Of a stretch of 64,000 bases of DNA, positions 1 to 64,000 are shown in pieces. The position numbers and the translations under genes were made by a program. Each line of letters starts with the position of its first letter. Position 1 is the stretch's first letter. The DNA comes from an uncultured Bacteroidota bacterium (GTDB taxonomy: Bacteria > Bacteroidota > Bacteroidia > Bacteroidales > WCHB1-69). The notes below the pieces were generated by a model. It saw only the letters and a program-made list of their open reading frames with translations, was not told the DNA's origin and searched no databases. The stretch lies in NCBI GenBank assembly GCA_902802755.1, contig CADCNH010000005.1, positions 30,634 to 94,633 on the forward strand. The letters are read 5' to 3'.

Positions 1-1
1 G

Positions 2-472
2 ATTACCCGCCACCCCTTCCCTGGTCCAGGACTGGCCGTGCGTATCTTGGGTGATATCACCCCCGAAAAAGTGCGTATTCTGCAAGATGCCGACGATATT
101 TTCATCCAAGGGCTTCGCGATTGGAAGGTAAAACTGAGTGGCGAGGATGCCCGCAAAGTATTGGCCGCCGGTGTGCCCGCCAATATGAGCAATGGCGAAA
201 TAGAAGTCTCTTTATACGATCAGATTTGGCAGGCTGGTGTGATTCTGCTGCCTATCAAGAGTGTGGGCGTGATGGGCGATGAGCGTACTTACGAGCGTGC
301 TGTGGCCCTCCGTGCTGTGACCAGCACCGACGCCATGACTGCCGACTGGGCTCATCTGCCCTACGAATTCATGGCGAAAGTGTCCAACGAGATCATCAAC
401 AAGGTGAAGGGTGTGAACAGAGTATGCTATGACATCAGCTCCAAACCACCCGCAACTATCGAGTGGGAATAG
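2..472 (+). CDS. guaA: GMP synthase (glutamine-hydrolysing), C-terminal part; 5' end outside window
   Basis: The frame is open from nt 2 ([17 protein letters not shown]...). [10 protein letters not shown]...[11 protein letters not shown] is the conserved GMP synthase C-terminal domain. The listed ORF 38..472 is only its Met-initiated tail. Confidence 0.9.
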
Positions 473-526
473 AATAAATGTGTTAAAGAGCAATAATAAA
501 TAAAATCATATTTTAATCATTGAATT

Positions 527-760
527 ATGGCTTTAATACAGTGTCCCCATTGTGGATCCCAAATCTCAGATAAAGAAAAAATTTGCCCTCAATGTGGCAG
601 AAAAACGAAAAAATTACCGTTGGTTTACCATGTCATATTTGTTTTACTGATTATAGCAGTAGGTGTTTTAACATACATCTTATGGGATTCTAAATCCAGT
701 GAGGCAAGCACAACAGAAACAATAGCAGTGGATTCGCTGACAGTAAATCAAAATTTGTAA
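527..760 (+). CDS. small zinc-ribbon membrane protein
   Basis: N-terminal CPHCG...CPQCG zinc-ribbon motif followed by one hydrophobic helix (VYHVIFVLLIIAVGVLTYILW). Confidence 0.5.
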   Translation: MALIQCPHCGSQISDKEKICPQCGRKTKKLPLVYHVIFVLLIIAVGVLTYILWDSKSSEASTTETIAVDSLTVNQNL

Positions 761-799
761 GGGTTTTATTCGATAGAAAAATACAAAAACACAATAAAA

Positions 800-1900
800 A
801 TGAATCGCTTCATCATTTCTGGCGGCGGCACCGGTGGTCACATTTTTCCGGCTCTCGCTATTGCCAATGGTTTGAAAAAGGCTATCCCTGATGCTGAGAT
901 TTTGTTTATAGGGGCAAATGGTAAAATGGAGATGAAAAGAGTCCCCGAAGCAGGTTATCCCATTGAGGGACTGGATGTTTATGGCATTAACCGCAGCCTT
1001 TCACTGAAGGCCTTGGCCAATAATGTCAAACTGCCGTTTGTGCTGATGAAAACCATGCGTCGGGCTAAGCAGATTATCCGTGATTTCAAGCCTGATATGG
1101 CCATTGGAGTAGGAGGCTTTGCCAGCGGTCCCGCCTTGAAAGCCGCCAGCAGTTTGGGCATACCAACCATTCTGCAGGAGCAGAACTCATATCCTGGTGT
1201 TACCAATAAGATTTTGGCTGCCAAAGCGAAAAAGATTTGCGTAGCCTACGATGGACTGGAAAAATATTTTCCGGCTGAGAAAATCATTAAAACGGGTAAT
1301 CCTATCCGTGCTGAAATCCTGAATATGGTGCGGAAGGATGATAAGGCCTACGAGTTCTTCGGTTTTTCCAAGGAAAAGAAAACCATTTTGGTGGTGGGCG
1401 GAAGTTTGGGTGCCCGTACCATCAACCAGTGCATGGAAAAGGGCCTCGACAGATTGAAAGAGATGAATGTGCAGCTGCTTTGGCAGACGGGTGAGTTGTT
1501 TTACAAAAACATTTCTCCCGAATTACTGGCCCGTCAGAATGAGAGCATCAAGATTGTGCCTTTCATTAAAAACATGAATGATGCCTATAGTATGGCGGAT
1601 GTGATTGTTTCGCGTGCCGGTGCGTTGGCCATTGCCGAGCTGTGTGTGGTGGGTGTGCCTACCATCTTGGTGCCATTCCCCTTCGCAGCTGAAGACCATC
1701 AGACCAAGAATGCCCAGGCTTTGGTGGACAAGGATGCGGCCATCATGATTCCGGATAATCAGGCGGAAAATCAATTGATGGATCAGTTAGTCAGTCTGAT
1801 TCAGGATGAAAACAGATGCCAAACCATGGGCGAAAACATTCTCAAACTCGCCCAACCAGATGCGATAGACTTGATAATCAAAGAAATACTTTCCAATTAA
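800..1900 (+). CDS. murG: UDP-GlcNAc:lipid I N-acetylglucosaminyltransferase MurG (GT28)
   Basis: N-terminal GGGTGGHIFPALAIA loop, C-terminal EDHQTKNA motif, 366 aa. Confidence 0.85.
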   Translation: MNRFIISGGGTGGHIFPALAIANGLKKAIPDAEILFIGANGKMEMKRVPEAGYPIEGLDVYGINRSLSLKALANNVKLPFVLMKTMRRAKQIIRDFKPDMAIGVGGFASGPALKAASSLGIPTILQEQNSYPGVTNKILAAKAKKICVAYDGLEKYFPAEKIIKTGNPIRAEILNMVRKDDKAYEFFGFSKEKKTILVVGGSLGARTINQCMEKGLDRLKEMNVQLLWQTGELFYKNISPELLARQNESIKIVPFIKNMNDAYSMADVIVSRAGALAIAELCVVGVPTILVPFPFAAEDHQTKNAQALVDKDAAIMIPDNQAENQLMDQLVSLIQDENRCQTMGENILKLAQPDAIDLIIKEILSN

Positions 1901-1934
1901 TAATTAATAATGAACAATGAATAATTATTAATTG
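1894..1934. terminator. perfect 13-bp inverted repeat (CAATTAATAATTA / TAATTATTAATTG), 15-nt loop, between convergent genes
   Basis: Read directly. It overlaps the murG stop codon (1898-1900). It is followed by a tandem TGTCAACTATCAA(T/C) repeat at 1938-1965. Confidence 0.45.
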
Positions 1935-1975
1935 TCGCTGTCAACTATCAATTGTCAACTATCAACTATTAATTA

Positions 1976-3220
1976 TTAATTGTTAACTGCTCGGTAGTAC
2001 ATCGTCGTCTCTTGCTCCTGACGAAACATATTGCTATACAGTGAGTTAATCTGTTCTTCGCTGACAGCAAAATAGCGGTTGGTCTCATCGTTGAAATCTT
2101 CCGCACAGCTGAAACATTCTGCCACAGCTAAGGAAGAAGAGCGGTCTTCTATCTTAATGTCATTCTGAAGAATAATGGATTCCACCCGGTTCTTTACTTT
2201 CTGCAAATCATGGGTATTGATGCAGTTCTGGGGCAGTTGATATAGGTAATCAGAAAGGCGTTTGTCGGCTTCCTCAATGTTGACTCCTTCTGCGGGACGT
2301 CCACCTACAATAAAGATGCCTGGATCCAATGTTCCTGTAATGTATGCGCTTATGTCAGTGAAAATGGCATCCTCCATTACGAATTTCTTGTAAAGATAGG
2401 AAGATTGCCCGCTACCGAATAAATCGGATAACATGTCGTAAGCATAAAAATCCCGTGTCAATCGTCCGCAGGCTGGCCAACCTTTGAAAAGCATATCGGC
2501 AGGCACATTCCGTCTATATTCCACAAAACGCTTTTCTCTTTGCGGGTCTTCTTGGGGATATTGTTTTATTATGGTTTGTCCTGCTGGAATCGGTCCAAAC
2601 CATTTCTCCACTAAAGGCACAATCTGCTCAAATCTCACATCTCCCGCAATGGTCAGCACCGCATTATTGGGTCGGTAAAAACGATAGAAGAAATTCTTCA
2701 TGTCATCCATGCTGACTTTCTCAATATGGCTGATTTCCTTGCCGATAGGCAGCCATTGATAAGGATGTTTCTGGAAATAAAACTGGTTGTACAGCAGCCA
2801 TAGGTCTCCGTATGGTCGGTTCAGGAAGTTCTCTTTGAATTCCTCTATGACCACATGTTTCTGTATGTCTAATTTTTCCTGCTGAAAAGCGAGTTCCAGC
2901 ATACGGTCGGACTCCAGCCAAAGGGCATGTTCAATGTTGACGGCAGGCAGTGTGATGTAGTAATGCGTGATGTCTTGTGTGGTGTAGGCGTTGTTGATGG
3001 CTCCTACGCTTTGCAGCTGCGCGTCGTAGTCGGCAATATTCTTGGAACCTGTGAACATGAAATGCTCGAATAGATGCGCCATGCCAGTCATGTCGGGATT
3101 TTCATCCCTTGAACCGACATTATACACCACATTACAAGAAGCCAATGGTGTGCTGTGATCCTCATGTACAATAAGCCTCAATCCATTGGCTAAAATATGT
3201 CTTTTAAATTGTAGTGGCAT
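1976..3220 (-). CDS. M16 (pitrilysin/insulinase) family zinc peptidase
   Basis: Inverted zinc motif HLFEHFMFTGS (HxxEH) near the N-terminus; 414 aa, typical M16 size. Confidence 0.8.
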   Translation of the reverse strand: MPLQFKRHILANGLRLIVHEDHSTPLASCNVVYNVGSRDENPDMTGMAHLFEHFMFTGSKNIADYDAQLQSVGAINNAYTTQDITHYYITLPAVNIEHALWLESDRMLELAFQQEKLDIQKHVVIEEFKENFLNRPYGDLWLLYNQFYFQKHPYQWLPIGKEISHIEKVSMDDMKNFFYRFYRPNNAVLTIAGDVRFEQIVPLVEKWFGPIPAGQTIIKQYPQEDPQREKRFVEYRRNVPADMLFKGWPACGRLTRDFYAYDMLSDLFGSGQSSYLYKKFVMEDAIFTDISAYITGTLDPGIFIVGGRPAEGVNIEEADKRLSDYLYQLPQNCINTHDLQKVKNRVESIILQNDIKIEDRSSSLAVAECFSCAEDFNDETNRYFAVSEEQINSLYSNMFRQEQETTMYYRAVNN

Positions 3221-3294
3221 TCTTTCGAATTAGAAATTAGAACTTGATTTGCGGTGGAACCACAAACTATGCATAGGCTATCCATTCAATCTGT

Positions 3295-5601
3295 TTATCG
3301 TATGAGGTTGATAGAACCGGTTTTGATCAATTCCTGTTTCAGATTATTATAACGGATATAATTGATGTAATAAGTATAAACACCTGAAGGACATTCTTTT
3401 CCGTTTAAGGTACCATCCCATCCGATTTCGGGATTATCGGAATAGAATATTAATCCGCCATTTCTGTCATAAATCATGATATAATATTTAGCCACACAGG
3501 CCACAACAGGTAAGAACACGTCGTTAAGTCCATCTTTGTTGGGTGTGAAAGTGTTGGGCACAAAGAGCACATGGTTATCCACCACAGGGACAGGAGCCAT
3601 ATATACATCCTGACAATTGGCATCATCGGTCACAGTAAGGATGACATTGTAATTTTCGCTGTTTTCGGAGTTGTATACATGAGTGGGATTCTCCTCATTA
3701 CTGTTGGTTCCGTCGCCAAAACTCCAGGAATAATGAACGTTCAAGCCTTCTGATTGATTGGTAAATAAGACTTCCTGACCAACTTCGGCTTCCGCTGGAT
3801 CAAAGATGAATTGTGCGGTAGGTTGTTGTCCGGCATTAATATAATTGCTGAGCGTGACAGTTGCGTCACAAGGTTCCGCCTCGTATGCATGATAAGTTAT
3901 AGAATAGCGCCCGGGTTCTGTAAAAAGAAAACTTGTATTGTCGCCATAAATAGTGGTGTCGGGTGTGTTAGCGGAGGAAATTGTCCATTCGTGAGTGCTG
4001 GCGGGAGTAGCCGTGGATTTGAATGTAACCTCCTCGGGCACACATATTTCGTTGGGACTGATATGATAATGTCCTGCCAGTTCAGGAGTGCTGGTAATGA
4101 GAGCGGTATGGTAGCATGTGTCCGTCATACAACCCCAACGGTCACTGACAATAACTTGGAAGGTGGTGTTCTGAGTAATATTGCAATTGCTTTCTCTGGC
4201 ATTAGGAGTAGCTAATCCAGTGGAAGGTGTCCACTGGTATCTTAAAGCTCCGTCGGTGCCTCCTTCCATTTGTATGGCTACATGCTCGCATCGGTCACAA
4301 TAAAAAATGGTATCACTGGTGATTGTGAATTTTTTATTGTCAGTTAAAATATATTTGATAGTATCGTATTGTGCTCTTTCGTCCCTATGACCATCCAGAT
4401 ATCTGAAATTGGGACACAAGATGCTTTTGAATACAAGTTGGGCTCTTTTTGACTGATTTGGGGCAAACTGTGCACTTTCTTTGATATCCATTTTCAATCG
4501 AATAAGGGTGTCGCCTTCTGGAAAATAAATAGTGTCTCCATGATGTAAGGTGTCAATCAGATTATTTGAGCGAAGACGGATTACGTAAAAATCCTCTTCA
4601 TTGGCAGTACCTCCATCGCAATAAAAGACAATGTTCATAGATGATTCCAATGGCTCTCCATAATGAATGTCAATGTCAGCACCTTTGCAATTTTTAATCA
4701 ACGTGTCAAATCCCATTGTAATACTGTCGGTAACGCTTATTTCTTTGGGCAACTTGAAACTGCCTTTCTCCAAGAACACTCCTGAATCGTATGCTCCATC
4801 AGAAACATTGGCAATGGAAATTTTCATTTTATATTCTGAACAGGCACAAAGTGGGGCGTCGGCAACCAAATTGGTTGTGAAACCATCATATTCGATAGCC
4901 CCTCCTGAGTTGCTTCGGTAAAATTGGGAATAAGTTAATACACAAGGGGTGGCAGATCCAGCAGATGTTCCATTGTTTAAAGTGTTGATAGAAACAGGAA
5001 GACCTCCACTACCGGGTATAATCGCCATGTTTTTAGTGACATTGCCTGGACTTCCGAAGGGATCTGGTCCATAGAGAAAGAAACCGAATACGTCATTGAA
5101 GGAGGAACATACAAACTCAGGATATTCTTCAGAAGCAAAAATATAGTTGAAAGATACAACGTTGGTATATTCATTTCTTCCACTGTAAAAGTTGAACTCC
5201 AATACAGACGCATTGTTGAGAGGCTGTCCTGAAGCCACAAGTGGCTGTAAATCAGGATCCACAGTGGCGTGATTAACACCTGTGGTGCTACTTTCACTAG
5301 GAGAGGAATTAGGTCCTTCGGCAACACTGATATTACCAGTGGTAAGCAAAACTCCCGAGTTAAATGGGAATTGGGGATTAGTATTGGCAAAGGTGCCCAC
5401 TTGTGAGCCGTTGATGGTACTGGAACTCCAATTGAACTTGCAGTTATACAGTTTTACATCTTCTCCCGCAAAATACCTGTTGAGGAAGGTATCGGGCAGC
5501 AAACCATTAGCAGGTGTGGTCGTAATGGATTGGCTATACCCCGTTATGATGCACAGGCAGGCGATAAAACTGATAAGCAATCTTTTATATAAATTTCTCA
5601 T
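3295..5601 (-). CDS. secreted adhesin-like protein: choice-of-anchor-L-like N-domain, PKD-like repeats, T9SS type-B C-terminal sorting domain
   Basis: Signal peptide. The ASEEYPEFV...FNDVFGFFL segment is typical of choice-of-anchor L. The C-terminus FVPNTFTPNKDGLNDVFLP...GVYTYYI is the gliding-associated/type-B CTD signature. Confidence 0.75.
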   Translation of the reverse strand: MRNLYKRLLISFIACLCIITGYSQSITTTPANGLLPDTFLNRYFAGEDVKLYNCKFNWSSSTINGSQVGTFANTNPQFPFNSGVLLTTGNISVAEGPNSSPSESSTTGVNHATVDPDLQPLVASGQPLNNASVLEFNFYSGRNEYTNVVSFNYIFASEEYPEFVCSSFNDVFGFFLYGPDPFGSPGNVTKNMAIIPGSGGLPVSINTLNNGTSAGSATPCVLTYSQFYRSNSGGAIEYDGFTTNLVADAPLCACSEYKMKISIANVSDGAYDSGVFLEKGSFKLPKEISVTDSITMGFDTLIKNCKGADIDIHYGEPLESSMNIVFYCDGGTANEEDFYVIRLRSNNLIDTLHHGDTIYFPEGDTLIRLKMDIKESAQFAPNQSKRAQLVFKSILCPNFRYLDGHRDERAQYDTIKYILTDNKKFTITSDTIFYCDRCEHVAIQMEGGTDGALRYQWTPSTGLATPNARESNCNITQNTTFQVIVSDRWGCMTDTCYHTALITSTPELAGHYHISPNEICVPEEVTFKSTATPASTHEWTISSANTPDTTIYGDNTSFLFTEPGRYSITYHAYEAEPCDATVTLSNYINAGQQPTAQFIFDPAEAEVGQEVLFTNQSEGLNVHYSWSFGDGTNSNEENPTHVYNSENSENYNVILTVTDDANCQDVYMAPVPVVDNHVLFVPNTFTPNKDGLNDVFLPVVACVAKYYIMIYDRNGGLIFYSDNPEIGWDGTLNGKECPSGVYTYYINYIRYNNLKQELIKTGSINLIR

Positions 5602-5620
5602 GGTGATAAATTAGGATTTT

Positions 5621-6571
5621 TTATTTCGAAAACATACTGTCGTTCATGACAATTCTGACAAGTACTCCAAAATTATAAGAGAAATCCTTATAACCTTCCA
5701 AACCAAACTTGCCTGCGTTAAAGTAAAAACACGGGTCCAGCGAAACATACTTGTTGAAGGCCAGTTTCAATCCGGCAGCAGCGGAAAAACCAAAGCCTGG
5801 TCCTCCATATTTGACAATGGATCCGTCGGATTGTATGCCAGGCACATAGTTCTGTAGATTGTTGATGAAACTGTAACTTTTCAGTTTGTTCTTGTTGGCG
5901 TCATAAAATACCGCATCCATGCTCTTTACACGCACAAAGTTGAATTGTACTCCAGCTTCAAGAAAGGGCTTGACAATGGATTTGGTGCTAAAATGATAAC
6001 AAACAGAAAGGTCTATCAGAGAACGGTCTTCCTTGCCTAAAATATACTGGTTGTCCAACATGCCAGTGTGATAATTTCCTGGTACTGCCTCGTAGAGTAT
6101 TCGGAACTGCCCGTTGGCTTTGAGCCGCGAAAAGGAATATACCAATTGCAAACTCCAATTTTTTGTGAATTTGTATCGTATGCCCAACTGAATCATTACA
6201 GCTACCCGATATTTCATATTACCTAAGGGTCCGCCATAATGAATGGAATCGCTGATGAAGGGGTAATGCTCCTTGATCATAGTATAGATGTCACGATAAC
6301 GGTACGTGTTTTCAAACAAGTAGTCGAGCCCGTTTTCATTGTTGTAGTTCCCATTGTAGTATTGTGCATTATACTTGGAACCAAAATAGCATCCTCCGGC
6401 GAAAATAATGTCAAAACCCTTGTCCTTGATATTGTCATCATCGTTTTTTTCTTGGGTATTCTGGGAGGAATGGGATTTGCTGGTAGAGGAATAGCGTGCC
6501 CCATTTCCGCTTTGTGCAAAAGTGGCTGTGCAGAATATCAACATCAGAAAAACGATAACAATATTTTTCAT
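5621..6571 (-). CDS. exported protein, probable outer-membrane beta-barrel (unknown function)
   Basis: Signal peptide (FCTATFAQ), alternating aromatic/Gly-rich strands, Asn/Tyr-rich composition. No recognisable family motif. Confidence 0.5.
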   Translation of the reverse strand: MKNIVIVFLMLIFCTATFAQSGNGARYSSTSKSHSSQNTQEKNDDDNIKDKGFDIIFAGGCYFGSKYNAQYYNGNYNNENGLDYLFENTYRYRDIYTMIKEHYPFISDSIHYGGPLGNMKYRVAVMIQLGIRYKFTKNWSLQLVYSFSRLKANGQFRILYEAVPGNYHTGMLDNQYILGKEDRSLIDLSVCYHFSTKSIVKPFLEAGVQFNFVRVKSMDAVFYDANKNKLKSYSFINNLQNYVPGIQSDGSIVKYGGPGFGFSAAAGLKLAFNKYVSLDPCFYFNAGKFGLEGYKDFSYNFGVLVRIVMNDSMFSK

Positions 6572-6650
6572 GAATCTTGGTTTGCTTGTTTTTTCAGGGC
6601 ATATTTTTTATAGACGGCAAATCTCAATATTTGTTGCATCAAATTTTGTG

Positions 6651-6689
6651 GGGATTGAATACACCCATAAAATGGGGGTATTCAATCTC
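6651..6689 (-). terminator. long hairpin immediately downstream of lpdA
   Basis: GATTGAATACACCCAT-aaa-ATGGGGGTATTCAATC forms a 16-bp stem with one mismatch. It starts 7 nt past the lpdA stop. Confidence 0.55.
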
Positions 6690-6695
6690 TATTTG

Positions 6696-8090
6696 TTACA
6701 AATGCACACATTCTCCGTAAGCGGCGGCAGCGGCTTCCATAATGCCTTCTGACAGAGTGGGGTGTGGGTGTACGGCATGGATGATGTCGGGTCCCGTCAC
6801 CTTCATGCTGCGGGCTAATACAGCACCGGAAATCATCTCGGTCACATTGTCACCAATGAGATGGCAACCGAGCCATTCACCCGTGTTCTTGTCAAAAATA
6901 AGTTTCACCATACCGTCGCGACTGCCAGAAGCTGTAGCCTTGCCGGATGCAGTGAAGGGGAATTTGCCAATGAGTATTTCACGGCCTTGCTCGATGCACT
7001 TGCGCTCGGTCAAGCCTACGGAAGCTATTTCCGGAGTGGTGTAAGTACATCCTGGAATATTACTGTAATCTACCGGTTTTGGATCCAAGCCGGCAATTTT
7101 CTCTACACATACCAAGGCTTCGTGTGAGGCCACATGGGCTAATGCGGGTCCGTGTACAATGTCGCCGATGGCGTAAATGCCTTCTTGGTTAGTGCGGTAA
7201 TAGTCGTCCACGGTGATTTTGCCTCTTTCGAAAGCCACCCCGTATTCTTCCAGACCAATACCTTCAATATTGGTGATGACACCTACGGCAGACAAAACAA
7301 TTTCGCATTCCAATTCGGTCATGTTGCCTTTGGCGTCTTTAACAGATACCTTGCATAATTCGCCTGTGGTATCCACACTTTCCACTGCGGCTGAGGTCAT
7401 GGTCTTGATGCCGGCCTTGCGGAAAGAACGCTCCAATTGTTTCGAAATTTCCTCGTCTTCAACGGGTACCAAGTTGGGCAGGTATTCCACAATGGTAACT
7501 TTGGTGCCCATAGAAGCATAGAAGAATGCCAATTCACTGCCGATAGCACCGGAACCCATCACCACCATGCTGACGGGTAGCTTGGGCAAAGTCAACGCTT
7601 CACGATAACCGATAATTTTTTTGCCATCCTGCTGTACATTGGGCAATGAACGTGAACGTGCACCTGTGGCAAGGATAATGTGTTGAGCTTCAATAATTTC
7701 TATGGTTCCATCGGCTTTGGTTACTTCCACTTTCTTGTCTTTGACAATCTTACCAAAACCGTTGATCACGTCCACATTGTTCTTTTTCAGGAGAAATTGC
7801 ACACCTTTGCTCATCATTTCTGCCACGGTACGGCTGCGTTTCACCACCGCCTCAAAGTCGGCTTTCACCTCACCTTCAATGCTGATGCCATAGTTGGCAG
7901 CATGTTTGGTGTAATTGAGCACTTGGGCTGATTTCAACAGCGCTTTGGTGGGAATACAGCCCCAATTGAGACAAATTCCACCGACTTCGGCGCGTTCAAC
8001 AATAGCAACTTTCATTTTCAACTGGCTCGCTCTGATGGCAGCCACGTAACCTCCGGGACCACTCCCAATGACAATCAAATCGTAATTCAT
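6696..8090 (-). CDS. lpdA: dihydrolipoyl dehydrogenase (E3)
   Basis: GSGPGGYVAAIRA FAD fold, redox-active GGICLNWGCIPTK disulfide motif, C-terminal HPHPTLSE interface motif. Confidence 0.9.
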   Translation of the reverse strand: MNYDLIVIGSGPGGYVAAIRASQLKMKVAIVERAEVGGICLNWGCIPTKALLKSAQVLNYTKHAANYGISIEGEVKADFEAVVKRSRTVAEMMSKGVQFLLKKNNVDVINGFGKIVKDKKVEVTKADGTIEIIEAQHIILATGARSRSLPNVQQDGKKIIGYREALTLPKLPVSMVVMGSGAIGSELAFFYASMGTKVTIVEYLPNLVPVEDEEISKQLERSFRKAGIKTMTSAAVESVDTTGELCKVSVKDAKGNMTELECEIVLSAVGVITNIEGIGLEEYGVAFERGKITVDDYYRTNQEGIYAIGDIVHGPALAHVASHEALVCVEKIAGLDPKPVDYSNIPGCTYTTPEIASVGLTERKCIEQGREILIGKFPFTASGKATASGSRDGMVKLIFDKNTGEWLGCHLIGDNVTEMISGAVLARSMKVTGPDIIHAVHPHPTLSEGIMEAAAAAYGECVHL

Positions 8091-8277
8091 GAGTTTTATA
8101 TTTCTTTTATTGAATAATTTAAAACATTAATCTGCAAAGATACAACTTTTTGTTGAATTATTTGTTTTTTGATTTGGGTTGTGAGGCTGAAAAATTAAAA
8201 TTTCTTAAAATGCTGCTATATCAAAAAAAATGTGTACTTTTGCCGCCGATAATTATTAACCAAAAAAACATTTAATC

Positions 8278-8448
8278 ATGGCTCATAAAATTGATCCGGA
8301 TCTCTGTGCAAGCTGTGGTACTTGTGCAGGAGAATGCCCTCAGGAAGCTATCTCTGAAGGTACTCCTTACACCATTAACCCCGATATGTGCATCGACTGT
8401 GGTGCATGTGCAGACGTTTGCCCCTGTGAAGCAATTCACCCGGAATAA
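8278..8448 (+). CDS. 2x[4Fe-4S] ferredoxin (56 aa; below the ORF-track size cutoff)
   Basis: My translation is MAHKIDPDLCASCGTCAGECPQEAISEGTPYTINPDMCIDCGACADVCPCEAIHPE. It has two CxxCxxCxxxCP clusters. A TActTTTG box lies upstream and a terminator downstream. Confidence 0.8.
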   Translation: MAHKIDPDLCASCGTCAGECPQEAISEGTPYTINPDMCIDCGACADVCPCEAIHPE

Positions 8449-8468
8449 GAGATTGAAAAACGAAAAAA

Positions 8469-8499
8469 GACGGCTCTTTTTCAAGGGCCGTTTTTTTTT
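8469..8499 (+). terminator. rho-independent terminator after ferredoxin
   Basis: ACGGCTC / GGGCCGT stem followed by T9. Confidence 0.7.
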
Positions 8500-8505
8500 A
8501 TCTTG

Positions 8506-8529
8506 TAGAGATGCCGTGGCGCGTCTCTA
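8506..8529. repeat. intergenic hairpin TAGAGATGC-n6-GCGTCTCTA plus downstream GCGTCTCT / CACGTTTCTGCAAA half-copies
   Basis: Read directly. A related hairpin lies at 13156-13179. Confidence 0.5.
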
Positions 8530-8604
8530 TAAGATAAATTACAATGCGTCTCTGCAAATTAATTATGGCACGTTTCTGCAAAAAAATCATAAAATTATTC
8601 ATTT

Positions 8605-8629
8605 TTCGGGAAAAATACGTACATTTGCA
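8605..8629 (+). promoter_or_regulatory. promoter module TTCGGGAA-N7-TACATTTGCA (Bacteroidota -7 box TAnnTTTG)
   Basis: The -7 box lies 22 nt upstream of the ATG at 8650. The same module with identical spacing occurs at 13206, 32006(-) and 59964(-). Confidence 0.6.
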
Positions 8630-8649
8630 CTTTTATTGAGATAAATACA

Positions 8650-9777
8650 ATGAAGAGAATTTTGCTTTTCTTATCGCTTTTGTTGTCGCTGCCATCTTTG
8701 TTTGCACAGACCGCTGATGTTAAGACAGTATTGTATTTTCTGCCTTTCTTCGGAGATGAATATGGCATGTATAATGAATACAATATCAAATCGTCGGTTG
8801 ACATTGACAATGAGCCTATCTTCAGTCTGGTCAGCTTCTGGGAAGGTGCCCAGATGGCCTTGGATGAATACGAAAAAAGCTATCACCGCATCAATGTCAT
8901 CGTAAAAGATGTGACATACGACAACGATAAACTGATACGGATTATGGAAGACGAAGAACTGATGAGCCGGGTGGATCTGATTATCGGTCCTTTTTTCGCT
9001 TCTCAGTTCGAAATAGCGGCTAATTATGCCAAAACATACCAAATCCCTATCGTGAATCCGTTTACTTCGAAGCGAGGTATCCTTGAGGAAAATGAATATG
9101 TATATAAAGTTCAGTCGTCAACAGAGACTGTGGCAGAGATGGTGAAAAACCGCTGGGTTGACCATGGAGATGAAACGGAAATCTTTTTTTGGACGGAAAG
9201 AGGTGCGGATATTCCGGCCTTGCAAAGATGTGAAACCTATTTCTCTCAAATGGATATTCCGTATCAGTTTATGTTGGAAGGAGATAAGTATAGTCTGAAA
9301 AGCCGCTTGGGAGACGGTAAACGGCAGTTGGTTATGGCCTTCTTGCCCACAGAAGCTATGGCTATTGCGCGAATGAGAAACCTCGGTATTGAAAACTCAT
9401 TTCCTAACACCACCTTTGTTGTTCCTGAAGAATGGCTGGAAATTGATGCGTTGGAAGTGGATTATCTCAATAAATTGAATGTCCATCTGTTTTCAGATTA
9501 TTTCGTCAATATGGATGATGACAGAACCTTGCTGTTTATCAGCGATTTTATTGAAAAATATAATACTCCGCCCGATTTGAAAAGGTTCTCTTTCCAGGGA
9601 TATGATATTACCAAGTATTTCGTGGAACTGATGTTGCATGATTTCGACGCATCGCAAGTGCAATTTTCACCTATTGCCATGAAGTTCAATTTTGTGAAAA
9701 CAGAAAATGGTGGCTATGAGAATCATGGACTTTTCCTATTACAATTGAAAGATTATAAAATCCAATCAGCAGAATAA
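8650..9777 (+). CDS. exported protein, tentatively type-1 periplasmic-binding-protein-like fold
   Basis: Signal peptide. Overall resemblance to Leu/Ile/Val-binding-like receptor-family proteins of Bacteroidota. This is a weak, pattern-level call. Confidence 0.4.
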   Translation: MKRILLFLSLLLSLPSLFAQTADVKTVLYFLPFFGDEYGMYNEYNIKSSVDIDNEPIFSLVSFWEGAQMALDEYEKSYHRINVIVKDVTYDNDKLIRIMEDEELMSRVDLIIGPFFASQFEIAANYAKTYQIPIVNPFTSKRGILEENEYVYKVQSSTETVAEMVKNRWVDHGDETEIFFWTERGADIPALQRCETYFSQMDIPYQFMLEGDKYSLKSRLGDGKRQLVMAFLPTEAMAIARMRNLGIENSFPNTTFVVPEEWLEIDALEVDYLNKLNVHLFSDYFVNMDDDRTLLFISDFIEKYNTPPDLKRFSFQGYDITKYFVELMLHDFDASQVQFSPIAMKFNFVKTENGGYENHGLFLLQLKDYKIQSAE

Positions 9778-9788
9778 TATTATTTGAA

Positions 9789-11111
9789 ATGAAAAGATTT
9801 TTTTCTTTGATACTTTTAGTGCTGTTTTGCATGACAGCAATTTCGGCTCAAGATACTGTGAAAAAATATTGGGCCAATAAAAGACTGATGTCGGTCGGTC
9901 TTCAACAAAATGGACTGGAAACAGGCCTATGGGTGTATTATCATAAAAATGGGGTGAAATGGATGGAAGGCCGGTATGAAAAAGGCCAGAAAGTGGGTAC
10001 TTGGACCGAATGGTTCAACGATGGTAAGAGAAGTCGCGAATTCGAGGCTGTAAAAGGCCCTTATAAAAGCTGGTACCCCTCCGGCAAAATCGAATCGGAA
10101 GGCCAAATGGAAAATGGACAGAGAACGGGTGAATGGACATTCCTTTACCCTAACGGGAATTTGTTTAAAAAGGCTAACTACTTGAACGATAGTGTTCAAG
10201 GTAATGTGACTGAATACCATGACAATGGGGTGAAAAAGTTTGAAGGACATTATGATAATGGCAGATTGAACGGTTATACCCAATGGTGGACTTCGGCCGG
10301 TCAAAAAGATATGGAAGGCAATACCGTCAATGATTTGCAGGAAGGCGAATGGAAATTTTATCATCAGGATGGCTCTTTGGGAAGTGTTGGCTCTTTTGTG
10401 AAAGGTATGCAGGAGGGTGAATGGAAGTACTATTTTGAAAATGGAATGCTTTGGAAAATAGTTAATTACAAAAATGACAAAAGACAGGGAGAGTCAAAAG
10501 CATGGTATGAGAGTGGACAGTTACAACGACAGGGCAATTTTGCGGATGATAAGGAAGACGGGGTTTGGAAATCGTTTTATGCCAATGGAAAACTACAGGA
10601 TTTGGGCTCTTTTGACAAAGGTCTTATGACTGGTGTATGGGAAGGATTTTATGAAACAGGTGTTAAAAAATATCATATCGCATATCAGCAAAATGAAAGA
10701 AACGGGGTTTATAAGTATTGGAATGAGAATGGAAAGATAAAAACAGAAGGTTCCTATACCCATAACCTGAAACATGGAGTCTGGAAAGAGTATGCGGATA
10801 ATGGAAAACTCTTGGAAAGTGGACAGTATCGTCAGGATAAGAAAGAAGGAAAATGGACTTATTACGACGAACATGCTAATAAAATCCGTGAGCAGAATTT
10901 TGTGGATGACGCGCCTGACGGCAAATTCACAGAGTTCTATCCCAATGGGAAAAAGCATTTTACCGGTAATTTCAAAAACCGAATGAAACAAGGTGCTTGG
11001 ATCTGCTGGGATCCTGACGGGAAGGTGGTTTATAAAGTGGTCTTCAACAAGGGTAGAAAAGTAAAGGTGGTGAATGATATGATGGACCCCAAAATGAATA
11101 AGCCTTTCTAA
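9789..11111 (+). CDS. MORN-variant (YwqK-like) repeat protein, exported
   Basis: About 16 tandem copies of the G.W..(Y/W)(Y/H).NG.....G.(Y/F)..G...G repeat; signal peptide. Confidence 0.75.
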   Translation: MKRFFSLILLVLFCMTAISAQDTVKKYWANKRLMSVGLQQNGLETGLWVYYHKNGVKWMEGRYEKGQKVGTWTEWFNDGKRSREFEAVKGPYKSWYPSGKIESEGQMENGQRTGEWTFLYPNGNLFKKANYLNDSVQGNVTEYHDNGVKKFEGHYDNGRLNGYTQWWTSAGQKDMEGNTVNDLQEGEWKFYHQDGSLGSVGSFVKGMQEGEWKYYFENGMLWKIVNYKNDKRQGESKAWYESGQLQRQGNFADDKEDGVWKSFYANGKLQDLGSFDKGLMTGVWEGFYETGVKKYHIAYQQNERNGVYKYWNENGKIKTEGSYTHNLKHGVWKEYADNGKLLESGQYRQDKKEGKWTYYDEHANKIREQNFVDDAPDGKFTEFYPNGKKHFTGNFKNRMKQGAWICWDPDGKVVYKVVFNKGRKVKVVNDMMDPKMNKPF

Positions 11112-11176
11112 TACCAATGAAGAAAAAAATCAGCTTGAGCGAACTTGTAACAAGCCGTCACCATAAAATCAACGAA

Positions 11177-11809
11177 ATGACGATTAAAACATTTCATTTC
11201 AATCCGATACAAGTTAATACCTTTGTTTTGCACGATGAGACAAAACAGGCCATAATCATCGATCCAGGCAATTATGAGAGTTGGGAGGATGAACAGTTGA
11301 AGGAGTATATCGAGCAGAAGCAATTGTCGGTTCAGTTTGTGGTGAATACCCACCCACATGTGGACCATGTGTGCGGTAATAAATGGTGCGTGGAACACCT
11401 GCACTGTCCTGTGTATATGCACGAGAAAGCTGTGAAAATCTACAATCAGGCTGCAGGTTATGGTTATGTGATGGGTATGGATGTCGAATCCTGTCCAGAA
11501 CCTTCCAAACTGCTGAAAGATGGTGATATCTTGTCATTTGGACAGCAGCAACTGCGAGTTCTTTATACGCCTGGACATGCGGAGGGCAGTATTTGCCTAT
11601 ATGATGCCGCTAACAAGGCCGTTTTTGTGGGTGATGTGTTATTTTATGGCAGTGTTGGCCGTACTGATTTGCCAACAGGCTCAGCAGCACTTTTAGTACA
11701 AAGCATAAAGGAAAAACTGTGGGTGCTCCCCGATGAGACCACAGTATTTTGCGGACATGCAATAAATACAACTATCGGACACGAAAAATCTTATAACAGC
11801 TTTTTATAA
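11177..11809 (+). CDS. MBL-fold metallo-hydrolase (glyoxalase II-like)
   Basis: [12 protein letters not shown] (HxHxDH) motif. I prefer the MTIKTFHF start at 11177 over the listed 11117. Confidence 0.75.
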
Positions 11810-11823
11810 AACTAAAACTAATC

Positions 11824-12441
11824 ATGGAAAAATATATTCCTGAAGGTTACGTCAGACATGACATTTACAATGAATCCAATATCAACAAGTTGGCCGAGAG
11901 TTTCCGGCAAGTGCTTACCGCGGTAGGGGAGGACCCGAATCGTGAGGGACTGCTTAAAACCCCAGTGCGTGCCGCCAAATCCATGCTTTTCCTTACCCAT
12001 GGCTACGAGCAAAATCCCAGGGAAATTCTCACCAGTGCCTTGTTCAAAGAGGATTACCGCCAGATTGTGGTGGTCAAAGATATAGAAATCTATTCCATGT
12101 GTGAACATCATCTGTTGCCTTTCTTTGGCAAAGCACATGTGGGCTATATTCCCAATGGCACAATTGTGGGACTGAGCAAAATACCCCGCGTGGTGGAGGC
12201 TTTTGCCCGTCGTTTGCAGTTGCAGGAACGTTTGACAACACAAATCAAGGACTGCATCCAGGAAGTCTTAAATCCTCTTGGAGTCGCTGTTGTAATTGAA
12301 GCACAGCACCTTTGCATGTCGATGCGCGGCATACAAAAGCAGAATTCTGTGACGACTACCTCGGAATTTACAGGCGCTTTCCTGAAAAACTCCAATACCC
12401 GTCAGGAATTTATGCATTTGATAGGTGCGGATTTGCACTGA
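11824..12441 (+). CDS. folE: GTP cyclohydrolase I
   Basis: MCEHHLLPF and [13 protein letters not shown] active-site motifs. Confidence 0.9.
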
Positions 12442-12445
12442 TTCT

Positions 12446-12634
12446 TTATTTCTTCAGTCTCTTGGGCCTGTTAACAAAGTAAGGGGGCCTTCTTTCGGCA
12501 GCCATAGGGTAGGCCACAATCTCCTCTTCATCTGTATTGCGGAGAGTGCAGTTGATGACTTTGCCAACCCATTCAGATGGCAGGCAGATGGTAATGGTGT
12601 CTGTTTTCGGAACTAATGTCAATCTTTTCATCAT
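12446..12634 (-). CDS. hypothetical 62-aa protein (uncertain)
   Basis: ORF convergent on folE with a basic C-terminus. No family recognised and no clear promoter box. Confidence 0.25.
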   Translation of the reverse strand: MMKRLTLVPKTDTITICLPSEWVGKVINCTLRNTDEEEIVAYPMAAERRPPYFVNRPKRLKK

Positions 12635-12929
12635 TCATTTTTTTAATGGTTGTTGTATTTTGTATATTCTTTTTTTTCAAAATGAGGGCATAATCGCAAA
12701 AAATGATGTCAAAAATGAGTAGAAAATATCATTCTTGAAAATTTTAAATATCTTGATTTAATTTGTTAATAATCAAATTGTTATCTTTGCAAATATACAA
12801 AAAATCAGCAAAAAAACAGGTAATCCTCAAAAACTTAAAAAATTTAATTTATTAATCTGATAATCAGTATGTTAAAATTTAATTGATAAAAAATTGCAGG
12901 GAAGTGTTTGTTGGCATTGAATAAAGTTG

Positions 12930-12937
12930 TATTTTTG
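12930..12937 (+). promoter_or_regulatory. -7 box TATTTTTG for tRNA-Lys
   Basis: Lies 18 nt upstream of the tRNA 5' end. Confidence 0.55.
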
Positions 12938-12955
12938 CAGTCCCAAAAAACGGAT

Positions 12956-13028
12956 GTTTCAGTAGCTCAGCAGGTAGAGCACATCCCTTTTAAGGATGGG
13001 GTCCTGGGTTCGAATCCCAGCTGGAACA
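12956..13028 (+). tRNA. tRNA-Lys (anticodon TTT)
   Basis: Folded by hand: acceptor GTTTCAG/CTGGAAC, anticodon stem CATCC/GGATG with loop CTTTTAA, T-arm CTGGG-TTCGAAT-CCCAG. 73 nt, no encoded CCA. Confidence 0.9.
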
Positions 13029-13032
13029 CGGA

Positions 13033-13062
13033 GAGCCTAACATTGTTAGGCTCTTTTTTTTT
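13033..13062 (+). terminator. rho-independent terminator after tRNA-Lys
   Basis: GAGCCTAAC-att-GTTAGGCTC followed by T9. Confidence 0.8.
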
Positions 13063-13155
13063 GCCTATGCTGGAAACATGGCCATAATTCCCCAATTTTC
13101 CAATTCCCCAATTAACTAATTTGCTAATTTTTTTTGTTTTTTCGGATAAACTCCG

Positions 13156-13179
13156 AGAGACGGGGCATGCCCTGTCTTT
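13156..13179. repeat. intergenic palindrome AGAGACGGGGCA|TGCCCTGTCTTT
   Basis: 12-bp self-complementary arms (two G-U pairs). It is followed by an ATGCGTCT half-copy, the same architecture as at 8506-8560. Confidence 0.5.
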
Positions 13180-13205
13180 ACAAAAATTTATGCGTCTATG
13201 TATAA

Positions 13206-13230
13206 TTCGGGAATTTTATGTACATTTGCA
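13206..13230 (+). promoter_or_regulatory. promoter module TTCGGGAA-N7-TACATTTGCA
   Basis: The -7 box lies 25 nt upstream of the ATG at 13253. Confidence 0.6.
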
Positions 13231-13252
13231 CTCTACAAAAAAACAACAAATT

Positions 13253-13672
13253 ATGGATTTTGTCGATATTTTGATTACCCTTGTCATCTTTGCGATTTTT
13301 ATTGGAAGTGAGGTGCTGAAGATAAAAAAGAAGGTGGCGTCAACGGCCTCTCAAAAGCTACATAATGAAGTGGATTTGGAGGAAGACTATGAGTCTCCCG
13401 ATAGGGATTATTTCAAGGAAAGAGAAAAGTGGAAAAATGAAAAATTTGATTCAAATTCTTCTAAATCCACTTCATATTTCACTTACGAGGATGTTTCCAG
13501 TAGCGAGGAGGTGATTCCACCATCAATGAAGTCAGAACCTTCTTCTTCCGCTAAAATCAATGTACAAGAAGTTGAAAATGAAACAGAAACGTTAAATATT
13601 AATTTGCAAGATCCTGAAGAAGTAAAGAAGGCCATCATCTATGGTGAAATATTAAAAAACCCTTATAATTAG
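13253..13672 (+). CDS. single-pass membrane protein with acidic/Ser-rich tail (unknown function)
   Basis: I prefer the start MDFVDILITLVIFAIFIGSEV at 13253. The listed start at 13121 would run through the hairpin and the promoter. Confidence 0.5.
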   Translation: MDFVDILITLVIFAIFIGSEVLKIKKKVASTASQKLHNEVDLEEDYESPDRDYFKEREKWKNEKFDSNSSKSTSYFTYEDVSSSEEVIPPSMKSEPSSSAKINVQEVENETETLNINLQDPEEVKKAIIYGEILKNPYN

Positions 13673-13779
13673 CAAATTACATTTTTTTTAAATAGAAGTA
13701 TGGTAAGGAACGAAAATTTTTCGTAACTTTACCGCCTAAAAATATACTGCAAAATAATGTTTAATATAAAATAATAGCT

Positions 13780-16700
13780 ATGATGAAAAAATTACTCTTT
13801 ACACTTGGAGTGATCATCCTTTTTTCCAGCTTTGCTTATTCCCAATCGGGAACGATTAAGGGAGTAATCACGGATCAGACAGGAGAGCCGTTGGCGTACA
13901 CCCACGTCTATCTTAAGGTGGACGACAAGGTTGTCAACTATAACATGTCTAACGAAAAAGGAGAGTATCAGTTGTTTGGTATCCAGCCAGGCACATACGA
14001 CATTGAGGCAAATGCTGAAATGACGTGTAAGAAAACCATGAAAAAGACAGGTCTGGTGGTAAAAACTGGACAGGTTCAGTTCGTGGATTTCAAAATTAAC
14101 TGCGCCACAGACTTGGATGTTGTGGAAGTTGTATGGGAACCACCTGTGTTCGATGCCGATAACACCTCCTCCACCACACGTTTGAGTGGTGACGCTGTTC
14201 GTAAAACCCCTGGTCGTTCAATTACAGCAGCATTGTCCAACTTGGAAGGTGTATCCAGTGTGGATGGTAGTATGACCTCTGTGCGTGGTAACCGTTCCGA
14301 TGGTCAGCAGATGATTGTTGATGGTGTGAGAATGAGAGGTAACGCCAGTGTGGCTATGAGCACTGTGGAAGAAGCCCAGCTGATCCAGGGTGGTATCCCC
14401 GCTGAATTGGGTGACGGTACGAGCTTTACCGTGATTACCACGAAACCCGCTTCAAAGGATTTCCATGGATCAGTTGAGTTGCGTGGTTCTTTGGAAGGTT
14501 ATAATAATTTCTTGGCTGCTGCCTCTTTGACAGGTCCTATCTTGAAGGGTAAGAAAAGAGATGACCCCGCCCGTATCGGTTTCTTAATCAGCGGTGAGGT
14601 TGAATATGTCAAGGACGGTTTTCCCGCAGGTAAGGGTAGTTGGAAAAAACCCGGTACTTGGCGTGCTACCCCTGAGACTATCCTTGGCATCACAGAGGCT
14701 CCTATCCGTTACCCCCAGACAGATGCTAATGGTAATTCTGTTTTCGGTGTGACTAAATTGGAAGCTGAATACCTCGGCCCCGACGCTTTTGTGAAACAAA
14801 GAGTTCGTGACCATGCCGGTTATTGGAACTATCTGGCACAGGGTAAAATCGAATTTCTCTTCGGTAGAACCAATAACATCCGTCTCTCTTTCAACGGATC
14901 GTATGAATACAACAAAGGTAGAAGCTGGGGAACTTCAAGAGCTCTGTTTAATGCTCAGAATAACCCGGAATCAATCTCTAACACAACCCGTGTCAGCGCA
15001 CGTTTGAATCATAGAGTCTTCACGGATACAACAGGAACAGGTATCCTGAAAAACGTGATGTATGATATCAACTTCAACTTTACCCGTTATAACTCTACTT
15101 CACAAGATGCTTTCCACAAGGGTAATTTGTTCAACTATGGCTATATCGGACGATATAAATCTCACTTCGCAGAGAAATATGCTGATGTGGAAAGTTCTTA
15201 TTTAGATCCGCAAACAGGTATTACATATTATGGTAATATATATAGAATGAATAACCGTCTGGATACTTTGCTTACCTTTGAATCAGGCAATGTGAACCCA
15301 GGTCTTATTTTCTATACCCAAAACTTCTACGATCAGTTCTCACCAGCTTATATTGCTTCCAATTATGGTGCTGATCAACCCTATGATGACGACTTGTATG
15401 TAATGTTCGGCGCATTGTTGAATGGTCAAGGTCCCAATTCACCCTATAGTTTGTATGGTTCACCGAATATTCCTTATTCTAGTTACGGCAAGTCTCAACA
15501 GGATGTGTTCGGTCTTAAGGCAAGCATCTCTATGAACTTAACCAACCATGAGTTGAAACTTGGTTTCGAATTCGAAAAAATCATTTCACGTAGCTACTCT
15601 GTTTCTCCTTTCGGAATTTGGACTTTGATGAGAAACAAAGCCAATCAGCATAACGACGAAATCGACATTACTCATCCTGTGTATCTGGATGCTATGATGC
15701 CTTCTTGGTATAATAATGAACAAAGACAGAACTTCATTAATGAGCATAGTATCGATTTCAATGGTTATGATGGTGACATCTATATTTGGTTTGACCGTGC
15801 TCTCGGTGATGTGGCCGATGGTGGTTTTGCCCAGAATATCCGTAACCAACTGGGTATGAATTTGAGAGAATGGGTTGATGTGGATGACATTACACCTGCT
15901 CAATACAATGAAATGGGTGGTCTGGCCCTGTTCTCTACCGAAGAATTGGTCGTTGGTACAGGTCATGGTGGTATTGTTTCTTACATGGGTTTCGATGGTC
16001 TTGGAAAGAAATACAGAGGCAGTGCTTCCATCAGAGATTTCTTCACCAAGAAGGATGGTAAGAGAACTTATGAAATCGGTGCATACCAGCCTACTTATAT
16101 GGCATTCTATCTGCAAGATAAATTCTCTATCAACAGCTTGCTCTTTAGCGTGGGTGTCCGTGTTGACTATTTCGATGCTAACCAGGATGTGTTGAAGGAT
16201 CCTTACCTCTTCCGCGACGCATATACTGTGAAAGAACTGAGAGCATTGAACTTTGGCAGAGAAACTCTTCTGGAAGGTGCTAATGACAATTGGTATGTAT
16301 ATGTAAACCAAAGAAGTTATTACAACGCCAATCTGAGTCCTGAGAACTTCGACGTGTCTGTAATTGGTTATCGTGATGGTGATAATTGGTATGACAAATA
16401 TGGTGACTTGGTTACCAACCCGGAAACTGATTTGTCATTGAATACCGCTGGTCCTATCTTGAAGAATAAATTGGATGAAACAGATGTAACCAAGGTTGAA
16501 GCTGACGCTTTCGGCAACTATGCTCCCAACTGGTCAGTAATGCCTCGTATCTCCTTCTCCTTCCCTGTATCAGACAACTCTTTGTTCTATGCTCATTATA
16601 ATATCGTGACTTCACGTCCTACTAACTTGAGCATTAATCCTATCACTTATATGTTTATTGAAGATTATGCTACCAGCATTATCAATAACCCTGCATTGAA

Positions 16701-17643
16701 ACCCCAGAGAAGTGTTGATTATGAAATCGGTTTCCGTCAGAAAATCGGTGAGAAGTCAGCTATCAGTATTGCGGCTTATTATTCAGAGAAACGTGACATG
16801 ATCCAGTCATACCGTTTCACGGGTGCATATCCAAGTACTTATTATTCATATAAGAATATGGACTTCGGTACTGTTCAGGGCTTTACTTTGAGCTATGAAT
16901 TGAGACGACTCAAAAATATTTCTTTCCGTGCCAACTATACCTTGCAGTTTGCAAAAGGTACAGGTTCATCTGCTAGTTCAAACGCTGCCATCATAGCTTC
17001 CGGTCAGCCGAACTTGAGAACTTTGGTGAATTTGTCATTTGACCAGCGTCATAGATTGGGTGCTACTATTGACTATCGTTTCGACCACGGTACAGAATAT
17101 AATGGACCTGTTACCAGAAAGCAGAAAAAAGGTACCAATACCGTTAAGGAAATCAGATGGTTCCAGGATGCTGGTATTACCCTTCTGTTCTCTGCCGCTT
17201 CAGGTATGCCCTACAGCCGTTCAAGTACTCCTAACTCAACTTTCGTATCTGGTACAACCTCACGTTTGCAAGGTACCATCCATGGTTCACATAGACCTTG
17301 GATTTTCCAGTGCGACTTGCGTATCGACAAGACTTTCATATTTAATTTGTATGGCAAGAACGCAAAGGATAAAGATGGTAATCCTAAGGGTGTGAAACCT
17401 GGTTCTCTGACTGTTTACCTGGATATCCAAAACTTGTTCAATTTCAAGAATATTCTCTATGTATATGACTACACCGGAAATCCGGATGATGATGGTTTCT
17501 TGTCAGCAACAGAATACAGAGCAATTGTTCAGTCTCAAACTGACCGTAGCGCATTCATCAACTATTATAATATGATTATGCAGGATCCTTACAACTATAG
17601 CCAACCAACACGTGTGAGCTTGGGTGTTCAGTTCGGATTCTAA
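13780..17643 (+). CDS. oversized TonB-dependent receptor-like outer-membrane barrel (CarboxypepD_reg-like N-domain + plug + barrel), 1,287 aa
   Basis: Signal peptide. GTIKGVITDQTGEPLAYTHVYLK is a carboxypeptidase-regulatory-like domain. The plug segment is LSGDAVRKTPGRSI...VRGNRSDGQQMIVDGVRM. The terminal ...SLGVQFGF ends in the aromatic residue typical of OMPs. Confidence 0.8.
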   Translation: MMKKLLFTLGVIILFSSFAYSQSGTIKGVITDQTGEPLAYTHVYLKVDDKVVNYNMSNEKGEYQLFGIQPGTYDIEANAEMTCKKTMKKTGLVVKTGQVQFVDFKINCATDLDVVEVVWEPPVFDADNTSSTTRLSGDAVRKTPGRSITAALSNLEGVSSVDGSMTSVRGNRSDGQQMIVDGVRMRGNASVAMSTVEEAQLIQGGIPAELGDGTSFTVITTKPASKDFHGSVELRGSLEGYNNFLAAASLTGPILKGKKRDDPARIGFLISGEVEYVKDGFPAGKGSWKKPGTWRATPETILGITEAPIRYPQTDANGNSVFGVTKLEAEYLGPDAFVKQRVRDHAGYWNYLAQGKIEFLFGRTNNIRLSFNGSYEYNKGRSWGTSRALFNAQNNPESISNTTRVSARLNHRVFTDTTGTGILKNVMYDINFNFTRYNSTSQDAFHKGNLFNYGYIGRYKSHFAEKYADVESSYLDPQTGITYYGNIYRMNNRLDTLLTFESGNVNPGLIFYTQNFYDQFSPAYIASNYGADQPYDDDLYVMFGALLNGQGPNSPYSLYGSPNIPYSSYGKSQQDVFGLKASISMNLTNHELKLGFEFEKIISRSYSVSPFGIWTLMRNKANQHNDEIDITHPVYLDAMMPSWYNNEQRQNFINEHSIDFNGYDGDIYIWFDRALGDVADGGFAQNIRNQLGMNLREWVDVDDITPAQYNEMGGLALFSTEELVVGTGHGGIVSYMGFDGLGKKYRGSASIRDFFTKKDGKRTYEIGAYQPTYMAFYLQDKFSINSLLFSVGVRVDYFDANQDVLKDPYLFRDAYTVKELRALNFGRETLLEGANDNWYVYVNQRSYYNANLSPENFDVSVIGYRDGDNWYDKYGDLVTNPETDLSLNTAGPILKNKLDETDVTKVEADAFGNYAPNWSVMPRISFSFPVSDNSLFYAHYNIVTSRPTNLSINPITYMFIEDYATSIINNPALKPQRSVDYEIGFRQKIGEKSAISIAAYYSEKRDMIQSYRFTGAYPSTYYSYKNMDFGTVQGFTLSYELRRLKNISFRANYTLQFAKGTGSSASSNAAIIASGQPNLRTLVNLSFDQRHRLGATIDYRFDHGTEYNGPVTRKQKKGTNTVKEIRWFQDAGITLLFSAASGMPYSRSSTPNSTFVSGTTSRLQGTIHGSHRPWIFQCDLRIDKTFIFNLYGKNAKDKDGNPKGVKPGSLTVYLDIQNLFNFKNILYVYDYTGNPDDDGFLSATEYRAIVQSQTDRSAFINYYNMIMQDPYNYSQPTRVSLGVQFGF

Positions 17644-17684
17644 TCTTTAATCCAACAGTTTGATAATAATAAAAATAAATAATC

Positions 17685-20600
17685 ATGAAGAATACAATTA
17701 AAAGTTTATTTTTAGTAGCTCTCGTGCTTCTGTCTGCGATTGGAACCGTCCAGGCAGAAAGATGGATTGGAGATCCTAAAAAGAAGGCCCAAACCCAGGC
17801 TAAGGCCGGTTCCGCAAAATGTTTGTCGGCTACAAACTCCAATGAGTTGACTATTAACAATGTACGTGCTTACATCGAAACCAATGGTACGATGTGGAAT
17901 AAGGAGCTTGCAGAATACGAGGTTCCAAAGGGCTCTGGTAAAAGCTCTATGTTCGCTGCAGCTTTGTGGATTGGTGGTCTGGATGATAACAACCAGTTGA
18001 AATTGGCCGCTGTCCGTTTCCGTCAGGTTGGTGATGACTATTGGACTGGTCCTCTTTCTGTGGATGGTCTGGCCCAGATTGCCCAGGAGGATTGTGCTGC
18101 ATGGGACAAAATGTTCAAAATGACCCGCGCAGAAGTTGACGAACATATTAATGCTTACAATACGCATAATCATGTTGTGCCTAATCCTTCCCTGGCTATC
18201 AGAAACTGGCCTGCACATGGTGATTATGATAACAAAAAACAGTCATTCTATCTGGCCCCGTTCAAGGATGTGAATGGTAACTATGAATATGATCCTGAAA
18301 ATGGTGACTATCCGTATTATGATATTGACAATGAACTTTGCCCTTGGACTGAAGCTAACAAGTCAAGAGCTGCTCATGGTTTGTTGCCGATTCCTTACGA
18401 ACAGGAACGTGTTTCAGAGTTCCCGACATACGCTAACTCCATCGGTATTGATGGTATGGTTTATGCCGACCACGTGTTGAAAGGTGATGAAACCTTGTTC
18501 TGGATTTTCAATGATAAGGGTAATGCACATACCGAAACAGGTGGTGCCTCCATCGGTTTGGAAATCCGTGCACAGGCATTTGCCTTCCAAACAAATGATG
18601 ACTTGAACAACATGACTTTCTATTCATACGAAATCATCAACCGTTCTACGACTAACTTGAACCAGACTTTCTTCTCACAGTGGGTTGACCCCGATTTGGG
18701 TTATTCACATGATGACTATGTGGGTTGCGATGTTGCCCGTGGTTTGGGTTATTGCTATAATGGTCTGCCTATCGATGGTGCAGGTTTGGCTCAACACTAT
18801 GGTGCCAATCCTCCCGCTGTCGGTGTTGACTTCTTCCAAGGTCCTTATATCGATCCCGACTATATGGTGGATGATTCAACAGGTGAAACGGTTGGCCGTG
18901 ATAATCCTCATTTTGACATAAATCAGGCAGGTGTTATTGGTACAGTTGCCAATAAATTATATTGTGACCAGTTCCTGAAAAGCAACTATCCAAGTGACCA
19001 GTTCGCTATCAATGGTGTGAACTTCGGTGATAGTATTGCCAATAACGAACGTTTTGGTATGAGACGTTTCGTATTCCACAACAATGATGATAGTAACCGT
19101 GGTGACCCAAGAAAAGCTACTGAATACTATCAGATGTTGAAAGGTATCTGGAAAGATGGTCAGCGTATGACCTACGGTGCATTGGCTCACCCCGACTATG
19201 GTGGAGTTGTAGGTCCGGAATGCGACTTCATGTTCCCTGGTACAAGCGACCCATGTAACTGGGGTATTGAAGACCCTGTACAACGTGATGTATTCAACTA
19301 CCAAGACTATGGTGGAAGCCGTGGTTGGGTAGAGGAAACTGTGGCCAATGACCAGCCTTCAGACAGACGTTTCATGCAGTCTGCTGGTCCTTTCACCCTG
19401 CGCCGTGGTGCCGTTAACTACATTACCGTTGGTATTCCATGGGCCCGTTCTTATTCAGGTGGTCCTTGGCAATCAGTTGAATTGCTGAAAATTGCCGATG
19501 ATAAGTGCCAGGCTTTGTTCGAAAACTGCTTCAAAGTATTGGATGGCCCTGATGCTCCAGATGTGACTATTAAGGAATACGAAAATGAGCTGATTATTTA
19601 TTTGACCAATGATAGAGATGACTCTAATAACAAGGATGAACAATACGCTGAAGTAGATCCTCAGATTAATGAAGGTTATAATACCGACTCAACTTATACT
19701 CAGGTGTTTACTAATCCTGATGGTACTGTTGACTCTGTAACAGCTGTAACTTCTGTTTATAAGAGATATCCGGAAGGAAGCAACAAGTATGTGTTCGAAG
19801 GTTATCAGATTTATCAGGTATCAGGAAAAGATGTTAGCGTTTCTGATATCGGTAACTTGGACAGAGTACGTTTAATCGCTCAATGCGACGTTGTAAACTT
19901 CCGTCCAGATGGTACTGCAATCGGTCAGTTGATCAACTGGGAGTTCGACCAATCATTAAATACAAATGTAGCTGTCGAAAAAGTTAATGGTTCCAATAGC
20001 GGTATTCAACGTACCTTCAGAGTCACTGAAGATAAGTTTGCTACAGGAAACAGCACCCTGGTGAATCATAAGACCTATTACTTCATGGTCATTGCATACG
20101 CATATAACGAATATGCTCCGTTCTCAATTGATGAACAGGTTACCGATGGCTTGAAAGGTCAAAAGACCCCGTATTTGGCTGGTAGAAGAAATATTAAGAT
20201 TGTTTCTGGTATTCCTCATAGTCCTAAAGCTACAGGAGTTGATGTTAACCAGTTGTGTGCATACGGTACTCAGCCGCAGATTACGAGACTGGAAGGTCAA
20301 GGAAATGGTGGTTTCGTGCTTGAAATGGATGATGAGTCAAGAGCAAATATTTTGAAAGGTGGAGTTAATGGAGATTTCTCAGCCGGAAAGGTTACATATA
20401 AGAGCAACTATGGTCCTCTTGATGTAAGGGTAATTGACCCGCTGCAAGTTAAGCCTTTGACTTACGAAGTAAGATTCATCAAGAACGGTGACGAAGTGAA
20501 TGATGAAACTAAATGGACATTGAAAGTAACAGGCGTTGACGGTGTAAACTTCTCATCAGAAGAAGATTTGTTTGCTTACCTGAAAGATACATTCAATATT

Positions 20601-22730
20601 ACAAAACCTGTTGATACTTCTAATTTTAGCATCAATGTCAATACTGAACAGCTGTTTATGGAATTAGGTCTGTCAGTGGCTATCAACAATAAGCCATTTG
20701 AAATCCATGACGAAAGCCAGTTGCGTTGGTTGCAACAGGCTAATAATGGAACACTTTCTTCGGGTGCATTATTGATGGGTGGACAGGTGAGCTTCCTTCA
20801 GTCATCCTTGAACTTCGAAGATAAATCTACTCCATGGTTGTTCGGTCAGCAAGATATCGAAGGTGAATATCCGAGCAACTGGATCCGTTCAGGTAACCAG
20901 GGACTAGGTAACTGGGAGCAGTGGTCTTCACAAGATGGTGCTGAAGATGAATACATGAAATGGAGAGTTGAAGATGCTTGTGAGATTTATCCGCCCAATG
21001 GTGATGAGTCCCCATACAACACTCAATGTATGAGAGCTTTCAGAGATCCTATTTCACAATATGAATCTATTGTATATGGTACGTGGGCTCCTTACGTGAT
21101 TGCATCTCCTTATTCTGGAGGTCCTAAAGCTGGTTTTGTAGTTCCTGATACAGTTTTCTATGCTTCAGGTGCTGGTTTCCCCACCCCGCGTTACTATGAT
21201 TTCGCAGAGTTGTTGAAACAGAAAGAATATACCAATAACGATTTGTGGCCTCATTATGACGATGGTCGTTCTGCTACACAGCACGCTTCCGTCAACCATG
21301 CACAGTGGTCTATGGGTCACAACATGACAATGACTAACTTGTATTCAGTGGATGTTGTCTATACTTCCGACAAGAGCTTGTGGACACGTTGTCTCGTACT
21401 TGAAGCTGGTTCAACAGCAACTGGTTTTGTACCTACTGAATATGGTGATAATGTACGCCATGAACCTAAACACAATCCTTCTGTTGACAAGAATGGTAAC
21501 CCCGACAATTCAGGTACAACTGGTTTCGGCTGGTTCCCGGGTTATGCTATCAATGTTGAAACAGGTGAAAGACTGAATGTCATGTTTGCTGAAAATTCAT
21601 TGGATACTGTGAATAATGGTAATGATATGATTTTCAATCCTACCACTATGTATGCATATTTTACCGATCCTGAAACAGGCGAGATTCATGAACTCACAGA
21701 AAACGAGTATATGACCATGTGGAATAACTGGGCTATGTTAGACCATGGTGGAGTGGATGATGTACACGCACTTTGCGTAATGCCTGAACCCGCATTCGGT
21801 GGAAGACATTTTCTGTATATCTGCAGCAGCTCAGGTTCAACAGCTCCTATCCAATATGAGGACAGATTTGCAAAACGTAATTACAATGATGATGACCAAT
21901 TGCGTCAAGGTGCTGGTAATCTGAACTCCTCTGGTGCTCATACCTCTTATCAGCACGGTGGTCAGATACGTAATTATGTAAATGGCGATGCTCTCGTTGT
22001 GGGTCCCGATGGTCAGGGATACGACAACTATGAATGCGGTCCGTATGATGAAGGTGAATGGTTAGCTGCCAAGTTCTCATCCTTCACAAGCGATACCTCA
22101 TTGAACCGTCCACAGAGAAGAGCTGTGAAAATGCAGTTGTTCAACAATGTAATGTGGACTACCATTTCTATGCCTATGCCTGGATACGAAGATCAATGGC
22201 TCAAGTCTGGTAATGATGCAACTGTAAAGATCCGTGTATCCCGTCCATACATGAGATACAAATCACGTTGGTTCAGCGATGACCAGAGAATGGCTTACGA
22301 AGCAACTCATGGACCTATCGAAAATGAAGGTTTCCCGTTGTATAGCTTCTCTACTGTTGATTTGGCTCCTGTTATCAATGATTCGAAAGAATATCACGAT
22401 GAAATGTTGCAGGATATCAATATTGTGCCGAATCCATACTATGGCTTCTCCAAATATGAATCTACTGCACTTGAAACATACGTGAAGATTGTGAACTTAC
22501 CTGCTCCTTGTGAAGTGTCTATCTATTCAGCCAATGGTGTACTGATCCGTACGTTGAGTAAGAAAGCTTCAGATGAGGCAACAACCTACATTGATTGGGA
22601 TTTGAAGAACCACGCTGGAATTCCTGTGGCTGGTGGTATTTATATCATCCATGTCAAGGCTCCTAATGTTGGTGAAAGAACCCTGAAATTCTTCTGCGCT
22701 ATGCGTCCAACCGACTTAAATGCTTTCTAA
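17685..22730 (+). CDS. 1,681-aa secreted protein of unknown function with C-terminal T9SS/FlgD-Ig-like sorting-domain-like module
   Basis: SPI signal (TVQA/ER). No catalytic motif recognised. The last ~100 aa (IVPNPYY...VSIYSANGVLIRTL...WDLKNHAGIPVAGGIYIIHVKA) follow the type-A CTD / FlgD-Ig pattern. Confidence 0.7.
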   Translation: MKNTIKSLFLVALVLLSAIGTVQAERWIGDPKKKAQTQAKAGSAKCLSATNSNELTINNVRAYIETNGTMWNKELAEYEVPKGSGKSSMFAAALWIGGLDDNNQLKLAAVRFRQVGDDYWTGPLSVDGLAQIAQEDCAAWDKMFKMTRAEVDEHINAYNTHNHVVPNPSLAIRNWPAHGDYDNKKQSFYLAPFKDVNGNYEYDPENGDYPYYDIDNELCPWTEANKSRAAHGLLPIPYEQERVSEFPTYANSIGIDGMVYADHVLKGDETLFWIFNDKGNAHTETGGASIGLEIRAQAFAFQTNDDLNNMTFYSYEIINRSTTNLNQTFFSQWVDPDLGYSHDDYVGCDVARGLGYCYNGLPIDGAGLAQHYGANPPAVGVDFFQGPYIDPDYMVDDSTGETVGRDNPHFDINQAGVIGTVANKLYCDQFLKSNYPSDQFAINGVNFGDSIANNERFGMRRFVFHNNDDSNRGDPRKATEYYQMLKGIWKDGQRMTYGALAHPDYGGVVGPECDFMFPGTSDPCNWGIEDPVQRDVFNYQDYGGSRGWVEETVANDQPSDRRFMQSAGPFTLRRGAVNYITVGIPWARSYSGGPWQSVELLKIADDKCQALFENCFKVLDGPDAPDVTIKEYENELIIYLTNDRDDSNNKDEQYAEVDPQINEGYNTDSTYTQVFTNPDGTVDSVTAVTSVYKRYPEGSNKYVFEGYQIYQVSGKDVSVSDIGNLDRVRLIAQCDVVNFRPDGTAIGQLINWEFDQSLNTNVAVEKVNGSNSGIQRTFRVTEDKFATGNSTLVNHKTYYFMVIAYAYNEYAPFSIDEQVTDGLKGQKTPYLAGRRNIKIVSGIPHSPKATGVDVNQLCAYGTQPQITRLEGQGNGGFVLEMDDESRANILKGGVNGDFSAGKVTYKSNYGPLDVRVIDPLQVKPLTYEVRFIKNGDEVNDETKWTLKVTGVDGVNFSSEEDLFAYLKDTFNITKPVDTSNFSINVNTEQLFMELGLSVAINNKPFEIHDESQLRWLQQANNGTLSSGALLMGGQVSFLQSSLNFEDKSTPWLFGQQDIEGEYPSNWIRSGNQGLGNWEQWSSQDGAEDEYMKWRVEDACEIYPPNGDESPYNTQCMRAFRDPISQYESIVYGTWAPYVIASPYSGGPKAGFVVPDTVFYASGAGFPTPRYYDFAELLKQKEYTNNDLWPHYDDGRSATQHASVNHAQWSMGHNMTMTNLYSVDVVYTSDKSLWTRCLVLEAGSTATGFVPTEYGDNVRHEPKHNPSVDKNGNPDNSGTTGFGWFPGYAINVETGERLNVMFAENSLDTVNNGNDMIFNPTTMYAYFTDPETGEIHELTENEYMTMWNNWAMLDHGGVDDVHALCVMPEPAFGGRHFLYICSSSGSTAPIQYEDRFAKRNYNDDDQLRQGAGNLNSSGAHTSYQHGGQIRNYVNGDALVVGPDGQGYDNYECGPYDEGEWLAAKFSSFTSDTSLNRPQRRAVKMQLFNNVMWTTISMPMPGYEDQWLKSGNDATVKIRVSRPYMRYKSRWFSDDQRMAYEATHGPIENEGFPLYSFSTVDLAPVINDSKEYHDEMLQDINIVPNPYYGFSKYESTALETYVKIVNLPAPCEVSIYSANGVLIRTLSKKASDEATTYIDWDLKNHAGIPVAGGIYIIHVKAPNVGERTLKFFCAMRPTDLNAF

Positions 22731-22757
22731 AACGTATTTTGAGAATATTAAAAAATA

Positions 22758-23969
22758 ATGGCTATGAATAAAATATATAAAACATTTATCATTTGCGCAG
22801 TTGTGGGTCTTCTTTCGTATGCGGGACAATCTTTCGCAGGAAACAGAGACCGTTCAGGACAGGCTGGTGCAGCCAGCCTCCTCATCGACCCATGGGCAAG
22901 AACAAATGGTTGGGGTAATGCAGGTGTTGCGGAAATCCGTGGTATGGAGTCTGTATATTCCAATGTGGCTGGTCTGGCCTTCGTGAAAAAGACAGAACTG
23001 GGTTTCTCAAGAACCCAGTATCTGACTGGCTCAAATTGTGGTATCAACATTAATTCGGTCGCTATCGGTCAGTCCTTGGCTAAAAGAGATAAAGCTACTG
23101 GTCGTGTTATCAAAGATTTTGGTGTCATCGGCATCTCTGTATTCATGATGAATTTTGGTGATATTCCTATTACCACCGTTGATCAACCTGAAGGCAATAT
23201 GGGTTTTTTCTCTCCCAGATATTTCAATATCGGTATCCATTATGCTAAGTCTTTTAACCAGTACATCCATGGTGGTGTGAGCGTTAAGATTGTCAACGAG
23301 AGTGTTTCTGACTTGAATGCAACAGGTGTTGCTATCGATGCAGGTGTACAGTACCTGGCTGGTCCATACGAAAACTTCAAAATCGGTGTGGCCTTGAAAA
23401 ACATCGGTCTGCCTATTAGCTACAAGGGCGACGGTATCATGCAGAGAGCGGTCATTACTGGCTCAGAACATGAAATGACCCTTGAAACTCGTAGTGCTGA
23501 GTATGAAATGCCGGCATTGCTGACTCTCGGTGTATCTTACGACTTCCTTTTCTTTGGTGGTATCTATAAAGATATGGATAAAGATGAAAGAAAAGATGAA
23601 GGTCTTACCCGTGATGATGCAGACCATCGTTTGACGCTGGCAGGTTCTTTCACAGCAAACTCTTATTCACGCGATATCTTTACCCTCGGTCTTGAATATG
23701 GTTTCAAACAATATTTTATGATTCGTGTAGGATATGGTTTGGAAAGTTTCGGAGTTGAAAGAAATGATCCTGAAAAACCAAACAAAATCACTGCCATCAC
23801 TGGCGTTAACCCGGAATCTATTTACTCAGGTCTTTCCCTGGGTTGCTCTGTGGGTATTCCATTGGTGAAGAAAGATAAAGGCAATCAGAAACTTGTTCTG
23901 GATTATGCTTACAGATTCACCAATAAATGGAAAGGAAATCATTATGTAAGCTTGAAACTGGCTTTATAA
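22758..23969 (+). CDS. PorV/PorQ-family (FadL-like) outer-membrane barrel
   Basis: The N-terminal segment GQAGAASLLIDPWARTNGWGNAGVAEIRGMESVYSNVAGLAF matches the family pattern (G.sgA.fL.i...AR..gmG.A.va......s...N.AGLA). 403 aa. Confidence 0.65.
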   Translation: MAMNKIYKTFIICAVVGLLSYAGQSFAGNRDRSGQAGAASLLIDPWARTNGWGNAGVAEIRGMESVYSNVAGLAFVKKTELGFSRTQYLTGSNCGININSVAIGQSLAKRDKATGRVIKDFGVIGISVFMMNFGDIPITTVDQPEGNMGFFSPRYFNIGIHYAKSFNQYIHGGVSVKIVNESVSDLNATGVAIDAGVQYLAGPYENFKIGVALKNIGLPISYKGDGIMQRAVITGSEHEMTLETRSAEYEMPALLTLGVSYDFLFFGGIYKDMDKDERKDEGLTRDDADHRLTLAGSFTANSYSRDIFTLGLEYGFKQYFMIRVGYGLESFGVERNDPEKPNKITAITGVNPESIYSGLSLGCSVGIPLVKKDKGNQKLVLDYAYRFTNKWKGNHYVSLKLAL

Positions 23970-23997
23970 TCTTTTCTGAACATATTATCTAAAAACA

Positions 23998-24028
23998 AAA
24001 GGGGCTTTTCGCTAAGCCTCTTTTATTT
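23998..24028 (+). terminator. rho-independent terminator after the three-gene cluster
   Basis: AAAGGGGCTT-ttcg-... AAGCCTCTTT stem followed by a T-run. Confidence 0.65.
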
Positions 24029-24054
24029 ATATTAACGAACACAATAAATTTACT

Positions 24055-24528
24055 ATGGATACGATTAAATATTATTCTAAAGAAAGTTTGGAACAACTGA
24101 AAGAGGAACTCAAACATCTGGAAAGTGTGGAAAGACCTAAAATCTCCGCTGCCATCGCGGAAGCTCGTGATAAAGGTGACCTGTCGGAAAATGCCGAATA
24201 CGATGCGGCGAAGGAAGCACAGGGTATGCTGGAGCTGAAAATCGCTAAACTGAAAAATCTGGTGGCCAATGCCCGTATTTTGGATGAATCAAAAATCGAT
24301 GTGTCAAAAATTTTGATTTATTCAAAAGTTCAGGTAAAGAACTTGCAAAATAACGCGGTGATGTCATACACCCTGGTGCCAGAATCCGAGTCTGACCTGA
24401 AGGTAGGAAAAATTTCGGTTACCTCTCCTATCGCAAAAGCATTGATAGGTAAACAAAAAGGTGAAGTGGTGGAGGTAAAGGTGCCTGTTGGTATCATCAA
24501 ACTGGAAATTATGGACGTTACAAGATAA
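24055..24528 (+). CDS. greA: transcription elongation factor GreA
   Basis: N-terminal coiled coil with the DLSENAEYDAAKE acidic tip; 157 aa. Confidence 0.9.
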   Translation: MDTIKYYSKESLEQLKEELKHLESVERPKISAAIAEARDKGDLSENAEYDAAKEAQGMLELKIAKLKNLVANARILDESKIDVSKILIYSKVQVKNLQNNAVMSYTLVPESESDLKVGKISVTSPIAKALIGKQKGEVVEVKVPVGIIKLEIMDVTR

Positions 24529-24534
24529 TTGAAT

Positions 24535-24927
24535 ATGGAAACTATTTTCACAAGAATCATTAAGGGTGAAATTCCCTCATACAAAGTGGCGGAAAACGAC
24601 AAGTTTTACTCGTTTTTGGATATTAGCCCGTTGGCAAAAGGCCATACCTTGGTGGTCCCTAAGATTCAAAATGATTATATTTTTGATTTAGATGATACCA
24701 CCCTTGCTGAGATGGTGGTGTTTGCCAAGAAAGTCGCTCTGGCTATTGAAAAAGCTATCCCTTGCAAAAGAATTGGTGTGGCGGTAATAGGTCTGGATGT
24801 TCCACATACCCATATCCATCTTGTGCCAATTAATAATGTTGGTGACCTTGATTTCAAAAAGGAAAGAGTGAAATTGACAGAAGAGGAATTCAAGAGTACC
24901 GCCGCCGCAATCGCCGCAGAATTATAA
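24535..24927 (+). CDS. HIT (histidine triad) family protein
   Basis: HTHIHLVP histidine-triad motif. I prefer the ATG at 24535 over the listed TTG at 24529. Confidence 0.85.
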   Translation: METIFTRIIKGEIPSYKVAENDKFYSFLDISPLAKGHTLVVPKIQNDYIFDLDDTTLAEMVVFAKKVALAIEKAIPCKRIGVAVIGLDVPHTHIHLVPINNVGDLDFKKERVKLTEEEFKSTAAAIAAEL

Positions 24928-25034
24928 AACTAAGAATTAAGAACTAGGAATTTCCCTTCTATTAGAAAGGGGGGCGAAGGCCAGGGTAGTGATGTATGAA
25001 TCAGGCGTAGCCTTCAACTTATAATTCTTAGTTT
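24927..25034. repeat. 108-bp element: 13-bp terminal inverted repeats (AAACTAAGAATTA / TAATTCTTAGTTT) enclosing a GC-rich core
   Basis: Read directly. The core GGAATTTCCCTTCT...GGGGCGAAGGCCAGGGTAGTGAT resembles 52106-52272. TAAGAAY heptamers lie at the left end. Confidence 0.5.
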
Positions 25035-25056
25035 AAAATAAAAATCAATCAAAGTT

Positions 25057-25902
25057 ATGGCAACAATTGACGAATTAAAAGCTACCGCCGCCCAAGTGCG
25101 TCGTGACATTATCAGAATGGTTCATGGAGCAAAATCAGGTCATCCGGGAGGTTCCCTCGGCTGTGCTGATTTCTTGACCGCTCTGTATTTCGAACTGATG
25201 GAACTCGAACCGGATTCTTTCAGAACAGATGGTGTGGGACAGGATATGTTTTTCTTGTCTAATGGACATATCACCCCGGTTTTGTATAGTGTTATGGCCC
25301 GTCGTGGTTTCTTCCCGGTGAAAGAGTTGGCCACATTCCGTCAGCTGGGAACACGTTTGCAAGGACATCCTACTCCCGTGGAACAAATTCCCGGAGTGCG
25401 TATTGCATCAGGTTCACTCGGACAAGGACTCTCTGTGGCTATCGGTGCGGCGCTTGCCAAGAAAGCCAATGGCGACAAACATGTGGTGTATGCTTTGACG
25501 GGTGATGGCGAGTTGCAAGAAGGCCAAATCTGGGAAGCTGTTATGTTTGCTGGTGCCAAACACGTGGATAACTTGATTGCCACTGTTGACTTTAATGGCA
25601 AACAAATAGATGGTCCTACAGATGAAGTTTGTTCCCTGAAGGAAATTACGGCCAAATTTGAGGCATTTAACTGGCAAGTGGTGCAAATGGATGGCAATAA
25701 GATGGATGATGTCGTAGAGACGATGAAAAAGGCCAAAAACGCCCTGTTCCAGCAAAAGCCTGTCGTGGTCGTGATGAAAACGGAAATGGGTATGGGAGTG
25801 GATTTCATGATGGGAACCCACAAGTGGCATGGTACACCTCCTAATGATGAACAAGCCGCCGCTGCTCTATCACAATTGCCAGAAACCCTGGGAGATTTCT
25901 AA
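25057..25902 (+). CDS. transketolase, N-terminal (TPP/PP-domain) subunit of a split enzyme
   Basis: SGHPGGSLG, GDGELQEG and the overall 281-aa N-subunit architecture. No C-terminal subunit gene is adjacent. Confidence 0.85.
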   Translation: MATIDELKATAAQVRRDIIRMVHGAKSGHPGGSLGCADFLTALYFELMELEPDSFRTDGVGQDMFFLSNGHITPVLYSVMARRGFFPVKELATFRQLGTRLQGHPTPVEQIPGVRIASGSLGQGLSVAIGAALAKKANGDKHVVYALTGDGELQEGQIWEAVMFAGAKHVDNLIATVDFNGKQIDGPTDEVCSLKEITAKFEAFNWQVVQMDGNKMDDVVETMKKAKNALFQQKPVVVVMKTEMGMGVDFMMGTHKWHGTPPNDEQAAAALSQLPETLGDF

Positions 25903-25924
25903 AAATTAAGAACTAAAAACTAAG

Positions 25925-25978
25925 AACTAAGAATTGTGAAAACTATAGTATTTAATTTTTAACTCTTAATTCTTAGTT
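25925..25978. repeat. hairpin AACTAAGAATT-n32-AATTCTTAGTT preceded by TAAGAAC/TAAAAAC heptamers
   Basis: The 11-bp perfect arms carry the same word as the 24927/25034 element. Confidence 0.5.
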
Positions 25979-25984
25979 TGAATC

Positions 25985-27301
25985 ATGAAGATTGCCTACC
26001 GCTATATTATCAGAAACTTTATTGGCCCTCTAATTCTTACATTTTTTGTGGCCATTTTCATCCTATTGATGCAATTTCTCTGGAAATATGTGGATGACTT
26101 GGTCGGTAAGGGTTTGGAAATCCATATTCTTTTGAAATTCATGTTCTATGCTGCCGGTTCACTCATGAATATGGCACTTCCTCTTGCTATATTGCTTGCC
26201 TCGCTAATGACTTTTGGCAATATGGGCGAGAGGCTTGAAGTGGTGGCCATGAAGTCCGCAGGAATTCCAATCAGCAAAATGATGGCACCACTGGCTATTA
26301 TCTCAGTTCTGCTGACTGTTTTCGCTTTCTGGTATGCCGATAAGGTGATTCCTGTGGCTAACCTGAAGCTGCGTGCTCTTATATATAGCGTGCAAGAGCA
26401 AAAACCAGCCCTCAATATTGAAAGTGGGGTATTTTATAATGGTTTTGAGGATGTAACTATACGTGTGGGACATAAAAATGCCGATAATGTTACCATAGAA
26501 GATGTGCTGCTGTACGATCATTCCCGTCACCAAGGTAATGTGACTATGACATACGCCAAGTCTGGTACCATGAAAATGACCGATGATGGCAAATATCTGC
26601 TGTTTGTGTTGAATGATGGCTATTTTTGGGATGAGAGTGTGAATTCGGAAAGCCGTACAGCATCCAGACCATTGAGCAGAGCCACTTTTAAGGAACAATA
26701 CAAACGCTTTGACTTGTCATCCTTTGAACTGAAAGAAAGCGACGAGGAGTTTTTCTCTTCTTCACAACAGGCAATGCCTTTGGCTATGTTAGCAGAGAAA
26801 ATTGATACGATGAAAGTACAGGTAGATCGTTCCAAAGCGGATATTTCGACGGGCTTTCTTAAAAACATGTATTATTTTTCGAATTTTGTGCAGGCAAAAG
26901 AAGAACTGGTACAGATGGTACCCAAAGACTCGTTGCCAGTGTTGACGGTCCAGCAAAAAGTTGATGCGTACAATTATACAAAAAACAACGTTGAGGGAAT
27001 ATTGAATACCACCAAGTTTGCCGCACAGGATGTTTATTACAGAAATTTGTCTCTCCGCTCTTATCAAGTGGAATACCACAATAAATTCACTTTTTCATTG
27101 GCCTGTCTGCTCTTTTTCTTTATTGGCGCCCCATTGGGCTCTATCATTAGAAAAGGTGGAATCGGCATCCCCTTGGTCATCACGGTAGCCTTTTTTACCT
27201 TCTATTTTATGCTCACCGCTTTTGGGAAAAATATGGCTACTACGGGTCAAATGTCAGCTTTTGGTGGTGTGTGGTTGTCAACCTTGGTGGCGGCTGTGTG
27301 A
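25985..27301 (+). CDS. LptF/LptG (YjgP/YjgQ) family LPS-export permease, apparently truncated within the last TM helix
   Basis: Three N-terminal TM helices, a large periplasmic domain and TM4-5 are present. The sequence ends ...[13 protein letters not shown] inside the expected TM6, where the foreign patch begins. Confidence 0.7.
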
Positions 27302-28551
27302 GCGACCTAGGTGGCTATGTGGCATCGTGCTTCAAGCGTGGCTTGCGATGCATCAATATCCCAACCACTTTGTTATCAATGGTTGATGCTGCTATCGGCG
27401 GTGTTTCTGCAAGGGACAGCGGCCGGATCACCATCAACGGCGGCGATATCTCCGTAACAACGGTTTCTGCAGATAGCGCAGCCATCGGCGGCGGTAAAAA
27501 CGGCAAGGGCCTGGTCACCATCAACGACGGTACTGTTACCGTAAATAAAAACTGTAATGGTGACAGTATTTGGGATGCGCTGGCTTCTTTCTTGAAGGGA
27601 CAGTCATATCATGTGTATCGTTTCTATACGAAGGAAATGGTTCAGCGCTTGACGAAGGTGTTGCAAGAAAATGATTTCGATATCATTCAGCTGGAATCCA
27701 TTTTCGTGGCTCCCTATATTAACATCATACGCAAGTATTCCAAGGCGAAAATTGTTTTGCGTTTACACAATGTCGAACATATTATATGGGAGCGTATCGC
27801 CCGAAATCATGTCTCCTGGATCAAGAAGTTCGTTCTCAAACAGATGAACCGTCAGCTGAAACGTTACGAATGTTCGTTGATGAATAAGGTGGATGGTTTT
27901 ATGACCATCTCCGATGTGGATTATGATTTCTTCCATGCTTTGGCACCGAATACGCCAGGTACCGTGATTCCTTTTGCGGTGGATTTGGATAATTATGAAA
28001 TTGAAGATGAATATATTCCATCGGATCAGCCGGAATTGTTCCATTTGGGCAGCATGAACTGGATGCCGAATGTGGAAGGTCTGGAATGGTTCTTGGAAGA
28101 TGTTTTTCCCGCCATACTTGAAAAGTTTCCCTTGCTAACTTTTACGATGGCAGGCCGTAGTATTCCTGAATCGCTGCAACGTTTTGCCTCCGACCATGTG
28201 ATCATCGCAGGCGAAGTGGATAGTGCCAACGAATTTATGCTTTCTAAGGATATTATGATTGTTCCCCTTCTCTCTGGCAGTGGTATCAGAATCAAGATCA
28301 TCGAGGGTATGGCATTGGGTAAAACCATTATTACCACCAGTATTGGAGCAGAGGGACTGAATGTGGAGAATGGTAAGCATATTTTTATCGCGGACACGGC
28401 AGAAGAATTCATTGCGGTAATTGAAAAGTGTATCAAGACCCCGGATATTTGTACTATAATCGGAGAAAATGCCCGCCATTATGTGGCTTTGAATCATAAT
28501 ATTGAAGTTGTAACCCAGGAATTGGTAGATTTTTATCATGAAATATCTTAA
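27271..28551 (+). CDS. chimeric ORF: foreign 5' ~95 codons fused in frame to a family-4/1 (GT-B) glycosyltransferase lacking its own N-terminus
   Basis: GT homology begins near codon 98 ([13 protein letters not shown]..., [31 protein letters not shown]). The ORF has a GTG start and overlaps the lptF/G end. Confidence 0.6.
27280..27552 (+). other. GC-rich mosaic patch: 3-dehydroquinate-synthase (AroB) fragment + Gly-rich ITINGG/AAIGGG repeat fragment
   Basis: [42 protein letters not shown] aligns to the AroB nucleotide-binding core (E. coli [41 protein letters not shown]). It is followed by [42 protein letters not shown]. My hand count gives 53-58% G+C versus ~42% in the next 120 nt. Confidence 0.7.
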
Positions 28552-30430
28552 TGACATCAACTCTCCAGCCGATATTAAGAAATTGAGTGTTTCGGAACTA
28601 CCTGCTTTGTGCGAAGAAATTCGTGAGTATATCATTTCCGAAACGGCTTCCAATCCGGGACATCTGGGCTCCAGCTTGGGAGTGGTGGAGTTGGCAGTGG
28701 CAATCCATTATGTATTTGATACACCGAATGATAAGCTGGTATGGGATGTGGGTCATCAGGCATACGCCCATAAGATTATCACGGGTCGTCGTGAAAAATT
28801 TCATACCAATCGTAAATATCATGGAATCAGTGGCTTCCCTGTGATGAAAGAGAGCGAATATGATGCTTTCGGTACGGGACATGCTTCTACCTCTATCTCT
28901 GCAATTCTGGGTATGGCTCAAGCCGCCCAACTGTCGGGTGATTCAGATAGAAATCATATTGCAGTGATTGGTGATGCCTCTATAGGTGGCGGTATGGCAT
29001 TTGAGGCTATCAATGAGGCGGGTATCCGAAATGTGAATATGCTGGTGATTCTGAATGATAACAAGATGGCGATTGATGATAACCGTAGTGCCATGAGCAA
29101 ATATTTGCTGCATATCACTTCGTCGCCAAGCTATAATAATTTTAAGACCAAAGTCTGGAATTTTTTCACATCGAAGAAAAAATTCACCAATCGTATCGCA
29201 CAGTGGATCAGCAATGTGGGTAATGGTATCAAAGGCTTTCTGTTGAGTGGAAGCAACTTGTTCCAGAGCTTGGGTTTTCGCTATTTCGGACCTGCTAATG
29301 GACACGATGTGAAGGCCTTGGTGAAAACTTTACGCGATTTGAAATCCATTCCAGGACCTAAATTGCTGCATGTTATCACCGTAAAAGGGAAGGGACTGAA
29401 ATTGGCGGAGGAACATCAAACTACTTATCATGCTCCGGGCAAGTTTGACCCTGAGACTGGACAGTTGCTGAAAAGCGATAATGGACAGCAACCACCTAAA
29501 TATCAGGATGTTTTCGGGGAGACAATATTAGAATTTGCCCGCCAAGATGAAAAAATTGTGGGTATTACTCCAGCCATGGCAACGGGTTGCTCACTGACCA
29601 TCATGGATGCGGTATTTCCGGATAGGGTGTTCGATGTGGGTATTGCCGAGCAACATGCCGTGACTTTTTCGGCAGGTTTGGCCGTCGGTGGCATGATACC
29701 GTTCTGCAATGTCTATTCTACTTTCTTGCAACGATCCTACGACCAAATAGTGCATGATGTGGCTTTGCAGAAATTGCCGGTCATTTTCTGCATCGACCGC
29801 GGCGGTGTGGTAGGAGAGGATGGCGCCACTCATCAGGGCATTTTTGACCTGGCATTTCTGCGCTCCATCCCGAATATGATTATAGCTTCGCCACTTAATG
29901 AACACGAGCTTCGCAATATGATGTACACGGCATGGCGAAATGCCGCCGAAAAAGGGCTTCCGTTTGCCGTTCGCTACCCAAGGGGAAGAGGAGTGCTTGT
30001 GGACTGGAAAAACACGCCAGAAGAGCTGAAAATAGGCAAAGGGAGTGTTTTGTGTGAGGGAGACGAGGTGGCAGTTCTTTCTTTGGGTCCTTTGGGCAAT
30101 AATGTGACAAAAGCGATAGAATTGTTGAAAGCAGAGCAGATTCATCCAACACATGTGGATATGCGCTTCCTAAAGCCTTTGGATGAGGACTTGCTGGCCG
30201 ATATCGCTGCCCGACATAAAGTGCTGATTACAGTTGAGGACGGTGTGGCCAAAGGCGGCTTGTTCTCTGCAGTCTCGGAGTACCTGAGTGAGCATCAGTT
30301 GGAAAATCGCTTGTATCATATCGCTATTGATGACCATTTTGTGCCTCATGGCGATATTCCTTCTCTGTATAAGGAGTTGGGCTTTGATGCCGAAAGTATT
30401 GCCGAACTTATTAGAAAAATTGTCCGATAG
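28538..30430 (+). CDS. dxs: 1-deoxy-D-xylulose-5-phosphate synthase
   Basis: [28 protein letters not shown] (TPP motif); 630 aa. Confidence 0.9.
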
Positions 30431-30436
30431 TCGGTT

Positions 30437-31876
30437 ATGATTCAGGTGAAAACATCCATACACGACCGCTTTTCTGTGGAGTTCAAGATTAACTTCTCAG
30501 GCAAGGAACAACAGCATCGTCTGTTCAAGATGAATTCATGGTTGTTTGTGCCCAGTAGTCTTGATATCAACGCTTCCACTTATTCCAAGGAGCAGTTTTA
30601 CCAGGATGTGAAGTCGAATGTACGTCTGAAAACGCCTCAGTTTACCTTGCAACAACTTGCTGATGCGGAAGTATTGACGGTGCGGAATCTCAGTGCCGCA
30701 GTGCAAAAGTATGTGGAAACTCCGACCTCCGCTTGTCTTCAAGATTTGGAATTTCACATCAAGATGTATGTGGCCATTTATAAGAGTGCGTTGCGTGATG
30801 AAACCAGGGCTTTGCAGACTTTGAAGGAGTCAGCTTTCAATTCTGAAGCTTGGAAGTCCCATTTGACATCTATGCGTAGAGTGGTGAGGCACTATAGGGA
30901 AGTCATGCGGAACAATTCTGAAAATTCATCGGATATCGCATCGATTTTCCAATATGGCGATGAGTATTTGAGTCACCTTACCGAACTGCATGCCGTGCGC
31001 TTGATGCGTTCTTCCACTGCCATTTCCGCTACGGGAATTGAGGATGTCCGCAAGGAGATAAAGTCTTTGATTGTGGAAGAGCATCAGTATAAAATCGATC
31101 AGGGATATGCTCATTTTTCCTTAAGCAGTGTGGCGGAAAATCGTGATATGTTTCTGCATCAGAACTTGTTGAAGAAATATATCGAAAGTGCATTATATCT
31201 GAAATCGGATTCCCAGCCGGATGGCACAGCGGCAAAGGAAATCACTTTGAGTTTTGCTGCGGGACTGGCCATGTTGGTGTCCATGTTGATAGCGTTGCCT
31301 TTCCAAAAATACCTTGGACAGTATCCGATACTTATTTTTGTGATTTTGGTGGTGGCATATATGTTCAAGGACCGTATCAAGGAATATGCGCGCAACCATT
31401 TTGCCCACCGCTTGAAATCACGTTTTTTTGACTTGAAAAACAAAGTTTATTTTCGAGGGAAAGAAGTGGTGCATATCAAGGAAGGAATGGATTTTATCGA
31501 TGATTCGAAGACTCCTGACGAGGTTCGACAGTCGCGTAAACGTTCCGATTTGGAACACCGTATTCCGTTGGAACAGATTATTTTATACCGCAAGCAGGTG
31601 GAAATTGACAACGATTTGTTAGGTCAGCAGTATGAATACCGTTACGATGGAATCAATGATATTACTCGTATTCATTTGCAGCATTTCACAGCCAAAATGG
31701 ATGATCCTGAGACAAATGTGGCTATGCTGGATGGGAATGAGGTGCAGACCATGAGCGTTCCCCGTGTGTACAACTTGCATATCGTCCTGCAATGTGTGGC
31801 GGGAGATATGATGGAATATCACTGTTTCAGGCTGATGATGTGCCGGGACGGCATTCTGGAATGTGTGGAAATCTAA
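30437..31876 (+). CDS. hypothetical membrane protein (central TM hairpin), unknown function
   Basis: Starts 6 nt after the dxs stop. Two adjacent hydrophobic helices lie at about aa 270-310. No family recognised. Confidence 0.5.
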   Translation: MIQVKTSIHDRFSVEFKINFSGKEQQHRLFKMNSWLFVPSSLDINASTYSKEQFYQDVKSNVRLKTPQFTLQQLADAEVLTVRNLSAAVQKYVETPTSACLQDLEFHIKMYVAIYKSALRDETRALQTLKESAFNSEAWKSHLTSMRRVVRHYREVMRNNSENSSDIASIFQYGDEYLSHLTELHAVRLMRSSTAISATGIEDVRKEIKSLIVEEHQYKIDQGYAHFSLSSVAENRDMFLHQNLLKKYIESALYLKSDSQPDGTAAKEITLSFAAGLAMLVSMLIALPFQKYLGQYPILIFVILVVAYMFKDRIKEYARNHFAHRLKSRFFDLKNKVYFRGKEVVHIKEGMDFIDDSKTPDEVRQSRKRSDLEHRIPLEQIILYRKQVEIDNDLLGQQYEYRYDGINDITRIHLQHFTAKMDDPETNVAMLDGNEVQTMSVPRVYNLHIVLQCVAGDMMEYHCFRLMMCRDGILECVEI

Positions 31877-31909
31877 CAGCTACGTGTAGATTTAACCGCG
31901 CTGGTTTTG

Positions 31910-31982
31910 TGGAGCATAGCGGACTCGAACCGCCTACCTTTTCGATGCGAACGAAACGCTCTACCAGATGAGCTAATGCCCC
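31910..31982 (-). tRNA. tRNA-Ala (anticodon CGC)
   Basis: The reverse complement folds as GGGGCAT...ATGCTCC with the G3:U70 Ala identity pair. Anticodon loop TTCGCAT. 73 nt. Confidence 0.9.
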
Positions 31983-32005
31983 GCTTTCATTTCTCAAAAT
32001 GAATT

Positions 32006-32030
32006 TGCAAAAATACGCAATTTTCCCGAA
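32006..32030 (-). promoter_or_regulatory. promoter module TTCGGGAA-N7-TATTTTTGCA upstream of tRNA-Ala
   Basis: The reverse complement reads CTTCGGGAAAATTGCGTATTTTTGCAAA. The -7 box ends 25 nt upstream of the tRNA 5' end. Confidence 0.6.
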
Positions 32031-32044
32031 GATTATGCTATACC

Positions 32045-32941
32045 TTAAATTTTTCCTGAGGACTGATTTTGTCCTGTCTTGATAAATATCCTTGGTTTTG
32101 GCTCATTGTTGTCGGCACATTTGGGGTGAGACGGCTTGTCATTACTTCCTTCTGTCATTTCCAACATTTCTATATTGCCTGGGTGGTATCGGAATCTCAC
32201 TACGGTGACTGGAGTGGTAAATTCTCCCTCTTCGCAACCACTGATGGCAATAGTATATTCGGTATTGTCTTCCATATTATCCTCCATGTCGAAGTACCAG
32301 ATGCTTTGGTCTTGTTTGTAAAACATATCCAAGAATCCGTATTCCAGATACATCTCCACCACTCTATACAAGTAATATGGGGCAGAACCGTAGATGTCGT
32401 TTATCATTTCAGATTCTTCGTAATCCCATACGTAAGTGAGATTTTCATCGGAAGGTGTGATACGTAGTATGTCACCGTCGAAATTAACATCAAAGTGCAG
32501 GTCTCGATCCGGCACTGGTTTGGTATGAAAATCACATACAACTGGTTCCCCGATAAGTTCGTATTTCTTAGGATTTATTTGGAATGCGATAAACTTGTAA
32601 TCTTTGTCGTCTTCCAGTAGTCTCACATTAAATTGTCTGCTGCCACGGTAACAAAAGATGTCCGTGAAAGAGCCGGTTTCGTAATGAGGTAGTTCATTCA
32701 CCATTTCCTGAATCTTATCGTTGCAGATTACGGTTGCGGAGGAATTGAAGTTTGGGTCATCTTGTTTCAAAATCACGTAGGAATAATAAGCGCGTGAACT
32801 TGCTGTGGCTACAGTGAAACGCGCGCGGCTGCCAGTCACCGATTCTACCTGTACTTTTATCTCTGTAGGACGGATTTCCTCCTTGTTACAACTGGCAAGC
32901 AGTACCAGGCTCAGGATAATAAATATATACAGTCGTTTCAT
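32045..32941 (-). CDS. lipoprotein, unknown function
   Basis: Lipobox LLASC. Confidence 0.55.
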   Translation of the reverse strand: MKRLYIFIILSLVLLASCNKEEIRPTEIKVQVESVTGSRARFTVATASSRAYYSYVILKQDDPNFNSSATVICNDKIQEMVNELPHYETGSFTDIFCYRGSRQFNVRLLEDDKDYKFIAFQINPKKYELIGEPVVCDFHTKPVPDRDLHFDVNFDGDILRITPSDENLTYVWDYEESEMINDIYGSAPYYLYRVVEMYLEYGFLDMFYKQDQSIWYFDMEDNMEDNTEYTIAISGCEEGEFTTPVTVVRFRYHPGNIEMLEMTEGSNDKPSHPKCADNNEPKPRIFIKTGQNQSSGKI

Positions 32942-32967
32942 GAGTATTAACTCCTTATTTTTGGGGA

Positions 32968-34176
32968 TTATAATTTTTTATATACTTTGAGAATGAATTT
33001 TACTGCTCCGGCTTGGTGGTTGCCGTAGTGGTCGAAGTCATACGTGACATCTTTCCCCTTGAAATATTCCTCAGCTTTGGTGGCGTTGACAAAAGGCACT
33101 GTGTTATCGTCCATGCTGTGGAAGATATAGACGGGTGAGCGAGGCGTAAAGAAAAGTATGGAATTGAACATCAATGCCCGATAGAGTTGTGCGGTCTGCG
33201 GGTTATTCTTGTCACGTCCCACTTCAGTCATCAGGTCACTTACTTTCTTGGCATTCAGCAAACTGTTGATTTCACCCACAGAGTATCTCTTTGAGTTGAC
33301 CCACTCGTCAAGATGTTCCATCAGTATCGGTTTGAAGAAATCACCAAGATTCAAGTCCAAATCATCGCCTTCATTGACACCCTGAACAATCATCGGTATG
33401 GCACATGGAATGCCGGTCTTGTCTTCCAGAATTGCCACATCAAAAGTGGCTGCCATATCGTATGGACCGCCACCGGCATATACCATCTTGATGGGCATCT
33501 CGTTTCTGTATTCATCTTGCAGGAGATTCATCACTCCCAAGGTTGTTGAGCCTCCTTGCGAATAGCCGACCAGAATCACCTCATCGCTTTCGGGTTTCCG
33601 GTCTATGGCGTTCAGGTAAGGTTTCACCGCCAAGGCCATGTCCACCACGCTCCGGGCAGTGCTTTCCATGTGCATGTAGGGATGGATGTGGTTCGCTGTG
33701 ACACCGTAGCCGATGTAGTCGGCCATCACCACGGCATAACCTTTCGATGCCAGAATACCTTCCAATTGGAAGCTCTCCGACGGGCATTCGCGGTTGGCCC
33801 CGATGGTCCAGTGGCTTACTATCACCATGTTTTTAATTTTGCCTTTAGCAGGAAGCAGTACCTTGCCAGACAACGTAAGGGGTGATCCGTCGATATCGTG
33901 GCCGGTATAAGTACCAGCAACCTGTATTATTTTGTTGCTCTTCATTGTTTCCAGCAGGTTCTCCACCAAGTCAGCTACAGAGGTACTGGCCACTTTGGCT
34001 TCGTCCTCGCCTAACTCCATGGTGCGAATTTCGGGGTTCAGTGCCCCGTCAATGATCACTTCACTATTCTTCACGCTCGTCACGTGAAAAGTGTCGAAAT
34101 CCACTATGTCAATTTTCGGTTTTTGGCAGGCTGCCAAAAATATTGCTGCAAGGCTGAAAAAAATCCACTTTTTCAT
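32968..34176 (-). CDS. alpha/beta-hydrolase lipoprotein (lipase/esterase-like)
   Basis: Lipobox LAAC. Nucleophile elbow GYSQGG (GxSxG). Confidence 0.65.
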   Translation of the reverse strand: MKKWIFFSLAAIFLAACQKPKIDIVDFDTFHVTSVKNSEVIIDGALNPEIRTMELGEDEAKVASTSVADLVENLLETMKSNKIIQVAGTYTGHDIDGSPLTLSGKVLLPAKGKIKNMVIVSHWTIGANRECPSESFQLEGILASKGYAVVMADYIGYGVTANHIHPYMHMESTARSVVDMALAVKPYLNAIDRKPESDEVILVGYSQGGSTTLGVMNLLQDEYRNEMPIKMVYAGGGPYDMAATFDVAILEDKTGIPCAIPMIVQGVNEGDDLDLNLGDFFKPILMEHLDEWVNSKRYSVGEINSLLNAKKVSDLMTEVGRDKNNPQTAQLYRALMFNSILFFTPRSPVYIFHSMDDNTVPFVNATKAEEYFKGKDVTYDFDHYGNHQAGAVKFILKVYKKL

Positions 34177-34179
34177 TTT

Positions 34180-34842
34180 TTACCATTTATAATAGACACT
34201 GACTGAAAAAATGCGTGAAAAAACTTGATATATAGCACGCGGGCTGGCAATGGCGTTGAGGCCGCCTAATTCGAAGGAGCCGCCCCATGAACCTTTGCCC
34301 ACCTCGAGACCGACAAAGTTCAGGTTGAGGGCCGGAGCCGCACCGAAACCGCCATGGTTGTCGAAGGCCATGAGTCCGCCGATTCCCAAACCCGAATACA
34401 TTCTTACCCACTCCCTATCCAGATAGGTGAAGCGTAGCGTGAATAACAGCGTCAGATCCCAATTTCTGACGTTTGTCGTTGGTGATACCTGGTTGTGGTA
34501 TTTGTCGAATTTGCCCTCTTTCCAGAAGATACCTTCTATGTCGGCTTGTGCCCCAAGACTTACCACCTTAGTCACCCGGTACTGGTATTCAGCGAAGATA
34601 TGTCCAGTATATCTATATTTGAAGGTTTCATTGTGCAAATAGTTGTCTGGCAGTGCGTCGGGCTTAGCCCACGTGCCACTCAGTTTCGGGCGGAAGGCCA
34701 TCGTCTCGAAGAGCATGTCTCCCCAGCCGATTCTCACACTGTGCCGTTTGTCCAAAGCGGTCTTTTCATTCTGACAAAAGGCTGTGGACAAGCCGACAAT
34801 TGTCAGGAGCAAGGTCATTGCTATGGCTGATATTTTTCTCAT
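34180..34842 (-). CDS. small outer-membrane beta-barrel protein
   Basis: Signal peptide, alternating strands, C-terminal ...SVYYKW. Confidence 0.55.
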   Translation of the reverse strand: MRKISAIAMTLLLTIVGLSTAFCQNEKTALDKRHSVRIGWGDMLFETMAFRPKLSGTWAKPDALPDNYLHNETFKYRYTGHIFAEYQYRVTKVVSLGAQADIEGIFWKEGKFDKYHNQVSPTTNVRNWDLTLLFTLRFTYLDREWVRMYSGLGIGGLMAFDNHGGFGAAPALNLNFVGLEVGKGSWGGSFELGGLNAIASPRAIYQVFSRIFSVSVYYKW

Positions 34843-34850
34843 TGTATTTA

Positions 34851-35660
34851 TTATTTCATTTTTCCTAAACGCATACCGATTTTAAAGTAGCCCAGATGCA
34901 TGGCATTGCCGCCGCCAAGGGGAATGCAGTCGTAGCCGAAACCTGCTTCTAATCGCTTGTATTCAACACCAAACAGGATTTTTACACGAGTGGCAAGCCC
35001 ATCATAACTCATTCTTTTATTGTGAGATACTATGCTTTCTTCTTCTTGAGTATGGTAATAGGCAGAGGAGAATATGTTGTTAAGACCGACGGAAAAGTCA
35101 AAGAAGGGGTAAAGTCCATTATTAATGGGATAATAGGCTCTGAAATTAAACATGAGGGGAACGCTGATCACGCATCCTTGTACGCCTGTTAAAATGTATG
35201 AGGTGAACAAGGCGTCAATGCCTGCGTTGAATCCCACAAAGGCGTAGTCGTAGAATCTCACACCTATGGTACCTGAAAATCCCGGGCCGACAGCCGTTGC
35301 GGTAAATGGAACCCCAAGCTCAAGATATCCGTTAAGCAGAATGTTGTGGATGTTTTTGCCTTTCAATGAGACGGCTGTGTTTTCTTCCTGACTTCCGAGC
35401 ATTCTGCTGTTGAAGACATCTTTGCTGCCATCCTTGTAGCGGATGAAAAAGACATCTTTTTTGAGTATCTGGTAGTCTGGCCCATTTTGCGATTCCCATC
35501 GTTTATAGGTGATTTCGTTGGTCCCCACAGTGATGACTTTGGCTTGGATTTCAGAAGCGTCCACCAGCACAATAACATCTTGGGCTTTTGCACCGGTGGC
35601 AAGCATTAAAATGCATACCATAAGTATAGCCATTGTTTTTATTAGTATAAGGTTTCTCAT
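34851..35660 (-). CDS. outer-membrane beta-barrel protein with small N-terminal soluble domain
   Basis: Signal peptide, Gly/aromatic-rich strands. A TAttTTTG box lies on the minus strand at about 35712-35719. Confidence 0.55.
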   Translation of the reverse strand: MRNLILIKTMAILMVCILMLATGAKAQDVIVLVDASEIQAKVITVGTNEITYKRWESQNGPDYQILKKDVFFIRYKDGSKDVFNSRMLGSQEENTAVSLKGKNIHNILLNGYLELGVPFTATAVGPGFSGTIGVRFYDYAFVGFNAGIDALFTSYILTGVQGCVISVPLMFNFRAYYPINNGLYPFFDFSVGLNNIFSSAYYHTQEEESIVSHNKRMSYDGLATRVKILFGVEYKRLEAGFGYDCIPLGGGNAMHLGYFKIGMRLGKMK

Positions 35661-35681
35661 ATATTTTGTTTATTTTTAATA

Positions 35682-36173
35682 TTGTGGTCTGGATTTCGAC
35701 GACAAAAATACAAATTTTTCACCATATTATGGCTTATGGTCGCATTTTTGAATAACTTGCAAAGATTTCTCTTGGAGCTGGGTCGAGGTTTCTGTTTTGA
35801 GTATCGTCAGAAACGCATCCTTATTGATCAAGACTACTATAAGGCCGACCTAATTTTTTACCATCGCATCCTGAAGTGCCATGTCATTATTGATTTGAAA
35901 ATTGACCGCTTTCGCCATGAGTATGCCTCGCAGCTGAACCTCTATATGAACTACTACAAGCATGAGGTGATGCAGGAGGACGACAACCCACCCATTGGTT
36001 TATTGCTGTGTACAGACTATGGTGAGACTACAGTGCAGTATGCTATAGAGGGACTCTCGCAAAATCTATTCGTTAGCAAGTATGGACTGCAGTTACCTTC
36101 CGAGGAAGATCTTCGCAAAAATATGTTGAAAGATATCACAGAAGAAGATTTCAAAAAAATGAAGGAGGAGTAG
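35682..36173 (+). pseudogene. 5'-truncated YhcG/DUF1016-type PDDEXK nuclease (only the C-terminal nuclease domain remains)
   Basis: LQRFLLELGRGFCFEYRQKRILIDQDYYKADLIFYHRILKCHVIIDLK carries the PD-(D/E)xK core. The ~150-200 aa N-terminal domain of full-length members is absent. The first ~20 listed codons overlap the neighbour's promoter. Confidence 0.65.
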
Positions 36174-36198
36174 TTATACTTAAGCTAACGGCAATTAT

Positions 36199-37014
36199 TT
36201 ATTCTAGACTAATTTTACTTTTAATCCTATCATAATCAACGTTTAAGTTTAAGAATGCGTTTCCATTAATACTTTGTGCTCTTAGTGGTCGACCTTTACT
36301 ATCTCGTTTACGGATAATAAAGTCTTTGTTGTTTTCAAAATTATTATTTTCATTATCAAAAAGAAGTTTTCCCCAATATTTCTCACTACGCATGACAACA
36401 AATAAGGGTTTGTCAGATTTGGACCGTTTCAGCAAATGCTTGATCAAATTTCTTGTGTATTCTTGAGTTGTAAGTTCAGTGGTAATATCGTTACAATATC
36501 TGGAAGAGTATGGCATTAGTTCTATGAGCGCTACCTTTTCATAAAATTCTTTATCACTCAGTTTAGTATCAGTTTTTAATTGTTCAAGTTTTTCCACCCA
36601 GTACCAATCTCCAATGAGCTGGAAGGCTGTGTATAGGTTCTCATTTTCTTCTTTTGAAGGCATCATCGAATTTACCTCATGAGTCAGGTGTTTATGCCAG
36701 TGTTTGGCTAAATCTTCGCTTATCTTTATACAGTTGTTTCTTAGAAATTTTGCGGCATCTTTATTGAGTTTTTCAACAAAACCTGGATTTAAGCTGAGAA
36801 AAATCACTTTGGCGGTATAGGGATTGCCTTGAAAAGGAATGGCAGGAACCCATTTAATGAATTTATGGTCTTCATCTTTTTTTTCATTGTATTTTTCGAT
36901 AACCTCTTTGTCAGCTTTATGAATCAAATCTGTGTTTTCATCATTGTAAAGATGTTCAAATGAATAATCTTTCCATGGATTCATTTTTTTTAGATCTTCA
37001 TCTGTTGTTTTCAT
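36199..37014 (-). CDS. hypothetical protein, low-GC islet gene; weak uracil-DNA-glycosylase-superfamily-like motifs
   Basis: PFQGNPYTAKVIFLSLNPGF (aa 59-79) and IELMPYSS (aa 164-171). G+C is about 22-35% in two hand-counted 60-nt lines. Confidence 0.5.
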   Translation of the reverse strand: MKTTDEDLKKMNPWKDYSFEHLYNDENTDLIHKADKEVIEKYNEKKDEDHKFIKWVPAIPFQGNPYTAKVIFLSLNPGFVEKLNKDAAKFLRNNCIKISEDLAKHWHKHLTHEVNSMMPSKEENENLYTAFQLIGDWYWVEKLEQLKTDTKLSDKEFYEKVALIELMPYSSRYCNDITTELTTQEYTRNLIKHLLKRSKSDKPLFVVMRSEKYWGKLLFDNENNNFENNKDFIIRKRDSKGRPLRAQSINGNAFLNLNVDYDRIKSKISLE

Positions 37015-37092
37015 ATTTTTATTTTGATAATTAATGTTTTCGATAATTCAAAATCAGGTTTGAAATAGTATGCTATTACCCAAATTCCAAGT

Positions 37093-37827
37093 TTAGTTTC
37101 TCCAATTGTACTCCGCACCGATTGTTTCCAAAACTTTATAAGCCCAGAACTCTTGTTCGAAACAAGGAGTATAACGCGCCATCAGGAGTCGGTCTTTTAG
37201 GCTTAGTTTGTCAGTGCCATAGATGTTCTGGAATGTAAAGCATCGTTGGTTGACAGTTTTCGGGAAATCCCAATCGAGCTGGTAAAAGACGGTACCCATT
37301 CGAGTCATCTTTTCAGGCTCGTCAAGTGGAACAGAGCAATTGTCCAACATGAACGCATAGTTTCCTGTCTCTTCGTAATCATCAAGACTTTTTATGCTCA
37401 ATGCCCAATAGTATACTCTATTGCTTTTCATTTCTACTTGTATCACATCTCCAGTATAAATCTCTTCCCCGTTAGTGTCAAGATAGTTTGTGAAGACTCC
37501 TGCAAACATAACTTTATGGGCATAGCCAAGTTTTTCGCAAGGATCGTTGAAAACTTTCATCACCACTTCAACTTGGTGCACATCTTTCCATCGGTCATCT
37601 TTCTCGAAGACATACATCTCATTGTTATAGAAAAAGAATTCCCCCAAAAAAGCATAGCCGAATTTTCCGTCTTTTACCACATATCGCACATTGATGTTGG
37701 GCAGGGAATCTATATTCCCAGTTTTAATCTCTTCTTTGTATTGTTCCGAAAGTTTTTTTAGACGATTTTCTGTGATAGCGGGATGTGTGCCGTTTTGGAA
37801 ATCACACCTGTATTGATTATTCTCCAT
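37093..37827 (-). CDS. hypothetical protein, low-GC islet gene; possible YopX-like segment
   Basis: DTNGEEIYTGDVIQV resembles the YopX core (DknGkeIyEGDiv). About 32% G+C in one hand-counted line. Confidence 0.45.
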   Translation of the reverse strand: MENNQYRCDFQNGTHPAITENRLKKLSEQYKEEIKTGNIDSLPNINVRYVVKDGKFGYAFLGEFFFYNNEMYVFEKDDRWKDVHQVEVVMKVFNDPCEKLGYAHKVMFAGVFTNYLDTNGEEIYTGDVIQVEMKSNRVYYWALSIKSLDDYEETGNYAFMLDNCSVPLDEPEKMTRMGTVFYQLDWDFPKTVNQRCFTFQNIYGTDKLSLKDRLLMARYTPCFEQEFWAYKVLETIGAEYNWRN

Positions 37828-37897
37828 AGTTGTTTATCTTTGATAATGCAAAGATAATATATAACTATGAAAAACTATGGCATAGTAAAAATTTTTA

Positions 37898-39346
37898 TTA
37901 GCATGGGCAGTCACGGTGGCGGAGCTCGACGAGGATGTCGGGGTATTTGGCACGGAGATGGGCGGCGGCGCATTCGGCGAAATAGGCAGAGCGGTGCTGG
38001 CCTCCGGTACAGCCGAAACTGACCATCAGGTGGTTGAACTCGCGTTCAATATAGTTATCTACTGCCATGTCTATGATACTGTGAACCCGCTGTTTGAAGC
38101 GGTCCACTTCCTCATATTTTTCCAGATATTCTTTTACACAGGCGTCCTTTCCTGAGAAGCTGCGGTATTGCGGCTCGCGACCGGGGTTGGGCAGACAGCG
38201 GCAGTCGAAGACAAAGCCCCCGCCATTTTCGCTGGGGTCTTGCGGCACGCCTTTCTTGAAAGAAAAGCTTTGCACCAGCACATGTAGCTTTTTGTCATCT
38301 TTGGCAGGTGCTTTTCCGCCAGTTATAAAGGTCCTGTCAACCCTTGTCAGTTGGTGCAGTATGTTTTTCAGGTAGCTGATATTTTCCGGCAGTTTGTCAC
38401 CCGTCAACAGGTAATTGATGTTGGTCATGGCGTAAGGAATACTCTGCAAAAAGTGGCTTTTCTTCTCGAAATAGCCACGATAACCGTAAGCTCCCATAGC
38501 CTGCATGATGCGAATCAGGACAAAACCATAAAAGTTTTTTCTGAAACTAGTGGTATCAACTGTGATATGTTTTTGTAATTCAGAAAGATATAAATCCAAT
38601 AAGGATTCTCTCAGCTCAAAAGGCAGGTCGGCTTTGCCGTCGAAAAGCAAGGAGGCGATGTCATAAAAGAAAGAGCCTTTTCTTCCTCCTTGGTAATCAA
38701 TGAAATAAACCTCACCGTCGTGAATCATGATGTTACGCGACTGAAAATCTCTGTACAAGAAGAAGTCGCTGTCGCATTGCAGCAGCTCGTCCATCAGCGT
38801 TTGGAAATCATTCTCCAGTTTCTGTTCATCGAAAGTGATTTTCGACAATTTCACAAAGTAATACTTGAAGTAGTTGAGGTCCCATTGCATCGACTGTCGG
38901 TCGAAGGCTTGGCGGGGATAGGCCACGGAAAAATCCAAGCCTTGTTTGCCCGTCATTTGAATCATTGGCAGTTGACGGATAACCTTTTGGTAATATTCGA
39001 TGACTTCGGGTGCAAGGGATTGTCCATCACGATGTTGCAGTAAAAATGAGTACAAGGTCTCATCTCCAAGATCACTCAGCAGATAATACTGTTCATTTTC
39101 ATGAATGTCAAAAAGTTGAGGTACATTAACTCCTTGTTTTTTGAAGAAACGGGTGTAGGCGAAAAACGCATGGTTCTCAGCCACATCTTCATTATAGACC
39201 CCCATCAAACTGGGTTTGCCATCAAAAAGCAGACGGCAGTATATGCGGACAGAGCCAGATTGCGGGATTTTCTCCATCTTGATACAAGGGCTCTGATAAT
39301 ACTTCTCCGCTAACTGTCGAAGTATAGTAGGCTCAAAATTTGACAT
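37898..39346 (-). CDS. aminoglycoside-phosphotransferase-fold kinase fused to RapZ-like C-terminal domain
   Basis: The N-terminal ~330 aa have APH/choline-kinase-type motifs (LYRDFQSRNIMI...FIDYQ). The C-terminus DCRCLPNPG...VSFGCTGGQHRSAYFAE matches the RapZ C-terminal domain signature. Confidence 0.65.
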   Translation of the reverse strand: MSNFEPTILRQLAEKYYQSPCIKMEKIPQSGSVRIYCRLLFDGKPSLMGVYNEDVAENHAFFAYTRFFKKQGVNVPQLFDIHENEQYYLLSDLGDETLYSFLLQHRDGQSLAPEVIEYYQKVIRQLPMIQMTGKQGLDFSVAYPRQAFDRQSMQWDLNYFKYYFVKLSKITFDEQKLENDFQTLMDELLQCDSDFFLYRDFQSRNIMIHDGEVYFIDYQGGRKGSFFYDIASLLFDGKADLPFELRESLLDLYLSELQKHITVDTTSFRKNFYGFVLIRIMQAMGAYGYRGYFEKKSHFLQSIPYAMTNINYLLTGDKLPENISYLKNILHQLTRVDRTFITGGKAPAKDDKKLHVLVQSFSFKKGVPQDPSENGGGFVFDCRCLPNPGREPQYRSFSGKDACVKEYLEKYEEVDRFKQRVHSIIDMAVDNYIEREFNHLMVSFGCTGGQHRSAYFAECAAAHLRAKYPDILVELRHRDCPC

Positions 39347-39367
39347 AATAATTTGATTTTCAAATGT

Positions 39368-39949
39368 TTATTTTAACCAATCCTCGTGAGCATAGGGCTT
39401 GTCTTCCAGATGGAATCTACCTTTTTTCAAGCCACGCATACCGTAATAATAGGGCTGGATTATTTCCAAGTCTTTCTCGTAATCTCCTGAAGGGTAGATG
39501 ACAGGTCCGACACCACCACGTTTGCTACGATAATCCAGATAACCTAACAACAAGGGTACTTCGGCCAATTGGGCAATCTTGTAAAATCCTTTTTTCCACT
39601 TGTCCACGCGTTTGCGTGTGCCTTCAGGGGAGATGAGAAAAGCGATTTCGTCGCTGTTTTTGATGAGTTCAGCGGCAAATTCAGGGAAATGGGCACCATG
39701 TTGTCTATCTACCGGAACACCTCCCATGGCTTTGAAGATGTATTTTATGGGAAAGAAAAATGCCTCTTTTTTCATCACGAAAGCTGTTTTTACCCCCATG
39801 TCCTTAAGAGCCATCCAGCCGATGATAAAGTCGCTTAGGCTGGTATGCGGAGCAAAGACCAGTACGCATTTTTTGGCTTCCGGGGCAATGTTGACAGTGT
39901 CGATTTTATAACCCAACAGTTTAAGCAGTATATGACAGAATTTTTTCAT
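39368..39949 (-). CDS. 1-acyl-sn-glycerol-3-phosphate acyltransferase family protein
   Basis: HTSLSD (HX4D) and SPEGTR motifs. Confidence 0.7.
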   Translation of the reverse strand: MKKFCHILLKLLGYKIDTVNIAPEAKKCVLVFAPHTSLSDFIIGWMALKDMGVKTAFVMKKEAFFFPIKYIFKAMGGVPVDRQHGAHFPEFAAELIKNSDEIAFLISPEGTRKRVDKWKKGFYKIAQLAEVPLLLGYLDYRSKRGGVGPVIYPSGDYEKDLEIIQPYYYGMRGLKKGRFHLEDKPYAHEDWLK

Positions 39950-39978
39950 GGCAATATAGAATTGTTAGCGGTAATTTT

Positions 39979-40899
39979 TTACTGAATGTTGAAGGACAGT
40001 ACACTATTGGTGTCATGAACCTCAAGTCTGGCCGTTCCTCCCATAATAATAGCTTTGTTGTCTTTAATGTGGCCGGCGGGGAAACCGAAACCGACAGGGT
40101 AGGTATAGTTAGCGCAATGTTCTGCTACAATCTCCTCGGCGGTTTTGCCGAAGGGGATGGTGTTGTCGTGCATGTCTGACAAGGCACCTATCACCAAACC
40201 AGCCAGGTGCTCCAGTTTGCCGTTGCGTTTCAGGTTCATCATCATGCGGTCAATATGATAAAGATATTCGTCCAAATCTTCAATAAACAGGATTTTCCCA
40301 TCCGTGTCAATGTCGGAATTGGAGCCGAGCAGTGAATAAAGCATGGAAAGATTGCCTCCTATTATTTCAGCGGTTGCTTCTCCAGGGTGATCCAGTGGGT
40401 GTGAAGGACCACTGTAGGTCAGTTTCTTGCCCCGCAAGGCATCCAGAAAACTGGTGTTGGCGGCTGGTGTGTTAGTAGGTATGTTGATAGCCAATGTTGA
40501 ATGCAGTGTGGCGGTGTGGCAGTGACGATGCACATGTGAATGAAAAACGGTGATGTCGCTGAAACCGCATATCCACTTGGGCTGTTGTATGAACTTGCTG
40601 AAGTCAAGCCTGTCGATAATTCGGACTGATCCGTATCCACCTCTGGCACAAAGGATAGCTTTGACTTCAGGATTGTCCAACATGGCTTGAAAGTCTTTGG
40701 CACGTTCTGAGTCATATCCTGCAAATTGGTTGTTGTCGGCGTATAGGTGCTCGCCTGGCAGCACTTGAAATCCTTCTTTGGTCAGCCATTGGATGGCGGG
40801 CTGCATTTCTTCTTCGGAGACCTTGCGTGCGGGTGCCACAATGCCAATGGTGTCGCCTGCTTGCAGAAAGGGAGGTATTTGTATGGTTTGTGATGGCAT
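39979..40899 (-). CDS. LD-carboxypeptidase (peptidase S66)
   Basis: GFSDIT nucleophile motif and C-terminal FPAGH. Confidence 0.75.
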   Translation of the reverse strand: MPSQTIQIPPFLQAGDTIGIVAPARKVSEEEMQPAIQWLTKEGFQVLPGEHLYADNNQFAGYDSERAKDFQAMLDNPEVKAILCARGGYGSVRIIDRLDFSKFIQQPKWICGFSDITVFHSHVHRHCHTATLHSTLAINIPTNTPAANTSFLDALRGKKLTYSGPSHPLDHPGEATAEIIGGNLSMLYSLLGSNSDIDTDGKILFIEDLDEYLYHIDRMMMNLKRNGKLEHLAGLVIGALSDMHDNTIPFGKTAEEIVAEHCANYTYPVGFGFPAGHIKDNKAIIMGGTARLEVHDTNSVLSFNIQ

Positions 40900-40902
40900 A
40901 AA

Positions 40903-41754
40903 TTAAAAGTTAAATCCGTGTTGACGGGTGATTTCTTGGGTTAATTCGCGCAACATAGTGCGTTCAGGACTGTGAAGCACTTTGTCTTTTACTTTTTTCA
41001 ATTTCTTGTTGACATATAAACCGCCAGTTTTGCCCTCTAATGTGGGATCCAAAGCCAGCATCAGCATAGTGGAGGCACCGTTTGTCGGAGTTTTGATGAT
41101 GGGACGGAAGAATAAGTCGCAAAGCTTGTCCACCACTTTGTTTCCCATTCGGATAATATTAGTGCTTACGATGCCAGGGTCTGCACAATTCACAGTAATA
41201 CCACGTTCTTTCCATTGTTCTGCTGCATCCATCGTAAAATAGAAGAATGCTTTTTTGGAGTCGGAATAGGTGACAAAGCGGTCAAAGTCTTTTTGACTGA
41301 CAGGTTTGAACAGCGTGGGTTTCAAATGTCCGTAGCGAACGGTCAAGGAAACCATATTCACCACTCGTGTGCCTTGCCCCATCAGAGGAAGCAACAGATG
41401 AGAGAGCACATAGTGACCTAAATAATTGACGCCCACTGTTTTTTCATAGTGTTCGGCGGTTTCTTCGGCCTTATGGCAGAGTGTGCCTGCATTGTTCAAG
41501 AGCAGGTCTATATGTTGAAATTCCTCTTGAATTTCATTGGTGAATTTCTTGATGGACTCAAAAGAGGCCAGATCAAGTTTTTTCAGTTGTATTTGGTCTG
41601 GATGTTGTTGTTTCAGTTGCTCATAGACAGGTGTGGCTTTGCCAAGGTCTCTGCATGCCATAACGACGTGATATCCCGCGTTGGCAACGTCACGAACCAA
41701 GGTGGCGCCCATACCTCCATTGGCACCAGTGATGATGGCTGTTTTCTGTTCCAT
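40903..41754 (-). CDS. short-chain dehydrogenase/reductase
   Basis: TGANGGMG cofactor loop and YSDSK catalytic motif. Confidence 0.8.
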   Translation of the reverse strand: MEQKTAIITGANGGMGATLVRDVANAGYHVVMACRDLGKATPVYEQLKQQHPDQIQLKKLDLASFESIKKFTNEIQEEFQHIDLLLNNAGTLCHKAEETAEHYEKTVGVNYLGHYVLSHLLLPLMGQGTRVVNMVSLTVRYGHLKPTLFKPVSQKDFDRFVTYSDSKKAFFYFTMDAAEQWKERGITVNCADPGIVSTNIIRMGNKVVDKLCDLFFRPIIKTPTNGASTMLMLALDPTLEGKTGGLYVNKKLKKVKDKVLHSPERTMLRELTQEITRQHGFNF

Positions 41755-41780
41755 ATAGAAACGTTTTGTGAGAGTGTATA

Positions 41781-43052
41781 TTAGGTTTTTTGTTTTTCCT
41801 TTTTGGCTGCGGGAAACAGCACGTTGTTCAAAATCAGACGATAACCTGCCGAGTTGGGGAACAGGTTGAGGTCAGTTGGTGGATCGTTGACCAAATGCTG
41901 GTAATCTTCAGGGTCGTGGCCAGCATAAAAAGTCCATGTGCCTTTGCCATATTCACCGTGAATATATCGTGCTTCGTCGAAAATCTTGCTCTCTCCCATA
42001 ATGGTGACGGTGGGTTTGATTAATGCTTTGCGGAAAGCGGTTGTTTGTCCCATGAAACCGGGAATCACAGTCAAGTGATTTTGGCACAGCATAGTTGGAA
42101 CGGGATCCCATTTGGCGGAGAACTCAAACAAGGTGAAATAATCGTTTTTCCGGTTGTTGATATGTACGGTCGGGTCCACATCTATATCGGAAACCTCGTA
42201 TTTGTAAGGGTTCTTTTCAATTTTGAAGTTGGTGAAAGCAAAGGTGTTGTCGTAGTTGAGTTTCTCTTGGGCATCCTTGTCCATCGGGTCGCCGTCAAAC
42301 ATCACATCGCAGATATCCACGCCATCCGCGGCCAGTGCGATGTCGAAGCTGTCGGGACCGGAACACATGGCGAAGAGGTAACCACCACCGGCCACAAAAT
42401 TGCGGATTTGCTTCACTACGGCCAATTTCATTTCCGACACTTTGGAAAAACCCAATAGCTGAGCTCTTTCCTCGTTTTCTTTCACATCCTGAATGTACCA
42501 GGCAGCATTGCGGTAGCTGCCCCAGAATTTGCCGTATTGTCCGGTAAAGTCCTCGTGATGCAGGTGCAACCAGTCGTATTTTGGCAAATCACCCTTGATG
42601 ACTTCCTCGTCGTAGATCACATCGTAGGGTATTTCCGCGTAGGTCAACACCAACGTCACCGCATCATCCCATGGCAATTTGTTTTTCGGGGAATAGACGG
42701 CGATTTTGGGCACTTTCGTCAACTTGATTTCATTCATGTTGTTCTCCACAGCGGCAATCTCTTGACGGATGGTGTTGGCTTGCACGTCGGCAATAACCTG
42801 GTAACTTACCCCTCTGATGATACATTCATCTTCCACAGTGCTGGAGTATGCGAACATGAAGCTGCCGCCGCGGTAGTTGAGCAACCAGCTGGCATCAACG
42901 CCTTCCTTGATGGCGAAATAGGCGATGCCGTAAGCTTTCAGATGGTTCTTCTGATCCATATCCATGGGTACCAGAATCGCGGTGGAAAATGCTGATAACC
43001 ATGTGGTAACCAGCAAAAACAGTAGGGTTAGTATTCGAATAATTCTTTTCAT
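41781..43052 (-). CDS. conserved exported protein of unknown function
   Basis: Signal peptide. The N-terminus ILVPMDMDQKNHLKAYGIAY...WLLNYRGGSF resembles a Bacteroidota family that, from memory, is often auto-labelled asparagine synthetase B. That label is not supported here. Confidence 0.5.
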   Translation of the reverse strand: MKRIIRILTLLFLLVTTWLSAFSTAILVPMDMDQKNHLKAYGIAYFAIKEGVDASWLLNYRGGSFMFAYSSTVEDECIIRGVSYQVIADVQANTIRQEIAAVENNMNEIKLTKVPKIAVYSPKNKLPWDDAVTLVLTYAEIPYDVIYDEEVIKGDLPKYDWLHLHHEDFTGQYGKFWGSYRNAAWYIQDVKENEERAQLLGFSKVSEMKLAVVKQIRNFVAGGGYLFAMCSGPDSFDIALAADGVDICDVMFDGDPMDKDAQEKLNYDNTFAFTNFKIEKNPYKYEVSDIDVDPTVHINNRKNDYFTLFEFSAKWDPVPTMLCQNHLTVIPGFMGQTTAFRKALIKPTVTIMGESKIFDEARYIHGEYGKGTWTFYAGHDPEDYQHLVNDPPTDLNLFPNSAGYRLILNNVLFPAAKKEKQKT

Positions 43053-43109
43053 TTAGTCTAAATCTATTAAACTTGCAAAAATAGCGAATTTATTTGACTT
43101 ATGGACCAT

Positions 43110-43135
43110 GAATTTAGTTTTTCAGTTTAACGTGG
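43110..43135. repeat. 26-nt direct repeat, copy A (GAATTTAGTTTTTCAGTTTAACGTGG)
   Basis: Matches 45130-45155 at 24 of 26 positions. Confidence 0.8.
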
Positions 43136-43175
43136 TTTTGTACAGGGTATCCGTGTTATCGCAGGATAAATTCAA

Positions 43176-44333
43176 TTAATCCTGTACAATTGGCATCCAT
43201 CGGTGGTTGCTATCTAAATGATAGTGGCCGAAAGGGAGTGTCAGTATACCCAGTATGATGTCACGGCGGCATAAATCAGCAGGGATATGTATTTCACAAA
43301 TCTCTCGGTAAACCCTATCATGCGGTTCAATGTATATGTGACATACCACTGAATCTGTATCCTCCAGCGTGATTTGTAGTTTTCTGAAAGGATGTTGTAT
43401 ATAAGCTTCGCGAGTCCACGTTGCTACACTGTCGGCATACAGCAATCTGTATTTTTCCACAGTGTTGTCATCAGCTGGTTCATTAAGGTTAATGTCTAAC
43501 TCGAAATCTGCTCGTCTTCGGCTGAATAGTTGAACTTGGTAGGGTTGACGTAATCCGGGCGATTTTTTGCACCAAGGCGTGAAATAGCATACGGGTATTT
43601 CGGTTTTGAAATCTTTCGCAAGCTTCTCGCATATAATGTACTGACGATCCAAGACTACTTTGTCATGGTGCTCTACAGCGTAACATATACTGTCTGCCAT
43701 TTGATTTAATCGCCCCTTTCTGGTATCAGTAGAAGAAGGCCAACCTTCCGCCACACGATATTGATGGTTGAAATAGCGGGCTCCTTGGGGAGTATTGAAT
43801 ATATTAGAATTGTCACGGTTAGAGTCCTCATCTGGACATTGGATATACGTAGCAGTTAGGTTCACACATTCGAACAAATCAGCAAGTCGTCGTGAGAAAT
43901 CAGGCGAGACGGACATTTCCCACCTATCTACATGAAGCGATTTCAATGCTGCCACCTTTTTTTTCATGACTTTCTGTTGTGAGGAGTCATAACCTTTCAG
44001 TAGATGTCTTTTTATTCTATCTTTGGCAAATAAGGCCTCATATATATTTACCGATGCTCGTTTTAAAATTATGGAACTGTCTTTTACCACAAAAGCATAT
44101 TCGGGGAGTTCGGGATAGGTGTTATACTGTGTGATCACCAGATAGTAGGGCTCCCATAATCCGATATAACCGGCATACGCTTGCTTGGGATTGTCATATA
44201 TCAAATATTTGTATATCAATTCGTGGTATGTTTTTCCTCCGTAGTATAATTGAGAGCATGGCACCAACAAATCCTGTGCCTTGCCACACAAAATGGTAGT
44301 CAAAAGGAGAATTAAAATGGTGAAATTACGCAT
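43176..44333 (-). CDS. exported protein of unknown function (385 aa)
   Basis: Signal peptide. No recognised motif. A hairpin TTGTACAGG...CCTGTACAA (43138-43189) spans its stop codon. Confidence 0.5.
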   Translation of the reverse strand: MRNFTILILLLTTILCGKAQDLLVPCSQLYYGGKTYHELIYKYLIYDNPKQAYAGYIGLWEPYYLVITQYNTYPELPEYAFVVKDSSIILKRASVNIYEALFAKDRIKRHLLKGYDSSQQKVMKKKVAALKSLHVDRWEMSVSPDFSRRLADLFECVNLTATYIQCPDEDSNRDNSNIFNTPQGARYFNHQYRVAEGWPSSTDTRKGRLNQMADSICYAVEHHDKVVLDRQYIICEKLAKDFKTEIPVCYFTPWCKKSPGLRQPYQVQLFSRRRADFELDINLNEPADDNTVEKYRLLYADSVATWTREAYIQHPFRKLQITLEDTDSVVCHIYIEPHDRVYREICEIHIPADLCRRDIILGILTLPFGHYHLDSNHRWMPIVQD

Positions 44334-44382
44334 AAAGACCTGTTTTATGTTGCAAACGTACTATAAAGTTCGTGCATAAATT

Positions 44383-44745
44383 TCAGCAACTCAACATTTC
44401 GGCAGGGGTGATTTTTAGAATGCGACAAAGCATGCGGGCAATCTTTAAAGTGGGTTCTGCCCGTCCTGTTACATAATCGTTGATTCGGGAAGGACTGATA
44501 CCAATTTGTTGAGCAAGTTGCTTCTGGGTCATCCCTTCTTCCTCAAGTGACATTTCAATCAATTCAGCCACAGAGGGTTTGCCGATGGGAAAATGCTCCT
44601 TTTCATAGTCAATGACAACATCTGACATCATGGTCAACTCAATGGCATTGCGGTCATTGGCGGGTGTGTCATCATTCACCAGCGGAAGAAGTTCTTCGAT
44701 TCTTGCCAGTGCAAACTCATACTGTTCTTTTGTTATTTTGCTCAT
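44383..44745 (-). CDS. higA: HigA-type antitoxin (XRE-family HTH)
   Basis: MTQKQLAQQIGISPSRINDYVTGRAEP helix-turn-helix. Lies immediately downstream of higB. Confidence 0.8.
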   Translation of the reverse strand: MSKITKEQYEFALARIEELLPLVNDDTPANDRNAIELTMMSDVVIDYEKEHFPIGKPSVAELIEMSLEEEGMTQKQLAQQIGISPSRINDYVTGRAEPTLKIARMLCRILKITPAEMLSC

Positions 44746-44747
44746 AA

Positions 44748-45047
44748 TTATATCGTTGAAGCGTCAATTTTATTATACTCACTGTGTGTTCCGACAAAGC
44801 GGACAAATAGGTGACTGATTGTGAATTTCACCACTACTACAAGGCGATATTTGTTTCCTTTGATGTTGAATACATAGTGTTGATTTCCTACATAATCCGT
44901 AGAAGGGAAGTCCACTTTAATATCGGACAGATTTCTCCAATCGGCTTTTTCCGCAACATTATACCAGCGTTCCAAAGCCGTTTTTGAGTCCCCATGTCCT
45001 TCTGCTTCGTAGAACTCAACTAATCGCCTGTGTGATACCACTCTCAT
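44748..45047 (-). CDS. higB: HigB-type (RelE-fold) toxin
   Basis: ...NIKGNKYRLVVVVKF...VRFVGTHSEYDKIDASTI is the typical HigB_toxin C-terminus. A TAttTTTG box lies just upstream. Confidence 0.8.
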   Translation of the reverse strand: MRVVSHRRLVEFYEAEGHGDSKTALERWYNVAEKADWRNLSDIKVDFPSTDYVGNQHYVFNIKGNKYRLVVVVKFTISHLFVRFVGTHSEYNKIDASTI

Positions 45048-45129
45048 ATCGCTTGCAAAAATACAAAAAATTTTGAAATATAGAATTATTGTGCATAAAA
45101 ATTTTACATATCAAAATTTTACATACTAG

Positions 45130-45155
45130 GAATTTAGTTTTTCAATTTAACGTAG
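45130..45155. repeat. 26-nt direct repeat, copy B (overlaps the stop codon and last 6 codons of the DUF4153-like gene)
   Basis: GAATTTAGTTTTTCAATTTAACGTAG. Confidence 0.8.
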
Positions 45156-46975
45156 CCGATGAAACTACAGTTATTGATGGAAAATGAGCCCGTATTTTCT
45201 TTTTCTATACTGATTTCCTGTACATCCATGTAAAACTTTACGTGTGCATCTTCGTGGATAATGATGCTTGGTGATAGCTCAACATAGTCTGTATATTTAT
45301 CTTGGGATTCTAAATGGAGTGAATCTATGGGGTTGATGTCAAAAGATTTATTATTGATTTGAATGTGCAGAATATCCCTCTCCTTGGAATCTTCGTTAAT
45401 GTTGATTTTAACATTGCCTGACTGAAAAATGTTTGGGAGTTCAGGATTACGTCGATTATCGAAATAGAATGCGTAATCGTATAGGGAAATGTCATAAAGA
45501 TTTTTTCTTAAATTATGAAAGTAAAAATGTTGGCTTTCAACATCCGATGTGTGAGTCCGATAGTAAAAGGAAATATAATCACCATTCATTTTGTACATCA
45601 TCATATTTCTGAAGCCGGATAAACCGTCATGGTTGATCATGGAGTCGGTTTCCGCAGGGCTGATTCCATAGTATCGTTCAGCAAAATCTTGTTGATATTT
45701 TTTGGTATCCATGAAAAAGTCTATCGTTTCACTGAGTGCGATATTCTGTTCACGGCTCAAAGGTACTGCGGAAGCTTTGATTTTCCCGTTTTCCAGCAGA
45801 TGATATTCATTGGCGATTTGCTCAAAACGCTTGAACTGTAATTCTTTAGGTATGGAGAACATGCTCCAGGGACCGACTAATGCCAACATGGAAATTATTA
45901 CTAAAGAGCCTAACAACGGAGTAACATTCCTCGATTTTCTGAAAATCATAATCAGGGAAATAACTGAAAACCAGAGGGCAATAGCCAGCACAATGTAGCG
46001 GTTGGTGGTGAAGCCGTAATCGTGGATGCGGCGGAACAAGCCCACGAACAAAAGCACTAACAATGGAATCAGTGAGAAGAAGAAACCCCGGTCAAGAAAT
46101 TTCAGCTTGGAAGGCTGTTCAGAGCGGAAAACTGGCATCAGCAGGTACCAGACAATGGAGGCAGCGATAGCGTAAGAGAAAACCCAATAAGCCACTCCTC
46201 CTTCCGGCAGCTGCCAGGAAACCAAAATCGTTATGGCATATATATAAAGAACGATGGCTTCAATACATACCAAAGGGAGCAGGATATACAACACCAACAC
46301 TTTTAAGAATTTGCCATATTCCAATGGCTTGTCATAATGGTCTTTGTTGATAGGCATTAAGGCCATGGCACAACATGGACAGAAAAAGGCAAGGACAACA
46401 GCGACGGACACAGCGATAATGTTGAGCATTTCAATGTTGAACAAATACTGAATAGACAGAAGTATCGCTATAATCCCAAAAACAATGATATGTTCCAAAA
46501 GATAGGTCATGGCGATGGCAAAAATGAGTCTGATATGGTAATTCCAGGTCATTTCAATGTTTTGTTGCCCCCATGTAGGCCATATCAACATCAGCAAGAG
46601 GGTGACGAACAGCGTTGTGGAGAAATAGTATTCGATAAAGCCGTTGTTATACTGGGAGTATATGAGCCATGCACTGGCCGCTGCCGCAAGTACTACGGCA
46701 ATATTGCACCAGATCCGTTGCATGAGACTGGCATTCCGGAAATGACAAAACAGGTCGGCGGCAAAAGCCAGCAAAATGGCGATGCCACAAGCCCAGCATG
46801 TGGAGAAAAACAATTCCTCATGATTGAGAAGTTGTGTGTTAACTATAACGTGGACAAATAGATAGGAGAGTAGTATGGTTAAAATGAAGGCAAAGAAACA
46901 GGCCAGCGGGAAGCGCAAAAACACCTGTTTCATATTTTGGATCAAGTCCTTGATTTTTGTTTTGATGTTGCTCAT
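45134..46975 (-). CDS. polytopic membrane protein (DUF4153-like)
   Basis: More than 10 predicted TM helices. I prefer the start MSNIKTKIKDL at 46975. The listed extension to 47323 overlaps the neighbouring OMP gene. Confidence 0.6.
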   Translation of the reverse strand: MSNIKTKIKDLIQNMKQVFLRFPLACFFAFILTILLSYLFVHVIVNTQLLNHEELFFSTCWACGIAILLAFAADLFCHFRNASLMQRIWCNIAVVLAAAASAWLIYSQYNNGFIEYYFSTTLFVTLLLMLIWPTWGQQNIEMTWNYHIRLIFAIAMTYLLEHIIVFGIIAILLSIQYLFNIEMLNIIAVSVAVVLAFFCPCCAMALMPINKDHYDKPLEYGKFLKVLVLYILLPLVCIEAIVLYIYAITILVSWQLPEGGVAYWVFSYAIAASIVWYLLMPVFRSEQPSKLKFLDRGFFFSLIPLLVLLFVGLFRRIHDYGFTTNRYIVLAIALWFSVISLIMIFRKSRNVTPLLGSLVIISMLALVGPWSMFSIPKELQFKRFEQIANEYHLLENGKIKASAVPLSREQNIALSETIDFFMDTKKYQQDFAERYYGISPAETDSMINHDGLSGFRNMMMYKMNGDYISFYYRTHTSDVESQHFYFHNLRKNLYDISLYDYAFYFDNRRNPELPNIFQSGNVKININEDSKERDILHIQINNKSFDINPIDSLHLESQDKYTDYVELSPSIIIHEDAHVKFYMDVQEISIEKENTGSFSINNCSFIGYVKLKN

Positions 46976-47082
46976 ATTATTTAGATTTATTGTTTCATGA
47001 TTGCGAGAATAATAAGCTTCCACATTGTTCTCTCCTTGTTTTTTTGTGTGAAACACCCTTTGTGTGTAACACAAAAATTCTC

Positions 47083-50000
47083 TTAAAAATCCAATCCTAT
47101 GGAGAAATTGAACATTCCCTTGCGGTTGTATATCTTGTAATCCTCTACGCCCCAGGCGTAGTCGAAACGCAGGAAATAGCCAAAGACACTGACACGAAGA
47201 CCTAAACCAAAACCTCCTATAAAAGGATCCACTTGACGTGTGATTTTGGCAATGATGGGACCGTTGATGACATATCTGGTGTAGAGACAGTTGTCTTCCG
47301 AATAAGGCGTTATGCCAGTCCATGCGGTACCAATATCCCCAAATAAAAGCAACTGCATGGAGTTGAAAAAGTTGAGCCTTACCTTATGCCCTGCGATGAG
47401 CTGTACGAAGGGAATGCGCAATTCGGTGTTCAGTACCACAAAAGAAGTACCGTTGCGGATGTTCTGCTCAAACCCGTGCATGTTGGTGGCCAATGTCTGG
47501 TATGCATAATCCTTGCTTAAATCTACCCAGATGTCACTGTTGAATTTGGCACCGATCCAATTATCCACACCGCCCATGTAATATACCAGTCGTGCTTGCC
47601 CGAAATTGGTGCTGGCCGCCAAACGGGTGGCCCAAGTCATGTTTTTATATATTTTTACCGATTTACGGATGTCAAAACCAAGCACGAACAAATTTTTTGT
47701 CTCTTTCTCCACTCGTTGCTGATATTCCGCAAAAATCTTTATTTTGCTGCCTTTCCACAGATTGGTGGACAGCTCTTTGGAGGAATCGAAAACATATTCC
47801 ACCTTGGCCCCTGCCCATACATGCCGTTCGTCTTGTGTTTGAAGCGAGGCGTCGCTGGTACCACCTAAAATGAGGGTTTCATAACGACCTGTTAGCGTGA
47901 AACGCAGACTGTTGAATTTGTCGAAAGGCAGTTTTATGATGTAAAACAAACTGTTAGTCCGTTGCTTATACACATAATAACCATACGTGGAGTTAATGGA
48001 CTGGCGATAAAAGGCAATCTGATGGTCCACTCGGCGCTCGAGGTTCTCATAGCTAAGCATAAACTCATTACTTTGCATGTCCAATCCAAGTCGGAACCCT
48101 CCTGTAATACGATGGTTTTCAAACAAATCATGGATGCCTACCATAAATAAGGCGTTAAGTCCTGTGTTGAGGTAAATGGGATTAGTACTGCTCGTGAATT
48201 GCTGGTAAGTAGTGTTCAAGAAACCATAGTCTGCTTGTGTAACTAATTTATTCACAGTGTATTGTGTGAAATAACTCTTGCCAACAGGTTGTACATATTC
48301 AAAGCCTTTGGTCAGCACGTCAGCTTGAATACCTCGCTGGAGTGACGCTGCTTGGCTGTCAGACAAACTGTCTATTTCAGCCTTGCCCTTCTTTACCAAA
48401 TCACTCTTCCTGAATTGATAAAAACCATGTTTGATTTCAGGGTTTTGTTTTTGTTCCGCTTTTTTATGGTTTATGCTGTCTTTGATTTGTTGCTCTTTTT
48501 GTATTTGTGCTTGAATGGCAGAGGCACTTGGGGCATCTTTTCTCGCCGAACTTTCAAAAGGAGTTAGGTAAATTCTTTTGACCTTGTCGTAGAGAAGTAC
48601 ATCTCCGCATTGTCCTGAAGCAGGATTGTATGCTTGTTCAATAATGCTGTAGTATTTGTCTGTCAGATGCGATAAACGGGCATAGTAGCCATAGTGGATG
48701 ATGGTGTCTATCTTGCTGATACTGCTGTCCAAACGGGCTAAATTACGGTTGTAAATGCCATTTTCGTCACTTAAAAAAAGTATTTCATTCGAACTTAAAG
48801 CTTGGGCTTGTATCTCATTACTATGCTCTGTATTAGTTATTTGTAACAGTTTTTGGTCTTTTTTATTGTAATGATATAAAAACAGGTCATAGCCATCTTT
48901 GGGTTTGGCTTGGTAAAAAGGATCTTTGATTTTGATGGAGTCAACGGGACGGTTGGAGGAAAAGACAATTTGTTTCTTATTCAAAAAGATAGGTGCATAA
49001 TCATCATAAAAATCATTGGTGATATTCTGGTATGATTTGGCTAAAAAACTGAATATGAAGATGTCGGATTGCCCATTCTTGAAACCGGAAAACAACAAAT
49101 ATTTCCCATCTGGGTCGAACGAGAAATCGGTGATCTTTTCCACATCGACCAGAATGCGCTTCCCCCTTTTTTTCTTCTCAATATCATAGGGATAATAATA
49201 ACATCTTCCTTTGTCTTCCATGGTAAAAGATAGAATATCGCCACTTGGATGCCAGCATAGGGAAGGATAGCTTAAGTCGGGGTTGTCTTCCGTTTTTTTG
49301 TATTTTCTGTAAATGACTTTCGGTTTTTTATATTGTGGTGTTTTGAGCCATATTTTCACCTGTCCGGCCTCATTGGTGGCGTAGGCCAGGCTTTCACCAT
49401 CGGGAGAGAAACATAATTGGTTGTAGTCTCTCAGGGCTTTGGGCCGCTTTAAATAGCCTTTGCCATCAGGCATTTCCCGTTTATTGTCTTTCGCATAAAG
49501 AATGTAATAGTAGCGGTACCAATTGGCCAATAATTGTCTGTATTCTATTCCTGTAACAAGGTAGAAGCCTCTTTCATAGCTTCTGGAAGCACTGGTTACG
49601 TGCAAGATATTGGCGATAGCTTTCTCTCCATATTGGTCCACAATGAATTTCCAGAAAGAATGGCCGGCGTAGGTTGCCTCAACAGGCGATAGCTCATCGA
49701 AATCGGCATAGCGTTGGGAGAGAATCCCATCTTTTACATGGGCATCAATGTCACTGTCCCAGTTGCGTCCGATATAGGAAGAAAGGCCGCTATAATACCA
49801 GTTGGGCATATTACCGACATAGCTCGATTTCATGTTGGAAGCAGTGGTTGTCCCCTCCACCAGTAAGCGGGCATATATGTTCATGATGCCGGCACGTATC
49901 ATCTTGTCAAAATGTTCATGGCTTCCGTCAAAATACAGATAGACTTTGGTGCCATAGATGTTGGTTACACCGCCCTGGTTGTAAAAATCTTCGTCATCGT

Positions 50001-50322
50001 ACGCAAAATTAGACTCTCTGAAATCAGCTTGTGTGTTGTAAACGATGAATTGGATTTTCTTGGTGGAAGTGAAATTGAGCATTTTTTCAATTTCCTCGAT
50101 GATCTTGGGTGCTTTGTACAGCGTGTATTCGGCCAGATTTTTTCCAGTAGGGTAGTAGTAAACGTCAAGTTGTGTGGTGCGGAAATACTGCCAGTTGAAA
50201 TGCTGATGTTGCACTCTGTTTTTGCCAAAGCTTAATTGAGAGCCGTTGTAAAACTGGGCATACAAAGGCATGACTGCCAATAGCAGTATGGTCATGGTGA
50301 GGATTTGCCCGAGTTTTTTCAT
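47083..50322 (-). CDS. large outer-membrane protein: TolB-like beta-propeller repeats + C-terminal beta-barrel
   Basis: Signal peptide. PD40-type repeats (FSPDGESLAY, FDPDGKYLLFSG). Barrel ending ...FNFSIGLDF. Confidence 0.6.
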   Translation of the reverse strand: MKKLGQILTMTILLLAVMPLYAQFYNGSQLSFGKNRVQHQHFNWQYFRTTQLDVYYYPTGKNLAEYTLYKAPKIIEEIEKMLNFTSTKKIQFIVYNTQADFRESNFAYDDEDFYNQGGVTNIYGTKVYLYFDGSHEHFDKMIRAGIMNIYARLLVEGTTTASNMKSSYVGNMPNWYYSGLSSYIGRNWDSDIDAHVKDGILSQRYADFDELSPVEATYAGHSFWKFIVDQYGEKAIANILHVTSASRSYERGFYLVTGIEYRQLLANWYRYYYILYAKDNKREMPDGKGYLKRPKALRDYNQLCFSPDGESLAYATNEAGQVKIWLKTPQYKKPKVIYRKYKKTEDNPDLSYPSLCWHPSGDILSFTMEDKGRCYYYPYDIEKKKRGKRILVDVEKITDFSFDPDGKYLLFSGFKNGQSDIFIFSFLAKSYQNITNDFYDDYAPIFLNKKQIVFSSNRPVDSIKIKDPFYQAKPKDGYDLFLYHYNKKDQKLLQITNTEHSNEIQAQALSSNEILFLSDENGIYNRNLARLDSSISKIDTIIHYGYYARLSHLTDKYYSIIEQAYNPASGQCGDVLLYDKVKRIYLTPFESSARKDAPSASAIQAQIQKEQQIKDSINHKKAEQKQNPEIKHGFYQFRKSDLVKKGKAEIDSLSDSQAASLQRGIQADVLTKGFEYVQPVGKSYFTQYTVNKLVTQADYGFLNTTYQQFTSSTNPIYLNTGLNALFMVGIHDLFENHRITGGFRLGLDMQSNEFMLSYENLERRVDHQIAFYRQSINSTYGYYVYKQRTNSLFYIIKLPFDKFNSLRFTLTGRYETLILGGTSDASLQTQDERHVWAGAKVEYVFDSSKELSTNLWKGSKIKIFAEYQQRVEKETKNLFVLGFDIRKSVKIYKNMTWATRLAASTNFGQARLVYYMGGVDNWIGAKFNSDIWVDLSKDYAYQTLATNMHGFEQNIRNGTSFVVLNTELRIPFVQLIAGHKVRLNFFNSMQLLLFGDIGTAWTGITPYSEDNCLYTRYVINGPIIAKITRQVDPFIGGFGLGLRVSVFGYFLRFDYAWGVEDYKIYNRKGMFNFSIGLDF

Positions 50323-50388
50323 CGCGTCAGTTTAAGCGTGCAAAGCTACAAAAAATTTTGTATTTTTGCCATTTCTATTATCATTATC

Positions 50389-52104
50389 ATGGATATTCTA
50401 ACTGTAAACGATTTTTCGCTGGAATTGAGGCGCGATGAGGAGTGGAAGCAAATTCTGCACCATGTGTCTTTTTCCTTGAAAAAAGGAGAAACTGTTGGGA
50501 TTGTCGGTGAGTCGGGATCGGGAAAATCTGTGACAGCCTTGTCGGTGATGCAATTGCTGAATAGAAATATAGCAAAATATACTTCGGGAAATATCGTTTT
50601 TTGTGATAAAGATAAAGAAATCAATATTTTAGAGGCGTCTGAACAACAGATGAGATCTATACGGGGAGCAAAAATCGCCATGATTTTTCAGGAGCCGATG
50701 ACCTCCTTGAATCCAGTTATCAAGTGTGGTGAGCAAGTGACGGAAGCGATACTTTTGCATACTAAAGTCAGCAAAAAGGAAGCGCATGACAAGGTGATAG
50801 AACTGTTCAAGGAAGTAATGTTGCCCCGTCCGGAAAAGATTTTCGATTCTTATCCCCATGAATTGTCGGGCGGTCAGAAACAGCGTGTGATGATAGCCAT
50901 GGCTATGAGTTGTAATCCGGATATTCTGATTGCCGATGAGCCTACAACGGCCTTGGATGTTACAGTGCAGAAGAATATACTGGAACTGATACGCGGTTTG
51001 CAGCAAAAGTACGGCATGAGCGTGATTTTTATCACTCACGATCTGGGCGTGGTGGCCGAAATCGCCGAAAAAGTTGTGGTATTGTACAAGGGAAAAATAG
51101 TGGAGGCTGGTCCGATACAAGAAATTTTCAGAAATCCGAAGCATCCTTATACACAAGGTCTATTGGCTTGCCGTCCCCCGTTGGATGTGCGGCTGAAGAA
51201 GTTGTCCACTGTGGATGATTACATGCGTTGCGAGGAAGCACACAAGGCGGTACCGAAAGAGTATATTTCTCCAGCGGAAAGACAGGCGTTTCATCAACGC
51301 TTGTATGCGGAGCAACCTTTGATTAGCATTGAGCATTTGTTTAAAACCTATCCTATCAGAAAACGGAAGCTTTTTGAAAAGCAGGAGTATGTTCATGCAG
51401 TGCAAGATATTAGTCTAGAAGTGTTTGAGGGTGAAACTTTGGGTTTGGTAGGGGAGTCTGGTTGCGGCAAAACCACCCTTGGACGTTCCATGATTCGTTT
51501 GATTGAACCTACTTCGGGCTGTGTGACTTATAGGGGCGAGAATTTGTTGAACCTGTCGGGGCGTGAGATGATGAAACGGAGAAAGGATTTGCAAATCATT
51601 TTGCAAGATCCGTATTCTTCATTGAATCAAAGAATTACTATTGGTTCAGCCATCATGGAGCCCATGCAGGTACATCGTTTGTACGCCAATGATAAGGAGC
51701 GTAAAAAGAAAGCTATAGAGTTGTTGGAAAGAGTGAGTCTGAATGAGTCGCATTTTTACCGCTATCCGCATGAATTTTCGGGCGGTCAACGCCAACGTAT
51801 CAGCATTGCGCGTGCTTTGGCGGTAAATCCGCGTTTTATCATCTGCGACGAGTCGGTGTCCGCTTTGGACGTATCGGTGCAGGCGCAGGTGCTCAACTTG
51901 CTCAATGAACTGAAGCAGGAGTACCATTTGACATACATCTTCATTTCCCATGACTTGTCGGTGGTGAAATTTATGTCAGACCGTATGGCCGTCATGCAGA
52001 ATGGCAGAATCGTTGAATTGAATGATGCGGATGAAATTTATTTTCATCCACAGACAGATTATACAAAAAAATTGATCGGAGCGATCCCCAAAGGAATCAA
52101 TTAA
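50389..52104 (+). CDS. ABC transporter ATP-binding protein with duplicated ATPase domains (Dpp/Opp D-F fusion type)
   Basis: Walker A GESGSGKS and GESGCGKT. Signatures LSGGQKQR and FSGGQRQR. I prefer the start at 50389 (MDILTV), which has a TAttTTTG box upstream. Confidence 0.85.
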
Positions 52105-52105
52105 T

Positions 52106-52272
52106 AATTCCCCTTCTTGGAGGGTTGACGAATAAATGAGAAAACGAATTCCCCTTCTTGAGGATCGACGAATGAGCGAGAGCAGAAGCAAAGCTTGCTT
52201 TGATTATGCCGAGCGAGGAGGAGAAGGGAGGCGAAGCCTCCAACGGGTCCGAAGGGCGGGGTAGTGATATAA
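52106..52272. repeat. intergenic repeat block: tandem AATTCCCCTTCTTG..CGACGAAT (period 41 nt) + GGAGGC-gaa-GCCTCC hairpin + GGGGTAGTGAT end
   Basis: Read directly. It shares GAATT(T/C)CCCTTCT and GGGTAGTGAT words, in the same order, with 24947-24993. Confidence 0.5.
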
Positions 52273-52296
52273 ACGTAAAAAAATTACATGTAAATT

Positions 52297-53211
52297 ATGA
52301 AAGCGAAAGACATTGTTTTATTGATATTACGTCTGTTGATAGGAGGTCTGTTTATCACCACCGCCATCATGAAATTGGTGACTATCGACGAGTTTGAAGC
52401 CTATATTTATAGTTTCAATCTTTTTAGCTTTTTGCTATCAACGGTGGTGGCCCGTTTGGTGATTATGGCAGAGATGTTGCTGGGTATCTGTTTGATGTCC
52501 AAAATGTTGTATAAATATGCCTGGTGGCTGACCATGCTGATGTTGATTGGTTTTACCTTCTTTCTGATTTATGTTGCTCTTTTCAGAAATGACACCAATT
52601 GTCATTGTTTTGGTGATATTGTGCAATTGAATCCTGCTCATTCCATTATTAAGAATGTAATTACCATGATATTGATGCTCTTTATCAGAAAGGAAGAAGA
52701 TTATCAGTTTAAATGGAAAAAATGGGCTTTGGTTGCTGCTTTTGCGGTTTCGTTTATTGTTCCTTTCTGTGTATTTCCGATGGATGTGGTTTACAATAAA
52801 TTTGTTTCACCGATAGATGAGGTGAATAACACTGCTTTTGAAGAAATTCAAGCCGATAGTACCATGACTGATTTTGATATCAGCGAGGGAAATTATGTGG
52901 TGGCTGTATATGCTTCTGGTTGCAAGTATTGCAAAATGAGTGCCAAAAGGATGTCGCTCATGATGGAACAAAACGAGATTGACTCCACAAAATTCCAAAT
53001 TTTGATTTGGGGTGATTCAACCCATATCCAGCAGTTTAGAGAGGAAACAAATTGCGAGAGATTTCCGTGGCATGTAATCAACCCGTACGCTGCCATTGAT
53101 GCGGTTTATGGAAAATTCCCGACGTTTATTCTCACACAAGACGGTCAGGTCATCAAGGGTATTGATTACCGTGGATTGGATGAGACTATCCTCAAGGAAC
53201 ACCTGAAATAG
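52297..53211 (+). CDS. MauE/DoxX-type membrane domain fused to thioredoxin-like domain
   Basis: The N-terminus LRLLIGGLFITTAIMKL plus 4 TM helices. The C-terminal domain has a CKYC (CxxC) motif. Confidence 0.6.
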   Translation: MKAKDIVLLILRLLIGGLFITTAIMKLVTIDEFEAYIYSFNLFSFLLSTVVARLVIMAEMLLGICLMSKMLYKYAWWLTMLMLIGFTFFLIYVALFRNDTNCHCFGDIVQLNPAHSIIKNVITMILMLFIRKEEDYQFKWKKWALVAAFAVSFIVPFCVFPMDVVYNKFVSPIDEVNNTAFEEIQADSTMTDFDISEGNYVVAVYASGCKYCKMSAKRMSLMMEQNEIDSTKFQILIWGDSTHIQQFREETNCERFPWHVINPYAAIDAVYGKFPTFILTQDGQVIKGIDYRGLDETILKEHLK

Positions 53212-53220
53212 AAGACTGCT

Positions 53221-53397
53221 TTATCGACACTCCATATTGCTGTTGGAATAATCAGCACAATTTTCATTATATGCGACTTCCAGTTCCTGGATATTTTGGG
53301 AACTTGTATTATTATTACCAACTGAACAAGTGCAATTTTTTGTACAAGCGCAGCAGAAAATGCCCATTACAAAAGCAAATAATAAAATCTTTTTCAT
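53221..53397 (-). CDS. small Cys-rich exported protein or lipoprotein
   Basis: MKKILLFAFVMGIFCCAC signal/lipobox-like start (alternative start at 53412). 8 Cys in 58 aa. Confidence 0.4.
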   Translation of the reverse strand: MKKILLFAFVMGIFCCACTKNCTCSVGNNNTSSQNIQELEVAYNENCADYSNSNMECR

Positions 53398-53443
53398 ATT
53401 TCTAACTTTCAAATATTAATTATCAATTGTAAATTATTAATTG

Positions 53444-56284
53444 TCATCTGTCTCTGATAATCTGCAAAGAGCCATGATAATTCACGGTCTTGAATTTTCC
53501 TTTGTAGTAGAATGTGAAGAAATAAGCGCCGTCGGTCACTTTTGAGCCGTCAAAAACCTGGTCACCAATGATGATGCCAGTGCCACGTTCACCCGTCATA
53601 TCCATGAAAGTGTCATAGTTCTCCGCATGATACACTTGCTTGCCCCAACGGTCGTAAATAGTTAGTTCGTTGTTTCTGTATCTATCTGGATCTAAATTAT
53701 TTATAGATGTGTTGAGGTTGCCAATGGCGAACACATCATTCACCCCGTCACCATTAGGGGTGATGACATTCGGGAATATGAGATCTGCTTCCAAAGAGAC
53801 CGTGTGTGTGATACTGCTGTAACAACCATCTGAAGTGAACAAGGATAGGGTAACATCGTAATCGCCCCAGCTGGCATAGCTGTGTTCGAGGGCATAGCTG
53901 GAAGAATCGGTATTGCCGTCGCCAAAGTCCCAGCTAATATTCATGCCATTTTCAAATGAAGTGGTATCACCTTGTACTTTGAAATAAATTGTACCATCAG
54001 TTTCAGACCATAGGGAAATATCCGGAATGGCGTCAAATTCGGCATCAGGCTGGTAACTGACAGTAATGTAATTGTACTTGATGATGGAATCTTGGCAACC
54101 ATGGACGTTGCTTACAGTAAGCATAACACTGTAAATGCCACCATAATCAAGGGTGACAGACGGATTTTTCTGGTCGGAGGTGAAGACCGTTTGTCCTTGG
54201 TCATCATAACAGAACCAGTAATATTGCATGTCGTTTTCATCACCGATACTCAGATTGGTGAAGTTTACTGTCAACGGGGCACAACCATTGGTGTCGCTGA
54301 CCGTAAAGTTGGCAATGGGTTTAGGTGACACCATGATTTGCACGGTGTCGGAGCCACTGCATACCAAGCCATTTTCCGAGGTGTTGAATACCATTAGGGA
54401 ATATACTCCGGAGGAGGTTAAATAGATGTCGGAAGTGTGTTCACCGGTGTTCCAAAGAAAAGTGGAGTTGTTATCAGCCCAGTTTGAGTGAAGCAGATAG
54501 AGTTCACCATTACAGATATAGCGGTCTTCACCCAAATCGGGTTGTGGACTTTGGGTAATGTCAATTTGCATAAGCGTGTCGTATAGACAGCCAAACTCGT
54601 CGATGACATTGACGGTATAGGGAATGTGTCCGCTTTGATTGGGAACAATATTTATGCCTGATGCACCGGGACCCGTGATAAAGATTGTGTCAACATCAAC
54701 AGCGTAAGACCAGTTTTGGGGCAGTAAAGACGGGTCCAAAGCCATTTCCCATTCGTGCAGATAACCATTGTCGTTGGTCCATACATCTTCAATTTCGATG
54801 TACCAGCTGCCATTCAATGGACAGCCTACCATACCGGCAAAACTCTGAAGGGGATGGTACACTTGGGTCATATTGGCCACATCCGTGGAGTCTATCTTAT
54901 AAGAGGTGCTACCATCATCCCAATAGGGGTTGGCAGATGAGTGCACATTGCCAGGTTCGTAACAATAACTATTGGTGGTATTGGCATACTGATATCCCAG
55001 CGTTGTGTTGTTAGACCATACATAATTCCAGGCGATACCCATTGGATTTTGTGAGGCATTGCAACTTACCACTTCTTGCAATCGGTTTGCCACGCCCAGG
55101 TTGGTTCTGAAATAGTGTGTGACTCCACCCCAACCGTCGTATTGGTAGTCAGGGACAATCTTACACCGGCTACCGTTAGGGCAGACTAAGGAAATACGTA
55201 TGTCCTCTATGGCCGAGTGCTCTATTTTTAGACGCACATATAAAATGTCGTTGGCACTTGTAATGGTTGCATTGGGCGCAAAAGCCGTAAAATTGACGTA
55301 TGAACGGTAGTAATAACCGTATGGGGGACAACTGATGCCGTCAGGTAAAAACACGGTGTCAACGACCGCTAATGAGGTTATTTGCTCGCTTCCTACAGGA
55401 CTTAATTGCAATGCGGTCATATTACTATAGCCGACAGACAAGTTGAATTCGTCACCTGTACACAAAGGAGCTTGTGGCATGATGTTCCGGATTGGATTTT
55501 TAGAAGTACGAACACGGAAAGTAATAGGCACCAATGTTGGGCATTGATTAATATCTTTGGCACTGATGGCCACATCGTAGCCGCGGCCAGGGGTGAAATA
55601 ATAGTCCATGACATTGCTCCCTGGAAGTTCAAATTCTTCCAAATCAAAATCCCAATTGAAAAGGGTTGTGGCGTCATCCTGATGATAGCTGAAGTCGTTG
55701 TCGGGATAGGAGCAGTGGACCACAAGATGAACGGTATCGTAGGGACAAACATCAAGATAATAGTAATCATCATCATCCAGTTGTGGAATATGTGTGGATT
55801 GCAGTGAATCCAAGGTGATAATAACTCTTTGGCAGGGAGCTATACAACTGGTTTTGAGTACAAAACCTTCTCCGACGGACGTGGAGTCTGTCTTAAGTCT
55901 TACGGTGACGGCTCCTGTCGCATTCTGGATGGTGGCGGCAAAACGATAGGTGACGGTGGGATTGTAATTGCCGTTGTTGATTTTAAACAATAAAGTACCA
56001 TTTGTATCGGTACCATCATAGAAATACAAGGTGTCGCTTTCATCAATATCCAAGGTTTGCACCTCTACCATAACACATCCGTTGTTGGGGTCGTTGGATG
56101 TAATAGTTAGTGTTTGGTCGATATTTGATGAATAGTCGTTAGTGTTGCCACCATCGTCATAAATCAGCAGGTTGCAGTTGGAAATGCTACTGCTTGTTCC
56201 TAAATTTATTGTGCTTTGGGCGACAATTATGGGTAAGCAGGAGATGAATAGTACAAACAAAAAGAAAAACTTTCTCATAAGCAT
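53444..56284 (-). CDS. adhesin-like protein: CUB-like N-domain, proprotein-convertase P-domain-like module, PKD repeats, T9SS type-B CTD (paralog 1)
   Basis: Signal peptide. DTLYFYDG is CUB-like. IEDIRISLVCPNGS...GSWYIEIEDVWTNDNGYLHEWEMAL is P-domain-like. FPNVITPNGDGVNDVF is the type-B CTD. Confidence 0.7.
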   Translation of the reverse strand: MLMRKFFFLFVLFISCLPIIVAQSTINLGTSSSISNCNLLIYDDGGNTNDYSSNIDQTLTITSNDPNNGCVMVEVQTLDIDESDTLYFYDGTDTNGTLLFKINNGNYNPTVTYRFAATIQNATGAVTVRLKTDSTSVGEGFVLKTSCIAPCQRVIITLDSLQSTHIPQLDDDDYYYLDVCPYDTVHLVVHCSYPDNDFSYHQDDATTLFNWDFDLEEFELPGSNVMDYYFTPGRGYDVAISAKDINQCPTLVPITFRVRTSKNPIRNIMPQAPLCTGDEFNLSVGYSNMTALQLSPVGSEQITSLAVVDTVFLPDGISCPPYGYYYRSYVNFTAFAPNATITSANDILYVRLKIEHSAIEDIRISLVCPNGSRCKIVPDYQYDGWGGVTHYFRTNLGVANRLQEVVSCNASQNPMGIAWNYVWSNNTTLGYQYANTTNSYCYEPGNVHSSANPYWDDGSTSYKIDSTDVANMTQVYHPLQSFAGMVGCPLNGSWYIEIEDVWTNDNGYLHEWEMALDPSLLPQNWSYAVDVDTIFITGPGASGINIVPNQSGHIPYTVNVIDEFGCLYDTLMQIDITQSPQPDLGEDRYICNGELYLLHSNWADNNSTFLWNTGEHTSDIYLTSSGVYSLMVFNTSENGLVCSGSDTVQIMVSPKPIANFTVSDTNGCAPLTVNFTNLSIGDENDMQYYWFCYDDQGQTVFTSDQKNPSVTLDYGGIYSVMLTVSNVHGCQDSIIKYNYITVSYQPDAEFDAIPDISLWSETDGTIYFKVQGDTTSFENGMNISWDFGDGNTDSSSYALEHSYASWGDYDVTLSLFTSDGCYSSITHTVSLEADLIFPNVITPNGDGVNDVFAIGNLNTSINNLDPDRYRNNELTIYDRWGKQVYHAENYDTFMDMTGERGTGIIIGDQVFDGSKVTDGAYFFTFYYKGKFKTVNYHGSLQIIRDR

Positions 56285-56392
56285 AATTTGTTGTTTTTGA
56301 TATTCATTTATCTCCGTATGGCTTTCTGTTAAAATCGGTCCACAAAGTTACACAAAAAATTGAAACCAATGTATATTAGCAAGATTTTATTG

Positions 56393-56436
56393 TAAAAAAA
56401 AGAGTTAAGAAGAAAACCTCTTAACTCTTTTTTTTT
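56393..56436. terminator. bidirectional rho-independent terminator
   Basis: A8-AGAGTTAAGA-n8-TCTTAACTCT-T8, located 25 nt past the stop of paralog 2. Confidence 0.75.
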
Positions 56437-56460
56437 GATTGTTAGCTGAATTGTCAAGAG

Positions 56461-59346
56461 TTACCTGTCTCTAATAATGTGCAGGGTGCCGTGATAGTTG
56501 ACGGTTTTGAATTTCCCTTTGTAATAGAAGGTGAAGAAATAAGATCCGTCGGTAACTTTAGAACCATCAAAAACCTGGTCACCGATGATGATGCCATTTC
56601 CACGCTCACCAGTCATATCCATGAAAGTGTCGTAATTTTCTGCGTGATACACTTGTTTGCCCCAACGGTCATAGATGGTCAATTCATTGTTTCTGTATCT
56701 GTCAGGATCTAAGTCGTTCATGGAAGTGTTGAGGTTTCCGATGGCGAATACGTCGTTCACACCGTCACCGTTAGGCGTGATAACATTCGGGAAGACGAGA
56801 TCTGCCTCCAAGGCAACTGTATGGGTGATACTGCTGTTACAGCCTTCGGGGGTGAACATATTCAAAGTGACATCATAATCGCCCCAAGTGGAGTAAGTGT
56901 GTTCGATGGCATAACTTGAGGAGTCGGTAGCACCGTCACCAAAATCCCAGTTGAAACTCATACTGTTACCAAAGGCTGTGGTATCACCCTGAACTACGAA
57001 CATGATGGTTCCATCAGTTTCAGACCATAGTGCCACGTCTGGCAGAGCTACAAATTCAGCTGCGGGTTGATAATTGACAGTCAGGTAGTTCCATTTGATG
57101 ATAGAGTCTTGACAGCCATCGTCTGTTATTGCGTGCATGTAGATGGAATACACACCATCGGATTCAACGACGAAGTCAGGTGAGGGTTTGTCGGAAGAGA
57201 AGATGGTATTCCCATATTCGTCAAAGCAGATCCATTGATATGAGATATTGGCAGTGTCGGTGGAAATAGTGGTATTGGTAAGGTGTATATTGAGCGGAGC
57301 GCATCCAGACGTGTCGGAGGCGTAAAAGTCCGGGAAAGGTTTGGGCAAGGTGATGATATTCACAGTATCTGATCCAGTACATTCCAGTCCGTCTTCATTT
57401 GCCACAGTCAGCTGTACGGAATATTCACCGCTTGAAGAGAGGTAAATGTTAGGTGTGCGTTCACCGGTATTCCAGATAAGTGAGGTATAGGGTTGGTCAT
57501 AGCCGCAGTTCAACTGATAGAGTTGGCCATGGCAAATGTTTCTGTCGGGACCCAAGTCGGGACGAGGTTTCTCCACTACTTCCAAGGGGAGTATAGTGTC
57601 GTACTCGCAACCCAAGTCGTCAATAACATGAGCGACGTATGGGATGGTACCGCTTTCCATCGGGATAACGGAAGTGCCATCAGCACCGGGACCAGTTAAA
57701 TAAACAGTATCAACAAAAACGGTGTAAGACCAGTCTTGTGGAACCAAGGATGGGTCTAATGCCATTTCCCATTCAGTGATATAGCCATTGTCACCATACC
57801 ATGCGTCAATAACGGTGATACTCCATGTACCGTTCATAGGACAGCCGATAAGGGATGCGAAAGATTCGTCAGGATGGTATATATTGGTCATAGTGACCAT
57901 ATTGGATGAGTCAACACTGCCACTAAGATGATGACCTTGGTTAACGGATTCATATACATATCCTTGTCCATTAGCATATTGGTAACCATTGTTGGTGTTG
58001 TTTGACCAGCAGTAATTCCAAGCGGTTCCCATCGGATTTGTGGCTGGGTTACAATCGTCACCGTTATCGGTATGTAATGCTGCTCCAAAGTCAGTACTGG
58101 AGCCAACGCCAGAGGTTACATTCCATCCCCATCCGTTTGATGGAACAAGGCCTGAGCATTGTGTTGTCGTACTATTACCGTACTTCTTCATAATTTTAGC
58201 GCTTCTACGCACACCTGTTACAGGGTCAGGAGGGCAGGTAAGTGCTACATAGATATCTCCAATGTAGGTGTGCTCCAATTTGGCGCGGACATACCAAATG
58301 TCGTTTGCGCTTTGAATGGTAGCTGAAGGGGCAAAAGCCGTAAAGGTTACAGGTGATTCGAATGCACAAATACCGTTGCACATCACACCATCAGGAATAA
58401 ATACGGTGTCCAGTACAGCCAATGTGGTGAGCTGTTCACTGTATATTGAGTCGTATTGCAGCACAGATAGATTAGAATAACTGGCTGTGATTGTAACCTC
58501 GTCACCAGTACACATTGGAGGCAGTGGTTGTATTTTTCTGATTGGGTTGTCAGAGGTTCTGACTCTGAAGATAGTGGGATTCATGTTCTCACAGCCTGCA
58601 CTATCCACATTAGAGAGGGCTATGTCATAGCCTCTGCCGTGTTCAAAATAGTAATCAATTGTGGTCATGCCCACTCCCTCAAAGGACTCAACTCCCAAAT
58701 CCCATGTAAAAGTGGTGTTGGCATCATCCTGGTGGTAATTGTAGTCATTGTCAAGATATAATCCGTGTAATACCATGTGAAGGGTATCATGTCCACAAAG
58801 GTCCACATAATAAAAACCGTCATCGTCAAGATGCGGGACATGGGACGACAACACAGAGTCAATCTCAATACCCACACGCTGGCATGCTTGCACACATGTG
58901 GAGTTGATGACAAAGCCACTACCGTTCTCAATGCTGTCGCTGACGAATTTCAGCGTTAAGGCACCTGTCGGGTTCTGTATTGTGGCTGTGAATAGTACCT
59001 CGTTTCCAATGCCTACAAGTGTTGCACTGTTGACGGCCGCAAGGAGCAGAGAGTCAACATCAGAATCACCATCATAGATAAACAAAGTATCAGTGAAGGA
59101 AATGTCAGTATTGTTGACTTGTAATGCCAATTGTACATTCGACATGGTGGGGTTGTTCGAATGGATGGTTAGAATATCGTTGCGGTATGGACCATAGTCC
59201 CCGTTTTGTCCACCATGGTCGTAGATGACGAAATTACATCCTGTGACACTTGTTGTGCTGCCTCCCATGGTGACAACCGTCTGGGCGGAAATTGTGCTTA
59301 TGACTCCGCAAAGCAGCAGGGATAGAAGGATAAATATTCTTTTCAT
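56461..59346 (-). CDS. adhesin-like protein, same architecture (paralog 2)
   Basis: Collinear with 53444..56284. The last ~115 aa differ at only about 7 positions. Confidence 0.7.
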   Translation of the reverse strand: MKRIFILLSLLLCGVISTISAQTVVTMGGSTTSVTGCNFVIYDHGGQNGDYGPYRNDILTIHSNNPTMSNVQLALQVNNTDISFTDTLFIYDGDSDVDSLLLAAVNSATLVGIGNEVLFTATIQNPTGALTLKFVSDSIENGSGFVINSTCVQACQRVGIEIDSVLSSHVPHLDDDGFYYVDLCGHDTLHMVLHGLYLDNDYNYHQDDANTTFTWDLGVESFEGVGMTTIDYYFEHGRGYDIALSNVDSAGCENMNPTIFRVRTSDNPIRKIQPLPPMCTGDEVTITASYSNLSVLQYDSIYSEQLTTLAVLDTVFIPDGVMCNGICAFESPVTFTAFAPSATIQSANDIWYVRAKLEHTYIGDIYVALTCPPDPVTGVRRSAKIMKKYGNSTTTQCSGLVPSNGWGWNVTSGVGSSTDFGAALHTDNGDDCNPATNPMGTAWNYCWSNNTNNGYQYANGQGYVYESVNQGHHLSGSVDSSNMVTMTNIYHPDESFASLIGCPMNGTWSITVIDAWYGDNGYITEWEMALDPSLVPQDWSYTVFVDTVYLTGPGADGTSVIPMESGTIPYVAHVIDDLGCEYDTILPLEVVEKPRPDLGPDRNICHGQLYQLNCGYDQPYTSLIWNTGERTPNIYLSSSGEYSVQLTVANEDGLECTGSDTVNIITLPKPFPDFYASDTSGCAPLNIHLTNTTISTDTANISYQWICFDEYGNTIFSSDKPSPDFVVESDGVYSIYMHAITDDGCQDSIIKWNYLTVNYQPAAEFVALPDVALWSETDGTIMFVVQGDTTAFGNSMSFNWDFGDGATDSSSYAIEHTYSTWGDYDVTLNMFTPEGCNSSITHTVALEADLVFPNVITPNGDGVNDVFAIGNLNTSMNDLDPDRYRNNELTIYDRWGKQVYHAENYDTFMDMTGERGNGIIIGDQVFDGSKVTDGSYFFTFYYKGKFKTVNYHGTLHIIRDR

Positions 59347-59384
59347 TGTTTTATTCTTTTTGATAATGAATTCTATTTAACTGA

Positions 59385-59843
59385 TTATAAACCAAATCCG
59401 TATTCTAGCAACAGAGCTCTTTCGCGATCAACAACCCATTGTTTGGGATTGACCACAATATATGCGCCTGTGTTTCCCAATGGATATAATACGGGCAATA
59501 GTTTGTCCTGCTCCAGGTCGTAATCATATCTGTTGATGGCACCTGTGTTGATGATTTCTTGATAATTGCAGCTTTTGCCTGCCTTAATATGATTTTTCAA
59601 ATCATCTTTCATGATGTATGTGCCTTCTGGACCGGTCTTTTTTAAAGCTAATGCACAATAATAAACGAAATTGACATTTTCTATCAATAATTGTCTTGGG
59701 TTATTGGCTTTTAATTCATTGAATTTTTCAGTTCCTAAGACTTCTATAAGCCGTGGATCAACTTTGATTTCTTTCTTCGTTTGCTGCGCGTATGCCCCAA
59801 ATAGAAGAAATAATGCCATGACTAAAAAAGTGATTTTTTTCAT
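59385..59843 (-). CDS. exported protein of unknown function (152 aa)
   Basis: Signal peptide. Sits 38 nt upstream of paralog 2 on the same strand. Confidence 0.5.
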   Translation of the reverse strand: MKKITFLVMALFLLFGAYAQQTKKEIKVDPRLIEVLGTEKFNELKANNPRQLLIENVNFVYYCALALKKTGPEGTYIMKDDLKNHIKAGKSCNYQEIINTGAINRYDYDLEQDKLLPVLYPLGNTGAYIVVNPKQWVVDRERALLLEYGFGL

Positions 59844-59963
59844 ATCCTTTTGATTTTTAATATGTTATCTTTGTTTGTAATAGTTCTTTAGTATTTCCGT
59901 TCATTTGCATGACGCTTTAAATTATAAAAACGTTACAGCAAAATGAATTTTTTTTTTCAAAGC

Positions 59964-59988
59964 TGCAAATTTACACAAATTTCCCGAA
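59964..59988 (-). promoter_or_regulatory. promoter module TTCGGGAA-N7-TAAATTTGCA
   Basis: The reverse complement reads ATTCGGGAAATTTGTGTAAATTTGCAGC. Lies about 120 nt upstream of the 59843 start. Confidence 0.55.
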
Positions 59989-60092
59989 TAACAATCAGTT
60001 ATGCAAAAATAAAATGTAAGGCTGTCATCTTATGGTTGCCAAATGACAAAATAAGGCTCTCCAAAAGCATGTTTTATGGTAGTCCTATATGC

Positions 60093-60122
60093 AAAAAAAA
60101 CGTGCCAGAAATCTGACACGTT
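60093..60122 (-). terminator. rho-independent terminator after tRNA-Phe
   Basis: AACGTGCCAG-aaat-CTGACACGTT with a T8 run on the minus strand. Confidence 0.7.
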
Positions 60123-60129
60123 AAAAAGG

Positions 60130-60202
<73 letters not shown>

Positions 60203-60220
60203 AGTTGTTTTTTAGAGTTG

Positions 60221-60228
60221 CAAAAATA
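60221..60228 (-). promoter_or_regulatory. -7 box TATTTTTG for tRNA-Phe
   Basis: Lies 18 nt upstream of the tRNA 5' end. Confidence 0.5.
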
Positions 60229-60448
60229 CAAAAAAAATCAATCTATGAAGTATTTTTTGGAAATTTTTTTTAGAATTAATATAAACGATTGATATTTAGC
60301 ACGTTTGATTTTATATGCAGGTATAAAATAAACCCGTTTTTCTTTTGTTCTGATATAGAATCAGCTTAAAAAGGGAATTAATTGTTCGAATTATTGTCGT
60401 AAACAAGGTTTATTACACCCTCTGATTAATCCTCATTTCAGATGGAAA

Positions 60449-61111
60449 CTAGTCGTTCAGTTTATTACCGTATGCAAGGTCGCCAGCATCACCTAAACCG
60501 GGTACGATATAGGAGTTTGCGGTCAACTCGTCATCTACGGCGCCTACCCAAATGGTGCAATTACGAGGTGAGAGATTTTTTTGCAAATATTCTATTCCTT
60601 GGGCGGAAGCGATGGCACATACAATGTGTGTATGTTTGGGTTTGCCATTGTTGAGCAGTTCTTCGTAAGCCAATATCATGGATTTGCCTGTCGCAAGCAT
60701 AGGATCGGCGATAATCAGTGTTCGCCCTTCAATATTTGGTGCCGACATATAGTCCACTTGAATCTCGAAAGAACCATCGCGATAGTGCTTTCTGAAAGCG
60801 GAAATAAAAGCATTTTCAGAGTCGTCGAAATAGTTGAGCAAGCCTTGGTGCAAAGGTAATCCGGCTCTCAAAATGGTGGCCAAAACGGGTTTCTCTTTCA
60901 AAAGTTTCATGTTGGCAATACCAAGCGGAGTGACGACCTCCCTGTTTTCATATTCCATGTTTTTGCTGATTTCGTATGCAAAAACCTCACCCAGACGTTC
61001 CAGGTTTCTTCTAAAACGCATACTGTCTTTTTGTGCGTTTTCACTTCTTAATTCGGCAATAAAATGATTGAAAATGGAATTTCCTTGTCCTAAATTGTTG
61101 ATTGGTTTCAT
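60449..61111 (-). CDS. upp: uracil phosphoribosyltransferase
   Basis: PRPP-binding loop LIIADPMLATGKS and C-terminal YIVPGLGDAGD. Confidence 0.9.
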   Translation of the reverse strand: MKPINNLGQGNSIFNHFIAELRSENAQKDSMRFRRNLERLGEVFAYEISKNMEYENREVVTPLGIANMKLLKEKPVLATILRAGLPLHQGLLNYFDDSENAFISAFRKHYRDGSFEIQVDYMSAPNIEGRTLIIADPMLATGKSMILAYEELLNNGKPKHTHIVCAIASAQGIEYLQKNLSPRNCTIWVGAVDDELTANSYIVPGLGDAGDLAYGNKLND

Positions 61112-61184
61112 AATGTTTTTGATTAGAAGAGTTATTTTAATGTGCTAATTGAATTATGAAATTTAGAATTTGAATTAACCTGTT

Positions 61185-62117
61185 TTAGTGCTTAATAGCT
61201 TTATACAGTTTTATAAGCCCTCCCAGATAAAAGTTGCGGGTAAAATGTAACATGGTGTAATTGTAAGGTACTCCACCAAAACCTCTGTATAGCATCGCCA
61301 AGTTCTGGTTTAATGAGCCGGTGAATTCAAGAATTGTGGGTTGCTCCGCATGACGTTGGATGTATTCGTCAATAAGGTAGAACATGGGCTTTTTGTCGGT
61401 TTGTCTTTTGTCCCTGCCCGAAAACCAGAACCATGTGCGTTTTTTTTCTCTCAGGAAAAGTGCACCGGCAATCAACTTTTGTTCGAAATAAACCCCTACA
61501 GAGTCAACCAACCCAAGGTTATTGGCGATGTGTGCCATACGTATTAGGTTGTAATAGTCTCTGTTTTTGAATTTTACGGATCTGTCTTTGCCCCTGTTTT
61601 GACGGAATAGTTGAATAATCTCTTTGAAGGAGACGTTTTCTACATACTGGAGGTTTTTTTTACGGGCAACTTTGATGTTCTTGATGTTATTTTTAGAGTA
61701 TTGCAGGTAGATGTTTTCGTAAGAGGGACTCAAATCGACCTCATGGTATATCATGCTGATTATTTTCTGGTCGATGAGGACGGCTGGGTTGCGCTCGTTA
61801 AGCACCAAATCTATTTGCCGGTATTTTTTAGGGATAGCATCGATGAATTCTTTGACTTTTTCAGCCGAGATGTCGTCTTTGGAGTATATGCCCAAACGAT
61901 TGTAAAAGAAGGGGGAAAATACATAGTGAATGGAAAGCTTCGACCTGACAGGCAGTGGCATAACTCTTTGGTAGTCATCTTCCACCAGTGCGCACCAGTT
62001 TGGATTCCCGATGCATAAAAAATCAAAATCGACAAAGATAGTGGAATTGGGTGCCTCAGAGACAGCTTTGTTCCACCTGTCTTTGTCGATTTCCGAATGC
62101 TCTAAAAAGCGTATCAT
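61185..62117 (-). CDS. hypothetical protein, possibly acyl-CoA N-acyltransferase (GNAT/FemAB-like) fold
   Basis: 310 aa, located 4 nt downstream of mutB. The fold assignment is a weak guess from overall pattern. Confidence 0.4.
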   Translation of the reverse strand: MIRFLEHSEIDKDRWNKAVSEAPNSTIFVDFDFLCIGNPNWCALVEDDYQRVMPLPVRSKLSIHYVFSPFFYNRLGIYSKDDISAEKVKEFIDAIPKKYRQIDLVLNERNPAVLIDQKIISMIYHEVDLSPSYENIYLQYSKNNIKNIKVARKKNLQYVENVSFKEIIQLFRQNRGKDRSVKFKNRDYYNLIRMAHIANNLGLVDSVGVYFEQKLIAGALFLREKKRTWFWFSGRDKRQTDKKPMFYLIDEYIQRHAEQPTILEFTGSLNQNLAMLYRGFGGVPYNYTMLHFTRNFYLGGLIKLYKAIKH

Positions 62118-62121
62118 CAGT

Positions 62122-64000
62122 TTAATTCATCAGAATTTCCAGTATTTTGATGGCACAATCGCTAATGACAGAACCGGGTCCGAAAATGGCAGCTGCGCCG
62201 GCCTTGTACAAGAAATCATAATCTTGCGGAGGAATGACACCACCCACGATTACGATAATGTCCTCACGGCCCAATTTTTTGAGTTCTTCAATCACTTGGG
62301 GTACTAAGGTTTTATGACCAGCAGCCAAGGAGGAAACGCCCAATACGTGAACGTCGTTTTCAACAGCTTGTTTGGCGGCTTCTTCCGGAGTTTGGAAGAG
62401 AGGACCCATATCCACGTCGAAACCGATGTCGGCATAACCGGTGGAAACCACTTTTGCGCCACGGTCGTGACCATCCTGTCCCATCTTGGCGATCATGATA
62501 CGCGGACGACGTCCTTCTTTTTTGGCAAATTCGTCTGCCATCTCGCAGGCTTTCTTGAAGCTTGCGTTTTCTTTTTGTTCTGAACTGTACACGCCTGTAA
62601 TCAAATTGATTTTTGCTTTATATCTTCCGAAAACTTTTTCCATGGCGTATGAAATCTCGCCCAAGGAAGCGCGTTTTCTGGCGGCATCCACGGATAATTC
62701 GAGCAGATTGCCCTCGCCAGTCTCGGCGCAGCGGGTGATGGCCTCCAAGCACGCCTGAACTTCTTCGTTGTTGCGTTCTGCTCTCAGCTTGGTCAAACGC
62801 TTGATCTGAGCTTCGCGAACGGCTGTGTTGTCAACTTCCAAGGTTTCAATAGGATCTTCCTTATCCAAACGATATTTGTTGACACCCACGATGGAATCAA
62901 TACCTGAGTCGATTTTGGCCTGTCTTCTGGCGGCAGCTTCCTCGATTCTCATTTTCGGAATGCCGGTCTCGATAGCTTTGGCCATACCACCCAAAGATTC
63001 AACTTCTTGGATATGTTCCCATGCGCGGTGTGCTAGGGCATGGGTCAGAGTTTCCACGTAATAGGATCCTGCCCACGGGTCAACCACTCGGCAAACGTTG
63101 GTTTCTTCCTGGATGTAAATCTGCGTGTTACGGGCGATACGAGCGGAGAAGTCGGTAGGCAATGCGATAGCTTCATCCAAGGCGTTGGTATGCAGTGACT
63201 GGGTGTGTCCTAATGCGGCGCCCATGGCTTCAATGCAAGTACGGGCTACATTGTTGAACGGATCCTGCTCGGTGAGGCTCCATCCGGAAGTTTGTGTGTG
63301 TGTACGTAAAGCCAAAGACTTGGCATTTTTCGGATTGAAAGTTTTAACAATCTTGGCCCACAACATACGGGCAGCACGCATTTTGGCGATTTCCATGAAG
63401 TGGTTCATGCCCGAGCACCAGAAGAACGACAGACGTGGTGCGAAAGCGTCAACATCCAAGCCTGCTTTGACACCGGTGCGCAGATAATCCCAGCCGTCGG
63501 CCAAGGTGTATGCCATTTCGATGTCGGAAGTAGCACCTGCTTCCTGCATGTGATAGCCTGAGATGGAGATGCTGTTGAATTTCGGCATATTTTGTGAGGT
63601 AAACTCGAAAATATCGGCAATAATGCGCATCGAATGTTCAGGCGGATAAATATAGGTGTTACGTACCATGAACTCCTTCAGGATGTCATTCTGGATGGTA
63701 CCTTGCAATTCTTCGTATTTGGCTCCTTGCTCCAGGGCGGCGACGATGTAGAAGGCCAAAACTGGCAAAACAGCGCCGTTCATGGTCATGGAAACAGACA
63801 TTTTGTTGAGTGGAATCTGGTCGAACAGCACTTTCATGTCTTCGACGGAGCAGATGCTCACACCAGCCTTGCCCACATCACCCATGACACGCTCGTGGTC
63901 GGCGTCGTATCCACGGTGAGTGGCCAAGTCGAAGGCCACAGACAGACCTTTCTGACCAGCCGCGATGTTACGGCGGTAGAAGGCATTACTCTCTTCAGCG
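62122..64000 (-). CDS. mutB: methylmalonyl-CoA mutase large (alpha) subunit; 5' end outside window
   Basis: The C-terminal B12-binding domain has GQDGHDRG (DxHxxG). The catalytic TIM-barrel segment includes [10 protein letters not shown]. The frame stays open past the listed Met to the window edge. Confidence 0.9.

Follow-up and report, generated by a model that had tools for sequence, protein, structure and literature searches.

The window, a stretch of 64,000 nucleotides from an uncultured rumen Bacteroidales bacterium (contig CADCNH010000005.1), carries three same-strand genes encoding, in this order, a TonB-dependent barrel, a giant secreted protein and a PorV/PorQ-family barrel (Table 1). 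An ORF call reproduced exactly the coordinates given in a preliminary description of this DNA, including gaps of 41 nt between genes 1 and 2 and 27 nt between genes 2 and 3, and a consensus scan found a hairpin followed by a T-run where a terminator had been reported, at 23998. The sigma-70 promoter scan yielded no matches above shuffled expectation, and the Rfam scan returned tRNAs only. All three products have signal peptides, with a predicted location in the outer membrane or at the cell surface.

Table 1. Features of the three-gene locus and its flanks (positions in the window)
Feature	Position	Strand	Basis or remark
Small upstream ORF, ~139 aa, possible accessory gene	13253-13672	+	Translation
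Gene 1, TonB-dependent barrel, 1287 aa	13780-17643	+	ORF call
Gene 2, giant secreted protein, 1681 aa	17685-22730	+	ORF call
Type A C-terminal sorting domain (CTD) of the giant, predicted (aa ~1575-1681)	22407-22730	+	TIGR04183, PorZ/PorU C-terminus models, Foldseek
Gene 3, PorV/PorQ-family (FadL-like) barrel, 403 aa	22758-23969	+	ORF call
Terminator-like hairpin and T-rich tail, 3' of gene 3	23997-24024	+	Consensus scan
greA	24055-24528		Downstream of hairpin

Pfam matched all three domains previously proposed for the gene 1 product. Its signal peptide (aa 1-22) is followed by a CarboxypepD_reg N-terminal extension (NTE; aa 25-105), a plug (PF07715, aa 127-214; 25.5 bits versus a cut-off of 23.9) and a barrel domain (TonB_dep_Rec_b-barrel, PF00593; 53.7 bits), the last match being confined to aa 912-1122. 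Between NTE and plug lies a TonB-box-like strand, LDVVEVVW (aa 112-119, nt 14113-14136), which recurs with the consensus L-x-x-V-E-I-V-x-Y in 26/26 orthologues. NTE and plug are likewise present in all 26, PF00593 matches 15 of them, and the C-terminal Phe of the barrel is invariant. A search of the PDB with the family profile retrieved the plugs of Cir, FepA and YncD as well as the NTE of a SusC homologue. Gene 1 thus probably encodes a plug-bearing, TonB-dependent transporter-type barrel, its TonB dependence being a prediction. Assignment to SusC/RagA was rejected, as TIGR04056 and TIGR04057 matched neither the window protein nor any of the 26 orthologues; in agreement with the reported lack of a SusD-like partner, the downstream gene gave no SusD match.

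The same arrangement of CarboxypepD_reg NTE, plug, barrel and TonB box is found in Oar of Myxococcus xanthus, which is needed for PopC secretion (PMC6434023). Together with the unusual length of the gene 1 protein, this would fit an export function, in which an Oar-like barrel assists the secretion or assembly of the giant, or of some other protein, across the outer membrane and gene 3 provides the receiver. However, the Oar-type NTE is generic in Bacteroidetes, where it represents the commonest architecture of TonB-dependent transporters, and Oar, although tied to protein export, has neither T9SS nor PorV partner (PMC6434023). Moreover, three type B CTD proteins encoded in the same window are further T9SS cargo of this organism, which is predicted to possess a T9SS, with none of the core T9SS genes located within the window. 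Since the giant has a T9SS CTD of its own and the organism exports other such cargo, a second export route would be unnecessary, and we consider this explanation very unlikely.

The giant starts with an SPase-I signal peptide (aa 1-24, ending ...VQA before E) and is not a lipoprotein. A highly conserved N-terminal core (aa ~44-640, nt 17814-19604) is followed by a middle and a C-terminal body of greater variability; relatives measure about 1,300-1,700 aa, and alignments at 38-50% identity contain hundreds of invariant residues. The preliminary description had recognized no known motif besides a CTD-like module, and our searches bear this out. Outside the CTD, neither the single sequence nor a 27-member profile matched Pfam, NCBIfam or PDB sequences, and an hhalign self-comparison detected no internal repeats or propeller. 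Structure prediction of the gene product led to the same result. An AF2 model of the C-terminal half (pLDDT 74.5, pTM 0.76) gave no significant fold match outside the CTD in Foldseek (best non-CTD E ~6e-3), whereas the N-terminal half (aa 25-900; 31-sequence alignment) reached a pLDDT of only 49.7; matches of the latter to GH161/GH94 phosphorylases (E >=0.05) were dismissed as not credible. Pfam, NCBIfam, PDB sequences and Foldseek against the PDB and BFVD assigned the giant to no known enzyme or adhesin family. With no model for its body in Pfam or NCBIfam, and solved structures matching it significantly in the CTD only, the giant is functionally blank. Conservation as high as that of the giant would suit an enzyme or part of a machine better than a simple binder.

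The CTD itself emerged most clearly at the family level. The window giant showed weak C-terminal matches only (FlgD_ig, PorZ C-terminus and TIGR04183, the latter with 15.2 bits, below the cut-off of 23). Among 27 family members, in turn, TIGR04183 matched 26 (best E=5.9e-7), Por_Secre_tail (PF18962) 7, the PorZ C-terminus model 15 and the PorU C-terminus model (NF033707) 4, and every inspected CTD-model match fell within the last ~100 residues. In the window protein and six relatives, the PorZ and PorU matches, modest at 24-34 bits, aligned only the last ~80-110 model positions; the NF033707 matches inspected in two relatives covered model positions ~980-1078 of 1095, that is, the CTD. The giant is hence not a divergent PorU or PorZ, and its body contains no Pfam match to Peptidase_C25 (PorU) or any other family. 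Comparison with the PDB again led to the CTD of PorZ (5m11), to which the family profile aligned with E=0.03 and which the modelled C-terminus retrieved in Foldseek with E=5e-5; the model also gave a weak match (E=0.03) to the NucA CTD bound in the translocon (8glk_D). After the last CTD strand comes a 10-residue tail, C/G-x-M/L-R-P-x-D-L-N-x, and in the alignment both this tail and the CTD are strongly conserved. Judged by these profiles and the model, the domain is a T9SS type A CTD, closest to those of PorZ and PorU.

PorZ and PorU are thought to retain their CTDs uncleaved, docking on PorQ and PorV, respectively; type A cargo ordinarily has its CTD cleaved off (PMC10202324). The giant could accordingly be ordinary type A cargo, its CTD being cleaved by PorU and the protein attached to A-LPS or released, with gene 3 providing a shuttle for a large substrate and gene 1 co-transcribed yet independent. 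The matches to TIGR04183 (26/27) and Por_Secre_tail (7/27), the usual fate of such cargo (PMC10202324) and the limited bit scores of the PorZ/PorU likeness all speak for this scenario. Generic cargo, however, has no need of a private carrier gene 30 nt downstream across hundreds of species, and the extra tail, like the strong conservation of the CTD, points to a partner that is specific and lasting. In addition, the three-gene order recurs in an alginate locus of Rhodothermus marinus with a middle protein that is putatively unrelated. Taken together, we regard ordinary cargo as unlikely.

The 403-aa product of gene 3 (signal peptide ending ...SFA before GN) had been said to carry a PorV/PorQ signature, and it does pass the family model NF033709 (114.5 bits versus a cut-off of 90). 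In contrast, it failed all three curated cut-offs that would make it a canonical PorV (NF033710, 52.3 bits versus 250), PorQ (NF033711, 54.8 versus 220) or PorV2 (NF052325, 36.5 versus 325). The same pattern across these three models was seen in 25/25 orthologues, all of which match NF033709 (E at most 0.001; best E=2.7e-46). The best orthologue reached E=1.1e-23 on the PorV model, the family profile aligned with F. johnsoniae PorV (6h3i_F) at E=5.6e-16, and a weak PorP-family match appeared in 8/25 orthologues only. No PorU lies upstream of gene 3; the PorU-model matches inspected in relatives of the giant are to the CTD only. Since gene 3 passes the family model and fails the PorV, PorQ and PorV2 models, it belongs to a separate clade: by profile comparison, it is a true PorV homologue in a clade of its own.

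To place the trio in a wider context, we compared related loci. The order of the three genes was the same in all 83 examined, including those in which identity of the giant drops to 38%, so that the trio is syntenic across Bacteroidales. Nor is the observation a product of chance: a single search with the giant yielded over 5,400 homologues, and it matches 6,717 cluster representatives at 50% identity. Species-representative genomes contribute at least 533 matches to the family, which occurs commonly in Bacteroidales of rumen, gut and sediment. The source names inspected are those of MAGs and metagenome contigs (Bacteroidales, Lentimicrobiaceae, Salinivirgaceae, Ca. Limimorpha), some of them long-read contigs of 4-5 Mb; no cultured or named host of the trio occurs among them. 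The trio is present once per locus, in housekeeping surroundings (tRNA-Lys, folE, greA, HIT, lptF/G). The locus also departs from the usual make-up of uptake loci, in that Pfam and NCBIfam revealed no regulator, CAZyme or other nutrient-pathway gene there.

Within this clade, synteny taken by itself carries little weight. Wherever a locus extends far enough to include both, greA and the HIT gene follow downstream and are equally syntenic, so conserved order by itself is no proof of functional coupling. The trio might, on this basis, be adjacent merely through inherited order in a slowly rearranging region, as the company of the functionally unrelated greA and HIT would suggest. Spacing argues otherwise: across related loci, neighbouring genes of the trio are a median 26 and 30 nt apart, compared to 87 nt between gene 3 and greA (71 loci), a boundary that in the window is marked by the hairpin. 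Furthermore, the upstream flank differs among clades while the trio was never broken in the loci examined, all three products share one compartment, and the pairing of T9SS cargo with a PorV-family protein has a known mechanistic logic (PMC10202324, PMC10994853). The absence of any functional link is therefore highly improbable, whereas the proposal that the trio forms one operon building an outer-membrane surface complex stands slightly below an even chance.

The housekeeping neighbourhood, the single copy per locus and the missing regulators would also suit a structural or adhesive role, with the giant as a constitutive surface-layer protein, adhesin or envelope organizer, the two barrels mainly as its anchors and no TonB import. 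Some relatives of the giant contain inserted cadherin/Big_9 or BNR modules, which are typical of surface proteins, and the S-layer proteins of T. forsythia are T9SS cargo. Yet hundreds of invariant residues at 38-50% identity are unlike fast-evolving S-layer proteins or adhesins, and a plug and TonB-box-like strand, conserved in all gene 1 orthologues, would be pointless in a passive anchor. We consider this role quite unlikely.

The reading we favour, at a probability of roughly 0.45, combines carrier, giant and TonB-dependent import in one complex. The giant would cross via Sec, and its type A CTD would then be recognized at the T9SS translocon by the gene 3 carrier, which would extract the giant and hold it at the surface. 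There, the carrier may stay bound to the uncleaved CTD, as in PorV-PorU and PorQ-PorZ. The carrier-giant pair would adjoin the TonB-dependent barrel, where the giant, as a lid or as a module for capture or processing outside the cell, would pass a ligand to TonB-energized import. Its role would resemble that of SusD, BtuG or HmuY, a T9SS-anchored protein taking the place of the lipoprotein. The gene 3 clade matches the 'cognate carrier protein' model of PMC10994853. Against this reading count the size of the giant, which far exceeds known lids of TonB transporters, its very high conservation, the lack of nutrient-pathway genes, the sub-threshold TIGR04183 score in the window and the restricted PF00593 match. 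The preliminary description had already suggested a self-contained surface complex for tethering or uptake; this idea fits the T9SS carrier paradigm and gene maps of nutrient loci, while its argument from gene neighbourhood is weakened by the equal synteny of greA and HIT.

Several known systems resemble parts of the proposed complex. The PorU-PorV and PorZ-PorQ pairs in the T9SS attachment complex of Porphyromonas gingivalis likewise combine a protein with a type A-like CTD and a 14-strand barrel of the PorV/PorQ family (PMC10202324). In contrast to these, the giant lacks the PorU peptidase region and the PorZ beta-propeller body, gene 3 fails the PorV and PorQ equivalog models, and the operon of the trio includes a TonB-dependent barrel. 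Nor are porZ and porQ known to lie side by side in P. gingivalis. In the SprB-SprF arrangement of type B cargo and PorP/SprF carrier, the carrier gene adjoins that of the cargo, which the carrier then anchors on the surface (PMC10994853; PMC9143113). The giant's CTD, however, is predicted to be of type A (TIGR04183) rather than type B (TIGR04131), and the carrier belongs to the PorV/PorQ rather than the PorP/SprF family. For SusC/SusD, BtuB/BtuG and HmuR/HmuY, the parallel lies in a plug-bearing TonB barrel of common NTE, plug and barrel architecture that is encoded with a putative ligand-capturing surface protein. The trio differs in having neither SusC/RagA signature nor SusD, in a non-lipoprotein partner that is predicted to be T9SS-exported and is five to ten times larger, in a third protein as the putative anchor and in a housekeeping neighbourhood instead of a regulated utilization locus.

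A parallel in gene order is the alginate utilization locus of R. marinus, whose gene map shows genes for a TonB-dependent receptor, a T9SS type A protein and a PorV/PorQ-family protein in that order among alginate lyases (PMC9530828). As far as this map goes, gene types and order are the same as in the trio; the genes, labelled hypothetical or transport and uncharacterized there, are much shorter (2,805, 2,181 and 1,056 nt; PMC9530828), and that locus is a PUL, whereas ours is not. Similarly, PorV/PorQ-family genes and T9SS type A genes are both named in a figure legend on Hmu operons and gene clusters from Porphyromonas and other Bacteroidota, and an iron-induced Prevotella locus is described as including a PorV/PorQ protein (PMC12106395, PMC10434189). 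A further, purely architectural likeness is offered by the BAM complex of Bacteroides thetaiotaomicron (BamA-BamG-BamH), in which the loops of a FadL/PorV-like 14-strand barrel bind a large surface protein, while the same barrel lies packed against a bigger one; the bigger barrel is BamA and not TonB-dependent, and the passage on this sub-complex describes no T9SS CTD (PMC12578637).

If the favoured complex exists, the cognate carrier-cargo pairs of the T9SS, namely PorU-PorV/PorZ-PorQ and type B cargo with PorP/SprF, would be joined by a third kind, and this would imply that TonB-dependent transporters without SusD can gain a surface capture module via the T9SS rather than by lipoprotein export. 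In the giant, many uncultured Bacteroidales have a conserved and probably constitutive component of their envelope. For the question of why some type A CTDs are cleaved and others retained, the trio is also a natural test case. The complex it would build is a previously unstudied one. A more far-reaching interpretation, which we hold to be possible yet doubtful, is that the trio is the first representative of a widespread, unrecognized class of Bacteroidota outer-membrane machines joining T9SS and Ton. Here, a private carrier of the PorV/PorQ clade would extract a T9SS giant and couple it permanently to a TonB barrel, the ~600-aa core would constitute a new catalytic or binding fold, and interchangeable middle proteins, as in the Rhodothermus alginate locus, would provide a SusD-independent alternative to Sus-like uptake.

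Finally, a small ORF upstream of gene 1 may belong to the system. Its mechanical start is at 13121, and M45 at 13253 is the likely start. BLAST-linked small ORFs on the same strand, ~110 nt upstream of the barrel gene, were found in 56/79 sequences (78 loci plus the window), which rules out a universal fourth component; because the ORF is not universal, its membership is uncertain. No Pfam or NCBIfam family matched the product, in which a transmembrane helix at the N-terminus precedes an acidic middle part of low complexity and the conserved C-terminal motif IIYGEILKNPYN.

The three open reading frames, a TonB-dependent barrel (gene 1), a giant protein (gene 2) and a PorV-like barrel (gene 3), lie exactly where the preliminary description had placed them, all on the forward strand with gaps of 41 and 27 nt, and the terminator it had proposed 3' of gene 3 was recovered as a hairpin followed by a T-rich tail. 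Beyond the window, which shares 99% identity with a rumen Bacteroidales MAG contig, homologs of the giant are numerous, with more than 5,400 matches in one search, 6,717 50%-cluster representatives at E<=1e-3 (1,811 of them at E<=1e-30) and 533 confirmed matches among species-representative genomes. Hosts include Bacteroidales MAGs, Lentimicrobiaceae, Salinivirgaceae and Ca. Limimorpha. The synteny check likewise came out in favor of a conserved trio: the order TonB barrel, giant, PorV-like barrel was kept in 83 of 83 loci wherever the contig was long enough, down to 38% giant identity. At that same identity greA and the HIT-family gene still follow the trio wherever the contig reaches, and synteny alone is therefore no proof of coupling within the trio. 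Mere inheritance of gene order, the reading that this shared conservation bears on, is the least probable of the alternatives considered here; the case for coupling is carried by the tight spacing (median gaps across loci of 26 and 30 nt inside the trio versus 87 nt before greA), the hairpin boundary, the shared destination of the products and the variable upstream flank.

Features of the locus and of other genes in the window
Feature	Position	Strand	Remarks
768-aa protein	3295-5601	-	choice-of-anchor L, PKD and T9SS type B sorting domain
316-aa OMP_b-brl_2 barrel	5621-6571	-	no NCBIfam model matched; adjoins the 768-aa type B protein
tRNA-Lys	12956-13029		upstream of trio, with its own terminator-like hairpin
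Small upstream protein gene	13253-13672	+	mechanical ORF from 13121
Gene 1	13780-17643	+	ORF, 1287 aa
Gene 2 (giant)	17685-22730	+	ORF, 1681 aa
Gene 3 (PorV-like)	22758-23969	+	ORF, 403 aa
Hairpin, then T-rich tail	23997-24024		downstream of gene 3
greA	24055-24528	+	3' of trio
HIT-family gene	24529-24927	+	after greA
Partial transketolase	25057-25902	+	ORF, 281 aa
479-aa protein	30437-31876	+	no Pfam/NCBIfam match
423-aa protein	41781-43052	-	no Pfam/NCBIfam match
1079-aa protein	47083-50322	-	sole matches PD40/TolB-like beta-propeller repeats
Tandem paralogs, ~950 aa	53444-56284, 56461-59346	-	P_proprotein, PKD and type B (CHU_C) sorting domains

The 5' flank in the window consists of folE, tRNA-Lys and one small ORF, about 110 nt 5' of the barrel gene. 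In its product, which belongs to no known family, an N-terminal transmembrane helix is followed by an acidic and disordered middle; the C-terminal motif IIY(S/G)EILK-x-P-Y is conserved. Of the 79 sequences analyzed (78 loci and the window), 56 have a similar small ORF at this position, and a different one is found there in other clades. On the 3' side, the trio-greA-HIT order is unusually stable for no obvious functional reason. The partial transketolase further downstream comprises only the N-terminal (TPP-binding) part and is followed by lptF/G, not by the C-terminal half, a layout shared with the related locus L003.

Gene 3 had been read as a member of the PorV/PorQ family, and it passes that family model with 114.5 bits against a cut-off of 90. 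Against the equivalog models it stays far under the cut-offs: 52 of 250 bits for PorV, which rules out canonical PorV, 55 of 220 for PorQ and 36 of 325 for PorV2. The same pattern recurs in 25 of 25 orthologs, and a search with the family profile recovers the F. johnsoniae PorV structure (E=5.6e-16). On these scores, gene 3 is a true PorV homolog that forms a separate clade.

The giant carries an SPase-I-type signal peptide (VQA|E) without a lipobox. As had been proposed, it holds no recognizable motif except a C-terminal sorting domain (CTD): outside the last ~100 residues, neither the single sequence nor a 27-member profile found a family in Pfam, NCBIfam or PDB sequences. The profile matches identify the CTD as type A of the T9SS, with TIGR04183 matched by 26 of 27 relatives and PF18962 by 7 of 27. 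The best individual matches were to the C-termini of PorZ (15 of 27 relatives; PDB 5m11) and PorU (4 of 27), every inspected stretch lying within the last ~100 residues, and a conserved tail, C/G-x-M/L-R-P-x-D-L-N-x, extends beyond the last CTD strand. An AF2 model of residues 840-1681 was decent (pLDDT 74.5, pTM 0.76); in Foldseek its sole significant match was the PorZ CTD (5m11, E=5e-5), the translocon-bound NucA CTD (8glk_D) matched weakly (E=0.03), and the giant body in this model gave nothing significant in PDB or BFVD. The N-terminal half modeled poorly (pLDDT 49.7). Conservation in the giant peaks in the N-terminal ~600 residues, where invariant Asp, Gly, Pro, Trp and Cys residues number in the dozens even when overall identity is 38-45%; no internal repeats were found. 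Some relatives (P0252, P0232 and P0219) carry BNR/YCF48-like or Big_9/cadherin-like modules inserted in the variable middle region, which suggests a tolerant, surface-exposed segment there.

Gene 1 encodes a signal peptide, a CarboxypepD_reg extension (residues 25-105), a plug (127-214) and a TonB_dep_Rec barrel match (912-1122). Extension and plug are present in 26 of 26 orthologs and PF00593 in 15 of 26; between extension and plug lies a TonB-box-like hydrophobic strand, LDVVEVVW (consensus L-x-x-V-E-I-V-x-Y), and the C-terminal Phe is invariant. In PDB, the family profile picked up three plugs, those of Cir, FepA and YncD, together with a SusC homolog's N-terminal domain. SusC/RagA models matched neither gene 1 nor any of its 26 orthologs, and no SusD-like gene is adjacent, in agreement with the preliminary description. 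This 'Oar-type' architecture is more common than any other among the TonB-dependent transporters of Bacteroidetes (PMC6434023); Oar-like export by gene 1 appears highly improbable. A soil Bacteroidota MAG contig of 4.09 Mb has the barrel ortholog split across three reading frames (L079:4293-7952), representing a pseudogene or long-read frameshift errors, with the giant and the PorV-like gene intact.

At the SprA translocon, a cognate carrier barrel recognizes T9SS substrates, which are pulled out together with it, and type B cargo remains anchored on its own carrier (PMC10994853). PorU and PorZ are docked on PorV and PorQ with their CTDs retained, and a review explicitly proposes that a CTD is shielded from cleavage by its cognate PorV-like barrel (PMC10202324). 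Genes 2 and 3 fit this cargo-carrier pattern closely, given the private PorV-family barrel, the PorZ/PorU-like CTD and the strong conservation of CTD and tail. That the giant is instead ordinary cleaved cargo, with gene 3 as a specialized shuttle, is unlikely, if the most credible of the alternatives. On the most economical reading, gene 1 would be a TonB-dependent importer whose surface partner is supplied by the T9SS and not by lipoprotein export; the contacts, CTD retention, transport direction and ligand in this model are what we infer. The locus resembles a fusion of a T9SS cargo-carrier pair with a TonB-dependent transporter and its surface partner. It falls outside PorV, PorQ, PorV2, PorU, PorZ and SusC/SusD, because their defining features, when tested, were absent.

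The carrier and anchor half of this model is better supported than the uptake half, which the housekeeping surroundings, the absence of regulators and the size and conservation of the giant leave uncertain. A structural or adhesive envelope module is a somewhat fainter prospect than the shuttle alternative. Published gene maps, rather than functional work, support the trio as a probable recurring design. In the Rhodothermus marinus alginate utilization locus, beside the lyases, a TonB-dependent receptor gene is followed first by one for a T9SS type A sorting-domain protein and then by one for a PorV/PorQ-family protein (PMC9530828), a figure legend on Hmu operons and gene clusters of Porphyromonas and other Bacteroidota has entries for 'T9SS' and 'porV/Q' genes (PMC12106395), and an iron-induced locus of Prevotella intermedia includes a PorV/PorQ protein (PMC10434189). 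The BamA-BamG-BamH arrangement of B. thetaiotaomicron shows a FadL-like barrel to be capable of packing against a larger barrel and holding a surface protein at the same time (PMC12578637). A literature search found no paper describing the trio or the giant's family. The arrangement is widespread, mechanistically suggestive and testable, and is foreseen by current T9SS models, not contrary to them.

Three type B CTD proteins are encoded in the window, and the host therefore very probably has a T9SS. One of them, the 768-aa protein, may form another cargo-carrier pair with the adjoining 316-aa barrel; the tandem ~950-aa paralogs are further T9SS cargo. The R. marinus alginate locus, too, ends with a large PD40-domain protein, the class matched by the 1079-aa protein of the window.

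Follow-up and report, generated by a model that had tools for sequence, protein, structure and literature searches.

Inter-genome chimeras in metagenome contigs and metagenome-assembled genomes (MAGs) usually consist of long blocks that are joined via exact shared k-mers, and the chimeras produced by jumping PCR usually contain a single junction, located between homologous templates. Filler DNA (or templated insertions) and the products of FoSTeS/MMBIR, which are described mainly in eukaryotes, normally derive from templates that lie nearby in the same genome. In SPDIR, a segment is replaced by heterologous DNA of a different length, with crossovers at mismatched or gapped extended microhomologies and possibly with a foreign donor; the resulting patches measure 3 to ~100 bp, originate from a single donor strand and arise in wild type at a frequency below 1e-12 (bioRxiv 10.1101/2023.11.22.568220).

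With these systems we compared a 279-nt foreign stretch found in a window of 64,000 nt, the whole stretch of DNA analyzed here, which comes from an uncultured Bacteroidota bacterium (GCA_902802755.1 CADCNH010000005.1:30634-94633). The host is a rumen-type Bacteroidales. The stretch is a mosaic of gene fragments, the donors of two of its pieces were found, it occurs in a single assembly, and other contigs of the same strain carry an intact native allele at this place. In our view, the patch is very probably a chimera of technical origin that is confined to one deposited contig from a metagenome assembly and lies outside the genome of the organism. The locus is organized as follows.

25985..27301, + strand: truncated LptF/LptG-family permease (Pfam PF03739, profile 1-344 of 353)
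27271..27289, + strand: host stretch holding the switch from host to aroB (15/19 against the aroB donor; peptide VVVNLG in the aroB frame)
27289..27401, + strand: piece A, internal aroB (3-dehydroquinate synthase) fragment (113/113 nt against L169)
27384..27401, + strand: A/B switch region, 18 nt common to both donors (L169 18/18, L087 17/18), encoding (D)AAIGG
27402..27494, + strand: piece B, fragment of a Gly-rich repeat gene (donor match begins at 27384; 109/111 nt)
27495..27568, + strand: piece C, further unit of the same repeat family (60-76% aa identity to other units)
27569..28551, + strand: native GT4 glycosyltransferase from W75 to the stop (identical to L001, L002 and L003)

The foreign stretch covers 27290-27568, its edges being set by comparison with the same-strain contigs. 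An earlier reading made from the sequence only (the sequence-only reading) had placed it at 27271-27560, and while the foreign stretch proved real, its edges had to be refined. The same reading had seen in it a mosaic of unrelated gene fragments, with an aroB core followed by a Gly-rich repeat, a description borne out by the donors found for two pieces. An ORF on the + strand (27271..28551; 426 aa, GTG start) overlaps the end of the permease ORF; its residues 2-47 correspond to positions 34-79 of the 115 in the Pfam DHQ_synthase profile, which the 100-aa patch peptide matches with an E value of 6e-18, and its C-terminal 326 residues constitute a GT4 glycosyltransferase. The G+C content is 0.534 in 27271-27560 and 0.530 in 27290-27568 against 0.426 in the whole window, and 1.2% of 279-nt windows reach the value of the patch. 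The compositional shift reported earlier is confirmed, but the donors of pieces A and B themselves have G+C contents of 0.54 and 0.59. The excess is due to Gly/Ala codons, and a high value is ordinary for Gly/Ala-rich coding DNA and no independent sign of foreign origin. Neither a second copy of the patch nor an aroB gene was found elsewhere in the 64-kb window, which makes a local duplication, a repeat-templated change or a diversity-generating element unlikely.

Independent metagenome contigs of the same organism were retrieved via exact-protein look-ups of the neighboring dxs and transketolase. Contig L002 (ENA ERZ1029116) spans the locus and contains an intact gene for a 478-aa LptF/G protein, the stop of which overlaps the start of an intact gene for a 400-aa GT4 enzyme, followed by dxs. 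The native sequence is also present in the ERZ27280644 contigs and in the Logan ERR3201421 assembly. The window coincides with these same-strain contigs as far as 27289 and from 27569 onward, and between these points the 279 nt of the patch (27290-27568) stand in place of 351 native nt (L002 4507-4857; G+C content of 0.40), a net change of -72 nt. The replaced segment specifies the C-terminal 43 residues of LptF/G and the N-terminal 74 of the GT4 enzyme. We rejected the possibility that the patch is a corrupted form of these 351 nt, its interior similarity to them being no higher than that of shuffled controls. In L002, the two flanks are contiguous without the insert, and outside the patch all 42,024 of 42,024 positions are identical to the ERZ27280644 contigs (0 mismatches), indicating that they represent the same strain and that no further change has accumulated. 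The sequence-only reading had named, as a finding that would refute it, the presence of this continuous sequence in relatives; the comparison was run, and they lack it, the same-strain contigs having both genes intact. Among the causes that it had put forward, namely template switching, filler DNA and an assembly or amplification chimera, it is the chimera that is supported.

Within the native gene junction, the G+C content is 10% over a stretch of 40 nt. In ERZ27280644 as well as in Logan ERR3201421, the contigs run 107 nt and ~240 nt into the replaced region, where they are native, and then end, the ends falling inside the 40-nt stretch. In both assemblies, the first of which was made with MEGAHIT, the contigs terminate at identical bases, ...AAATTACA and ATAAAAAAAACAAAT..., and the 4 bases (ATCA) between these shared ends, at the overlap of the lptF/G stop and the GT start, are absent (L002 4590-4640; ends of L004, starts of L001 and L003). 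The shared ends could reflect a coverage hole or a small polymorphism. On the upstream side lies a 281-aa transketolase N-terminal-half gene (25057-25902, + strand), after which lptF/G comes in place of the usual C-terminal-half gene, with dxs two genes downstream.

Both native proteins, LptF/G and GT4, are covered fully by Pfam, and in the window neither is complete. The window permease has 438 aa against 478 in the native protein and consists of 435 native residues followed by AAV and a stop. It thus ends in ...WLSTLVAAV and is cut inside the last hydrophobic helix, just as the sequence-only reading had described. Its match to PF03739 covers positions 1-344 of 353, short of full coverage through the last TM helix, whereas the L002 copy covers 1-353. 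For the glycosyltransferase, an earlier estimate of roughly 60-90 missing N-terminal residues agrees with the 74 native residues (1-74) found to be absent; the match to the N-domain PF13439 starts at profile position 60, against 8-169 in the native protein, and the N-terminal Rossmann-like domain of GT4 enzymes is accordingly incomplete in the window ORF. The GT4 C-terminal domain is retained (PF13692, E value of 1.8e-20, residues 254-388). Judging from these domain losses, the patch would inactivate two genes, those of the LptF/G permease and of the GT4 enzyme.

A single open reading frame runs through all of the pieces, as expected of a functional new fusion protein in which an aroB motif, a repeat and a glycosyltransferase were brought together by domain shuffling. 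This interpretation is nevertheless extremely unlikely. Such a protein would include just 44 residues of the DHQ synthase N-domain (PF01761, profile positions 34-79 of 115), with neither the AroB C-terminal domain PF24621 nor the length of ~340-360 aa of AroB proteins, and a GT4 N-domain deprived of its first 74 residues. No relative searched has this architecture, and the protein and species-representative genome searches revealed none with the fusion. Moreover, the continuity of the frame is automatic at the A/B junction, where the DNA encodes a common peptide, and probably likewise at the B/C junction.

Piece A (27289-27401) is identical at 113 of 113 nt to an aroB gene on L169, a contig of Logan SRR16020828. 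The encoded protein, P0055 (354 aa), has TIGR01357 aroB as its best match (298.7 bits, slightly below the 305-bit cut-off), contains both DHQ synthase domains (PF01761 and PF24621) over its 354 aa and is identical to the patch across all patch-encoded aroB residues. Another protein, P0172, carried by a 55.9-kb contig of an NCBI-only MAG, shares 353 of 354 residues with P0055 and is identical to it in the part corresponding to piece A. This donor was reached through a metagenome pattern scan that returned an aroB sharing the rare residues and having 82% nt identity, the protein of which was then used as the query that led to P0055. The first word-indexed protein searches had yielded only DHQ synthase fragments of at most 75% identity and nothing for the repeat part, and among 185,579 species-representative genomes scanned, the best matches, in rumen Bacteroidales MAGs, had 77% aa and 79% nt identity. 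These early negatives on donors reflect limits of sensitivity, as the word-indexed search missed P0035, the repeat protein described below, despite 37 common residues. The donor of piece A is most likely another Bacteroidales-type organism. The host's own aroB is disfavored as the donor, since the donor cluster never shows the NCBI, ENA and Logan source pattern of the host genes; with a G+C content of 0.476, the aroB lies at the upper end of the range of host genes and its composition alone is compatible with a host origin.

For the repeat part, a full HMMER search found P0035 (415 aa), a Gly-rich "AAIGGG / VTINGG" surface-repeat protein that matches the patch nearly residue for residue. At the nucleotide level, window positions 27384-27494 are identical at 109 of 111 nt (98.2%) to L085 3348-3458 (equivalent to L087 10348-10458). 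The contig carrying this donor of piece B has GGAGG-type ribosome-binding sites and luxC/luxE-like genes, suggesting that it is Firmicute-like; the genes of the host, a Bacteroidales, have A/T-rich upstream regions without GGAGG-type sites. Piece C shares 60-76% aa identity with repeat units of P0034, P0036 and L087 and 81% nt identity with L087 11327-11380, and no near-identical donor for it was found in the metagenome pattern scan, the fetched proteins and loci, or the viral contigs. It may come from a third donor or may have been contiguous with piece B in an unsampled homologue. The inserted DNA thus matches genes of other organisms for both A (113/113) and B (109/111), matches to real genes that speak against a chance origin of the mosaic, and the donors differ from the host as well as from each other, being at least two and from different phyla.

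These matches also bear on whether the sequence was generated in silico or planted as a decoy. The first searches, which found no close relative of either fragment, were compatible with such an origin, but real environmental genes were found with 100% (piece A) and 98.2% (piece B) identity, and public NCBI/ENA data contain both the truncated permease and the fusion ORF, on a 125,859-nt contig. A generated sequence is therefore effectively refuted and, in our view, very unlikely.

Several additional features of the repeat family were observed. The "AAIGGG-x5-VTINGGxVT" repeats belong to a family of large surface proteins (L087 10001-15880, from ENA ERZ1061891 scaffold_408; P0032-P0050), for which the full HMMER search returned only 19 cluster representatives. 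P0035 has no Pfam match above the cut-off and no NCBIfam match, and its gene adjoins, on a Firmicute-like contig, a gene for a 1518-aa Flg_new_2/fn3 protein and a RelE/HTH pair.

With the native sequence and two donors available, the junctions could be placed. At the host/A junction, the window follows the host up to 27289 and the aroB donor from 27289, so that the exact identity amounts to 1 nt; yet of the 19 nt that precede the switch, 15 agree with the donor L169, which has a chance probability (P for at least 15/19) of 1.2e-6. The four mismatches to L169 are at 27274, 27279, 27285 and 27288, and three of them are transitions. The A/B switch takes place within 18 nt (27384-27401) that match the two donors at 18/18 and 17/18 and encode DAAIGG in both, the common word AAIGG being where the sequence-only reading had already seen the change from aroB to repeat. 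At the B/C junction, identity to the donor of piece B stops at ...ATCGGCGGCGG (27494), and at the C/host junction the exact native sequence is back at 27569, with only a gapped resemblance to native sequence leftward of this point. All three internal switch points (window 27289-27495) are located at GGCGG strings, which correspond to Gly codons; this placement may stem from read ends, from trimming after GGC motifs or from annealing at G-rich microhomology. The earlier proposal that junctions lie at short shared words thus applies to A/B but not to the left junction, where 1 nt of exact identity is embedded in an imperfect 15/19 homology.

The sequence-only reading had also found it unexpected that all junctions should be in frame, which no longer appears to be so. 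The A/B junction is in frame because its DNA encodes the same peptide (DAAIGG) in both donors, B/C is probably in frame for the same reason (common peptide AAIGGG), and host/A is out of frame with the permease. C/host is then the only junction that is in frame by chance, an outcome of about 1 in 3.

In a collection of ~15 billion proteins, the 438-aa truncated permease and the fusion ORF (390 aa when counted from the ATG at 27379) occur on one contig only, of 125,859 nt and with NCBI and ENA as sources, so that the patch is unique to one assembly. This contig is evidently the deposited MAG contig that contains the window. In the 39-member cluster formed by the permease at 90%, the other 14 members listed have lengths of 463-479 aa, and three contigs, the longest of 125,208 nt, carry the native GT. 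A 34-mer across the left junction was absent from the JGI metagenome and viral collections.

The junctions could be taken as the trace of a real and recent mutation in a sub-population of the host, in which a 351-bp deletion was filled with foreign single-stranded DNA from two or three rumen organisms that annealed at extended imperfect microhomologies, by an SPDIR-like process or by serial template switching, leaving filler DNA. The host/A (15/19, P of 1.2e-6) and A/B (17-18/18) homologies are far above chance, as strand annealing would give, and crossovers at such extended microhomologies, together with the replacement of a segment by foreign DNA of another length, are what SPDIR shows; that process has been described with intra- or extragenomic single-stranded DNA at mismatched or gapped microhomologies (bioRxiv 10.1101/2023.11.22.568220). 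Furthermore, the incorporation of the patch into an assembled 125-kb contig implies that it was supported by enough k-mers. Unlike SPDIR products, however, which measure 3 to ~100 bp and come from one donor strand, the patch has 279 bp, two or three donors (at least two, from different phyla) and four junctions, and is seen in one assembly; the frequency of SPDIR in wild type is below 1e-12. The patch likewise resembles filler DNA and the products of FoSTeS/MMBIR in combining a deletion with copied-in stretches and junction microhomology, and differs from them in that its templates are genes of other organisms. Also at odds with a mutation are the lack of any other difference from the native strain over 42 kb, the native allele in every other assembly with the patch on one contig only, and the destruction of an LPS-export permease and a glycosyltransferase directly upstream of dxs. 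We therefore regard a real mutation as unlikely. If true, it would represent short-patch illegitimate recombination that occurred naturally and with several donors, and would be evidence from the field that extracellular DNA of unrelated species is used by bacteria to repair breaks, as well as a route to mosaic coding sequence.

The preferred explanation remains a technical chimera, in which the pieces appear to have been joined outside a cell, either in silico or within a chimeric library molecule, and the junctions would accordingly be expected to lack read support. In its overall pattern, the locus is like an inter-genome chimeric misassembly: the flanks are of one genome and the insert of others, the joins are at short similarity, the site is hard to assemble, and the sequence is native elsewhere. 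It is unlike the usual cases in that the patch is three read-length pieces chained together, with at least one mismatch-tolerant join (1 nt exact within 15/19). A plain de Bruijn join via shared k-mers of at least 20 was rejected, given the four mismatches beside the host/A switch and the 1 nt of exact identity there, so that one has to postulate either a mismatch-tolerant step or a chimeric molecule. Annealing of strands with imperfect homology is also conceivable in a cell, and of the four mismatches, three would then pair as G·T wobbles.

A chimeric library molecule would have formed by PCR jumping or template switching on fragmented DNA and would then have been used by the assembler across a coverage gap. 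The junctions, placed at imperfect homology with the 3'-terminal base paired, fit this wet-lab origin, as do the sizes of the pieces (~100-130 nt), the total of 279 nt plus flanks, which would fit one library insert, and the extreme AT richness of the native junction. Like jumping PCR, the patch shows switches at similar sequence, with the frame kept where both templates encode the same motif. In contrast to what such chimeras usually look like, it has four junctions between unrelated genes, which would be exceptional. Four template switches per molecule are very improbable in ordinary low-cycle shotgun libraries, and k-mers seen once are usually discarded by assemblers, making a wet-lab chimera quite unlikely.

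A technical chimera made in silico may instead have arisen by the joining of contig tips via short mismatch-tolerant overlaps, which seems the most likely route, the chimeric library molecule being less likely. According to this scheme, the assembly would have broken at the gene junction of 10% G+C, which is hard to assemble and where two other same-strain assemblies break. The break would have been bridged by short gene pieces from community members, each of at most ~130 nt (read length), consisting of one aroB fragment and one or two Firmicute-type surface-repeat fragments; with overlaps included, the observed pieces measure 131, 111 and at least 74 nt, sizes that fit read length. The host/A and A/B joins would have been placed at short imperfect similarity, in a step of tip joining, gap closing or bin reassembly that tolerates mismatches in short overlaps, and the native contig ends, of ~107 and 240 nt, would have been lost in the joining. 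The gap closer of SPAdes, for example, admits overlaps from 10 nt upward containing at most 2 mismatches, and the host/A overlap may have qualified with exactly 10 nt. If the patch is such an artifact, public protein databases now include two spurious entries, a truncated LPS-export permease and a fusion protein, and the locus shows how foreign pieces of read length can be linked one after another at GGCGG (Gly-codon) strings over an AT-rich junction between genes.

Other features were noted elsewhere in the window. A HigB-toxin/HTH-antitoxin pair lies at 44383-45047 (- strand), with Pfam matches to HigB_toxin and HTH_3/HTH_31 as seen on the identical contig L171 (2087-2751). Three large proteins with PKD and CHU_C domains, the latter being a type IX secretion C-terminal domain, are encoded at 53444-59346 (- strand) and 3295-5601 (- strand). 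Two of the three are in tandem, with lengths of 944-961 aa, and the presence of these PKD/CHU_C proteins fits with a Bacteroidota host.
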